From contig BFEA01000006.1 of NCBI GenBank assembly GCA_003427395.1, positions 1,668,737 to 1,732,736 of the forward strand: a stretch of 64,000 nucleotides of DNA. The letters are read 5' to 3'. How positions within the stretch are numbered: the first letter of the stretch is position 1; each line of letters starts with the position of its first letter. The notes under the pieces are model-generated. The model saw only the letters and a list, made by a program, of their open reading frames with translations. It ran no database searches and was not told where the DNA came from. The translations under genes and the position numbers were made by a program. Positions 1 through 64,000 of this stretch are shown in pieces. This stretch comes from Chara braunii. Lineage: Eukaryota; Plantae; Charophyceae.

Positions 1-71
<71 letters not shown>

Positions 72-125
72 AACAGACGGAGCAGACGACAAGCACCGAC
101 ACCCGCCAAGCACAACGCGGGAAAA

Positions 126-200
<75 letters not shown>
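1..200. repeat. (AT)n/(GA)n microsatellite cluster
   Basis: Direct dinucleotide runs at 1-68 and 129-200. Confidence 0.95.
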
Positions 201-202
<2 letters not shown>

Positions 203-349
203 AGACGGCATAAGATGCCATCGGCGAGTGTTGCTGTGCGCCATGGCGTCGCTGTGGCGGGGTCCACTTGTTATGATAAAAAAGAATAATGTGGAACTGC
301 AAAAAAAAAAAAAAACTTGCAAGTCCTATTAATTCCGAATTACAAATAA

Positions 350-1287
350 TGCAAGGAAAATGAGCGATTGTGAACTTCAGAAATCAAACTGCATCATACA
401 CATGAGACCAGATGGTCGTGACCTCGAACCAATAGCAGAATTGCATCACGAGTTCCACGAAAATAGAGCACAGGAAAAGCTCATAATTGACAATGCTAAA
501 ATAGTCTCATCATGATCAACGAAGAACCAATGTCAATATCCTATCTGGCGCTCGGCGCCCAGTCTACAAATGGCAGATCCTATCTAACCTATTGACAATG
601 CCGCTGATGACGACAACAGCTCCCCGAAGTACAAGCAGATCTCGGCCAATGCCGTTCGCCTCAAGCACCAGGTATGTCTCTCGTATCACTCACAACCTCG
701 ATCCCCAACTCACATATGCCACATGCACCCAAGAACCACCATGCGCCCCATCCAGCATACAGCAGCGCAGCTCGGCTATGGCTTTCTGCTCCTTCCAGCC
801 CGCACATGAGCGCGTGAGCGCTGACCAGCGTTAGCGCAGCAGCGCTTGCGTAGCATGCAGCGAGTGGCCGAATGCCGACTGCGTGGGCAGGCCCGTCCTA
901 AATGGAAGTGGCCAGCCTGCCTTGTGTGCAGCTTGGCTGCGCTGGGCCCCTGCCTAGAAGCTTCCGGTAGGCCCAAAGAGGCTGAGCCCCAGACCAAACG
1001 AATCAGGCTCTGGGGTTGTGTTGGTTGCCCGTGTTCAACTGCCTGCAGCCTGTGTTCGGTCCATCTTGCGAATCTGGCCCAGGCCTGCCTCGGTTACATT
1101 CAAAAGAGGCAGCCTGGGCCTGGGCGCTCTCAACCGACTGGCGCTGCGCAACTGCCTGAATTTACCCAGTTGTGTGGTGACCCCAAAACAGGCCTGTAGG
1201 CCCTGGGTTGAGCCTGCCTTCACTTAGGGCGGCCAACCATCCAGAAAATAGGGCCCAGTAGGGCAGATCGAGGCCTTGTGCCTCGCA
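350..1287 (-). mobile_element. Solo LTR, Ty3/Gypsy (TGC..GCA family)
   Basis: Reads TGCAAGG...CCTCGCA and is flanked by a 4-bp TSD ATAA/ATAA. Colinear with 48936-49875. Its minus-strand start TGCGAGG resembles the LTR start at 38017. Confidence 0.85.
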
Positions 1288-1289
1288 AT

Positions 1290-3448
1290 AATAATAATCC
1301 GGATTAATTCCAGATGAGAGTATGCGCAGCAAATTGGGGAATAAAATCCCGAAACGTAACTCAAGCAGAGAGTTTTTTGTTTTTGAAAAAATCAAATTCC
1401 GGAATAAAAAAAATGTCGAAATTCAGAAATAAAAAATTCGAATTTCCAGTATGCACAAAATATTTTGAGAAAATAAATTCGCGGAATAATTCGGGTTTTC
1501 AAGAAGTGGAATTTGCAAAATACTAAAAAAAATAATTTCGCGGAATAATTCCGAAATTCAAGAAATGAATTGGGAAAAAATTCTGATTTTCAGAAAGACA
1601 AATTCTCGTAAATTCACAGAATACGGAAAAGAAAATCGTGAAATAAAATAAATTTGCAAAATAACTTGCGGAATATCCTTATTTTCAAGAAAATAAAGCA
1701 CGAAATAACTCGCAGAATATTCCTATTTTTAAGAAAATAAATCGCAAAATAACTCGCGGAATATTCCTATTTTTAAGAAAATAAATCGCAAAATAAATTG
1801 CGGAATATTCCTAATAAAATCGCAAAATAAATAATGGAATATTCCTATTTTCAAGAAAATAAAATCGTGATTTAAATCGTGGAATATTCCTATCAAATCG
1901 TGAAATGAATGGGATTGATATTCCGATTATCAAGAAACTATATGGCGGAAAATAAAAAAATAATTCCGTGGAATATTCAGAAGAAATAGTGGAAATGGCG
2001 GTGGGGTGATAGAGCGTGAGGGCGCCGAGGTGGAGGTCGCTTCGAGGGGGCACTACCATGCACCTGCCATAGCCAGTCTTGGTCAACGCTTGTTGGTAAT
2101 CCTGGATTTACTGTGAGAGGAAGGCAGAGATGTGGGGACGGTTAACGGGCAGGAGCTGCGCACCGTACATATCAGGACGCTGATTAGCATTGACTTTTGG
2201 GCGCTGTGCCTAGGCTCGGGACGACAGATCAATCGATTATGCTCCTCCCCTGCTATCGGCGTGATGGTGCTGCTGAATGAGATGGTTTGGGCTACGTCTT
2301 CAGTCGCTGAGCCAGAGACGAGGGATGAGAGTGCACCGGTAAACGTCGACTTCCGGGAGACAGACGATGGACCACACACTGTGATTGGTATCGCCTATAA
2401 CGCTGACAAATGCTCGCCCGGGGCTTCAGCTATGACCAGGGTTGTCCACTGTTGCTTTTACTCCTGCTTTGGACGTGGTGTTGCTCAGGATCTCCTGATC
2501 TTGGGGTTTCGACGACTTTACGATTGTGATATGTGTGACTGTGGTAGCGAGGCTTTAGATAGTTGTGATATAATCCACGATTTTGAAGTTGATCGGACTA
2601 GTGATCGTGGTTAGAACTGCTGTCTAGTGGCAATCAGGGTTTGGGCAACTTTACATAATTAGTAATTACAGCGTGCGATCATCTATTGGTTTGAGCAACT
2701 TTTGATGATTTCATTGCTTATTGTGCTTAGCAGTTATAGCTTCGAATTGTTTTTGCGGTATAGATTCGAAATTTCGGTTTATAGCTGTCCAGTGGTGCTT
2801 CTTTACGATTTATTTGGTTATTGTGCTTAGTAGTTATGGACTCAAATCTTGGGTTGAATAGGAGAGTAATTAGTGTAAGAGAGATACCAAGTTTAGCAGT
2901 GTATGTCTCCCATCGGTTGGCAGTAGTGGTTATGGTTCTAGCATTATTGTTTGCGGTAATTAGTACTGGCTAGGGTTTGTGTAATTCCGAGTAATTTTGT
3001 GTTTTGTGCGGTTTTTTGATGACAGGTCAATAGTCAACAGCGTTTGAGTAATAGATAGGGTTTGAATTTGACTTTTCTTTGTATTTAGGTAACGACCTTT
3101 TTGTTGCTTCGGTTCTTTTTAGCAACTTGGNNNNNNNNNNNNNGTCTCGGTAGCTAGATGGCTGGGGTCGGGGATAGGGTTGGCCGAAGTGCCGTTCTTA
3201 GCCTATGATGGCTTCAGCATCTATGTGAGGGACACCGGGCCCGTTTCCCGGTTTTTATAATGAAGTAGCTTTTTCTTAAAAAAAAAAAAAAGAGAGAAAA
3301 AAGACGAAATCGTGGAAATAACTCCGCGGGATATTCCAAGTTCCAAGAAAAAAATCACTCCCTACTCTCGGAAATTTCAGATTTCGTGATTACTATTTTT
3401 GCACAAAACAAGTGGTTTCAATTTTTGAAAAGTCTCGTAATGACACTA
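1290..3448. mobile_element. AT-rich probable non-autonomous DNA transposon with subterminal GGAATATTCC repeats
   Basis: Palindromic GGAATATTCC motif in ~44-bp units at 1660-1980 and a related motif near 3330. Ends ...ATGACACTA. The left terminus and TSD were not identified. Confidence 0.4.
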
Positions 3449-3744
3449 GGCGGAGTTGAGTCAGGGACGAAACAATCAACCAGGGCTGGATGGGAACCGG
3501 CCGGTTGATTCACCCCGGTCCACCCGGATCCAGATCAATGGAAGTGGGGCAACCGGAAAACTGGTTTAAGCAAAAAAACCTTTTTTTTTTTTTTTTTTTT
3601 TTTGAAGGTGGGATCGGACTGCGCTCATTGAGATCTGTTCAATTCCGCTAAGAAACTTTGAAGGGGCGATTTTTTTTGGGGGGGATGGGGGGGGGAGGGG
3701 GGACTCATGGGGTGATGGTTCCCTTTCAAGTTCCTACCTTTCAC

Positions 3745-4250
3745 AAGAGTAGTAGGAGGAGGAGGAGGAGAAAAGAGTAGGAGGAGAAAAGAGCAAAAGA
3801 AGAAGAAGAAGAAGAAGAGAAGTAGGAGGGGAGGAGGAAGAGGAGAAAAGAGTAGGAGGAGAAAAGAGCAAGACGACGACGACGAAGAAGAAGAAGAAGA
3901 AGAGGAGTAGGAGGAGGAAGAGAAAACAGGAGTAGGAGGAGAAAAGAGCAAGAAGAAGAAGAAGAAGAAGAAGAGGAAGAGAAGTAGGAGGAGGAAGAGG
4001 AGAAAAGAGTAGGAGGAGAAAAGAGCAAGAAGAAGAAGAAGAAGAAGAGGAGAAGTAGGAGGAAGAGGAGAAAAGAGGAGGTGGAGAAAAGAGCAAGAAG
4101 AAGAAGAGTAGAAAACAGGAGGAGGAGGAGGGGGGTCGGTTCTTCAACGCGCAGCGATGGCTGAGGGGGGCCTGTTCTTCGAACAAGAAATAATAAGAAG
4201 AAGAAGAAATAAGAAGAAATAAGAAGAAGAGAAGAAGAAGAAGAAGAAGA
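3745..4250. repeat. Polypurine (GAA/GGA) compound repeat
   Basis: Repeated GGAGAAAAGAGTAGGAGGAG units and (GAA)n runs. Confidence 0.9.
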
Positions 4251-5000
4251 ACGTACGTAAAAAAAAACTACCTACAATGAACGTACTCACCGACGACGAT
4301 GGAGCAGGGGGGAAGGTCCTTCGGCGCGAGGCGATGGCTGCGGAGGGGGTGCGGAGCTTCGACGCGCAGCGATGGCTGCAGGGGGGCAGCTGCTCCAACG
4401 CGCGGCGTGGGAGTTGTGCTGCATGGGGCGTCGACGCGAACAGCACGACGTCGCAAGCCGACGTCGATCCCCACCAAGAGCACGCCTACGGGGAGTGGGG
4501 ACCAAAGGGTTGGCGGCGATTTCAAACGCTACGGATTGCAGCCGCAATCGGCCGTGCTTGATCTTCGAAATTCAAAAAAACGGGGCCCGTCAGACCCTGC
4601 AAATTCAAGTGAACGCGCCGGCCGATCCTTGTCGTCGATCATCGAAGATCGACGGCGGGGATCGGTCGGCGCATTCACTTCAATTTGCTGGGTCCGACGG
4701 GGCCCGTTTTTTCGTTTGCAGGGCAGCGGCAGCCTGTGCTCAAGCAGGCAGGCGGAAGGGGGGGGGGGGAACCGCGAAATCAACCCCCAGCAAAATGCGC
4801 TGGGGCCAACCGGGTGCCTGCCGGGCCGGTCCACCGGCCGGTCCGACCGGCAGGGACCCGGTCGTCGGAGGGGCCCCCGGTCCATCCGGAGACCAGGCCT
4901 GCAATCAACCCTAATTAACCAATCGATCAATCAATCAATCGATCGGCCGATCGGGTTGATTGATCGATCTATAATCTAGGAGTCCAGATTCACAAGCCCC

Positions 5001-5012
5001 GCTCCGATACCA
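5001..5012 (-). promoter_or_regulatory. Primer binding site (tRNA-iMet) of a minus-strand LTR element
   Basis: Reverse complement TGGTATCGGAGC lies 2 nt from an LTR end (CA on the minus strand). Confidence 0.75.
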
Positions 5013-5014
5013 AC

Positions 5015-5445
5015 TGAAGCATGCCCAATCGGGCGATGTAGGGGGGAGCCAAGGATCCGCAAAGTGATGAAGTGGACTCGTATGGGCAATGCAGCGTCAG
5101 CCAAGCATCAACAAGCAGTGCACATCCAGATACATCCGAAATAGCACAATGTGGCGCAGCCGAAGGCTCAAGATATGATCTGACCTGTCAGATACTGATG
5201 CAACACCCCATCGTACACCACACATGTGTGAGAGAGAGGAGGGACTGCATACATAGAACAAAGGTCCCTCCTTGCACATGCACATGGGGGGGGGAGATAC
5301 CATGGACGAGAGATGGGGGGGAGGCGAGACGAAGATGGAGGCGAGGGAGAAGACCAAGATCGCTATAACGAAGTCCAGTAAATAATCTGCTGCAAACAAA
5401 ATGTCGAATCAGATCCTGGGCATATGCCCGTGAAACCTCTGCCTG

Positions 5446-5488
<43 letters not shown>

Positions 5489-5994
5489 GAAAGAAGAAGC
5501 AGCAAGAGGAGGAAGGAAGAAGAAGAGGTGTAGGGCGAGACAGATAGAAGAAGAAGATGATGTCGTCCTCCTCACTGACTCACCTGCAGTTAACTGCTGC
5601 CAAGTCCTGACGTCGCCGGCGTAGGCCGTGCTGCAGGCCGCTGCAGCCAAGTCCAGCTATGGCGCCCAGGTACCTACTCGAACGCTGCAGGTATGGCCTC
5701 CGCCCTGTCTCCCTACCTACTCCGCTACCTTTAATGCAGCGCAGCGCTGTGGCGTGCGGTGCTGATCCAGCAGCGTGTCGGCCAAGAAGTGAGCTACTCG
5801 AACCGTCCGTTGCCCAGCCTCAAAATGGCGCAGCCGGTGTGGGTCCCTACTGGACGTCCAGACTGTGCTGCTGATGCAGCAGGGCGCAAAAATGCGCCTG
5901 GCCTTTTTTGGCCCTGCCTCCGGTACCCAGTCTCAAGGTCGTGCCTTGGGGACTGCAAGTCCGAAACGACACCTGCACGGACCACGACGGTTCA
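5015..5994 (-). mobile_element. 5' LTR of a truncated Gypsy element (TGAA..TTCA family)
   Basis: TGAA...TTCA termini with an adjacent PBS. The minus-strand start resembles LTR starts at 17000 and 37489. No second LTR was found. Confidence 0.65.
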
Positions 5995-6097
5995 GCAGGT
6001 AAGTAAATAAATAAATAAATATCCAAATAAATACTAAATGCTGCCTATATTTGCCGTAGGTGGCCTGGGGCCCGCCGTGGGCCTCCAGGGCGCATGT

Positions 6098-6430
6098 CTG
6101 ATGGGCATGCGGCCTGGGGGTCCTTTCAGTAACCGTCGGGCCCGTCGAATTGGGCTCGTGTGCAGGCGCAGCATGTAACACTCTCTCTCATCCCCCAAAC
6201 GTTCACTTTTTCTCACACTGGTTGATTGTGACTCGTTTCTCTTTCACTTATTGACGGTTGTTTCCTGATGGGAATGCGGCCTGGGAGTCCCTTCAGCAAC
6301 CGTCGGGCNCGTCGAATTGGGCTCGTGTGCAGGCGCAGCATGTAACACTCTCTCTCATCCCCCAAACGTTCACTTTTTCTCACACTGATTGATTGTGACT
6401 CCTTTCTCTCTTTCACTTATTCACGGTTGT
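6098..6430. repeat. ~168-bp tandem duplication
   Basis: 6098-6265 is repeated nearly identically from 6266. Confidence 0.9.
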
Positions 6431-6616
6431 CTCCTTTGTGCGCCTTTGTGTGCCTTGCCATTCTCCGTCGTCCCTGGGACTAACCATTGTAAACGCACAG
6501 GTGCGGCAGGCGAAGCGAATGGTGGGAAAGAGTCAGAGGTTCCCCTGGCAAGAGTGCTTTTCAGGTCCGAAGAAGCTGATCAGAATGCCCCTCCTGTGGG
6601 TGGTACCAATCAAGGG

Positions 6617-9550
6617 ATGGCAAGCAGTAAAGGACGAGCACACAAGGATGGTGCAGATGGGGGCAAGGTCCATGGGACTATGGGTGTGGGTACTGAGGGA
6701 TGTTCCCCTGCAGGGCATGGCCGCTCACGGCACCAGACAAACCAGCAATCACGTCCAGCTTCTGCTGTGCAACGTGTATTGGTGGACTCGTCCTCCCTGC
6801 TATGGCGGGGACAACATCGTTCGGTTGGAGGACCCACAACCGCTCTGTCACGAATGAAGCAATCTGAGAGTGGCATTGTGGGGGAAGAAGATGCAGCCAT
6901 CACAGCTACTAATCTCCGCAAATGCAAGAGTAACCCAGTCTTTCCATCCCGGGTATTGGTGAGTCACGATCCTGCCGTTGTACGAAAGGGTGGGACTAGC
7001 TGTGTGGGTCCGGCGAGGGCCCAGCGTCCTGGTGCCAGTGGCATTGAAGGAGCACAAAAAGGATGTGCAACATCAACTACCCCAGCAACACAGGTGGGAG
7101 GATTAGGTGGCCTGAGGAGCGGAGATGCAGCGCATCTGGTGGGCAAGAATGCTGCTAGGGTGGAGAACTTACCGGTCAGGTCATCTGTTGAGACTGCGGC
7201 GGAAAGAAGAGGGACGGGAAGCAGCAGCGGTAGAACGAGGGGGGCTTGCCGAGGTAGAATTGTCATCGGGAAAAAGGCGGGTAGTCTAACCAGGCTGAGT
7301 TCCAGGCTAGCAGGTGCAGCGGGCAGCCGTAGCCTCGATGGGAGGGGCCCAGCGGTCACAAGCAAGGATTCCTTAGCTGCTGATAACCGAATCCAGTCTG
7401 GTCCAGCTGTGGGCAAACTGGCTGTTGACGGTAGTGCCCCTGCTAGGCTCGGCAGTCATGTGGTGGCTACTGTGGCAGGGAATGCAGACAGTGGCTTGTC
7501 ATCATCATCATTTTGTGCTGGTAACAGCAGTGGTGGAAAGCCTGCTACGAGGGCTGCTGCAGCTGTCGTGAGAGGTGGTGGGAGAATCGGTGAGGGGTCC
7601 AAGCATCTCATGCGGAGCTGTGGCGCGGAACCTACCCCGTCGACTCCTGTCATGGCTAAGGTCTGTTGCTCGCCCCGCTGTGCCTCTAAAGATCCCAATT
7701 ACAATCAGCGGGTGCTGGTTGCTGGCCATAGGTTGCGAAAATCAAGCAGCAAGAAGCGAAGGAAGAGCTCTCGATCACGTGCAAGCAATGGGAGCAGTGG
7801 AATTGGGAAGGTTTCCCAGGCTTTGGAGGATGCGGCTGTGGAAGGTGGAGTTGCTCATGAAGGCGAAAGGTCGGCTGGTCACAATGAGAAGAGCAGCAGA
7901 GAGGCCAGCACTGTAGATGGTAGTGAGGCTTCTGCTCCTTGTGGGATGAATAAGTTGACCAATCCAGTGGCTCGGCATGGTGATGCTAGCAGACCGTGGA
8001 AGGTCAAAGGAGGAAAGAAGAAGGGGGAGACGGGTTCATCTGCTGAGCCCCTACTTGATGCAAGAGAGGCTGTCAGTCTTAATGTATGTTGTTCCCATGA
8101 GAAGCAACATCAAGAGCAAAGCAGTGCCAGCAAGTGCAATCATTTCTCTGCACCTGCGAATATCCCAGTGTTCGCAATGACCTCAGCCGCAAAACTTTCC
8201 CCTTTTTCTGGTCTGCAATACACTGGTCCCACGACAAGTGATGGTCCAGTTTTGGGTGATGGTAATGGCTGTGATATTGAGTTGGGGGATGAGTCATCTT
8301 TCGAGAAAGAGATTGAGAAGATGGAGAATGCGAATCTGGAAGAGCTTTGCATTCCTGCTGCCTCTGGTCTTTCTTCCACTTTTAGTCAGAATATCAGCGA
8401 GAGCAGTAGCGTGGGAGCCATAGCCGGTGGTTCTCCAGGCGTAGGAGTCACCAGTGGGAGCAATGGCGACCGTGCAATTCAGGGTGCGGGTCCGATTTCC
8501 CTTGGGAAGAGCTGCTTTATTTCCAGAAGTTGTGTTCTTGATGGTAATGAGGCCATGTGGATGGCTCAGACAGAATGCAAAACCACTGCACTGCCCGCGC
8601 ATGACGATGGGGAGAAGTCGGGGGTGCTGCAAGGTGAAGAACGTGGTGTAGAATGTGTCGTCACACCATTGCCCAGTTCCAAGAAGGCAAATGGAATGTC
8701 TGGAAGTGGAGGAATGGTTAGAACCAGTGGTAAAGGCAGGGTAAAATCTCGATCTGCATCCCTCTGTTTGACCCGTCAAGCGGCTATCGCTGCTGCTGCT
8801 ATGCTTGGGGAGGCAGAGTCATTGTTGAGTGATAAAAGGTCTTCCAAGGAGGGCAGGCCAGTGAGGCACAGCTATGGTGGGAGGACGATGGTTAAAGAAA
8901 GATGGGCGGGAGGGTCAGATGAGGACAGCCGAATAAGAGACCGTGTACTACACAGTCGTGACACCACTGTGACCGTTGGCCGTGCTTCTGCTGAGGTATC
9001 CTCTGAAGGAGTCGTGGAAGGACTTCTGCAGCACATACTGTATCAGAATGTTGTGTTATCAGGTCGAAGAACTTTGTGCATGGAGGATAATCGAGAGAGT
9101 GTTGGGGATGTGAAAGAGGTTGTACAGGATGACATTTGCAAGGGTGGGTGTGATGCCAGCGAGTGCCGTGGGATTGAATGTATACGGCTGGACTCCACAC
9201 CGGCTCAGACTAAGCAGGAAGAAAGTCGGAACTCAACTGCGGGGAAGAACTTGTTTGATATTGAAGGCGTCAGCAATTCACCAGAAGCTGGGAGTAATGG
9301 GAACGACCAGGACACTCAGAACTGTTTTGGTGTGGGAACCAGTGGCACTTACTATGGTGATGAAAAGGCCGTGAAGAGAGGGAGGAGAGAGCTGTCGAGA
9401 AGCAGGAGCAAGTTGCTTCAGTATCGGAAAGGGGATAGCCCTCGTTGTTTGGCGGTAAGGAATCCCTCCAGAGAGAAGGCGAACAAGATGTCTATTGCAC
9501 GAGAGATGAACAAGCTAGCCCTTGAGAGCCGAAGACTCCGTTTGAGAAAG
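6617..9550 (+). CDS. Large coding exon (Ser/Gly/Ala/Lys-rich, probably disordered N-terminus) of a putative TPX2/MAP20-family microtubule-associated protein
   Basis: Stop-free ORF of ~3 kb with no TE motifs. Acceptor ACAG|GT at 6500/6501, first in-frame ATG at 6617, phase-0 donor AAG|GTGAGC at 9550. Linkage to the downstream TPX2 exons is inferred. Confidence 0.7.
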
Positions 9551-12500
9551 GTGAGCACAAGTGAGGCAGCCCTAAATGTTTGCTGATTTCTTCCCAATCT
9601 GCAGGGCCCTGCATCCCGTGCTGTAGAAAATGGAGTAGGTGGGCTACTTGGCTCTCAGGGTTGTGGAAGCAGAGTGGTATCAGGCCGCCTAAGCATCAGA
9701 ATTCAATAGGGCATATTGCCACAGTGCACGTCCATGGATATCACAGCACAGGCTTACTGTCTGTGCCTGAGCAGATCGATTGCGAAGTTGCGGAAAAGAG
9801 AAATGGCAGCCTTGTCTTGCCTCTCTATGTCAGTTACTGCTTTGTTGCTGCTTGGTCTTGCTATCTTTTATGGAGGCATAATAGAGCATGCTGCAGTGTT
9901 GGCACGCCGATGGTCGGCACCCCCAATCGGTCCAGGGTTCTGGTTGGCTCCCCGCAGAAAACATAAAATAAAGAAAACCAAGCATCCCCTTCACCTGAAT
10001 TTTCTCAGCGGATTGGGGCTGTGCTGAGCAAGCGCAGTACAGCCCCAAAGTCAGATTTCAGAAAAAATCAGTGGATGTCTCTCTGTTGACGAGCCGGCAG
10101 ACCGCCGGCCGGTCAGCCCTACCGGTAGCATGCGAAACGGTCGGTGGCCGGTTACGATGCAACTCAGGTGTCCCAATATCAAACATCAATTGATCACTTG
10201 ACTGCATTGCCAGTGCGCTGTCTTTTGGTCTTATCCACCTGTTGGATTCCTTGCAGTGGTCTGTAGAACAGTCGATTCAAATGTTTTACCCAAGTCTTGT
10301 TGACACTCACTTGCCCTCTTTGGTGCCCCCTTACACCGTCAGTACTTTATCCAGCCATTTTTCTATGATGTGGCAGTGCAGTTGCTGCGTTTGGCAGGAT
10401 GTACTGAGCTGCTGGTTTGACAAACAATATATCCAGGCAAACAGGTCATGCACGAGGTGCATTTTGCATGGATGATTTTGTTGTGAAGGGGCAGCCCGGT
10501 ACATCTCGCCAGATGCAGTGCGAGCACTGCCGCAGAAAAATGGCTGGGAGAAGTACTGATGGTTTAAAAAAGACATGTATAGTTCCTAGTGCGCTTGTAG
10601 TGTGGGGTCCTCCCTTAGTTACAGTTCCTATTGGTAATGATTTTTTCCCCTTTGTCTGAGCTGCTAGCCCAATGTTGCTGATGCTGGCAATATTGATCTG
10701 AAATTGCTAACAAACTTTTCTGAGCTTCTTGAGATGCTCATTGTTCGACTTGCAACACGTGTTCATAAGTGGCCCTACGAAGAACGTTGGAAAACATGTG
10801 AGCCTGCCATATGTAACTTGTGATGGAGCTGCTTACAGTCTGCTGACAAGTCTGCTGCCAAATGTGATTATGATAGGATGTTGGTGATCCGGCGGGCAAG
10901 TCTGCTGACATGTTTGTTGACAAGCCTGTTAACGAACCTGCTTTCTGTGCCCAGTCTGGTGACTAAACTGCTGATGGATTCAATGGCCTTTTTGTATCAT
11001 CAGGCTGGTGAACGTGCAGTGAGTGAAGCACAGAGAAAGTGGCTGATGAAACAGCGAAGGACGAAGCTGACCACATGGGTTGGAAATGGCCTGGTGAATT
11101 GGCTGATGAGGCTGCGGGCTAACTGGCTTGCAACTTCAGTCTAACTAACTGGCCAGTGACTGGTTGACTAAGGTTTGCAGCACGGAGCTGGCAAACCTGT
11201 CAACTTACTAGAAGTAGAGGCTGACGAACTAGTCAATGAGAAGATGAAAGGGTGATTAATGAGCTGGGCAATGAGTTATCTAGGAAAAACTGTCTGATGA
11301 ACGGATTAATCCCGAATTGTGTAGGGTAAAAGAACAAATTAACTGGACGAGTATCATGGTTCATCATGACTGGTGTTGTGACCTGGCTGATTGAACAGTG
11401 TGCAACTCGCTAGTGATGCTGATAAGGACAGACAGATTTGCAGGCTGATCTGTGGGCTGATCTGCAGGCAAATGGGTAGATGGATGGGTGATCTAACAGT
11501 TATTGAAGTAATCAAACAATGAATTGGTGGTGAGACATCGGACAAAAGAAGAGGCTCTCTGCTCGCTATCAAATTTTCTCCCAGTGAGGGAATAAACCAC
11601 CAGTACCTTCCGACCCACCTTCCTGAACCTTTTTCCGGCAAGCTTCCAAGCCTGTTTGTCTTAGGTGAAAGTGGCTGGTGAGCAGTCGAGATATAGCAGG
11701 CTACGGGTCCTTCAATGCGGGGGACTGGTACTTCTAGGGTGTTGGTTTCCCTTTTTTTTCCCCGTAGTGTTTCCTTTCTTTCTTTTTCCCCTGCACCTTA
11801 TCTCTTTTTCCCATTGGGCGGCCAATGCTGCCAAAGGAGCCCTCAGCGCCGTGGGTGGCGGGCTGCCAAAATATGAGGATGCGCAGGCCCTTGCTAATCT
11901 TCTCTGTATGTTTCCAGGCCTAACAGAAGATTCATTCTTCTTGGGACTGAAGTGCAGCACATTACCAGGCAGATCGCGGAGGACGGGGGGCTACCACACA
12001 CCACAGGCACAAATGACAAAAAACGCTGAATCTTTTTTTTTTTTTTGCTTTTATGCGTTTCATGGTTGCCCCAAAGCCATGCTAACCTTCTCTGTATCTT
12101 CCGCAAACTAGGTGAAGATTCATTTTCATTGTCCATTGGGACAGCAGTGCAGTTTAGCCCCAGGCAGATCGCATAGTACGAAAGGCCTTGCTCTGCCACT
12201 TACCACATGCACGAACAACAAAATTTTGAGGCTGTATCCCTCCCCAAAGCAGTGCAAAATTAATCCCTGTTGTTCACAAGGGGACAGCAAGTGCTGCCAC
12301 TCACAACAAGCACAAACGACAAAATTTGTGCCGCCGTATCTTTCCATTTTTTTCATTATTTTTTTTTCATTTGGAGCATGGGACTCACTCCGCTTCTCTC
12401 GAAAGGTGCAAAAAGAGAGTGAATCTTTTCCTAGAACATGGAAATATATACTGCCATGATTTTTGTCTTCTGTGCATGCCGAGAGTAGTGGAGCGAGGCC

Positions 12501-14389
12501 CCATTTCTCGTGTTACGTGTGTTGGTGTGGGGTGCCCACAGTTCCAAACTTGATGCCGCCATCCGTGCCTTGCTGAAAGGTGGTTTGTTTTTCTTTTCTG
12601 TTTCCTTGTGTTCTTTTTTATTTTTTTGCCAATTTCTGTTTTCTTTTTTGTTGTGCTGGTCGTCCGTTTCTTTTTTCAAAACGGCGGACCGCCAGTGCCT
12701 ATTCGAGGCTCTACCAAGCGTCCACCAGGCCTGCCGAGAGTTTCCATGAATTCAGGAGATCATTTTTTTTTGCCTGGGCGGGGTACTGGTGGTTTAACTG
12801 ATGCTAACAAACTCGTTGCTGATGGACGAATGAGTTCAGTAGCAAAGGTAGAGTCGAAGAATGTATACTTGCAATGGCATTATTTTTGTTACCACCGCCA
12901 ACCTTTTCAATCACAGCAGCTCTAGGGAGTGGCATGATCGTAGACAAGAGCGTGACTGCAGCTGTTTTATTCTCAACTGGACTACATGGTGATAGCCTCT
13001 GATTGTGTGTTGAAGATGACGTTTGGCCTTTTCTTTAGGTGAATCTTTTATACCGTTGGCAGTTGGCTAAGAAAAATTGCTTATGATGGTGAAAACCTGT
13101 GTCCGTGCGTTTGAAGATGATATTTGACCTTTGGTTGACTCTTTTAAACTGTTGGCTGTTAGCTGAGAAAATTGCTTCTGCTTGTCGTTACCTTCAGCGT
13201 CACAAGCATGGGAATTCTCAGAATGGATCGCTTGATACATGATTCTTGTTTCAGTTTTCTCATAGACCGAGGTAGAAGTCTGTGAAACTAACCCTAGAGC
13301 TTGTCGGTGAAAGCGGTAGATGTGTGCCTTGTTGTTCACCAACACTTCACGGAAGAGCTTACATCCTCGCTGAAAATGCTGAAACAGCTTCCATTTTCTT
13401 GAAGACCTAAGTAGAAATCTGCTCAATTGGCTTTGCCATTTGTTGGTAAAGGAGGTGGGCCTGGCCTGGTTGGGCCGTTTGTTGTTGGCCGACCTTGGAG
13501 TGCTGCTCCTCTTTCCTGCTGCAAGCTCCTGCAAGGTTTACATTTTGACCTGATTTTCTCAAGTGATTCCCAACTTAATTTGAACTCTGCAAAAGTTCAA
13601 GCCTAACCAACTTCCATCAATCGGATAATCGTTCAATACAATTGGACCCAATGCATTTCTGCACTGTATTCACTCACTGTCTAATCACGGTCAACTCATC
13701 AATCCATCAGCAGATGTGGTCAAGTGATAGGATGCTACACCAATCTGGCGAGGAGACTGTAAGAAGTTCATCGAATGCAGCTTTCACATGTGAGGTGGGC
13801 CATCTGTCTTGCAGTCCGCATGTAATGACGCTTCCAGCAGTTCTTGTAGATTCTTTTGTCTTTGGTAACCAAACAGAACGGGAAGTTGTCCTTTTACTTT
13901 CTTTTGCATAAAATTCCTGGTGTTGAACCACCTGATATTTGTTTTCCATTGTGGTTTGGAACTTCTCATGGCATTACATATTTTGTGCCCTAACCTATGT
14001 TGCAGTTTCACCCCCTGGCACAAGTTATGCCTTCGTTTACGAACTTCCTGCTGTTATCTTTTGCCATTACTGCTTTGCGCGCACAGGAACTCTCCCAACC
14101 GCTGCTCTGCCTTCGTCATGTCCTTTGGTGCATTCCAGCGCATGGGTATGGTACTGTGGTCATGGAGTGTGTGATATACGATCAAAAGTGCAACATTAAG
14201 AGCTTTGACTTGGCTGCTTTAAGCACATATTCGTATGCATTGCATCATCCTGTTTCATAATCATTTCCAAAGTTCTGGACTGACAAGTTTAGCGTGGCAG
14301 TCTATGGTTTTTGATCTGCCAACGTGCTGGAAAAGTTATGCCGTTTGCAAGTAGAGGAGGAGATGCAGCGTTGTGTTTGCCTTCGTTAC

Positions 14390-15055
14390 TCTCTCTCATC
14401 TCTCCCTACCTCTCTCTCTTCATCCCAACCTCTTCTTCCCTCGCCCTTCTTTCTTCTCCTTCACTCTGTTCCTCCCTCTCCTGCCCCCCTCTGCTCTCTC
14501 CCCCTCTCCCTCGCTCTCTCTCTCTCTCTCGCTCTTCATCCTTCTGCTCCCTCTCTCCAGTCTTGCCGCTTGCTCTCCTTCCTCTTCCCCATCCTGCCAT
14601 ACTCCACTCTTCCCCCCTTTCTTTCCTATTCCCTTCTCTCCCCCTCTCTCCCCCAATGTTCATCTCTCCCTCTCTCCCTCTCCCCTCTCTCCCCTCTCCC
14701 ATCCCTCTTTCCCCTCTTTCCCCTCTCTCCCCTCTCCCCTCTCTCTCCCTCTGTTCCCTCTGTCCCCTCCGTCCCCTCTGTCCCCTCCCTCTCTCCCCTC
14801 TTCCCTCTCCCCTCTCTCCGTCTCTGCTATCTTCCGCCTATCTTTCCCGTCTTTCCCCCTCTCTGCCCTCCTCTGACCCCCTTTCTTTCTCTTGGCGCCT
14901 CTCACCCTCTCTTTCCCACCTCTTTGTTGCTCTCTCGCTCCCCCTGTCACTTTGTTCCCTCCACCTCTCTGTTGCCCTCTCGCTCCCCCTGTCACTCCGT
15001 TCTATCCCTCTCCGTCTCTCCCTCTCGCCCTCTCTCCCTCTCTGCTTTCCCTCTC
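14390..15055. repeat. Polypyrimidine (CT/CCT) low-complexity tract
   Basis: About 660 bp of almost only C and T. Confidence 0.9.
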
Positions 15056-15169
15056 AGGTCTCTGATGTTTTCTTGTATGGTTCAAACCTCCTGCGAAAGA
15101 ACCTCCTCCAAAATACTTTTCCAACTCCACCTTGTGAGGAACCAGTGAGCATGTCTTTGTCACGCACAC

Positions 15170-16110
15170 TTGAATGGTCCATGTTTATCCTGATTCCTCC
15201 CGTTGCTTGTGATAAAGTCTGTTCTCTGGGAAACCGTTCTTATGGGAAAGGCATGTGGTTGATTCGTATAATGTTTCTGTGTAGCAGTTCTGGGCATTTA
15301 TCGTTTTTGTTTTTCTTCTTCCAAGAAACAATTGTGTGGTGAATGCTTCCTGAGCAAGGGCATGCTATTGACAAATCCAAGATGGTCATTTCTGCCTGTT
15401 GGCTTTTCACTTAGTTCATTGCTCTTTTCCGGTTTTCCTGTATGATCCATGTTTATCTTCTTTCCTCCCATTGGTTTTCCTGTATGATCCATGTTTATCT
15501 TCTTTCCTCCCATTGGAGCTTGCAGTTAAGATTGTTCTCTGAACGTATTTGCCATGACGTGGGGGGCTGTTTGCCGAGTAGGATGGGATAGGTGGAAATC
15601 CTTATTATGGGAAAGGCATGTGGTTGATTCGTATAATGTTTCTGTGTAGCAGTTCTGGGCATTTATCGTTTTTTCTTTTTCTTCTTCCAAGAAGCAATTG
15701 TGTCGTAAATGCTTCCTGAGAAAGGGCATGCTATTGACGAATCCAACATGGTCATTTCTGCCTGTTGGCTTTTCACTTATCTCATTGTTCTTTCCGGGTT
15801 TTCCTGTATGATCCATGTTTATCCTGATTACTCCCATTGGAAGCTTGCGGTAAAGATTATTCTCTTAACATATTTGCCATGACGTGGAAATTGCCAATTG
15901 TTTATGCCCCAGGTATTCTATATGGATCCAGTACATGGTGGGTGTTTTGTTTGTTGAAAACCGCTGCTTGTTCTATCAAAGTATTTTTTGCCAGAAGCAA
16001 TTGTGTGGTAAATTCTACATGCTATTGACAAATCCGACATGGTTGTTTCTGCCTGTTGGGCTTTTCACTCAGATCATTGCTGTTTTCCGTCTTTCCTGTA
16101 TGATCCAAGC
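15170..16110. repeat. ~360-bp tandem repeat (~2.5 copies) with an internal ~44-bp duplication
   Basis: TTATGGGAAAGGCATGTGGTTGATTCG at ~15240 and ~15605, with a partial third copy at ~15990-16110. Confidence 0.85.
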
Positions 16111-16250
16111 TGCTTGAATCATCAGTCACTCTTGGTTATGTGTTTACCCCAATGAGAAGTATGCTGTCATGTGTCACAGTGCAGTATGTTCTACGTACAT
16201 GCCCAGGGTAGCAGAAGATTTACATGTGAAGCTGTTTTTTCTTTGTACAG

Positions 16251-16349
16251 GGTGCTGCGCAACGAAGGTCAACCTCACAATGGAAATTCAATGACAATCT
16301 TTGCTGCAGCACACAGAGTGTGTCAACTGCTCTGCCAGGCAAGGAACAG
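16251..16349 (+). CDS. Putative internal exon (GAAQRRSTSQWKFNDNLCCSTQSVSTALPGKEQ)
   Basis: Acceptor TTTTTTCTTTGTACAG, donor CAG|GTAGG, 99 nt and open in phase 0. An alternative donor after 16353 would give the phase 1 needed by the next exon. Confidence 0.55.
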
Positions 16350-16683
16350 GTAGGTTTTTGCGATTGGGTTCTTTCGTGCGTACCTCGTAAAGTTTTCATG
16401 CAAATAACAGGAAGTGGTTTGGAAGATGTGTCAGGAAGCAGTTATGATGTGCTGCTCACTTTCTTGCAGTTTGGAAGTGCAGTGGTTGTGTCTGCAGAAG
16501 ATTTGGTCAATGTCGATTGATGTATCGTTTGACCTTGTATAGGCTGCTCGTTTCCATGTGGTCACAGTATGCGTTGCTTGTGCCTTATTTAATTCCGTCC
16601 AATGAGCTACGATTGTGCTATGTAAATAATGACATGGAAAGAGTATTTCCCTTTGGATCATTCAAGGCTGTTCCTCTTTGCAG

Positions 16684-16799
16684 GGAGTGTTAAATCACCA
16701 GTACCTTGCTCAGGAAAACTTGAGAATCGAAATTGCGTCAATCATGGTGCTTTGGCTGGTGGCGCCAGCCAAAAAAGAAAAGAATGCAGTGGTTCAAAA
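16684..16799 (+). CDS. Putative internal exon (SVKSPVPCSGKLENRNCVNHGALAGGASQKRKECSGSK)
   Basis: Acceptor TTCCTCTTTGCAG and donor AAA|GTAAGT. Reading phase 1 to phase 0 is compatible with the 47233 exon. Confidence 0.5.
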
Positions 16800-16999
16800 G
16801 TAAGTTTGAAGATCCCGAGTTGTAGCGATGAAGTGGGACCAAAGATGCACAGCTCATTAGCACGTGTCTCCCCGGTATGTAAGGGGCATGGGGACGTGAT
16901 GTCATCCTCACCTTCCCCTGGCTTATCAAGGGCAGTCATCAGAGTTCCATAAGGCAACTAGAAAGAAGGGTTGCGCTGTAGAACACGAGCTAGCAAAAG

Positions 17000-17773
17000 T
17001 GAAAGGTATTCCACGCTGCAGACCCCAAATTCGAATCTCAGGGTCAAAGTCTCAGAGGCCAAGTCGGCCAGTGTAAGAAAGGTCACAGTCTGGTACCCCA
17101 GGGTTCAAGTCCAGCAGGTACCCGATGGAGAGTCTCATCCCAGAGGCAAAAGTTGCATTACATAAGCAAAAGGCACGTCTCACATTGAAAGGTCATATCC
17201 CACAGGCAAAGGACACTTTCCCAAACAAAAGTCGTGTCCCACAGGCAAGAGTCACCAGCAACACTCTGGAGGAGCGCTGCAGTAGTAGTAGNAGCGTTAG
17301 CAGTAGTCTTCAGCGCTGGGCGCTATTAGGAGCTAGAGTAGAGTTGGAGAGAGGGAGATGGTTGGCGGAGGGCAGGGAGACTTCCCTGTGGCGCCATAGC
17401 TCTAGCTTCGTCTTCGATGTGCCTGCAACAAGGCGCCTCCTTCACAGGTTAGTACCGGACTGAGAGAGAGAGAGAGAGTTCTTCTTCCTCTTCTAAGTCC
17501 ACCATCTCTCCCTTACCCTCTGACTTCCTAACTTCTCAGTACCTGCAGACTACGAGAGAGAGAGAGATTGGTGACGTTGGGACTTGACGACATTGGATCC
17601 AGACTTGAGATTGGGATTCAGACATTTGACGAGGGGTTATTTGGGACCTGTACCGAAGACTTGGTGTTGACGACATTCCCATCTTCCCTTCTTCTTCGTC
17701 TAACCCCCTCTTCTTTGTCTGTGTATGGTTGGGGACTGGCGCATTCTTCCTGTGTGAACACTAGGCCCCTTCA
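17000..17773 (+). mobile_element. Gypsy LTR (TGAAA..TTCA family), solo or fragment
   Basis: The first ~250 bp are colinear with the LTR at 37489. Ends GGCCCCTTCA. No matching TSD. Confidence 0.55.
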
Positions 17774-18261
17774 CACCATGGAATGATGATGATGTATGTT
17801 TGGGCTGCATTGCAACATTGATTGTTCGGATCATTGGTATTTAAGCCTTCCGCTATGCTATCTTGTACTTTGTGAGAGAGGTCGGTTCTTGTTCTGGTCT
17901 GCACCTTTACGATATGCGACAAAATGCAGGGCTTTGGGGGGGATGACGCATTTCACTTGTGAAAGTTAATTCGATGATTTCCTCAATCGCGCCACGCATA
18001 CAGGTACGTAATCACCATTCCTCCACCTGGCCACTTCTTCGCCCTTCAACTCAAATGTCAAACTCCAAATCTCATCTCCCCCGCCTTAATCTTGCCACCA
18101 TTCACCACTAGCGGATGCAGCAAGTACCAGCTGTGATACCAATTGCATTGAACCTCACTGTTCGTCACCTTGAGCACACACACACACACATTGAGAGATC
18201 TCACGAAATCCACAACGGAGACCAGAGATGCAAAGTCCGAAATATCACAGCTTAGAAAACC

Positions 18262-19969
18262 CGGCAGTTCAATTTAAGGCCCCGCAACATAAGTGGATAA
18301 TCAAACTGCTGCTCATCAAAGAGCTCCCTTGGCACGAAATGGCCTTGCATCAAATTCGGAACGTAGTCCCTTTTGAGGTGGACCCGTCCATAGAAGGCTA
18401 CCACTGGATATTAAACCTGGCCTGGAACCCTAGAAGAAAAGGAGGGAGAGGACTTGCAGACAGCAAAGAAAAGATCCTCCGAGTGAACACTGGGCAACGC
18501 TTATAAAGCACTGGAGGGAATGTTTCCCGCTGAAAATACGAAAACCAAGAATAAGGGAAGAGGTGCTGAGGCAACCGCTGTTCGGCAACCCCCACTTGAA
18601 GGACCAGAACGGCAAACAGTGGACATTAGACACGAAAGGTAAACACTGGAGGAAGTGGATGAGCAAGGGAGTCTGGAAGATAGACCACCTGTGGATCTCG
18701 GAGGAAGGTNGATGGGTTACAGCACAAGAACTAAGNCNTAAGCTCAAGGGGNTCCACAACATTAAGGAGCAGTTAGAAAGAATCCTAGAAAGCATACCCC
18801 TAAAATGGGTGCTGCTACTAAGGAATGAAAGCAAATGGACGGCGGGTGACCGGGCAACCAAGAAGGGCAGGGGGGCACCGTCCGAAGCCTTCAGATTTAT
18901 CAAAATCTTAGACTCGGAAACAGGGAAAGCAGAATTCTGTTCCTATGAACTAAAGGAACCTCTCAGCTCGTGGGCCAAAATAGGTAGATTAAAGGCACCT
19001 AGGCTAGAGGGACAACTAAACAACTACAGAAAGGTCAGGGCCTGCACACTTAAAAGGGGACAGAGGGGTAACCAAGCTATACCTTCTGATCCAAGCAAAA
19101 TAAGGCTATATAGACCCGATCTGGACATAAAAGATNTGGAGGTAGACCCGGCGGAATGGGGATGGTTGGTACCCAACAAAGCAGGGAGTGCCAGAAAATT
19201 GGTACCAATCTATGAATATGAAGTTAAAACGGGATACAGACTATGCAATAAAACATCGGACCCACTACCAGTAATCTCAGAAAGGTGGAAAAAGAACTTG
19301 GAAGAAAGCTCGGACTGGTCAAATCAAATTCCGTGGGAGCAGTATATGAATATAGGCCCAGCAAAGATTAGAAGTCTCCAATGGCTTATAATTTACTGGG
19401 CCCTTCCAGTCAATCAATTGTTGGCCAAGAGGAGAAAACAAGAAGACCCTCTACAACTGAGTGCACAGTGTAAAGTGTGTAGTGAGGGCGTGGAGGAATC
19501 GTTGGTACACTGCCTGATATCCTGTCAAACAGCGTGGGACACGTGGGGGGAAATAAAGGGGAAGTGGACCAAGTTAACGGGATGGGAGTTCCCGTCCAAT
19601 CCGCAGTACCTGCTGACCGGAAGGTTGGAGAACGAGGGTCTAGAGGACTCAGAAGTAGTAGCCGAGTTATGGAGGAGGGCAACTCTGTGGGAGATTTGGA
19701 AAGCAAGGTGCAGAAGCACGTTAGAAGGCCAAACCACAAGCTTGGAAGAGAAAAGGGAGGGAATTAAGTGCACAATGCAAACAGAAATAAGGGCTCGGTG
19801 GCGGAGAGACCTAAAAGAACAACAAAAGATAAGGCTCCCGGATAAAAGGGAATTAAAGAGATTAGCGTTCACCAAAACATGGCTCTTGGGGGGCATAATA
19901 GCAAAGCTAGAAGGGGACAATCTAAGATTCACAAGCTGGGACGAATCCGGGACAGCACAACCACTGTAG
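18262..19969 (+). mobile_element. 5'-truncated LINE (L1-like) ORF2 C-terminus with zf-RVT
   Basis: Trp-rich ORFs with the zinc motif CKVCSEGVEESLVHCLISC and the LWEIWKARC motif. One internal stop at ~18504. Confidence 0.8.
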
Positions 19970-20009
19970 GTACTGCACTGATTATTATAAGAAGATTAGA
20001 AATCTGTTG

Positions 20010-20624
20010 TGGTTGATGGCGTGCGCTGCCTCACCAGTGAACCAATGGCTGCACACTAGGCGTAAAGCTACCAATCCGGATAGCTCGGAGATATGTACAG
20101 TCTGCTTGGCAGGAACGGTAGAGGACATAGTTTACTGCTTGGTGCACTGTGTAGAGGCGACAGATTACTAGGTGAGAGCCTCTTCCCTGTGGGACTCCCT
20201 CTTTTCTTCCCCTTTCCCTGAACAACCCATCCAACTCCTCCTCACTAACATCCCCACGATAACTTGGAGGGCGGAATCGAATTGGTTTGAACTCATCAGA
20301 AAGGTGACCCTATGGGTGATCTGGAAGGAGAGATGTAGCAGATTAATTGAAGGACTATCAAATCCAAGGGACAAGGTATGGAAAGAGTCCAAGTCGATTT
20401 TCCAAGCAGAGACATTGTGCAGATGGAGGAGAATCAAGCTGAAATGGCCCAAGGACGAAGAGCAGCGAAAGAAAGTGAGATCGAAATTGAGCAGGAATTG
20501 GCTGATTAGCGGTAAAATAGCCGAGATCCGGGAAGACCGGGTGAGCTGGAAAGACTGGCACAACTCAATCCCGGATGGGATTGCACGGCAACAGCCACCA
20601 ACGGAGGAAGCAACTATGACTTGA
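20010..20624 (+). mobile_element. Second degenerate LINE ORF2 3' fragment
   Basis: Motifs CTVCLAGTVEDIVYCLVHC and LWVIWKERC. Confidence 0.7.
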
Positions 20625-23600
20625 AGGGTTGGGATCGAAGGAGGTTTCACCGGATTAGGTTGCAGGAGACCGCTTCCACAGGGTCTACCTGCCCTGTCAC
20701 CGCAGCCGTTNNNNNNNNNNNNNNNNNNNNNNNNNNNNNNNNNNNNNNNNNNNNNNNNNNNNNNNNNNNNNNNNNNNNNNNNNNNNNNNNNNNNNNNNNN
20801 NNNNNNNNNNNNNNNNNNNNNNNNNNNNNNNNNNNNNNNNNNNNNNNNNNNNNNNGGGGGGGGGGGGGGGAAAGGGGAAGGAGGGCTGAGATCAAAGAGG
20901 GTGCAGAGTGGGGAGGGTCTCATAAGGAAGTGACGGCAGTATGGGGACACAGAGGGATCCGGTCAACACATCACTGGAAGGCGGAAGCAAAGGGGGACAC
21001 AGAGGGATCCGGACAAAGAGGGTGCAGAGTGGCCAGTCCTTATATTGACGTGGACTGAGCCTTGACTCGTCCCAGCCTCTACTTCCTTTGGCTTGACTTG
21101 GATGGTACCACTGCCTCCTACCTCCTGCACGTGAAGTGCCTGGGAAGTTCCTATGAAATACCTCGTGACTGTCTGCAGCCTGTAGGGCGGGCCAGTCTTA
21201 TATAGTGCTGGCCGGTCCAGGAGGCTGCTCTTGCCAATGCCAAAACGTGCCAGACCCTGGCGTTGAAGTTCAACCAAGGGTTGTCTTGAAAACAGGCCAA
21301 AAATGGCCTGTGCTAAAACCCTGGTCTCGTGCCTAAGTTTCAGGGCAGGTCGATCTTATGAGGGCCTGAAAATGGCCCTCCGTTTCAGGCTGAAAAGATG
21401 CAGGGCCTGGAAGCCCTTGTTTTCAGGCTTTTAGGCTGAAAACACTGGTCGGCCCCTGCAGGCCCTTGTGGCTGCGCAGTATGCCACAATTTGCTGTAAA
21501 TGAATGAATTAGTGTCATGGTACCTTCCCACATCTTGTTGTCGCTGCTGCTGGACAGGACACTTGGTGACGTATCTGATTTTGTCCTGATCAGGTCAGAC
21601 ACATGTGCATGAAGTAGGTTGTGTCTAGGATAGAAGCTCGGCAGCTGGATGACTCACCCATAAGTAGGCAGCATGGGCATGAGCGGCGAGCACTAATAAA
21701 ACAACTCATCTACCCCTACGGCTGGTACTGACTGTCAGGAGACGGAAACGGAGCTGACGCAGTGAGGAACTTCAGTTCCTGGAGAGCACGACATCCTGTC
21801 TGCGTCGGTCAAGAATTCCTGAGGTCCTTGCTGGCTGACCTTAAGCTGTTGATTGCTCACCAGCCTGACAGGGTGGCTGTAGTGACACTGTGGGGAGGGA
21901 AGAACTCTGGTCAAACTCCAATCTGGATTAGATAGATTAAGTGTTGAGAGAGAGGTCCTGTGCCTTCAACAACCATGGATGACTACCCTGTCCGTGCTAT
22001 GGGGTCCACTCCAATTCCTGTTTCCATTGGGGTTCCATCAGGTTTGTGGCATGAATGTTACCATGCAGTCTAGTGGGTCCATGCAGCTATACACAGCAGA
22101 AAAGAAAGCCGAAATTCACTGTAAAGTTTAAACTGGCTGAGAAGAAGAATGTAAAGACGGAGAAAAAAAGAGAGAAAGAGGAGATAAAAGAGAAAATAGA
22201 GCAGGAAAGAAAGAAGATGGAGGAGGAGAAAGAAAAGATTGAGAAAAAGATGAAGAAGAAGGTAGAAAAATTGAAAGCAGAGTTGGAAGAAGAAGAGGTG
22301 GAGGAAGGAGGAGGATTAGAAAGGAGAAGAACTATACCAGAAAGGGAGGAGGTAGCTGAATGCAGCCGTGCTGGGGAGTTAAGACTACGGCAGGTTGAAG
22401 ATATAGACTGGATGGCAAATTTTGGATATCATACAGAGATGCCAGATGAGACAGAGACAGAAACGAATACCTTCACTATGAAGATGGCATCAGCAGCAGA
22501 TGATGAGGATATAATAATATTGTTGGAGGAGAGGAGCACCCTTGCCCAGCGATTGGTTCAGCAGAAAGGGAAGGAGTATGAAGAGAAGAAAAGGCTGAAG
22601 GATGAAGGGGAAAGGCTCCAGGCCCTGTTGATTCAACAGAGAGGAAAGGAAGTTGAAGTCGAGGAAAGTTTCGGCCGTCTCACTGATATACAGCTGCACA
22701 CCACGCAAGAACTGGCTGCACTGCAAAAATTCGTTGGGAAGATAGAGTGGCATTAGGAATTCCCAGGCAAGTGGAACAACTACCTGATCCTGGTCGTTTT
22801 TTAGTGGAAAATCAGGAGAAAGTACAATGTTGTCCACTTCCAAAAAGAAATGAATGAACTTGAGAGGAGAGAGAGGGGAAGAACAAGAAGATGTACACAA
22901 AAAAAGACCAAGGATAATTTCCTTTTCCCCAACCACTCTCCTCCTCATTCTTCCCTCTTATTAAAACAAGAAGTTATAATTGTTATGTTGACTGGCTGAA
23001 CCAGCATCAATGTCCGAATCCCTCTTCTACTGCAGGTATCACATGAGGTCTGCCATAGCCATGGCCACCGTTCTTTCTCCTTCCAAGGCCAAGGCTATGG
23101 GGAATTACCAGGGCATTGCCCTGCTGTCCAAAGGACAACTATGGCCGCTCCTGTTCGGGCCGCCATGCCTGACTCTGCCTCGAAGCTTCTTGGTGAAGCT
23201 CTACCCAACTGTGGCCTTCTTGCTGCAGCGCCCGCCAAGGTGATGAAGATGGCAAGCACCATAGCCGGGTAAGTACCTCTGACGCTCCCCCTTCCTAGTC
23301 CTGGTCTTCTTCTTCCTCCTGTCCTTGCTCCTTCCCCAGCAATGCTGCTCTGATGCTAGTGCTGCTCCAGCCAGCGCTCCAACCGGCATGTCGCCAAACT
23401 TGCACACCGACAATAAGGAGGAGCACTTCGCTCCTCCAGGAGATATAGCGGCCAGCTTGCCTCTTGGCGAGTGACATCCAGGGCTGTGCATCCTTGGACT
23501 CGAGTGTTTTTCCGCTGCTCCATGTGTCGCGAGCCTCTTACCCCGCCACTTGAGTGTTTCCCTGCCGCAACCCTCAATGTCGGCCACAAGTACCGGCCCT

Positions 23601-26600
23601 TTGGGCCTTTCAAATGGACAAGTACCCTTGCGGGTCACGCACACACTCAAACCGACGAGCACTCAGACAGGCACGCAGACCAGCAAGCACCCGCACACTC
23701 AGACTCAGAAAATTCGGCAAAAAGCGGGAAGCTCATCAAGGCATACATTCCATCGGCAAAACTCAGAAATCAGCTGTGTGTCTCAGTCCGTGTTTGGCAG
23801 GTCCTGACAAGGAAGAAGAATTGGAAAAAGAGTTGGAAGAAGAAGAGGTGGAGCAAGGAGGAGGAGGATTAGAAAGGAGAAAAACTATACCAGAAAGGGA
23901 GGAGGTGGCTGAAAGCAGCCGCAACGGGGAGTGGAGACTACGGCAGGTTGAAGATATAGACTGTCTGGCAGATGTTGGGTATCATATAGAGATGCAGATG
24001 AGACAGAGCAAGAAACGAATACGTTCACTGTTAAGATGGCATCTGCAGCAGGTGATGAGCAGAGAACAATATTGTTGGAGGAGAGGAGAAGCACCCTTGA
24101 CCAGCATTTCGTTCAGCAAAAAAGGGGTATGAAGAGAAGAAAAGGCTCCAGGCCCTGCTAATTCAAAGCCGAGGAAAGTTTGGGCCCCCTCACTGATACA
24201 CTGCTGCACACCACCCAAGAACTGTGTGCTGGCGCCTTCTATTTGTGGCGCCAGCTAGACACTTGATTACGCTGCTCGCGCCACACGTTACAACATTGAT
24301 GGAGTACGGCTGAGGAGGAGGATTAGGGAGGTGAGATTGGTCGAATGTGGAAGAAAAGCTTACCTGATTGCGTTCTTTTTGACATTGCGCACTGTTGAAC
24401 GTCTTCAAGAGGATGCTGTAATCAGTTTATTGTCAGATCTCGTCAGGGGAGATTTTTTGCTGACGTGGCGAGTGAGGAGGTGCCTGAAGAAGAAGTCGGC
24501 TTGTGAGGGAGATCTATCTGCAATGATCATGATGGATACACTCTTTTCCACATAAGTCTCATTTCCATTCCCTCAGGTTTTTCTCTGGTTACGAGACATT
24601 GAACTACTTCGATTCTGCGTTGAGAGACTCTGTACTTCGACATTGACGAGCTTTCCATTTGACTGGAGGAGAGTTTTTTTAATTGGGGGGCAGCATTGGA
24701 CACGTACTTGTACGCACAATTGAGTCCGTATTGGGACCGTGTACTTATGGCAAGTTCGTGCCTATGGGGAGACGCAGCAAGCTTCGCTATTTCTCTAGGG
24801 GAGGTCGGATGCACTAGGATCGAGGACTTTTTCAAAGCTTTGAGGGACCGCTTGGAGGACAAGAACTTAGCTCATCGCACATAGTCCCTCATCCTTAATG
24901 TTGGTGACCGCAAGTGGAAGAGTCCGTCGGCACTCAATCCACCATGGACGAACTGCTGCAGCGGACAAGAACTTCGCTCGTCGCACATAATACCTCATCC
25001 TTAATGTTGGTGACCACAAGTGGAAGAGTCCGTTGGCACTCAAAGGCCACCATGGACGAGCTGCTGCAGTGTCCCGAGCATGGATTGACCCCCACTCAAA
25101 TTATGAATAACTTTGCTAGAGCATTGCCATAGCCCCTCAAGAGCCAGTTATATCCCCGTACTAAAGAAGAGTGGATGATATATGAAAAGTTCAGCAAGAT
25201 AGCTCTAGACCATGCTGGATTCCTGCAAGATGCAAACTATTGCCAATATTGGAAGGATTTGCAGGCCGGTAAAAGATGGAAGAACAGGACTATTTCTGAT
25301 CAAGTATAGACTGCAAGGATAATCTCCTGGTCATAGGAGGTGTTGAATCGTTATCATACTACCAGATTAATTATGGTTTAGAAGAGGATAACAACAGCGA
25401 AGTATAGAGTGTAAGACCTTACTGATCAAGTATAGAGTGCAAGGATAATCTCCTGGTCATAGGAGGTGTTGAATCGTTATCATACTACCAGATTAATTAT
25501 GGTTTAGAAGAGGATAACAACAGCCAAGTACCCCGGGAAGGGGACTATGCAGCAGTTGCCTCCCATGGGGGAGGGGGTCAAGGTAGAAGCTGGGGTAGAG
25601 GAGGCTGAGGTAGAGGTGAAGGTTGGGAACCCCCTGCCTAGAGGGGTAGTGGCGAAGGTAGCTACTATGCGGGTGGTAGGGGCTACGATCCCTCGCAAGG
25701 TGGTAGAGGTTCTCCCTTCATAGGGGCTAGAGGTAGAGGCAGGAATTGGCGGCCGTAACCAGCACACCCGAGGATAGCTGAACGGAAACCTAGGGAAGAA
25801 ATGGGTATAGACGAGAAGATTTGGGAAGACGGTCGCAAGGCCTACCAATGCTGTAACTGTGGTGACCCCAACCACATAGTTCCTTTTGTCCATAGTACAA
25901 ATACCCAAAAGGGAACAGCTTCTAGAAGTTCAATTGCCTCTACGGGGACTTCGGACTCAGACAGGAACACAGACGCACGCGCTGAACAGGCACTCTCCTG
26001 TTTGAAGCTCCCAATGGCCGAAACTGTTGCAGGCCCCCACCTAGCTAGTTGTCCAAAGGTTGCTTGTGTTAGGACCTCTTTAAGTTGGTTCCCTCACAAG
26101 CATTAGTGATCAGCTGATCACTCGTCGCCGAGCTTGGGCCAAAATGAATTAGAAGTCAAAGGGGCAGCTAATAATAGCAGATGTGGAGGTAGTAGAGAAA
26201 GAATAGGCGGTTTATAGACAGCGGGTCAAAGCGCAATTATATTACTTCAAGAGGGTTGCAGAAAATGCACGTAGGAATGAAAGTAAAGAAGTTAGGTGAG
26301 CCGGTCATTGGCAAGTTGGTCGATAATAGGGAAATGGTAGTATGTGAGTATGTTGAAGGGGTCAAGGCATACTTTCGGTTGGAGGCAGGGGGCAAGGTAA
26401 ATAAAGTTTTACCCTCTATGACATTCTTAGTGGAGGACAGCCTTCCTTTTGACATGATTTTAGGAACTGATTGGGGGAACGTCGCGTATGCTGGCATTAA
26501 GATGGGTGAGCATGAGTGATGGCTGCCCAGTCCCACACGGGTCTAGAAGAAATTGCGGTTGTATCATGCATCCGACGTAGAGAGTAGTTTGTCCATTTGT

Positions 26601-28126
26601 TGTACGAGTGCCCCTGCGTTCGCCAGGCAGGTGGTCAGGAATGACCTTGATTATCAAGTGTTCATTGCCTATGTAAACTCGGTAAGTGAGGGTAAAAAGG
26701 AAGAGGTTGTACCCTCACCACCCAATGTGCAAAGTTTGTTAGATGGGTTCGCTGATCATGGTTTTAGGTATTGATTGGGGCAACGCAGCGTATGACGACA
26801 TTAAGATGGGCAAGCATGAGTGCTGGCTCCCCGATTCCACAAGGGGGAAGATGAAACTGCGATTGTATCATGCATTCGGCGTAGAGAGTAAGTTTGTCCC
26901 TTTGTTGTGTGAGTGCCCTTGTGTTCGCTAGGCACGTGGTAAAAAATGACCTTGCTGATCAAGTGTTCGTTGCCTATGTAAGTCCGGTAATTGAGGGTAA
27001 AAAGGAAGAGATGTCCATACCACCCAATGTGCAAAGTCTGTTAGACGAGCTCGTTGATGTGGGAGAGGCCCCAAGTGGAAGAGGGTTGCAGAAAATGCAC
27101 GTAGGAATGAAAGTAAAGAAGTTAGATGTGCCGGTCATTAGTAAGTTGGTCGATAATACGGAAATGGTCGTATGTGAGTATGTTGAAGGTGGGTTCGCTG
27201 ATCATGGTTTTAGGTATTGATTGGGGCAACGCAACATATAAGGACATTAAGATGGGCAAGCATGAGTGCCGGCTCCCCAGTTCCACAAGGGGGAAGATGA
27301 AACTACGATTGTATCATGCCTTCGGCGAAGAGAGTAGTTTGTCCTTTTGTTGTATGAGTGCCCCTGTGTTCGCCAGGCACATGGTAAAAAATGACCTTGC
27401 TGATCAAGTGTTTGTTGCCTATGTAAGACCGATAATTGAGGGTAAAAAGGAAGAGATAACCATACCACCCAATGTGGAAAGTCTGTTAGACGAGCTCGCT
27501 GATGTGGGAGAGGCCCCAAGTGGAGTTGTAGAGAGAGAGACCAAGCACATGATCCCTACATATATAACCATCGCTAATTTTTGGCCTGTGACATTCAGAC
27601 GATCGGGGCCCTCCGATTTTACACTCCGCAACGGTCCCGATCGTCTGCTGATGGTTTTCTCTTAGAAGTTGAACCGTCGCACGTGGTGCCTGGCCTGCAT
27701 GCCAGCACCGGTACCATGCGCGGTACCAAGTCCGCGTGCCTGTGTGGGTATTGTCGCATGTTACTGCCCCATGTTACTGGGCCAGCGTCGGAACCGCACA
27801 CGGTACCGGGGCAGTGTGGGTACCATCACAACAGCATCGCACGTTACCGGGCCAGCGCGGGTACCGAGCGCGATTTGGGGGCAGTGTGCGCTTACAACGT
27901 TAAGCAACAAACGTTTTGCGAATTGACCCGGTAGGTAGACTAGACGCCGCCAATAGACGTGTCTAAGGTACTCCACGCCGTTGTGGACTGCCCTACTCTA
28001 CGTTACAGGCTAACCCTACTCGACGACGTTGTGGACTGCCCTACTCTACGCTACTGAAAGCTCTACTCTATGCGTTCAACACACACACACACTGGGCGAT
28101 GTGGTGAGTCCTTATTGCATCCTGGG

Positions 28127-28183
28127 CAGATTGTCGGGGCTCAGCCTCCTGATGAGTCGGTGAAAGTCTGACGAAACAGTCTG
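28127..28183 (+). ncRNA. Type III hammerhead ribozyme, copy 1 (predicted cleavage after GUC at 28135)
   Basis: Stem III CAGAUUGU/ACAGUCUG; stem I GGGGC-uca-GCCUC; core CUGAUGA; stem II GUCGG-ugaaagu-CUGAC; core GAAA. Confidence 0.9.
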
Positions 28184-28186
28184 GCA

Positions 28187-28245
<59 letters not shown>

Positions 28246-28694
28246 CACACATGCACAGAAAGAGATTGTTGCTCCTAAGCTTATTGTCGTGCTGGAGATT
28301 AGGCTGTGCATCGGGACGGGCTCTGCATCGAGAAGGTTGGACACCGATGCTTGGGCTGTGCGTTAGAGCGCACCAGCATGACTGAAGGTGAGTTATTTCA
28401 TGCTTTCTGTTTGTGTGTTTGTGTGTGTGTGTGATGTGCGACCCACTTCCCTCAATGCTATTACTCCACTCTATGTTGCGATGGTAGACTTCGACTTTGC
28501 TACTCTACTCTACGCCTCTACTCTATGCTGCGACGCTCGACTTGAACTATGCTACTCTGGTCTGTGCGGCTCCGACACTCAACGATGTTCGCTACTCTAC
28601 GGTGTGCGAGAGAGAGCGGGATAGCGGGAGGGGGAGCGGCACAAGGTAGAGAGGGGGAAGCGGAGGGGACGATGGGCGCCGGATCGAGCACACG

Positions 28695-28728
<34 letters not shown>

Positions 28729-28958
28729 CGTGGGATAGCGGGAGTGGGAACGGGATGGCGGGAGCGGGACCAGGAGCCGGATAGCAGGACCGTGAGTGGC
28801 ATACGACGGAGAGGGGGAGGGGGAGATGGGCGCTGGGTCGAGCGTGCGCCAGAGAGAGAGAGAGAGAGAGAGAAGGATAGCAGAAGCGATAGCGGGAGCA
28901 GCACGGGGCGGAGAGCGGGAGGGGGACGGGAATATGGGCGCCGGGTAGAGTGTTCGCG

Positions 28959-29032
<74 letters not shown>

Positions 29033-30020
29033 NNNNNNNNNNNNNNNNNNNNNNNNNNNNNNNNNNNNNNNNNNNNNNNNNNNNNNNNNNNNNNNNNNNN
29101 NNNNNNNNNNNNNNNNNNNNNNNNNNNNNNNNNNNNNNNNNNNNNNNNNNNNNNNNNNNNNNNNNNNNNNNNNNNNNNNNNNNNNNNNNNNNNNNNNNNN
29201 NNNNNNNNNNNNNNNNNNNNNNNNNNNNNNNNNNNNNNNNNNNNNNNNNNNNNNNNNNNNNNNNNNNNNNNNNNNNNNNNNNNNNNNNNNNNNNNNNNNN
29301 NNNNNNNNNNNNNNNNNNNNNNNNNNNNNNNNNNNNNNNNNNNNNNNNNNNNNNNNNNNNNNNNNNNNNNNNNNNNNNNNNNNNNNNNNNNNNNNNNNNN
29401 NNNNNNNNNNNNNNNNNNNNNNNNNNNNNNNNNNNNNNNNNNNNNNNNNNNNNNNNNNNNNNNNNNNNNNNNNNNNNNNNNNNNNNNNNNNNNNNNNNNN
29501 NNNNNNNNNNNNNNNNNNNNNNNNNNNNNNNNNNNNNNNNNNNNNNNNNNNNNNNNNNNNNNNNNNNNNNNNNNNNNNNNNNNNNNNNNNNNNNNNNNNN
29601 NNNNNNNNNNNNNNNNNNNNNNNNNNNNNNNNNNNNNNNNNNNNNNNNNNNNNNNNNNNNNNNNNNNNNNNNNNNNNNNNNNNNNNNNNNNNNNNNNNNN
29701 NNNNNNNNNNNNNNNNNNNNNNNNNNNNNNNNNNNNNNNNNNNNNNNNNNNNNNNNNNNNNNNNNNNNNNNNNNNNNNNNNNNNNNNNNNNNNNNNNNNN
29801 NNNNNNNNNNNNNNNNNNNNNNNNNNNNNNNNNNNNNNNNNNNNNNNNNNNNNNNNNNNNNNNNNNNNNNNNNNNNNNNNNNNNNNNNNNNNNNNNNNNN
29901 NNNNNNNNNNNNNNNNNNNNNNNNNNNNNNNNNNNNNNNNNNNNNNNNNNNNNNNNNNNNNNNNNNNNNNNNNNNNNNNNNNNNNNNNNNNNNNNNNNNN
30001 NNNNNNNNNNNNNNNNNNNN

Positions 30021-30129
30021 TCCATCATCAAGCGTAGTATCTGCTCCGTTCAGTTTCGTATCTTATCCGTGGTCCATCGAGACCTTTTTATTTTATAAAA
30101 GAAAGAAAGAGCACGCACGTGCAGGAGCG

Positions 30130-30196
<67 letters not shown>

Positions 30197-30893
30197 CCGT
30201 TGTAACGAACTGTGCATTCGCCCCACCTTCCCTCTCCCCCCCACAGGAGCAAGTGCAGTATCTGCTTCGATCAGATGCGTGGTTCATCGTGATGGTTAAA
30301 AAGGGAAAAAAAAAACAAACACGTCCAAGACGCGGGAGAGAGACTAGAGAGAGAGGGAGAGAGAGAGAGACTGCAGTCTAACTAACTATGCGCCAGACGT
30401 CCCCCCTCCCAACGATCAAGTGTACTATCTGATCCATGGTCCAGAAAAAAAGTGTGCGCGCAAGACGCCGGTGCGCGAGAGAGAGGGTGAGAGAGAGAGG
30501 GACAGACAGCAATCTAACCAAGTACGCCCCCGCCGCCCCCCGCGCCCCCCCCCGGACCCCGAAAGATTAAGCAAATTTAAGTGTAATATCTGCTCCGTTC
30601 AGTTTCATATCTGATCCGTGGTCCATTGAGACCTTTCTATGTTAATAAAGAAAAGAAAAAAAAGCACGCGCGTGCGCGAGAGATTTTGAGAGAGAGAGAG
30701 AGAGAGAGGGATCTAACTAATTGTGCGCCTCCCCCACCCCTACACACACACACGATCAAGTGCAGTATCTGCTTTGATCAGTTTCATATCCCATCTTCTC
30801 ACATGATCAAGCGTAGTATCTGCTCTGTTCCGTTTCATATCTGATCCGTTGTCCATCGAGACCTTTTTATTTTCACAAAAAAAAAAAGCACCG

Positions 30894-30942
<49 letters not shown>

Positions 30943-31070
30943 TCCATGGAGATGGTTTGAACGCGCCCAAGACGCGGGAGAGAGACTAAAGAGAGAAAGA
31001 GAGAGGGAGAGAGAGAGAGACCCCAATCTAACTAACTACGGGTCACCCCGCCCCCCTCCCAATGATCACG
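30021..31070. repeat. Helitron-internal repeat units interspersed with (GA)n
   Basis: Variants of ATCAAGYGYAGTATCTGCT...CATATCTGATCCGTGGTCCA at ~30025, 30580, 30755, 30805 and 32010. Confidence 0.8.
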
Positions 31071-31079
31071 TGTTGTATG

Positions 31080-31930
31080 TGAAACAGTTTTCACCTTTGG
31101 CAGTAGCAGATGCAGATCCCAGGGGTCGATCCCTTGACCTCAGCTTACCTGTGTACAGTATCTGCACAGTTCCCTGGAGTTGAACCCGTGACCTGCACGA
31201 TAGCCAGTGGNNNNNNNNNNNNNNNNNNNNNNNNNNNNNNNNNNNNNNNNNNNNNNNNNNNNNNNNNNNNNNNNNNNNNNNNNNNNNNNNNNNNNNNNNN
31301 NNNNNNNNNNNNNNNNNNNNNNNNNNNNNNNNNNNNNNNNNNNNNNNNNNNNNNNNNNNNNNNNNNNNNNNNNNNNNNNNNNNNNNNNNNNNNNNNNNNN
31401 NNNNNNNNNNNNNNNNNNNNNNNNNNNNNNNNNNNNNNNNNNNNNNNNNNNNNNNNNNNNNNNNNNNNNNNNNNNNNNNNNNNNNNNNNNNNNNNNNNNN
31501 NNNNNNNNNNNNNNNNNNNNNNNNNNNNNNNNNNNNNNNNNNNNNNNNNNNNNNNNNNNNNNNNNNNNNNNNNNNNNNNNNNNNNNNNNNNNNNNNNNNN
31601 NNNNNNNNNNNNNNNNNNNNNNNNNNNNNNNNNNNNNNNNNNNNNNNNNNNNNNNNNNNNNNNNNNNNNNNNNNNNNNNNNNNNNNNNNNNNNNNNNNNN
31701 NNNNNNNNNNNNNNNNNNNNNNNNNNNNNNNNNNNNNNNNNNNNNNNNNNNNNNNNNNNNNNNNNNNNNNNNNNNNNNNNNNNNNNNNNNNNNNNNNNNN
31801 NNNNNNNNNNNNNNNNNNNNNNNNNNNNNNNNNNNNNNNNNNNNNNNNNNNNNNNNNNNNNNNNNNNNNNAACCATATCTCTGAGTTTTGAGTGGGCGCA
31901 TGTCGCCAGTGTGCTGCGTTACTGTTTACA
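31080..31930 (+). mobile_element. Probable solo LTR nested in the Helitron (mostly gap)
   Basis: Start TGAAACAG resembles the 35101 LTR start. Ends TTTACA. Flanks TATG/TGTG match at 3 of 4 positions. Confidence 0.4.
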
Positions 31931-32037
31931 TGTGTGAAAAGTGTGTTTGAAAACGAGTCTGATTGAATATGTGATCCTTGGTCCATCGAGACTGTTTACA
32001 AAAAAAACAAGATGCAGTTTCATATCTGATCCGTGGT

Positions 32038-32089
<52 letters not shown>

Positions 32090-32429
32090 GGGAACGCAGG
32101 AGAGGGAGGGAGTAGACATGGGCTCTTGAGCGTGATTGTCCATTGGGACCAATTGAAAAGAAGAAGGAAAAAAGTGGAAAATCTGCAAGCCTGTGCGCGC
32201 ACCAGAGAGAGAGAGAGAGTCCATCAATTTCTTGGCAAACATTCCTTTTTTATTGCGGGCGTAGCCGCAACAGGTCCCCTAGTATACATGAAATGCGGTA
32301 GCCAGATTCTCAAGGGCGTAATCTATCGAATGTTTCCCAAGGAACTCGATGAGCTACGCAGACAGTTAGATGAGTTAGTAGAAAAAGGTTGGATTAAGCC
32401 AAGTTCCTCACCATGTGGACAGGAGCACA

Positions 32430-33554
32430 ATCACTGACGATTCCACTCCTCAACACGTAGACCAACCCTCTAGACTTAGACTCTCTATAGGACTACAGAG
32501 CTCTCCCTTCTGCTTCAGCCAGGTTACCACAACCGTCGGATGCTTTCGCAAACCACAATCATCAATCTTTCCACAATCGTCGGATGTGAGCTCAACCACA
32601 ATCACCAGTCTTTCCACAGTTGACGGATGCTTTCGCAACCACAGTCACCAATCTTTCCATTGTCGACGGCTACCTGGCTTTCGCTTCAGATCGATGCTCT
32701 GTCAACTGCTCGATTCTAGCCTAAGCTACACTAGTCTGTCACTACAGGACTATTGGCTGATCAGGAGGCATTTAAGGAGATCCCCCATAACTACAGGACT
32801 ATTGGCTGATCAGGAGGCATTTAAGGAGATCCCCCATAACTCCTCAAGAATTCTTTAACGTCGCAGACAGGACGACGATCACATCCAAAGTCCTCTCAAA
32901 ACTTAGACAAACTAAACACCTGCTTTGCAGCTCAGAGTTCGGGTATAGCATACCACCCAAAGCAACCCGCCGGTCTGTACCGGTCCTTGGGGTGTTTTCC
33001 TAGGTCGTCTAGCGTCAGATACATCTCAACCCCTACTAAGTCCCGTGCAGACATTTGCTCACACCCTCTACCTGACCACATACACAGAACCTATCGACCT
33101 GGACAGAAGTGACTGGATGCAGAAAGAGATGACAACTGACTCTCGACAAGTACGAAGGTGAGCGTGCAGCATCCACAGGGCAAAGGAGGTAGGGCCAAGG
33201 CTTGAAGAGATTATACTGCTCCTCGCTCCACACTCCAGCTTAGTCAATGATGTTGGTCAACACTGTCCGGCCAGCGCTGGTCAACACTTGGTCAAACATC
33301 GTCGGGCAGCCCTCGGTCAATGCCAGTCAGCTGCCGTCAACGTTGGCTATGGGGGCTTTTTCTCCCTTCGTCAACTTTGCCCTCCTTCGTCCTTAAGCTC
33401 GGGTATGGCCGACTTCTCCTTCCTCTTTGCCGGCTATGGCTTCCTTCACCTTTGTCAACTCTCTCTCTCTCCCCCTCTTCACTTTCTCCTTCGTCCCAGT
33501 TGTCGTTTTCTTCCTCCCAGATTGGCGGCTATGGCCGCGTCCGCTATGGCGGAT

Positions 33555-33587
<33 letters not shown>

Positions 33588-35250
33588 TTATCTATCTATC
33601 TCCCTTCGTCACTCGCTTCTTTTCGCTGACAGTCGTCTTCTTCGTTGCGGCGACAGTTGTGATGGACCGGACAACGGAGCCTGCTATGATACCAGTTCAA
33701 TAAGACTTGTCATCAACTTTTCTTTCTACATGCATGCATACAGATGTTGATGGCTGACAAACTCTCACAACGAAGAAACAGCAACAAACGTGAGATGGCG
33801 CATAGCGCCTACACTAAAAACTCAGATATATGTCCCTTGGCCAGAAACTTCGTAAAAGTCAACTCGTCACAGCTTGCGGCTATGGCTCCGAATGCCAGTC
33901 TTGATTCCCACCCGTGCACTGTATCCACCATTAGACACACTCTCACTCGCTCACATGCACGCACACATTAGGATCTACCATGAATGTCCACGCACCCTCA
34001 CACACGCATACACTACATGCTACTGTGACGTCGACACTCAGCGGCTATGGCCGCCATCATTTTCCTCTAGGTGGCAATGGCCGTCGTCATCCTCCTGTTC
34101 CCTCTTCGTCGTCGGGCACCTGCAGACCTCCTTGCAGAAGTCACGTAGGCAGCGCTTCTGCATGGCTCGCAAGCGAATGAATGAATGGCTGGGTACTGCC
34201 TCTTTATTTATACTGTTTCGCTGGTGGCTGGGTACTGCCTCTTTATTTATACTGTTTCGCTGGTGGTCTGGCCTGCCTTCAGTCTCAGGCCCAAGTGATG
34301 TGTGGCCCCACCTGGTACTTGGTGACTGGACAAGGTGGACTGGGACTGGGACTGCTGACTCGACAAGGTGGACTGGGATTGGAACTGCTGACTGGACTAG
34401 GATTAGACTGTCACTTGCTGACTCAGCTATGGACACCGACTCCTATGGGTTCGAAGACTCAACGACTGTCCTTTTGCTATGCTGATGGCTAGGACTGGAA
34501 CTGCTGACTGGACTAGGATTAGACTGTTGCTTGCTGAGTCAGCTATGGACACCGACTCCTATGGGTTCGAAGACTACGTTTGACTGTCCTTTTGCTATGC
34601 TGATGGCTAACCTACAGGCCTGACCCGTAACTGCTAGTCCTATGGTCTACGGGCCAAGTCCACGACCACACTTGTACGCATGCACCCGTTGTAGGAAACA
34701 GGTCACACGTTCAAGGCACACAGGGTCAGCGGGTAGCTGTACAGGGGTTGGGGTATGTCTGGGGATAGAGCCCTGGGATCTGCACTCTCACATGAACTAA
34801 GTGAAACCGTTTCACTCCCGCTGTAGAGGGCTAACCTACAAGACTGTCTCTTAACTACATTCGACTGTCCTTTCGCTACGCTGAGGGCTAACCTACAGGA
34901 CTGACCCTTGACTACTAGTCCTATGGTCGACAGGTCAAGTCCATGCGACCACACTTGTACGCATGCACCCTAAACTTACGTTGTAGGAAGCAGGTCACGG
35001 GTTTAAGGCACACAGTACGGGTAGCTGTACAGGGGTGGGGTAGGTCTGGAGATCGAGCCCTGGGACCTGCACTCTCACGTGAACTAATTGAAACCGTTTC
35101 ACTCCTGCAGTCAAGGTCTTCGAGAATCCTCTAATCCAAGGCAGGACCTTTACCCTTCCTTGTTCTTTCATAGGCACAAACTATGTCGGGAGCAGTCTCT
35201 AGAAGTTCAGTTCTGGTAAACCATCTGTTGTCCTCTGGTTCCCTGGTAAG
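32430..35250 (-). mobile_element. Minus-strand Gypsy junction: chromodomain tail, LTR (35101-33697), PBS (33683-33694), leader
   Basis: EDNRWFTRTELLETAPDIV on the minus strand, LTR start TGAAAC, PBS TGGTATCATAGC, and the conserved leader block at 32800-32880. The LTR start segment is duplicated (~290 bp). Confidence 0.65.
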
Positions 35251-35334
35251 CAAACCTGACTTTGTATTGCTTCTGGGGACGACAGCGACCTCCAGTCCTG
35301 GGATCTGCACTCTCGTGCGAACTAAGTGAAACCG

Positions 35335-35720
35335 TTTCACACGCATCCTAATAAGATATATGGACAAACTGGGCAGATGAACATAGTGCTACAGCAAGTT
35401 CTGTGTATGTACATCCGTCCAGAACAGATTGACTGGGATGAACATCTGGCTAAGGTCGCTAGTGCCTATAACAATTCTGTGCATTTAGCTACAGCAAGAA
35501 CACTCACTGAACTGCATTTGGGTTGGCGCCCACACATGCCCATCGACTGTCTGAACCCTGATCAAGTGCAAAGGCTTCCACCAGGTACTAGAGAATACGC
35601 TGTACAGTATGAGAAAGAGAAAGTCACAATATTAGGAAAGCACAGTATCAGATGATAGAACAGGCAAATAAGCACCACAGACCTTCGCAATTTGCTGTCG
35701 GGGATTTGGTCTGCGTAAAG
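35335..35720 (+). pseudogene. Gypsy integrase fragment
   Basis: GQTGQMNIVLQQVLCMYIRPEQIDWDEHLAKVASAYNNSVH. Confidence 0.8.
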
Positions 35721-36819
35721 TCTAATAAAAGGGCCTTTACCCGATATAGGCCTCAGGCCTTGTAAAAATAGAGCAGCACGGGCCTTGTAAAAGTAAAGCA
35801 TTGTCAAAAGGTATCTTGCCAGGGCTCAGAAACGTGAAAACAGGTCAAAAGTCAAGTTCTCTATCAACAGGCACATCTAAATCTAAGGCAAAGGGCATTG
35901 TCAAAAGACTTACCTGTTCACCAGGAGATGTGTATGTCATGTCTGTTCGAGTAAGGGTGTGTCTGTACGTGTAGGCAGTGTACCTGTTTGTGCAATGGAA
36001 AGTGCCTGTTCAAGTAGTAAATGTGTCTGTTCGTTTAGAGTTGTGCCTGTCCGAAAGTGAAGTCAGTAGGCACAGTCCCAGTTCTGGTCTAAGTCAAGGG
36101 GTCAGTCCAGATCCANNNNNNNNNNNNNNNNNNNNNNNNNNNNNNNNNNNNNNNNNNNNNNNNNNNNNNNNNNNNNNNNNNNNNNNNNNNNNNNNNNNNN
36201 NNNNNNNNNNNNNNNNNNNNNNNNNNNNNNNNNNNNNNNNNNNNNNNNNNNNNNNNNNNNNNNNNNNNNNNNNNNNNNNNNNNNNNNNNNNNNNNNNNNN
36301 NNNNNNNNNNNNNNNNNNNNNNNNNNNNNNNNNNNNNNNNNNNNNNNNNNNNNNNNNNNNNNNNNNNNNNNNNNNNNNNNNNNNNNNNNNNNNNNNNNNN
36401 NNNNNNNNNNNNNNNNNNNNNNNNNNNNNNNNNNNNNNNNNNNNNNNNNNNNNNNNNNNNNNNNNNNNNNNNNNNNNNNNNNNNNNNNNNNNNNNNNNNN
36501 NNNNNNNNNNNNNNNNNNNNNNNNNNNNNNNNNNNCATTGATGACTTGGAGACTATCTGCAAGGGTAGCACTGATTCACTGGAAGTCATATTGATGAGTT
36601 GGCAAGATATTGGTGTTGCGCTGACGAGCGCTGGACTCAGGGGAACTTTGAAACACTTTGTATTCATATTTCTGATAATATAAACTGTGGAACTCGGTCC
36701 TCATCTTCTCTATCTTTGTCTATTGTCAGACTACTGTTCATTGTGTGTGGGATTACGATGCATGGCATGTACACACTTGCGTGAGATGGTCTCCAGGACC
36801 CATGCACTAAGGAGTTTTT

Positions 36820-38016
36820 CCCAGAGGAGAATATATTGCAGAAGCTATTGCCTGTATCTAGGGGCCTGTGGCAGATACTCGATGTGATTGGTGATGTGGA
36901 TGGGCCCTCTTACAATGATGAGATCCCTCCTCATTTGCTCACTTACCCGGTGTTTCATGCCACTAAGTTACTCCCTGGTGTCAGCAATGAGATGTTTCCG
37001 TCTTGAATCATGATATGAAAATTCAAGCTCCGCCCTCGGTTCGTGTGTTTTGCTTAAAGCCTACCCTAATTTGTTGTACTGGAATTGACCGACAAAAGGT
37101 CACACAATTTGCTGCCAGAATCAAACGTTGTAAGCCTCCTGAAGTTTATAAAGGGAAGGGTCTTCAATATCGAAATGAAATTATACTCGAGAAACAAGGC
37201 AAAAAAAAAAGACCATGTCATATTTCGAATCGAATGATTCCTCACGATATGGATGGCAAATATGACGTAGATCGCATCGTTGCAGAGGATGTTTATTGAT
37301 CAGGACGCAGGGGTAGACCCCAGCGACAACCTTCGGAGGATCGTTGGTTTACTAGAGATGAACTAGTTGAGACAGCACCGCACATAGTGTCTTATTCCGT
37401 GAGGGCTAGAAGAGGAATCAATATAATTGACACTGACAGATAAAGATTGTAACTTTCTCGGAGGACCTTGAAATCAGGCCAGCGAGAGTGAAAGCCATTC
37501 CATGATGCAGAACCCAAATTCGTATCTCAGGGTCAAAGTGTCAGAGGCCAAGTCGGCCAGTTTCAGAAAGGTCACAGTCGGGTACCCCAGGGGTCAAGTC
37601 CAATAGGTACCCGGTGGAGAGTCACATCCCAGAGGCAAAAGTTGTAACGTCATATCCCACAGGCAAAGGACAATTCCCCAGACAGGTACTTCATAAGCAA
37701 AACTCATGTGTCATGTTGAAAGGTCATATCCCACAGGCAAAGGACACTTCCCCAGACAAAAGTCGTGTCCCATAGGCAAGAGTCACATCCCGGAGTCAAA
37801 AATCATACTCAACAGGCATAGGTCACGTCCCACAGACCCAAAGCAGCAGCAATACAAGAAAAGCCCAAAAGGGACCGGGCCTCACATTCTGAAGCAAAGC
37901 AGGCCGTGGGCATATGGTACCAGATCCAAGTCAAGCCAAAGGAAGTAGACGCTGGGACAAGTCAAGGCTCAGTCCAAGTCATTATAAGGACGGGCCAGCC
38001 ACATTTCGGACATAAA
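36820..38016 (+). mobile_element. Gypsy integrase C-terminus/chromodomain plus the start of a 3' LTR (37489), interrupted by a NUMT
   Basis: YPVFHATKL...DGKYDVDRIVAE...EDRWFTRDELVETAPHIV, then purine-rich AGCGAGAG followed by TGAAAG. Confidence 0.75.
37006..37226 (+). pseudogene. rpl6: Mitochondrial insertion (NUMT): 3' part of rpl6, possibly with the first codons of rps13
   Basis: HDMKIQAPPSVRVFCLKPTLICCTGIDRQKVTQFAARIKRCKPPEVYKGKGLQYRNEIILEKQGKKK matches the plant mitochondrial L6 C-terminus. It is followed by ACC ATG TCA TAT. Confidence 0.85.
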
Positions 38017-41000
38017 TGCGAGGAATGAGCCCTCACTGGGCCCTTATCAGACATGCACATGTTCTTGGCAGAGAACCCCAGCAAGCCAAGTGCCTGCCCT
38101 GAGTGAAGACGGGCCTGAATATTGACAAGAGCCCGAAATTCGACATTTTTCATATGTGGGTACTCAGGCTGTTACAGCCCGCCAGTTGGTTGAGTGGACA
38201 CTCGAGCCTCCCTAAGTTGCGTCGTACAGTTTGGCCCAGGCCGTGGCAGTTGCGCCTGGGCATATACACAATGCAGGGCCGACACATCAGGAAGTGGCTA
38301 CAGGCCTACGCAAAAGCATCTCTGTCGAAGAACATCCCCCGGGTCCTGTGCAAATGCAGGAAACGGCCCAAGTCTGGAGACTCGGGCCGTGTCCAACCGT
38401 AAAAGGGCCGAGGCCCTCAACTGTAGCCCTGGGCCTGGGTGCAGGTACTGGGGCCAACGGGAAGCTACTGGAAGCTTCCATCCACGCCACACGCAGCCAA
38501 GCAAAGGCTGCCACTTCCATGTAGGAAGGAGGGAAGCCAGGGTCTGGCATTCTGGCCCACGCAGGCAATGCAGTCACGCTGCTGCGCTGCTCCGTTAGAG
38601 GCTGCGTGCTGTGCTGAGGCCAGACCGTGTGCGGGCGCGTGAGAGGTGAAGAGGGGTGCTGCTCGGCAGCAGAGCGAAAGCAGCCATAGCTGGGCTGCAG
38701 GGCGCTAGGGGGGAAGAGGGCGATCGGTGGTTTTCAGGAAGGAGGCGAGTGTGTGTGGACAGGGTCTGATGAGGGGAAGTTGGATACGTACCTGGTACAT
38801 GGAATGGGTCAGCTATGGTGTTGACCTCATGTAGGTTTGTCTTCGAGAGTCGAAGTGAGCCTGTTGCGAGAATGCTGATGTAGGTAGGATAGTCAGGTAG
38901 TGTAGGCTGGGTGCTGGGCGCCAGACAAATTGGAGCGACTTCGGATACTGTGTTGGTGTGCCCTGATGTCTTTGTGCATTTGTGCTCCCTGCTTGTACAT
39001 CTGTGTGATTTCGCAACTTGGAGGTGCTAGTATTCTTCATATTGCTGCTTTACATCAATATGGTTCCAATAATCCATTGGGCATAAACTCTTTTGTAGAT
39101 AAAATAGCTTTTTATCCCTATTTTTACGGTGCGCCGTCTCACAACCAATTTCGATGGGCTTTCTGTATATCGTTCCCACTCGTATTCCTTGCAATTTGGT
39201 ATTAGAGCTGGTTCGTGATCGCCGCTTACCTGGTGCTGGCAACATTCTTACTTGGTGCGCTAACGATGCTTCTGTGCAGTAAGGATACATTGGCGCTGGC
39301 TTGATAGAGTGGGGCCCAGGTAGAGTGGTCGGCCGCTGGAAGGTTGTGGCGAAGGCGTGGGAGTTGTGGCGAAAGCGGATGTATGTAAGATGATGAGAGC
39401 ATGCTGACGTGGCATTTTGGTTGAGGTGACACTGCATTGCGTTGTGGGTGGTACCGAGGCTATGACCGGTCATCGAAATGCAATTCGGCTCAATTGGTGA
39501 CAAATCTGTGGTTGGGGGCAGCTATCTTGAGGTACGTTGTTCCTAGACTATATCTACCCTCAAAATCTCTTCTTACCGCGAGGAAGTGAGTCCAAGCTTG
39601 AGTGTCCTCTCTTTTGTGTGAGGCGCCGTGAGCGCTCTACCTTGAAAGACGACATTCTTCCTGATTGCGCATGTGGCAGGAGAGGGCTGTGCCTTTGAAG
39701 GGCCCTGGTCGAAGCTTGGGGCACAGTCACCATGCCAACCCATGGGAGTAGTACACACAGGCCATGCATCTTTGTCCTTCGAAGGCTCTTTGCTGCGCTG
39801 ATAGAAGGGGTGTGAGGACTGACCAGTCCTAAGCAGACGCAAACCAGACCGTCTATAAATATTTCTGGTGGGTGTCTGATCTGTCCACTGGCTGTGATCG
39901 TCATCCTGATTGCGACGTAAAATAATTCCTGAGGACCATGGGGGCTGTCCTTAAACTGCCTCTTGATCAGCGAAATCAGTCAGACGTAAGGATCGTTGCA
40001 CACGAGCGTAAAGAATGGGCAGGCTGGTCATAAGCATACACCTTGGGCACAGGGGTGGGCCATTAATGTACACCTTGGACGCTGCCGCTTGATGATGCCT
40101 ACAGCCACGTTGGATACAGGGGAGGAAGATTCCAATTGAGACTCGACTGTCATACACAACCATACCCACTGAGCATACCTTTGCTACAAAGTTTATTTTT
40201 ATTTTTGATTAGTTGGTTGACAGACTGCTAAGACCTCAGAGACAGCCTAGACTAGAACTGTAGTGGTCTACCATAGCCAGTTCTCTTTGAAGCTGCTGTA
40301 AGAGAACTAACCAAAGTAAATTTAGATTATGTGTGCAATCCTTGTGAATGCTGTTGATACCGCTTGAACGGTCGTCTAGGTAACTCGTCGGATGTTTATT
40401 TGAATTTCATTTGTTTATTCAGCGTCTGCCTAGCTGGTGAGTGGATCAGAGGGTGGTGAGCGTACAGTTGACGACCGAAGGCTCACTAGGCAAGATTTGC
40501 TTAGGGTACCCGAAGTGTTCCAGGTTCTGTTACCGGGAGATGAGAGAAGGCTCAGGGTCGAAGCAAGGGCCCGTCATCTTGAGACCGTGAGGGAAGCTGC
40601 AGCAGCTGTAGAGAGAACGTTGGCAGCAGCAGCGGCTAGCGCGGTAGCAATGATTACATCTGCAGCTTCAACTACAACAACCTCGTCCGGTTTCTCGTTG
40701 GGAATGTCGGACACTACAGGACAATTTGTTTCCTGTATAACAGGTTTTGGGACCAGTCAAATGGCGGGATTGCAGTCCAGCTCGCCGCCTTCACGCACCA
40801 GGGAGCAGATGGAGCTCCAGCAAGTAGAGAGGATCCGCTTAACGTTAGAGGAGGAACTTAAGAAGGCCACCGAAAGAGAGAATGAGATTAGAAATAGAAG
40901 TCTCATACTAGAGTGTAGGGCGGCAGACAAAGCTGCTTTAGAGGGGTTAGATGACTGGACACTAGACTGGACACTAGACGATAACCTGAGGATCGTCAAG

Positions 41001-44000
41001 GCGAGCATCCTGGAGTCCAGCCAGGAGTTTTGCCATCGCTGCCATTCTTGGCGATGACAGGCCTATATCTGCCTCAATATGGTTCCACACCATGCGGTAC
41101 ATCAGCAGCAGCAACAAACACTACTCCTTCATCTTCTGGTCTAGCGGCTGGAGCTACACCACGGCCGCCACCTGTCCCACAATCAGGACAACAACAACCT
41201 TGCTACTTCAAAACCCCACTTAAACACCCCCAACCTTCTCAGGAGATAAGAAGGATGAGGCTCTTGACATTTGGGTGAGGACGATGCCAGTGTGGGGGTG
41301 AGGGCAAAGAGGACGATGGCAGAGGAGGAAGTGATGACTGCTGCATCCTATTTAGAGGNNNNNNNNNNNNNNNNNNNNNNNNNNNNNNNNNNNNNNNNNN
41401 NNNNNNNNNNNNNNNNNNNNNNNNNNNNNNNNNNNNNNNNNNNNNNNNNNNNNNNNNNNNNNNNNNNNNNNNNNNNNNNNNNNNNNNNNNNNNNNNNNNN
41501 NNNNNNNNNNNNNNNNNNNNNNNNNNNNNNNNNNNNNNNNNNNNNNNNNNNNNNNNNNNNNNNNNNNNNNNNNNNNNNGATGGCAGAGGAGGAAGTGATG
41601 ACTGCTGCATCCTATTTAGAGGGATCAGCAGCTCGGTGGCCAAATGGATTGGTAGGTTTAAAGGGATTCGGCAGGAATATGGGTGACTGGGATAAGACCC
41701 ATACCTTGGAGAGCTTTATGGATCTGGTTGAAGCGCGATGGCACAACCCCCAGCAGGCACAGATTGCCACTCATGGGTTGCTGAAACTTGATACTAGGAC
41801 CTACAAGTCTGTGCGCGAGCTCACCTCTGCTGCAGAGCGTTTGATTGTCGTCCCTGGGGTAGATTACAATCTGCAGGTCTTGTTGACCATGTTCTTAGGG
41901 TGTCTTCCAACAGACATCAAGAACCTGTTAGCCAGTGAGGCTTGACTAAAGTATCACACCTTTGAGACCTTTAGCAAGAAGGCCTTAGATTTGGAGGCTA
42001 CGCTAGGAGGTGCTCATGCCCCCTCTACAAATGGAAGAAAGAAAAAGAGTCCGCAGGAGTGAAAAAAGGAAGGGAGTTGCTTGATGATGGTCGAGGCCGA
42101 TGGTACTCAAACCGAGATTCTCAGATTTCTCATATATTGTGGACGGTTCAGAGATAGACGACGAGGATGATGCTAAGGGTAGCGACCTCGTTGCCAGAGT
42201 GAAAGGCAAGGCAGCTGGCCGCGGCAAGGGCGCAGGGCAGAGGAGTCAGGTGCAAACCCCTAACCCGCACAAGATAGCGGCATTGGTTCGAGAAGGTTTT
42301 GATCAGGATGTGTGGCGGGATCGTTACACCTGGGTGCTTGTGTTAACTTCCGCAAGTATGACCATCAGCAGTTCAGATGCAAGAACGCGAAGGTCTTGCA
42401 GAAGATACCACCTAAAGGGGGGATTCCTTCTTCCCAGAGTGGTGCCTCTACGAGTTCCGCTTTGGGAAACACATAGGGCTAGTAGAAGTTATAGCTGCTT
42501 CTACTCTCGTTGAAGCGTGTGATGAACCCTCCCCGTTTTCAGAGTTGGCCAAGGCTATCGACTCCTTAGTCATCCTGCAAACGGATCCTGACCCAACGAT
42601 ACTCTGCTTGTTGGATGTGTCTGAGGCCTTAGAGGACCTACAAGTGAGCGGTTGGCAAGGGACCCTCGTGAGTCCTGGGTGGCACTAAGTAGAGGTCCTA
42701 GAGCGGAACACTTCGTTGTGGAAGTTGGTGTGGGGGACCGCAAATGCGGGGCCTTTGTAGACGTCAACTCCACTCGAAACTTTATAAGTTGCAACGGGGT
42801 TGAAAGGGTGCGCCTACAGGACTTGGACTGGCCAACAAAGAGCGCATGTAGGTAGAGGACTACGTTAAAGACATCGTCTGCGCTTTCTTAGACATCATCC
42901 TTGGGAGCAAGATACCAAAAGGGAGAATCTATAGGATGGCTCCGATCGAGTTGCACGACCTTCGTCGGCAACTAAAACAGCTCACAGAAAAGGGTTGGAT
43001 ACGGCCTAACATCTCCCCTTTGGGCTCACCAGTCCTATTTGTACCAAAGAAGAGGGGATCACTAAGGATGTGCATTGATTATAGGGGCCTCAATGCCATC
43101 ATTGTTAAGAACGCAAAGCCCCTACCGAGCATCGATGACCTATTGGATAGGGTGCAGGGATGTAAGTATTTCACGAAGATAAATTTAAAATCCAGCTACC
43201 ATCAAATTGCCAGTAGATTGGAAGATCAGCACAAAAGCGCATTTTAGACCAGGCATGGTCTGTACGAGTTTGTGGTGATGACCTTCGACCTTCGCAATGC
43301 GCCGGGTACATTCCAGCACGCCATGAATAGGATCTTCCATGACTACTTGGATAAGTTTATCGTCGTGTACCTCGACGACATTCTTATCTTCAATAGAAAT
43401 GCGAGTTAGGTTGCACTAGCATGTTGTACTTGGGTCATGAAGTATCCGCGGAAGGGATTAGGCCTGAAGATGCAAAGGTGGCGATCATTAGGGACTGGCC
43501 ATGACCCCAATCTATGACTGAGGTCAGATCTCTCTTTGGGATGTGTGGTTATTATTGCAATTTTGTACAATTTTATAGTACGATCGCATCACCCTTGACA
43601 CTCCATGGGAATCGACAGACGCATGTGAGGATTGATCTAACTCGCCTTGACACTCCATGGGAATCGACAGACGCATGTGAGGCTGCTTTCAAGAGATTGA
43701 AGCATGCCATTTGTAGTGACCTTTGATGACGCAAACCAGTACAACATTGGTGCAGTGTTGGCTCAACAGGAAGGGAAGAAGTTAAGGCCGATCGAGTACA
43801 TGAGCAAGAAGATGTCGTCAAAGAAGGTGGCGAAGTCCTCCTATGAACGGACACTTTACGCCCTCTACAAGGTACTTGTCCATTGGAGGCATTACCTGTT
43901 GCCTCTATTTGAGAAGTGACCATCAGACACTCAAGTTGATCAAGACACAACCTGTCCTCTCTGGCGCGGTCAAACGCTGGATTGAATTCATAGATTAGTA

Positions 44001-46655
44001 TGACTTCAAGCTAGATTATGTGAAAGAAGAGCACGACAAGGTTGGTGATGCGTTGTCATGTAGGGCAGTGTACTTGGGTGCGTTGATTACTGAGTTTGGC
44101 TTATCTGACAATGTCACTCGATCCTTGGTGGAAGCCTACAAGGAAGATCCTGTCATGACGGACATCATTCGCAAACTCGAGGCTCGGGAGAAGGCCTCAT
44201 CTGATGAGTTTGTGATGGTGGATGGGTTGCTCTTTCGTAAAAAGGAAGGGTTCAAGAGGTTAGTTGTCCCATTTAGAGAGATTTTGCGTAGTTGATTTTT
44301 AGGCGAGTGCCATGATGCAACGGGACATTTTGACGACAAGAAGACTTTTGCTAACTTAGTACAACGATTCTGGTGGCCTACCATGCTTGACGATGGAAAA
44401 AAATATATGCAGACTTGCCAAGTTTGTCAGCGGGACAAGCCGAGGACTCTAGCACCACTTGGGTTATTGAAGCCTCTACCCATTCTTGCTGGTTCGAGAC
44501 AGTGTTTCCATGGATTTCATGGATACCTTCGTGATCAGCAAGAATTGCAAAAGGCATATCTTCATAATAGTGGATAGGTTCACTAAGTATGCTAGACTAA
44601 TTGCCATGTCGTTGACGTGCCAGGAATGAGCACATCGTCAAGTTATTCATGGATAACTGGGTGCATGATTTTGGACTGCCCAAGACCATTGTTAGTGATA
44701 GAGATGTTCAGTTTACCAGTGAGATGTGGAAGAAGGCCGCTGAACAGATGGGCAGCCAGCTTCAGATGACTTCTGGGAATCATCCCGAAGCCAATGCGTA
44801 GGTGGAACATGTGAACCATGTGGTGCAGCATCTGCTGAGACATTATATGAAGCCTAGCCAGGATGACTGGGATGAGAAGTTACCCCTCATCCCTAGTCTG
44901 TACGACAATGCTGTACATAGCGCCATCACTGTCAGTCCTAACCAGCTACATTCGGGGTGGAAGCCTAGAATTGCTCTAGACTTCCTCCTGCCTGAAAACC
45001 GAACTGCTGCAACTCTTGGAACCATCGAGTTTGGTGACCAGTATGAGAAATTGTTGTAGCAGACTATCGAACATATCAGGAAATCTCAAGAAGCCATGAT
45101 TGCTTCTGACAACAAGCATCGCCGACAGTCCACATTTTAGGTAGTGGAACGTGTTTGGGTCAAGGCTAGTGAGTTGGGACAGGAGTTCGGCATCTCTAGA
45201 AAATTAATGCCTCAGTATTTCGGTCCCTGGGAAGTCTTAGACATTGTGGGTAGTTTGGATGGTCCCTCGTACGTAATTCGTATCCGTGGTCACCTACGCA
45301 TTTACCCTTTGTTTCACGCCTCAAAGCTTGCACCTTTCGCTGAGACAACAATTTCCATCAAGGAGATCAATGCTGCCCCCAACCATGGATGGTCGTGCGG
45401 ACGTCGACAATATCCTGGAGCACAGAGACATGCCTGTTCCCAAGCCAGCTGGCAGGGCCAGACGGCCTAAACCTGTGAGAGAATACAAAGTACAGCTCAG
45501 GCATCATACGGATCCTAAGGAAGATCGGTGGTTCACAAGGGAGGAACTTGTCAAGACAGCTCCTCAGATTGTGGCAAAGTATGAAAGGAAATTGAAGGGG
45601 AAGGCACCAGCATGAAGCATCTGAGCGGATTTTCGAAGCTAAGGGAGATGGGATGCGAGGAATGAGCCCTTGCAGGGCCCTTACCAGACATGCACATGTT
45701 CTGGGCAGAGGCCCCCAGCAAGCCAAGTGCCGCTCTAAGTGAAGGCGGGCCTAAGTGAAGGCGGGCCGAAATTTGACCTTTTTCATATGTGGGTACTCAG
45801 GCTGTTACAGCCCGTCAGTTGGTTGAGTGGACACGCGAGCCTCCCTAAGTTGCGTCGTACAGTTTGGTCCAGGCCGTGGCAGTTGCGCCTGGGCACATAC
45901 ACAATGCAGGGCCGACACATCAGGAAGTGTCTACAGGCCTACGCAAAAGCAGCTCTGTCGAAGAACATCCTCTGGGTCCTGTGCAAATGCAGGAAACGGC
46001 CCAAGTCTGGAGACTCAGGCCGTGTCCATCTGTAAAGGGGCCCAGGCCCTCAACTGTAGCACTGGGCCTGGGTGCAGGTACTGGTGCCCAACGGGAAGCT
46101 ACTGGAAGCTTCCATCCAGGCCACACGCAGCCAAGCAAAGGCTGCCACTTCCATGTAGGAAGGAGGGCAGCCAGGGTCTGGCATTCTGGCCAACGCGGGC
46201 AGTGCGGTCTTGCTACCGCGCTGCTCCGTTAGAGGCTGAGTGCTGTGCTGAGGCTAGAGCGCGTGCGGGCGCCTGAGAGGTGAAGAGGGGTGCTGCTGGG
46301 CAGCGGAGCTCAAGCAGCCATAGCCGGGCTGCAGGGCGCTAGGGTGTAAGACGGCGATCGGTGGTCTTCAGAAAGGAGGCGAGTGTGGGTGGAAAGGGTC
46401 TGATGAGGGGAAGTGAGATATGTACTGGGTCAGCTATGGTGTTGAGGTCATGTATGTTGGTTTTCGAGAGTTGAAGTGAGCCTGTTGAGAGAATGCTGAT
46501 GTAGGTAGGATAGTCAGGTAGTGTCGGCTGGGTGCAGTGCGCCAGACAGAGGATCTCGGTGCATTTGTGCTCTCTGCTTGTACACGACTACTTGGACATC
46601 TTTGTGATTTCGCAACTTGGTTTTCTGTATATCGTTCCCACTCATATTCCTTGCA
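38017..46655 (+). mobile_element. Near full-length degenerate chromovirus-type Ty3/Gypsy retrotransposon
   Basis: LTRs 38017-39193 and 45654-46655 (TGCGAGGAAT..ATTCCTTGCA), PBS TGGTATTAGAGC 39197-39208, PPT 45641-45653. Gag ~40440-42400, protease FVDVNS ~42750, RT YLDD 43368-43379, RNase H ~43710-44080, integrase ~44300-45330, chromodomain ~45380-45612. Many stops and frameshifts; no matching TSD. Confidence 0.92.
39022..39158 (+). pseudogene. cob: Mitochondrial insertion (NUMT): cob exon fragment plus the 5' end of a group II intron
   Basis: [35 protein letters not shown] is cytochrome b. It continues TAC G|GTGCG, the group II 5' consensus, at 39129. Absent from the homologous site in the 3' LTR (~46620). 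Confidence 0.9.
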
Positions 46656-47127
46656 TTGCCCATTCGCAAGAAGTGTGGAAGTGCTGCTTGAGCGCTTGTG
46701 TTTATCTGCGTGAGGCAAGCTCGGGAGCCCTCGCTGGCAGCGCTAGGTTGGGGAAGGAGGGCGGCCACAGCTGCATAGCCTGTAGGGAGGGAGGAAGTCA
46801 AGGTCGTCAAGTAGAGAGAGAGAGGGGAGAGAGAGGTAAAGACGGAAAGAGAGAGCGCACGCATGAAGAGGACAGAGAGAGAGATGTGAGGCATAGAGAA
46901 GGGAGAGAGAGTCACCTACCTTGTACGAGGATGCCAGATATGGACTGCTGAGCTCTGTGCTGTTGAGCGCTTGGTGACTGGAACTCCAAAACTGTTTAAT
47001 ATGATAATTCATCGCATTTTCTAAGCTGCGCTGTTTTGGACTTTGCATCTGTGGTCTCCAGTGTGGATTTCGTGAGATCTCTCAAAGTGTGTGTGCGCAA
47101 GGTGACGAAGAGTGAGATTCAATTCCA
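46656..47127 (+). mobile_element. 3' half of another Gypsy LTR
   Basis: 47015-47127 matches the reverse complement of the LTR end at 18144-18260. Confidence 0.55.
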
Positions 47128-47232
47128 AAGTCAGGCACCATTTGTATGTGTCCCCAAATGTCGTTCTTATTCAAGGAGCTATATTGATGAGATGGTACTA
47201 ACTGGATTGTATATTATATGACTGAATTGCAG

Positions 47233-47384
47233 GATGATGTGCCATCAAAGGAGACTGTGGATTCAGCACGGTCGACTGCAGCCACAAAAGATTTTATTCT
47301 AGATGCCATGTCTGACCGGAGGCAGCAAATGAGGAAGAGCCTGACCCGAAATGACATCTGTTTGCAAGGAATTAAGGTTTTCAG
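47233..47384 (+). CDS. Exon of the TPX2/MAP20-like gene (DDVPSKETVDSARS...GIKVFR)
   Basis: Acceptor TTGCAG and an open frame. It needs a phase-2 donor: either GC at 47385 or GT at 47427. Confidence 0.65.
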
Positions 47385-47596
47385 GCGACTCTCAAGAGCA
47401 AAGACTAGGCTGCCCCTTTGCAAGCAGTATCCTCACATGAACCACCTGTCCTCTTTTGGTATAACAATCTTAGGTGTGCGATTCCTATGTGGTCCTTGTT
47501 TCCTGGTTAGTGATAAATGAAGGCTACTGTGATGATGTCAAGTTCTGATTCTACGAAATGTTTGATCCTTAACAGACTTTCCAAATAAAAAAACAG

Positions 47597-47678
47597 AGCT
47601 AAACTGACAACAACTCCACGGAAGATTGTGCTCTACTCTGAGTTGAGAGCTATTCAGAGGATGATTTTTGACCAGAAG
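47597..47678 (+). CDS. TPX2-domain exon (AKLTTTPRKIVLYSELRAIQRMIFDQK)
   Basis: AAACAG acceptor and AAG|GTGATT donor. Matches the TPX2_C motif LHT..RA.KRA.F. Confidence 0.85.
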
Positions 47679-48634
47679 GTGATTATCTCTCTCATTGTTT
47701 GGTGAACAGGTGATCTTGATGTCAAACATTGAGAACAACGTGGTCACGGCGTGCGCATTCACAGCACACCAGCAGGTTTCAAAGATGTACAAAAAAAAAA
47801 AGGATATGTGTGATGTAAAATGCCATTCTGGGGCCACCGAGCCATTTTTGTCTGGGGCCACCGGGCCGTTTTTGTCTGGGCCGGCCCGACCATTTGGGTT
47901 GGGGCGGCCTGGCCTTTGAAGAATGCTGTATAGGTGATATTTACGATGTTGATTTTGCATCCGAAAGGTAGTGGTGGCTTGAAAATCAAATTTTGTTAAA
48001 ACTTAAAAAACGTTTCTTTTGTTGTTTTTATATCATTTCCTCTTTTGGTGCTTCATTCCAAATTTTGGCATACTGCACGGCGGACCAGAAGTGTGGCAAT
48101 TCGAGGAGTGTATGGAAGAATGGTTATGGAATTCTGAGGAGTAGGGATGGCTGCTTTGATGCTAGGGAGAGGGGGTCGCCGCAGGGGTTATCGAGGGTGA
48201 ATGACAGGGAGGGATTGGGATTGCAATCATAGGGAAATTGACCACGAATCACAAGGGGGGGCGAATGTTTCATGCAGATGATGTGGAAGCGGGTATACAG
48301 CCGCATGATGGAGAGGGATAGGGTGGTGGAAGGCAGAAGGGGTAATTGCATGAACGTGGTAATCTCACGCAGGAACCTGAGTGGAGTTGTGATGATGACA
48401 GGGGGTTATGGAGTGCATAGGAGAGTGCAGGAAGCCAGATGAAGAGACATTTATCACTGAAGTAGGAGTGATTCAAATACTTGTTTGGGTGCTTGCTCTG
48501 GGACTGCGTCCTCTAACCACTTCCTGTTATCATTGATTTGAGACATTAGGGAATGCGTGCCAAATTGTAATCATAGCTTCAAGACGTCAAGAATTGTGTG
48601 CCAACCATTCATTGCAACTATTATGCCCATGCAG

Positions 48635-48694
48635 GTCGCAGAAAAACAGAGAATGTTGGAGATGGAAAGACGGGAGCAAGAGAGGTTAAGGAAG
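48635..48694 (+). CDS. TPX2-domain exon (VAEKQRMLEMERREQERLRK)
   Basis: GCAG acceptor, AAG|GTGAG donor, 60 nt in phase 0. Coiled-coil segment of the domain. Confidence 0.88.
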
Positions 48695-48935
48695 GTGAGA
48701 GGACAGTTTGCTTCTGGTTTTGGACTGAGAGTTTGGCTGGATCTTTATTTAAAAAACTGTGTTTTCATCTGAAGGCTCTTCCTATTCCAATCCATGCAAA
48801 TCGTGGTCAGGAGATGGTAGGACTGTGTTGTTGTGCCTGGTGTTTGTTCCAATGACCTGTCAAAGATGAGCAGAATTGATGTTGTTTCATCATTTTAGAA
48901 GAGATGAAAGGACATAACACAAGCAATTCATCCAT

Positions 48936-49875
48936 TGCAAGGAAGATGAGCAATAGCAAACTTCAGCAATCAAACAGCATCATACACATAAGACCAGATA
49001 GTCGTGACCTCGAACCAAAAACAGAATTGCATCACGAGTTTCACCAAATAAGAGTACACCAGAAGCTCATAATTGACAATGCTGGAATAGTCTCATCATC
49101 ATCATCAGCGAAGAACCAATGTTGATATCCTATCTGGCGCTCGGCGCCCAGACTACAGATGGCAGATCCTATCTAGCCTAGACGACAATGCCGAAGATGA
49201 CGACAACAGCTCTCCCGAAGTACGAGCAGATAGCGGCCAATGCCGCACGCTTCCAGCACCTGGTATGTCTCTCGCATCACTCACAACCTCGTTCCCCAAC
49301 ACACAAATGCCACATGCACCCAAGGACCACCAAGTGCCACACCCAGCCTACAGCACCGCAGCTTGGCTATGGCTGCGTGCTCCTTTCAGCTCGCCCGTGA
49401 GCGCGTGAGTGCCAGCCAGCTTCAGCACAGCAGCGCTTGCGCAGCATGCAACCAGCACCCGAATGTCCAATGCGGAGGCAGGCCCTTTGCTATATGGAAA
49501 TGGCCTGCCTGCCTTCTGTCCCAGGCTGTGCTGGGCCTTTCCCAAGAAGCTTCTGGTATGCCCCGGTGGACTGAGGCCCAGACCAAACGAATTGGCCCAG
49601 GGCTGCTGACAGTAACCTGTGCCCAACTGCCTGCAACCTGAGTTGGGCCTATGCTGCGAATCTTGCCCAGGGCCTGACTCGGATGCATTTGATAAAGGAA
49701 GCTAGTGCCTGGGCGCTTCCAACCAACTGGCGCAGCGCAACTGCCTGAATTTTCCCCAGTTGCGAAGTAGTCCAAAATTGGCCTCTGAGGGTCTGTCGGG
49801 CCTGCCTTCGCCTAGGGCAGCCGATGCTGTTGTGAATAGGGCCCAGTGGGGCTTATCGAGGCCTTGTGCCTTGCA
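48936..49875 (-). mobile_element. Solo LTR (same family as 350-1287)
   Basis: TGCAAGG...CCTTGCA termini; flanks CCAT/CAAT match at 3 of 4 positions. Confidence 0.85.
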
Positions 49876-52800
49876 CAATTCTGTGGGGACTGGTTGGGCA
49901 GTGAGGATGGGGGCTAGATCGCATCTGTCCGATGGGATGGCAGGCCCCCCCAGGAGTGTAACCAGGAGGAATTCAGGAGAGACTACCGTATTTGCTTCAG
50001 AGACTGGACAATGGTGGGCCAGGAGATCCCGCCGCGATCATCCACAGAATTTCCCGACCCCTTCTCAGCCCACCAGCTGTAAAAGGTCGATGTGCAATGG
50101 TACGGAGCAGAGTGAGCATGAGCACAGGCAAGACCACAGACTGATGGGACCAAGTAAGGAAGCAGCGGGTCAACGAACTAGGTGCACGGGAGGTATCGGC
50201 GGGTATTCAGAAGAAGTAGAAGTAGCCGCTAGAGAAGCATGAGTGATCTGGCGGTCTGGCACAGATTGAAGAGGCGGTGCCCTGATATGTACTGTTGTCC
50301 AACACGTATAACCCTGCTCAGTTAATCCCCTGGAAACAGGGCAATCAATGCTGGCTGGTGGTCTGATGTACAATGGGACGCTGGAGGGGGTGTTCTTGCG
50401 AGGAGGGGGTGCTCTTATCACCTCTCCTGCAAAGACACTGGGATATAAAAAAAGAAAAAAAAAAAAGAAACAAAAATAGAAAAGATGACAAGTCTGGGCT
50501 GTCCTTGGACCACTCTGGACTCTAGTTTTTCTGATGGAATGCAGAGTTCTACGGCCTATGTATCTCCTGGGGTCTGTGTCCTTGGACCACTTTGGACCTT
50601 GTTTTTCTGATGGAATGCAGAGTTCTACGACCTATGTATCCCCTGCGAACGTGACCGCGAGGGAAAATACGGCCGGCGGTCAGGAACATGATCGCCGGCC
50701 TCTGCCGCGGCTGAGATTTTCAGAATTGTTTTTCAAGAGATATTAGTGCGAGGATCTGGGTCCTCAGCAGGCCTAAGGGGCCCTGTTACAGAAGTGCCCG
50801 CCCTAAGTGAAGGCGGGCTTGACAAATCGCGAGAGGCCGTTTGTTGTCAATTTTGTATTTGGGGTCCAGGCAGTTGTGACGATCCAGTTGGTTGAGGAAG
50901 ACGCAGGCCGAGCAGCAAAGACATTTCCACAGCCTACCAGGCCTTTCCAGAAATGCAGGCCCTTGGCAAGACTCACAGCCTCATTGACAGACAGTTGGGA
51001 GGCCCAACCGAATGAGGCCCAGCTGCTGTAACAGAGGCACAGCCTCATGGCGCCTACCGGAAGCTTCTGGGCAGAGGCCCAGGCCAGGCAGGCTGTCGGG
51101 GCAGGCAGGCTCTTTCCATATAGGAAAGAGCTCTCATTCAGGCACTTGGTGGCTGGCCTCTGGAGGCCCCGCCCAGACAGCCTCCTGGGGCCTACCGAAA
51201 GCCTCTGGGCAGAGGCGCCGCCCAGCCAGGCCGTCGGGGCAGGCAAACTCTTTCCATATAGGAAAGAGCTCACTGCCTGGGCTCTCAGTCAGGCACTTGC
51301 TGGCGGGCGGCAGCGCTCTGCACACGTGCGGTTGTGTGGTGAAGCAGGGCGCTGCTGAGGGCAGCGCCATATCCCAGCCTCCATGTCTGGCTGAGGGCTT
51401 GGACATATCGTGAGGCGCAGGGGTGGTCTTCGGGTGTACAGAGGGAAGACGTGGGTGTACGTCGATGTAGAGAGAGAAGGATGATGATGATGATGATGAT
51501 GATGTGAGGGCACATACCTGGTATTGGTGATGGTCTGCATCGGGCGGCATCTTCAAGTACTTTGTGGGCTGCTGACGTCAACAGTTGCATTGTCATTGGC
51601 AGATTGTTGCTGTGTAGGGAGTAGGCTGGGTGCTGAACACCAACTAGGGAGAAGGTCCTGGACTCTTGTGTTGGTGGTGGCGAGAGCAAGCTCTCATTGA
51701 CATTGGTTTTCAGTGTTACGATTCTCCATTGGTGTCATGCCTCTTTCTGTTCACTGTGATACTTTCTGGCTTTCAATGTGATCGTGCATTCTGGATATTG
51801 TCATCTCGCTACTGCTCATTTCTGGCCCAGGGTCGTGTGGGCGCACCAAGAAGCTATGTGGTGACATAGGAGGTGTACACTGGTTGATGAGCTCGCTGAT
51901 GTGCCAATTTATGCCGAGGTGGAACTACATTCTGCTGTTTGTTGTGCCGAGGCAAAGACCGGCCATCATAAATGCACATCAGGTTGCCGGTGAGAAATCT
52001 GTGGTTGGGGGCACCATTATGAGGTTCATTGCTATCTTCCTTATGTACCCTCTTTATTACTTCTTACCGTAAGGAAGCGAGTTTTGTCTTGAGAGTCCTC
52101 TCAATGTGAGGTGTCGTGAGCGCTCAACCTTGAGAGTGGACATTCTTCCTAGGCAGCAAGCTGGTGGGAGACGGGCAAAGCCTCTTAAGAGCCCTGGACG
52201 AAGCACTCGGGTCACGGTGTCAAGCGCATCGGCCCCCGCGCGAGCAAGGGCCCTCCCGACCATGTCACGCAGGAGATAAATAAAACAAAACCAAGAGACA
52301 ACTCGGGAACGATTCTTAACAACCCTGCAAACCGTCGAGACGTTACGGTAGCGTCTTTCTGTCACCGCTCTGACCGGGTGCGCCAGCTGTACATCCCGCG
52401 GTCCCCTACGACAGGATAGGTTCCTGCGGGGCATGAGCTTGCTTCCCTAAGGGGTTGTCACGACCCTTAGGGGCGTATCCCTACCGAGTTATTGACCCAC
52501 GTGCGAAAGTTTTTAGATGCAATTGCAGAGGTAGGTCAACCGAGGGCGCTTGGTTAACGTCGAGCGGACCAGAACGTCATCCGTTCCTAGGGCGCTGATC
52601 TCCTAGTCACGAAGCAGACGCCGGTTGATTAGGACGGTCTCAACCAAACGTGAAACCCAGCATTAGTCCTAGTCCCTTTAACACATGGTCAAAAGTAAGT
52701 TGTAACAACCACACATATAATTATATTTTAAGGAGTCGATCATAATCGACGCAGATAAATATTCGATCTGAAATGATAACTAAAAGAAATTGAATCTTCA

Positions 52801-54879
52801 TCTAATACATCCATTATCACAAGATCAAAATTTAATCTGACCACCTTGGGTCGAACTCTATAAAACAATCATACAACCGCCAACAAGGAGTTGGCTACCG
52901 AAAATAACATTTGTGCGGCCAACATGGTAGTAGGACAACCTCAGTTTTGACTTGATGAGACGCGTTGCCAAAGTCATTCATTCCAGCCTACCGCCGACTT
53001 AAGATTAGACACACGTATTTGTCTCCATCCGTTTTCAATCTTTTCTGATGACAGACTACTTTGCGAATGATTCTTGATCAGGGGCATTGCTTAAAGTGTT
53101 GCATGCCTCTTCCTCTAGGAAGTGGTCTGGGGTACTCCTCGTCCGAGCACAAGACTCGAATCCCACAGGTCGGGCCATCTCCAACGAATCGACAAATACC
53201 CCCCCGTAGAACGGTCCACTCTGGGTCGATAACAGGGTCGGCTCCTAAAGCAACGAACCCCCGCCCCAAATGCTTCATAGAGAGAGGATGTGTCCACAAC
53301 AAGTTGCTCTCAATTATTCTCCTCTCCCTTGAGTTCAGGGTAACTTAGACGAAAAGACAATCGAAGGAGATAGGGAATAAGAATCATTTGGACAGGTACA
53401 TGTAGATAAGGTCATTCGGGATGGAACAGGTAATCCTGGGGAAGAGGCTAAGTCCATTCGACCTTATTTGCTTTATTCGAATCAAATTCATTTTACGACA
53501 TGCATTGAATTAACCTTTTTTAGAACAACAAGCTCTTTTTGACGAGCAGGCAGGTAAGAAGTAAAGGGAAGACAATTATTTTCCCTTCTCTCAAATAGGC
53601 ATAATCAATATCCTTTGCAAGCATCCTTCTACCTACCTGCACAACATGCATAGAAAACAAGTTCAAAAGGAAAACAGGACAATCCGCAACTCACTTTAGA
53701 TCTTCTCATTCACATGTGTGACTTGCACAACTTTCTCTGCCTTTTCTTCCGAACGTTCAAATGAACAGGGTCAAGCAAAGTGTGGGTTCACACGGGTGTG
53801 AACGGATATCTAAGTCATTTACTGACTGACCTTGAGTGAAGTTTGATCCGGCTCACTGAAGAAAGTCGGGCAATATATCGATCAAAGGAAAATGACCGTC
53901 GTAGAAAAATATGCGGCACACAACTCATAAGTTGTGGCCTCTCCTGAATGACGGTCCGCGTCCTCCACCACGTGTCCTACTGAGTAGAGGTTCAGCCACA
54001 AAAAAAACTCTAGGAGGGTGTTCCCACGAATGAGTTATCACGTGGTCTCAACGTCCTAGGCTACCCCAACATAGTCCCAACTGTACGTCCCCCATTCAGG
54101 ATACTCTCAACCAATTGCAAGTCCACGCTGCCTCCAAGCACCACGTACACTCACAATAGCCNNNNNNNNNNNNNNNNNNNNNNNNNNNNNNNNNNNNNNN
54201 NNNNNNNNNNNNNNNNNNNNNAACTGTACGTCCCCCATTCAGGATACTCTCAACCAATTGCAAGTCCACGCTGCCTCCAAGCACCACGTACACTCACAAT
54301 AGCCACACCAATATGCCGGTCCCGATTTCAAATATGTCCAAAATGATCCCTGATGGTCCCAATGCTATCGCCGCATCATTGGATGGTCCAAACTCAAATC
54401 CCGTTTGCACTGCGCGCCGCAAAAAAAATAAAAATAAAAAGGTGGCCCTGGTCCACACCACATGTGCTGCGAGCCCCCCAAAAATAAAGATGTCCTTCCG
54501 ACGCAAAACTGCAAGCGCTGCAACTCCAATAACCACTGCCGCGAGCACTCATTCTGCACTTTCCTCATGTCGCCGGCACACGCACCACTGCCGCTCAATC
54601 CCAACCACCCACCAGTGTCAGTCCAACTTCTGGCCCCCATTAGAATCCACCATAGTTGTTGCACACCACAAAAAATAAAGCGCGAAACTGCCGCTCGCCG
54701 CACCGTCAAAACCGGTACCACACCACCGTATCAAAAAAATTCAGCAGCAGTTCCCACTGAAGTGCCGCTGCTGTGCCAAAATTTTGGCAGCGTAACCTTA
54801 CAAAAAAGCATCGCCATTGTCGTGCCGCCAAACGGTCAGCACCTCCCCTTAGGAAGACCTTAATGTCACCACACCATTA

Positions 54880-55560
54880 GTTCGGCAACATCTCCCCACC
54901 GAAGTGTCGCCGCTGCCGTGCAAAATCGGCAGCGCTTCCGCACCACTGTCGTTAAAACCAGTGCCGCCGCCGCAAAAATCCGGCAGCGCTTCTGCGTCAC
55001 TGCCAAAAAAAGTCACAGCTGCCGCCGAAAATTTCGGCAGCGCTCCCGCGTCACCGCCAAAAAATCGAAGTTGCCGTCAAAAAAAATTGGCAGCGCTCCT
55101 GCAGCACTGCCAAAAATACACTGCTGCCGCCGTGCAAAACGGGCAGAGTCCCCCCTGCACCACTTGCCGAAGACCTGCCGCCGCCGTGCAAAACGGGCAG
55201 AGTCTCCCCTGCACCGCTTGCCGAAGACCTGCCACGAACAGCAGCACCTCCCGCTGCCACCTCCTGCTGGCACCACACAGCAAGGTGGCTATGGCAGCCT
55301 CCTCCTTCCCCTTTCACTGCAGGCCTCCTGCAGCACTGCCAAAAATACACTGCTGCCGCTGTGCACAACGGGCAGAGTCCCCCCTGCACCGCTTGCCAAA
55401 GACCTGCCGCCGCCGTGCAAAACGGGCAGAGTCTCCCCTGCACCGCTTGCCGAAGACTTGCCACGAACAGCAGCACCTCCCGCTGGCACCACGCACCATG
55501 GTGGCTATGGCAGCCTCCTCCTTCCCCTCTCACTGCAGACCTCCGTTCTCCACTCCAGCA
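54880..55560. repeat. GC-rich tandem repeats (~230-bp unit with ~60-bp subunits)
   Basis: CTCCTGCAGCACTGCCAAAAATACACTGCTGCCGC at ~55096 and ~55325. Four copies of GGGCAGAGTCYCCCTGCACC. Confidence 0.85.
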
Positions 55561-56305
55561 CCTCCATTGGCAGCACTGCCTCTCTCCAGCAGCATGCAGC
55601 AGTCAGGCAGCATTCACTCAAGTGAATGCCCCAGGAGCACTGCCGCAAGTGTGAGGCTGTTGGGTAGAGTGGTGGCTTTTATAGCCAGCTGATGGCTGTG
55701 GGCAGCTGCCTTGCCCACAACCAGGCAAATTTCGTCGGTGCTCCTGGCCCTCGATCTAGATCAACGGCCAGGAGCCCGAAGCCTTGGTTTCCGTTCAGGG
55801 GAACCAGGGTCGTCAGTTCCTGGAGCACCTGGCCTTTTCCCATTCCAGGATTGCCTGTTTACTGAACAGGCACTGTCCCATCAGCCCTAGAACCTTCTAG
55901 GGGCTGCACCTAGTCCACGACCGCGACCATATTCGCGGCCGTTTTCCCCTTCTCTTCTTTTCCTCCCCTCTACTTCTTTGTTCTACGCCTGTACCTACTC
56001 TATCCCTGTGGCCACGTACGCGGCCGCCACTCACTTTTCTACTTCGTTTTTTTTTTTCCCCTTTTTACCCCCCCCCGTTTTCCTGCAGGGGCAGTTTGCC
56101 GTTCAAAACGAACGGCCGCCCTTTCCTCTCTACTACTAAACCCAAGCTCAGCAAGGGGGGGGTTCTTGCTCTCTCCCTCTCTCTCTGCAAGGGGGATCGA
56201 GAAGAGGTCCCTGCGCAAGGATGGCACGCGTGAATGGTGCCAGGTGCAGGCGCCAATCTGCAGCCCGTTCAGCAATGAAGGGGCACAGATTCATGTGGTA
56301 CCAGG

Positions 56306-56375
<70 letters not shown>

Positions 56376-56466
56376 ACCCCAACTTGCCCATCCCTCTCAA
56401 CGAGACCCTTCCGAATGCGGCCGCAGTGCTCAACAGGTGCATTCGGTGAGTCAGTCCATCCGGAGA

Positions 56467-56523
56467 TGGATTGTCGGGGCTCAACCCCCTGATGAGTCGG
56501 TGAAAGTATGACGAAACAGTTCG
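56467..56523 (+). ncRNA. Type III hammerhead ribozyme, copy 2 (predicted cleavage after GUC at 56475)
   Basis: Stem III UGGAUUGU/ACAGUUCG; stem I GGGG-cucaa-CCCC; core CUGAUGA; stem II GUCG..UGAC; core GAAA. Confidence 0.88.
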
Positions 56524-59500
56524 GCTCAGTCAAGCCGTTTCGCCCGTTCGTTCGAAACGAACGGGCTGTCACACCCAAAACAACAAGACAGAAAGAACAA
56601 AAAAAAGAAAATTCCTAAACAAAATCTAAGAAGGAAAAATAAAAAAATCTAAACAAAATCTAAGAAAGAGAATAAGATGAGAAAGAAAAAAAAAACAAAA
56701 AGAAAAACCTACCTAACACGGCTGCGCGTTTTCAACGGGCGCCTGTCAAAATCGCTGGGGACCTTAAGTCCCCATCCACTTCATAACGGGCAAGATGGCG
56801 CCTTGCTTTTTTCCTCTTTTTTTATTTTGTTTTTACTTCGTTCTCTCTGACTGAACGGCAGCCTTTTCGACGCACTGTTTCGGGCGAATGGCAGAAAACC
56901 TAACAAGGAAAAAAAAAAAAAAAAAAAAGGAAAGAGAAAGTCTTACCTCGTGATGATGTGACTCCACGAAGCCTGTATCTGGGCGCTTACGCGTCCAGAT
57001 ACAGGGCAGGTAAGTTTCTTTTTTTTTTTTTCTTCTTTTTTTCCAAAAAAAATATAAAAAATAAAAAAACTGGACCTTTTCTCGATTCACGCATGTCATC
57101 CTTGCGCAGGGACCTCTTCTCGATCTGCGTGGCTGATCTCGGCGGTGTGATCTCACGATCGCACGGCCGGGATCGTCCGCGCCACATACCTGGCGGCCAG
57201 CTCCACAAGGAGCTGGCACAGTAGGACGCGTGCGGCCGGGCTCGATCCCGGTGTCCGTCGGGGGAAGTCTGGTGCTGTATCCTACTGGGCTGACTCCTAT
57301 CACGAGAGTGATAGGAGCAGCTCTTCTATAAGAAGAGCTTGCCCTCACGGTTTCTCCTACCCGTGGCCCTGCAGGCCCGTATTGTTTGTGGCCTTGCAGG
57401 CCCTGCCTGCCTGCCTGTGGCCCTACAGGCCCTGCCTGCCCGTGGCCTTCCAGGTCAAGCCGGCAGGCCTTACCCCGAGCGATGTCGGCATTGACCTATC
57501 AACCCCCTGGCTCGATGTCAACCTCCGCGGCCCAAAGAAAATAAACTCCTTATTCCTATTCCCCATGCGCGGCGGCCCTATACCCGGCGCATCCCTCTTT
57601 TTAGCCTACTTAGGCCCTGAATCGCGCGGCTGCGACATTATTTTAGGTAGAATAAGTATAGCGTTAGCGTTCCCACGTTCGCGTGCCTCTGCGGTCCCAA
57701 AAAAAGCGAAGCACTTCCGGTTACTACCGTTCACATCCACTACTCCCGGACGCCACATGCGCTCGGACTAAAGTTCGAAAACTCTTAGTCTCTCAGTCAT
57801 AGGTCAGGTCTGAATAAACATTGGCAACGTCAGTCTCATCAAGTCCTTCAATTCAACGAAAGAGTCGGACGGCATCCGACGTTGAAACCCCCCCGGCAAA
57901 TACCCTTGTCAGGGTATTTGACCCGACAACGGTCACCATGCCAACCCGTTGGGACTAGTACACGCATGCTTTGCTGCAAGTCCTTGGTTCTGCGGCTGCG
58001 CAATAGAGGTCATGCAGGGCACCAGACCGACTGTAAATATTTCTGGCGGGATTCGGTGTTGAACCCTGGCTGTGGTCGTCATCCTGTCTGCGACGTTGAA
58101 TAATTCCTGAGGACCTTGGGGGCTGTCCTTAAACTGCCTCTTGATCAGCCAGATCAAATCGGATGTAAGGCTCGTTGCATGCGAGGGTAAACAAGGTGCA
58201 GGGGCTGGCAGATTTGGCATGGACTCGGGACACGGGTGGGCCGGATTGCACACCTTCAGACACGTCGATCAACCAGAAGCTCAGGGCGTTGACACAAAGA
58301 GACCGCTCAAGAAGGATACAGGGAGAGTGGAGATTCCGGTAACTGTTCACATATTCTTCAAATTAGATAAACTGCCATCCAGCATACCTCTCCACAGGTA
58401 AACTGTTCTATTTTTGATTATTTAGTTGTACAGACTTGTTGACAACTGATGGACAGCTGCAGATAGGATAATACCTTCCTTGCTGCATTGCATTCTGTAT
58501 CAGAGTAATCTAAAAATAGAACTAGTGTTACTTGTAGGATCTGACATTAGTTGTCTTTGACCACTTGACTGTTTCTTTCTAGGCTCATCGAATATAGTTG
58601 TACATCACACTCAGTTGGGTGTCAAGCTGAGGTAGGATTCAGTGTGGACTCTAGTTTAGATCACAAACACTGTAGCTCACGAGTAATGCAGGCAGTAGTG
58701 GGGAGGAGGAACAATTAGTGGAACCCCTTGGAGTTACACGTAGAACTGCTCTCAGTCGACCGATAACTTTCTAAGAGTTAGCTCCAAGAGAGGAAAGGAG
58801 ACTGCGGAGGGAAGCTAGGGAGAGGGCGGCATTAAGGAGGGTTAGGTTAGCAGCAGCCACCTTAGAGGCCGTGATGGCTACCATCTCCAGTACGTCACAG
58901 GCCTCGTCCCGAGCCACAGCGTCAGGTTTTTGTTAGTCAGACTGTTGGCTTGCAAGTCAGCCTATGAGATCCTCCAAGCCGAAGAACTTCACGATGAGCT
59001 GCAGGGGCAGTTGAGAGAGGCAGCAGAGAGGAGACAAAAGGCTATATTGAGAGGCAGCTAGGTGTAGGAGACAGGAGCTAAGTAAATTAGAAGCATTAGA
59101 CGAGTCGACACTTGATCCTGCTATGCTAGTGCCGCGTAACTCGCTTCTTTGCGTGACAAAAACGCAGTTTGTTTAGCAGGAAGTGCTGGCTGAACTGGTG
59201 GTAGGCCAGAGGCAAATTCTGGCTGCACTGCAGGCTCCTCGTGCAATGATGAGGCAGCCTCAGTATGCTGTAGCCCCCCATTGGTTGTGGGTCCCTTAGT
59301 GTCGTTGTCTCCGGTAGGGCCCTTTTTTTCTCCCATGTTTGGCATTCTCCCTCCAGGTGGATTAGTAGCAACTAGTGGTCCGGTCCTTAGAGCTTCTTTC
59401 GTACCATTAATGACGGTGGCAGCTACAGTGCCATTGTCAAGATAGGCTCAGGTTAGCGCGCAGCAACCTGTCTCAGTGGCTATGCAGCCACTGCAGCAAA

Positions 59501-61458
59501 CACCTGTAGAAATCCAACCCATGCGGTGGATGCCCAAGATACTCTTGCCGAGTCCTAAGCCATTCTCCGGCGACAAGAAGAAGGATGAGGACCTGGATAT
59601 CGGGGTGAGGACTGTGCCTACCTATGTGAGGCACAAGCTCACAAGGCCAGGGCAGGGAGTTTGGTGGGGGGGTCTGCGCTACATGGCTTCGAGGACCCTT
59701 CAGATAGCCTGCATGGGCTGTCTGAGCTGTGTTAAGGGGATCCATTCTCTCTCTCTCTCTCTCGCCCCCCTTTATACACTCACACCCCTTACCAAAAAAA
59801 AAAAGTGCATCTGCATCACATCACAGACACCCCCCCAACCCCAGCACTCCCCAACAAGACCAGCCGCCCCCCTTGCCCTCCCCCCCCCTTCCCCCCCCTT
59901 CCCCCCCAAAAAAAGAAGCCAAAATTTTATTGCAGATTCGGGGTCCTGTCGCTGAGCGCAGAATGACCCCGGTTTCAAAAAATGTATATACTGTAGAGTT
60001 TTCCATCTGGTGTGGGTGAGTAATAGTCTACTTTGATTTTGGTTAAGGTGGATTATCACTTACAGTGTAATCAGTGAGGGGATTCTACAGNNNNNNNNNN
60101 NNNNNNNNNNNNNNNNNNNNNNNNNNNNNNNNNNNNNNNNNNNNNNNNNNNNNNNNNNNNNNNNNNNNNNNNNNNNNNNNNNNNNNNNNNNNNNNNNNNN
60201 NNNNNNNNNNNNNNNNNNNNNNNNNNNNNNNNNNNNNNNNNNNNNNNNNNNNNNNNNNNNNNNNNNNNNNNNNNNNNNNNNNNNNNNNNNNNNNNNNNNN
60301 NNNNNNNNNNNNNNNNNNNNNNNNNNNNNNNNNNNNNNNNNNNNNNNNNNNNNNNNNNNNNNNNNNNNNNNNNNNNNNNNNNNNNNNNNNNNNNNNNNNN
60401 NNNNNNNNNNNNNNNNNNNNNNNNNNNNNNNNNNNNNNNNNNNNNNNNNNNNNNNNNNNNNNNNNNNNNNNNNNNNNNNNNNNNNNNNNNNNNNNNNNNN
60501 NNNNNNNNNNNNNNNNNNNNNNNNNNNNNNNNNNNNNNNNNNNNNNNNNNNNNNNNNNNNNNNNNCCCCTCGTTTGTTGTCCTCTTCTCCCTCTCTGCCT
60601 ACGGTTTACCGGGCAGTTCTATTTGACGATATATATATATTTCTGGGCGTTTTTTTGGCCTGCCCGGTTTACCCGGGCGGCCGCCCCAGGCCCAACCGGC
60701 TGGGCCCAGCCCGGCCGGGCGGCGTCCTCACTCAGAATTTTCAATTTTTTGAAAACTTTCTTTCTTCATGACCTGGACCCGCGGTCATGATCGGGACGTC
60801 CTGACTGTGACCGGACACTGTGGTGAAGACCGTGGCAACCGCCGGTCACGTGGATTCATAGTCTACGTTTAATGGTAAATACCTTGTTGATGCTCCACAT
60901 GTTATGACTCTCTACGTTCACTGGTGAATACCCTGTTGATGCTGCACATGTTATGACTCTCTGACAGCTTCGCCAGAAATGTGTTCTTGGGATCACATGC
61001 TTGCCATGCACAATAATGCAACATGGACCTTTTCATTGCCCATTCCTTGCATGTGAGAAACAGCAAGCCGAGGACTTGGTTTGAGACTGCTCTATCCTTG
61101 TCGAATGTATACCTCTGGTAACTGGGGCTTAAATGAACGGCATGTTTGATTGGTTTTTTGCGGATGTCAAGTGAGTCCTCAAAGCCACGTGCGTGAACCA
61201 GATGGATTTTGTTATACGAAGAGGGAAGGCTACAGTGAGCTTACAAAGGGAAATTTAAGGGGTTGTAGGCAAGCTGAGCTGGAGTTGAATGAAGAGGAAA
61301 ATGCAAGGAACAGAATGGAGGAGGACGTAAGAGGGAGGAAAGGAGTGCTGCTGTGAGTTCAAGAAATTTGATTCAATTCGTTTGTATGTTCTCAGCCTTA
61401 AACGATCAAACAATTACAAAGCGTATTGTTCTCCGCAATCACTGTTATCGGAATGCAG

Positions 61459-61553
61459 CTAGCTGAAGAGGAAGAGATCAAGCTTCTGCGTAAGCAGATG
61501 GTGCCTCGTGCGCGATTGATGCCCTATTTCGATCGTCCATTCCGGCCCAGCAA
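61459..61553 (+). CDS. TPX2-domain exon, MAP20-type (LAEEEEIKLLRKQMVPRARLMPYFDRPFRPSK)
   Basis: TGCAG acceptor and AA|GTAAG donor. Closely resembles the plant MAP20 motif EEEEVR.MRKEMVPRAQLMPYFDRPF as I recall it. The last exon(s) were not seen. Confidence 0.92.
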
Positions 61554-63399
61554 GTAAGCATCCGTGCATATCCATCAATCATTGGCTTAATATGCCCCTG
61601 TCAAAGTTTTTGCCTCGTACTCTGGGCACTTGTCTCGTACTGCTGTTGAATGTCTTCCATCTTTTCTTTCCATAAATTCCGTCTAACTATTACCCTGCTC
61701 AGCTNNNNNNNNNNNNNNNNNNNNNNNNNNNNNNNNNNNNNNNNNNNNNNNNNNNNNNNNNNNNNNNNNNNNNNNNNNNNNNNNNNNNNNNNNNNNNNNN
61801 NNNNNNNNNNNNNNNNNNNNNNNNNNNNNNNNNNNNNNNNNNNNNNNNNNNNNNNNNNNNNNNNNNNNNNNNNNNNNNNNNNNNNNNNNNNNNNNNNNNN
61901 NNNNNNNNNNNNNNNNNNNNNNNNNNNNNNNNNNNNNNNNNNNNNNNNNNNNNNNNNNNNNNNNNNNNNNNNNNNNNNNNNNNNNNNNNNNNNNNNNNNN
62001 NNNNNNNNNNNNNNNNNNNNNNNNNNNNNNNNNNNNNNNNNNNNNNNNNNNNNNNNNNNNNNNNNNNNNNNNNNNNNNNNNNNNNNNNNNNNNNNNNNNN
62101 NNNNNNNNNNNNNNNNNNNNNNNNNNNNNNNNNNNNNNNNNNNNNNNNNNNNNNNNNNNNNNNNNNNNNNNNNNNNNNNNNNNNNNNNNNNNNNNNNNNN
62201 NNNNNNNNNNNNNNNNNNNNNTCTCTCTGCTACATGTGTCTTCCATGTGGCTTTCCATCAATCAATGCCGTCCACTCTGGTCTCTCTACCATAAAGGGGA
62301 GAAGCGTGTAGTGTGCTGTGTTGTTGTTTTTTTTATCCCCCTTAACGTGGAGTGTGTTGTAACAGTCCATTTTGTTTTGACTTGCCGGCAGGGTAGTTCT
62401 GGCACCTACGGCCGTAGGCGGTAGGCGTGCTGCGCCTACCAGTCGGGACGACCCATAGGCGGACCCGTCGGCGGTCGGCAGACTGCCTTGCAATTTTATT
62501 TCATTTTTCTGATTACGTGGTCGTGCCCGGCTTGAGGAGAGCAGCCGAAATCCGCAATAAATGGTTTTGGGGGGTTATGGGGGGTTGTAGAGGGTTAAGC
62601 GGGGGTATGACGGTGTTAGGGGGAGGTATTGGGGCGTTGGGGGGGTGTATGGGGGTGTTGGGAGGGGCTATGGGAGTGTTGATGGGGTTAGTTGGGGTTC
62701 TGGACCCAAAAGAAATAAAAAAATAAAAAATTGCGGGGTGCCGACTGACCTCCGACCAGAAGGTGCCTACCAGTCTGACGGTTGGCTGGTCGGCCCCCGA
62801 CCAATCCATGGGTGCCAACCGGCGGCATGACTATGCTTACAGGTGGGAATGCATATGGGAGGCAGAGCCATAAAGCTCTTTTTAAAGTATTGGTACAGGA
62901 AGCTCAATCTTGGACGTTTTTGCTTTCGAGCATGGTTGCGGCCTAAGGCACAGCGCAACGAAGCGCACCGCACAGCGCAACGAAGCGCACCGCACTGGAA
63001 AAATTAGGTCCAAAAAAATAAATAGGGGTTTTGTCATTCCTTAGGCCCCCCAACTCGGCAAAAATGTTAAACTCACCACGCTTGCTCGGAAACCGGCCGC
63101 GCCCCCAGCCCGGATGTTTTTTTTGGGTAAGGGCTGCCAAATTTTGATTTCCGCAGGCCCTACCCCCAGAAGTTTCAAAATGCCGAAGCATAAAATAGGG
63201 CTTATTCCCCCTCCCTTCTGCAAATTCCACGCTGTGTGGGGTACGTTCGCAAGAAGGGGGTAATCGTCTAGTACCAACCTGCCTCGTGAAGCTTCGCAGA
63301 AGTCACAAGTTGCATTTTCCACGGCCAGTCGACCACCAATATATGCTGAAGATGGCGTTCAGGTCTGCATGTCGGCAGTTATGGGTTAGGATGACGATG

Positions 63400-63745
63400 C
63401 CGGTAGCTCTCTCGTTTTTCTGTTTTCGTTTTCTTATGAATACGTAAAGTGGGGCCTGCTCCACTACTCACCACATGCTCAAAAGAAATAGCATGTGGCG
63501 GTGTGTGGTCCCATGTTTTAGCAGAAGATTCATTCTACTAATATTACATACATTTGGTGAGTGGGGGGAGGATGAAGATGCCCGTAGCTCTCTCGTTTTT
63601 GTGTTTTTGTTTTCTTACGAATATGTACAGTGGGGCCTGCTCCACTACTCGCCACATGCACAAAAGACAACATATGGCGGTGTATGGTTCCATGTTTTAG
63701 CAGAAGATTCATTCTGCTAATATTATATACATTTGGTGAGTGGTG
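63400..63745. repeat. ~180-bp tandem duplication
   Basis: GTAGCTCTCTCGTTTT...ACATTTGGTGAGTGG occurs twice. Confidence 0.88.
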
Positions 63746-64000
63746 GAGGGAGGCCCTGAGTATCACGTGGAGATATGAACAAGCTCTAGGTGAATTGGTG
63801 ACCCATAACTGCCGAGCTACATCCCTGAACTCGTATCCAAAGCATGTATTGGTGGTCTGCCCCACCTTTTCCACAGATGACGAGGCCCTCAATGACTCCA
63901 CATATATTGTAGGAGCTATTCGAGGTACCCGCAGGGCCCCTCAAATTGATGTGAAGGGGACCCTTTGTTTTTTTTTTCTCTCTCTCTCTCTCTCTCTCTC

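Follow-up and report, generated by a model that had tools for sequence, protein, structure and literature searches.

The locus raises the question of whether two hammerhead ribozymes found about 28 kb apart in one 64,000-nt stretch of Chara braunii DNA (hereafter the window) form a special pair, possibly marking an undescribed kind of mobile element, or belong to something already known from this alga. We scanned the whole window against all 4227 Rfam families, with 48.5 bits as the gathering score for RF00008 (Hammerhead_3). The profile, which the initial annotation had proposed as a check, matched positions 28128-28182 (+; copy A) at 48.8 bits (E 1.1e-07), above the gathering score, and positions 56468-56522 (+; copy B) at 46.6 bits (E 4.6e-07), below it, confirming that a complete type III hammerhead stands at both places. 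In copy A, helix III (28128-28134 with 28176-28182) and the GUC triplet (28133-28135; predicted cleavage after C28135) are followed by helix I (28136-28148), the CUGAUGA core (28149-28155), helix II (28156-28172) and GAAA (28173-28176). The core of copy B is likewise intact, and its cleavage is predicted after C56475. Helices I and II are closed by loops and helix III is open to the flanks in both copies, the feature of type III. All 17 standard pairs are present in copy A and 15 of 17 in copy B, where both loop-closing pairs are gone (C-A in helix I and G-A in helix II). The motif CTGATGAG...CGAAA occurs twice in the window, in copies A and B, against 0.09 occurrences expected by chance, and a chance motif is ruled out by the Rfam E-values and by shuffles. 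A permissive Rfam scan of the window detected no hammerhead beyond these two, and searches with three family-derived patterns of 22-24 nt revealed no additional decayed or truncated copies at up to 3 mismatches.

Pairwise alignment and self-BLAST confined the homology between the copies to about 28103-28191 and 56447-56531 (~85-100 nt), in agreement with the short extent described originally. Between the 55-nt ribozymes of A and B there are six differences, every one within helix columns. The outer pair of helix III is A-U in copy A and G-C in copy B, a double compensatory difference, and two further differences from A to B are one-sided and still paired (G-C to G-U in helix III and G-U to G-C in helix I). 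The description of the stem differences as mostly preserving pairing therefore stood for these three pairs, as did the reported losses of the loop-closing pairs; the change of C-G to U-G that had also been listed is absent. By our own arithmetic, the chance that six random changes would all land in the 34 paired columns of 55 is ~0.06. The covariation between A and B, which had been offered as evidence, was not significant: with two sequences, 262 of 500 shuffles did equally well, and we rejected this underpowered comparison as proof of selection.

Both copies are solitary, lie on the plus strand and stand beside dinucleotide arrays. The 5′ junction of copy A is formed by (CA)7 (28079-28092), and (CT)25 (28192-28241), which is either a target microsatellite or a simple-repeat tail, starts directly 3′ of the last conserved base. 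The sequence ACACACA is found just 3′ of (CT)25 and, taken with (CA)7, may indicate that a (CA)n target was split by the insertion of copy A. At the other locus, a gap of 1-4 nt separates the end of (CT)32 (56307-56370) from the unit that copy B has in common with other genomic copies. Given that only 2.5% of the window's bases are 15 nt or less from a dinucleotide array with at least six units, the adjacency to microsatellites pointed out in the initial annotation is real and non-random.

No tandem or inverted partner of the pseudo-LTR kind adjoins either copy. A Pfam search of the 150 longest ORFs of the window revealed no Penelope-type reverse transcriptase or GIY-YIG ORF; the matches were RVT_1 and SH3_Tf2-1 from a decayed Ty3/gypsy element, Ribosomal_L6 and two weak ones. 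Neither the Ty3/gypsy remnant (RVT_1 at 42852-43244 and SH3_Tf2-1, the integrase end, at 45141-45467; +) nor a LINE-like ORF with a zf-RVT domain (18563-19969, +) is of the Penelope type. A 1065-codon ORF at 6389-9583 (+) corresponds to a long exon of the host gene CBR_g54824, with a TPX2 C-terminal domain and 99% identity to the NCBI hypothetical protein of C. braunii, which establishes this species as the source of the window. A search for predicted proteins in the antisense frame of copy A gave no match at E≤1. The ORF matching Ribosomal_L6 (E 1e-11), which a re-scan of the ORFs at 38.1-41.1 kb did not recover, may represent a gene fragment or an insert of organellar origin.

To place the two copies in the genome as a whole, two C. 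braunii DNA contig sets (X1 and X2) and two oligo-dT RNA read sets were mapped onto positions 56372-56600, a target of 229 letters around copy B, with a threshold of at least 85% likeness that favours conserved copies. The summed word depth over the core (56492-56515) reached 2.1x10^5 in X1 and 4.9x10^5 in X2, against 4-140 over the flanks, and zero-mismatch, single-copy contigs of the copy B locus had depths of 4.5 (X1) and 12.5 (X2). The depth ratio gives ~4x10^4 genomic copies of the ribozyme core, a rough figure (roughly 10^4-10^5) obtained from summed contig depths. For a genome of about 2 Gb, this number amounts to about one copy per 50 kb. Two copies per 60.5 kb of known bases is then roughly the background density, and the spacing of 28 kb is meaningless. 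The initial annotation had drawn attention to the homolog 28 kb away; a core with ~4x10^4 genomic copies should turn up about twice in any 64 kb.

The contig mapping also revealed how family copies end. Depth rose stepwise from 56468 to 56492, reflecting a series of 5′-truncated family copies, and loose ends marked copies that begin inside the ribozyme at 56477, 56481/56482 and 56488/56489. Sequence resembling (TA)n or (CA)n adjoins these truncated copies on their 5′ side. Such truncations and junctions form the pattern of 5′-truncated retroposed copies landing in microsatellites and, together with the repeated core, bear out the proposal of a mobile, ribozyme-bearing family. At its 3′ end the family lacks a sharp boundary, the subfamilies diverging in their continuation after CACAG(TC).

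Across the family, no position of CUGAUGA or GAAA varied at 10% or more. At the 10% level, the variable positions were 56480, 56484 and 56487 in helix I, 56506 in loop 2, 56508 and 56509 in helix II, and 56471, 56521 and 56522 in helix III. The family-majority ribozyme has 17 of 17 standard pairs. The closing pair of helix I, C-G in copy A, is U-A in the majority, a double compensatory change whose two majority letters co-occur in at least 74% of the depth by inclusion-exclusion, and in place of two G-U pairs of copies A and B the majority has G-C. As an argument that the structure is maintained, this outweighs the comparison of A with B, within a mapping that favours conserved copies.

The read-derived family consensus agreed with copy A at 22 of 23 letters upstream and 22 of 22 downstream of the ribozyme and matched copy B poorly. 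By this comparison, copy A is a typical member of the major family, a 5′-truncated element fragment of about 99 nt (28093-28191, +) that fills the interval between (CA)7 and (CT)25. Copy B is a divergent member of a low-copy subfamily. Its unit (56374-56566, +) has about 5-10 copies, found as contigs about 88-90% identical to it that have flanks in common on both sides; the contig pieces cover 56374-56491, 56433-56558 and 56487-56566, and the flank depth in X2 was 50-140 as compared to about 12 for a single-copy contig. Either the element has a longer form, of which this unit is an example, or a host repeat containing the ribozyme was amplified.

The family is represented in RNA. The two oligo-dT runs yielded 877 and 2079 reads of the core, or about 100-125 per million sampled, with coverage restricted to the core. 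Read pairs with the first mate on the minus strand were in 3:1 excess, which, provided that the libraries follow the usual stranded design, corresponds to RNA in the hammerhead sense. One downstream sequence (0.95 agreement) was common to 556 of the 877 reads and 1250 of the 2079 (about 60%), suggesting that one discrete expressed subfamily or locus dominates the family RNA. Many reads span junctions between truncated copies and AT-rich flanks, pointing to passive read-through. In the 6-12% of the two runs that was sampled, the flanks specific to copy B had zero RNA depth and only 2-3 RNA reads were at least 95% identical to copy B; the copy B locus looks silent in this sample. No pile-up of RNA ends was observed at the cleavage site (56475/56476), for which fragmented oligo-dT libraries are a poor test.

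We then compared the predicted folding of the two copies. The free minimum-energy fold of the copy A 55-mer is the hammerhead fold itself, and when the sequence is extended to 88 nt, enforcing the hammerhead gives -24.6 kcal/mol, close to the free minimum (-25.1 kcal/mol). The conserved flanks of copy A, CCUGGGC and GGCACAG, extend helix III from 7 bp to about 12 bp, which accounts for the homology reaching slightly beyond the ribozyme on both sides. Judged by eye, the expressed family variant with GUCACAG is expected to pair better in helix III. Copy A thus looks competent in these models and could cleave if transcribed. In copy B, a competing hairpin of the UCCAUCC/GGAUGGA type (56455-56475, +) is predicted to capture the 5′ strand of helix III. 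The free minimum of copy B in its 88-nt context is -30.0 kcal/mol, against -18.8 kcal/mol for the enforced hammerhead, so that the competing fold is 11 kcal/mol better and copy B probably misfolds.

Considering these results, we regard copies A and B as independent, unlinked insertions of one abundant, short retroposed family of C. braunii that carries a hammerhead near its 3′ end, a reading to which we assign a probability of roughly 70%. The copies would arise by target-primed reverse transcription at microsatellites, carried out by a Penelope-like reverse transcriptase of the Chlamys type. The template may be the 3′ end of an autonomous element or a non-autonomous derivative with the same 3′ end. 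By cleaving after GUC, the ribozyme would release the element RNA from transcripts that are longer or tandem, and the conserved flanks, by bringing helix III to about 12-14 bp, may make cleavage as a monomer possible.

There is a precedent for this in the same species. Craig et al. (2021; PMC8557442) described Chlamys elements of C. braunii in which Chlamys-2_cBra and Penelope-like element (PLE) families that lack an endonuclease (EN-less) carry a "canonical 3′-HHR", and reported that 5′ truncation is frequent, that insertion is targeted to (CA)n and (C)n and that copy numbers in C. braunii are very high, as well as non-autonomous Chlamys derivatives with a common 3′ end in Chlamydomonas. Within the literature searched, no paper other than this one and its preprint version deals with a hammerhead in C. 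braunii. Our family resembles Chlamys-2_cBra and the EN-less PLE-X of that study (PMC8557442) in its species, 3′ hammerhead, 5′ truncation, association with microsatellites and high copy number; unlike the Chlamys PLEs, with which it was compared by published description, copies A and B have no coding part or pseudo-LTR. The arrays flanking them in the window are (CA)n and (CT)n, whereas the published Chlamys targets are (CA)n and (C)n (PMC8557442). The assignment to Penelope-like elements best fits by analogy, through the style of insertion and the literature description rather than through sequence identity. Against it we count the type III topology, a window with no reverse transcriptase or GIY-YIG ORF of this kind, the lack of a pseudo-LTR partner and the ill-defined 3′ end; the hammerheads usually found in Penelope-like elements are minimal, of type I and located in pseudo-LTRs (PMC7761336). 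The initial annotation had concluded that the copies fit neither the retrozyme nor the Penelope model cleanly and may be undescribed. The truncations, microsatellite junctions and copy number do fit Chlamys-type retroposition, and ribozyme-bearing Penelope-like retroelements are already known in C. braunii (Craig et al. 2021), so that neither a special pair nor an undescribed kind of element is supported.

A rather unlikely alternative, in our view, is that the family is SINE-like and fully non-autonomous, with short non-coding units that the hammerhead excises, that may circularise and that a borrowed enzyme reverse-transcribes, as a non-LTR counterpart of the plant retrozymes rather than the tails of autonomous elements. 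Only approximately 50-90 nt around the ribozyme are highly repeated, with flanks of low depth, as such a short unit would predict, but part of the drop in depth upstream of 56472 is artefactual and stems from the divergence of copy B from the major family in that stretch. Similarly, the downstream sequence common to most of the RNA reads argues for a discrete expressed subfamily, whereas much of the family RNA is passive read-through of truncated, dead copies. The non-autonomous Chlamys derivatives of Chlamydomonas (PMC8557442) and a 2026 preprint arguing that animal retrozymes derive from PLEs as non-autonomous forms are in line with this alternative; neither copy, however, has a tandem unit. 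The metazoan non-LTR retrozymes and PLE hammerheads are also short, non-coding ribozyme repeats that probably depend on a PLE reverse transcriptase (PMC7229834, PMC7761336, bioRxiv 10.64898/2026.07.22.740005). They are, however, of type I, often minimal and without a stable helix III, and act as dimers in tandem arrays, whereas the Chara copies are solitary, full type III hammerheads with a helix III of 7 bp that is extendable to about 12 bp. Tandem repeats of 150-400 bp with type I hammerheads, a feature of metazoan retrozymes, were absent, both loci having single copies of type III. A tentative possibility is that the family constitutes a distinct, SINE-like type III retrozyme lineage of a streptophyte alga, more than the tail of the published Chlamys elements, which would combine a plant- and viroid-style type III hammerhead of long helix III with Penelope-style retroposition into microsatellites and, possibly, a circular RNA stage.

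The type III topology and the loops, which fit the plant and viroid consensus of RF00008, might instead suggest that the copies are solo-LTR remnants of plant LTR retrozymes mobilised by Ty3/gypsy elements, of which a decayed one is present in the window at about 42.8-45.5 kb. Plant LTR retrozymes contain type III hammerheads in LTRs of 300-400 bp that flank a non-coding core of 300-600 bp, with a PBS and a PPT, paired ribozymes 600-1000 nt apart and target duplications of 4 bp (Cervera, Urbina and de la Pena 2016; PMC4918200). The Chara family shares with them the hammerhead type, a non-coding nature, transcription, mobility and a home in the green lineage, but it has a 5′-truncation series and microsatellite junctions in place of 4-bp target duplications. 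The homology between A and B covers about 85-100 nt instead of an LTR of 300-400 bp, no LTR-sized direct repeats were found around either copy, and no second ribozyme is present within 28 kb. A PBS-like site for tRNA-Met is likewise lacking near both copies, the nearest one-mismatch matches being at 33.7 kb and 39.2 kb. That the copies are not a plant LTR retrozyme pair, as already indicated by the initial annotation, is upheld by these observations, and the solo-LTR origin is largely refuted and very improbable. We consider it still harder to believe that the ribozymes were domesticated by the host for a cellular function at both loci. Intact catalytic cores, and A/B differences that are confined to helices, would be expected of domesticated ribozymes, but the motif has tens of thousands of copies, the DNA around both loci is non-coding and rich in repeats, the flanks of copy B have zero RNA depth and the hammerhead fold of copy B is 11 kcal/mol worse than its competitor.

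With insertions of an abundant Penelope-style family as the preferred reading, the locus itself is of little consequence, A and B being ordinary members of a genome-wide repeat. For annotation, a motif with ~4x10^4 copies will recur in nearly every window of the C. braunii genome. In flowering plants, type III hammerheads have been considered typical of LTR retrozymes and viroid-like RNAs. If the preferred reading is true, the presence of a type III hammerhead on Penelope-style retroposons of a charophyte would place a partnership of ribozyme and retroelement deep in the streptophytes and provide a candidate source for the ribozymes of plant retrozymes. Should the family be a distinct lineage, it would form an evolutionary bridge between the plant LTR retrozymes and the PLE-derived retrozymes of animals.

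When metagenome contigs were searched for exact matches to a pattern of the family core, only two near-identical contigs were retrieved, Ga0114902_1000484 and Ga0114903_1000585. Both are dense in coding sequence and phage- or bacteria-like, and an intergenic spacer in them holds a type III hammerhead of 53.6 bits (8190-8244, -, and 3440-3494, +, respectively). Helix II and loop 2 of this hammerhead (GUCGGUGAAACUCCGAC) are identical to the Chara family majority; either the two converged on a loop that is favoured, or the likeness hints at a common ancestor.

Several other repeats were observed in the neighbourhood of the two copies. Upstream of the copy A neighbourhood, tandem or dispersed units of about 304 nt with 83-94% identity occupy 26437-27524, and a 25-nt tandem repeat (27969-28051) ends 28 nt before (CA)7. 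Units of ~60 nt resembling the 5′ part of U2 snRNA lie at 30023-30109, 30572-30658, 30802-30888 and about 31990-32040 (+). They scored 33.7 and 24.2 bits with the Rfam U2 model, below its threshold, and each is followed by a T/A-rich stretch and then by (GA)n; these units near copy A have the appearance of a retroposon family derived from a small RNA, which likewise inserts into microsatellites. Sequences resembling U6 snRNA were detected at 57064-57162 (-), 12029-12127 (-), 11880-11940 (-) and 56195-56235 (+), with scores of 37.4, 29.9 and 24.7 bits, all below the threshold of 44 bits. The U6-like copy at 57 kb has a terminal T run and no ACAGAGA box. The piece at 56195-56235 is inverted relative to 57085-57125 and 95% identical to it, and copy B therefore lies between inverted U6-like pieces.
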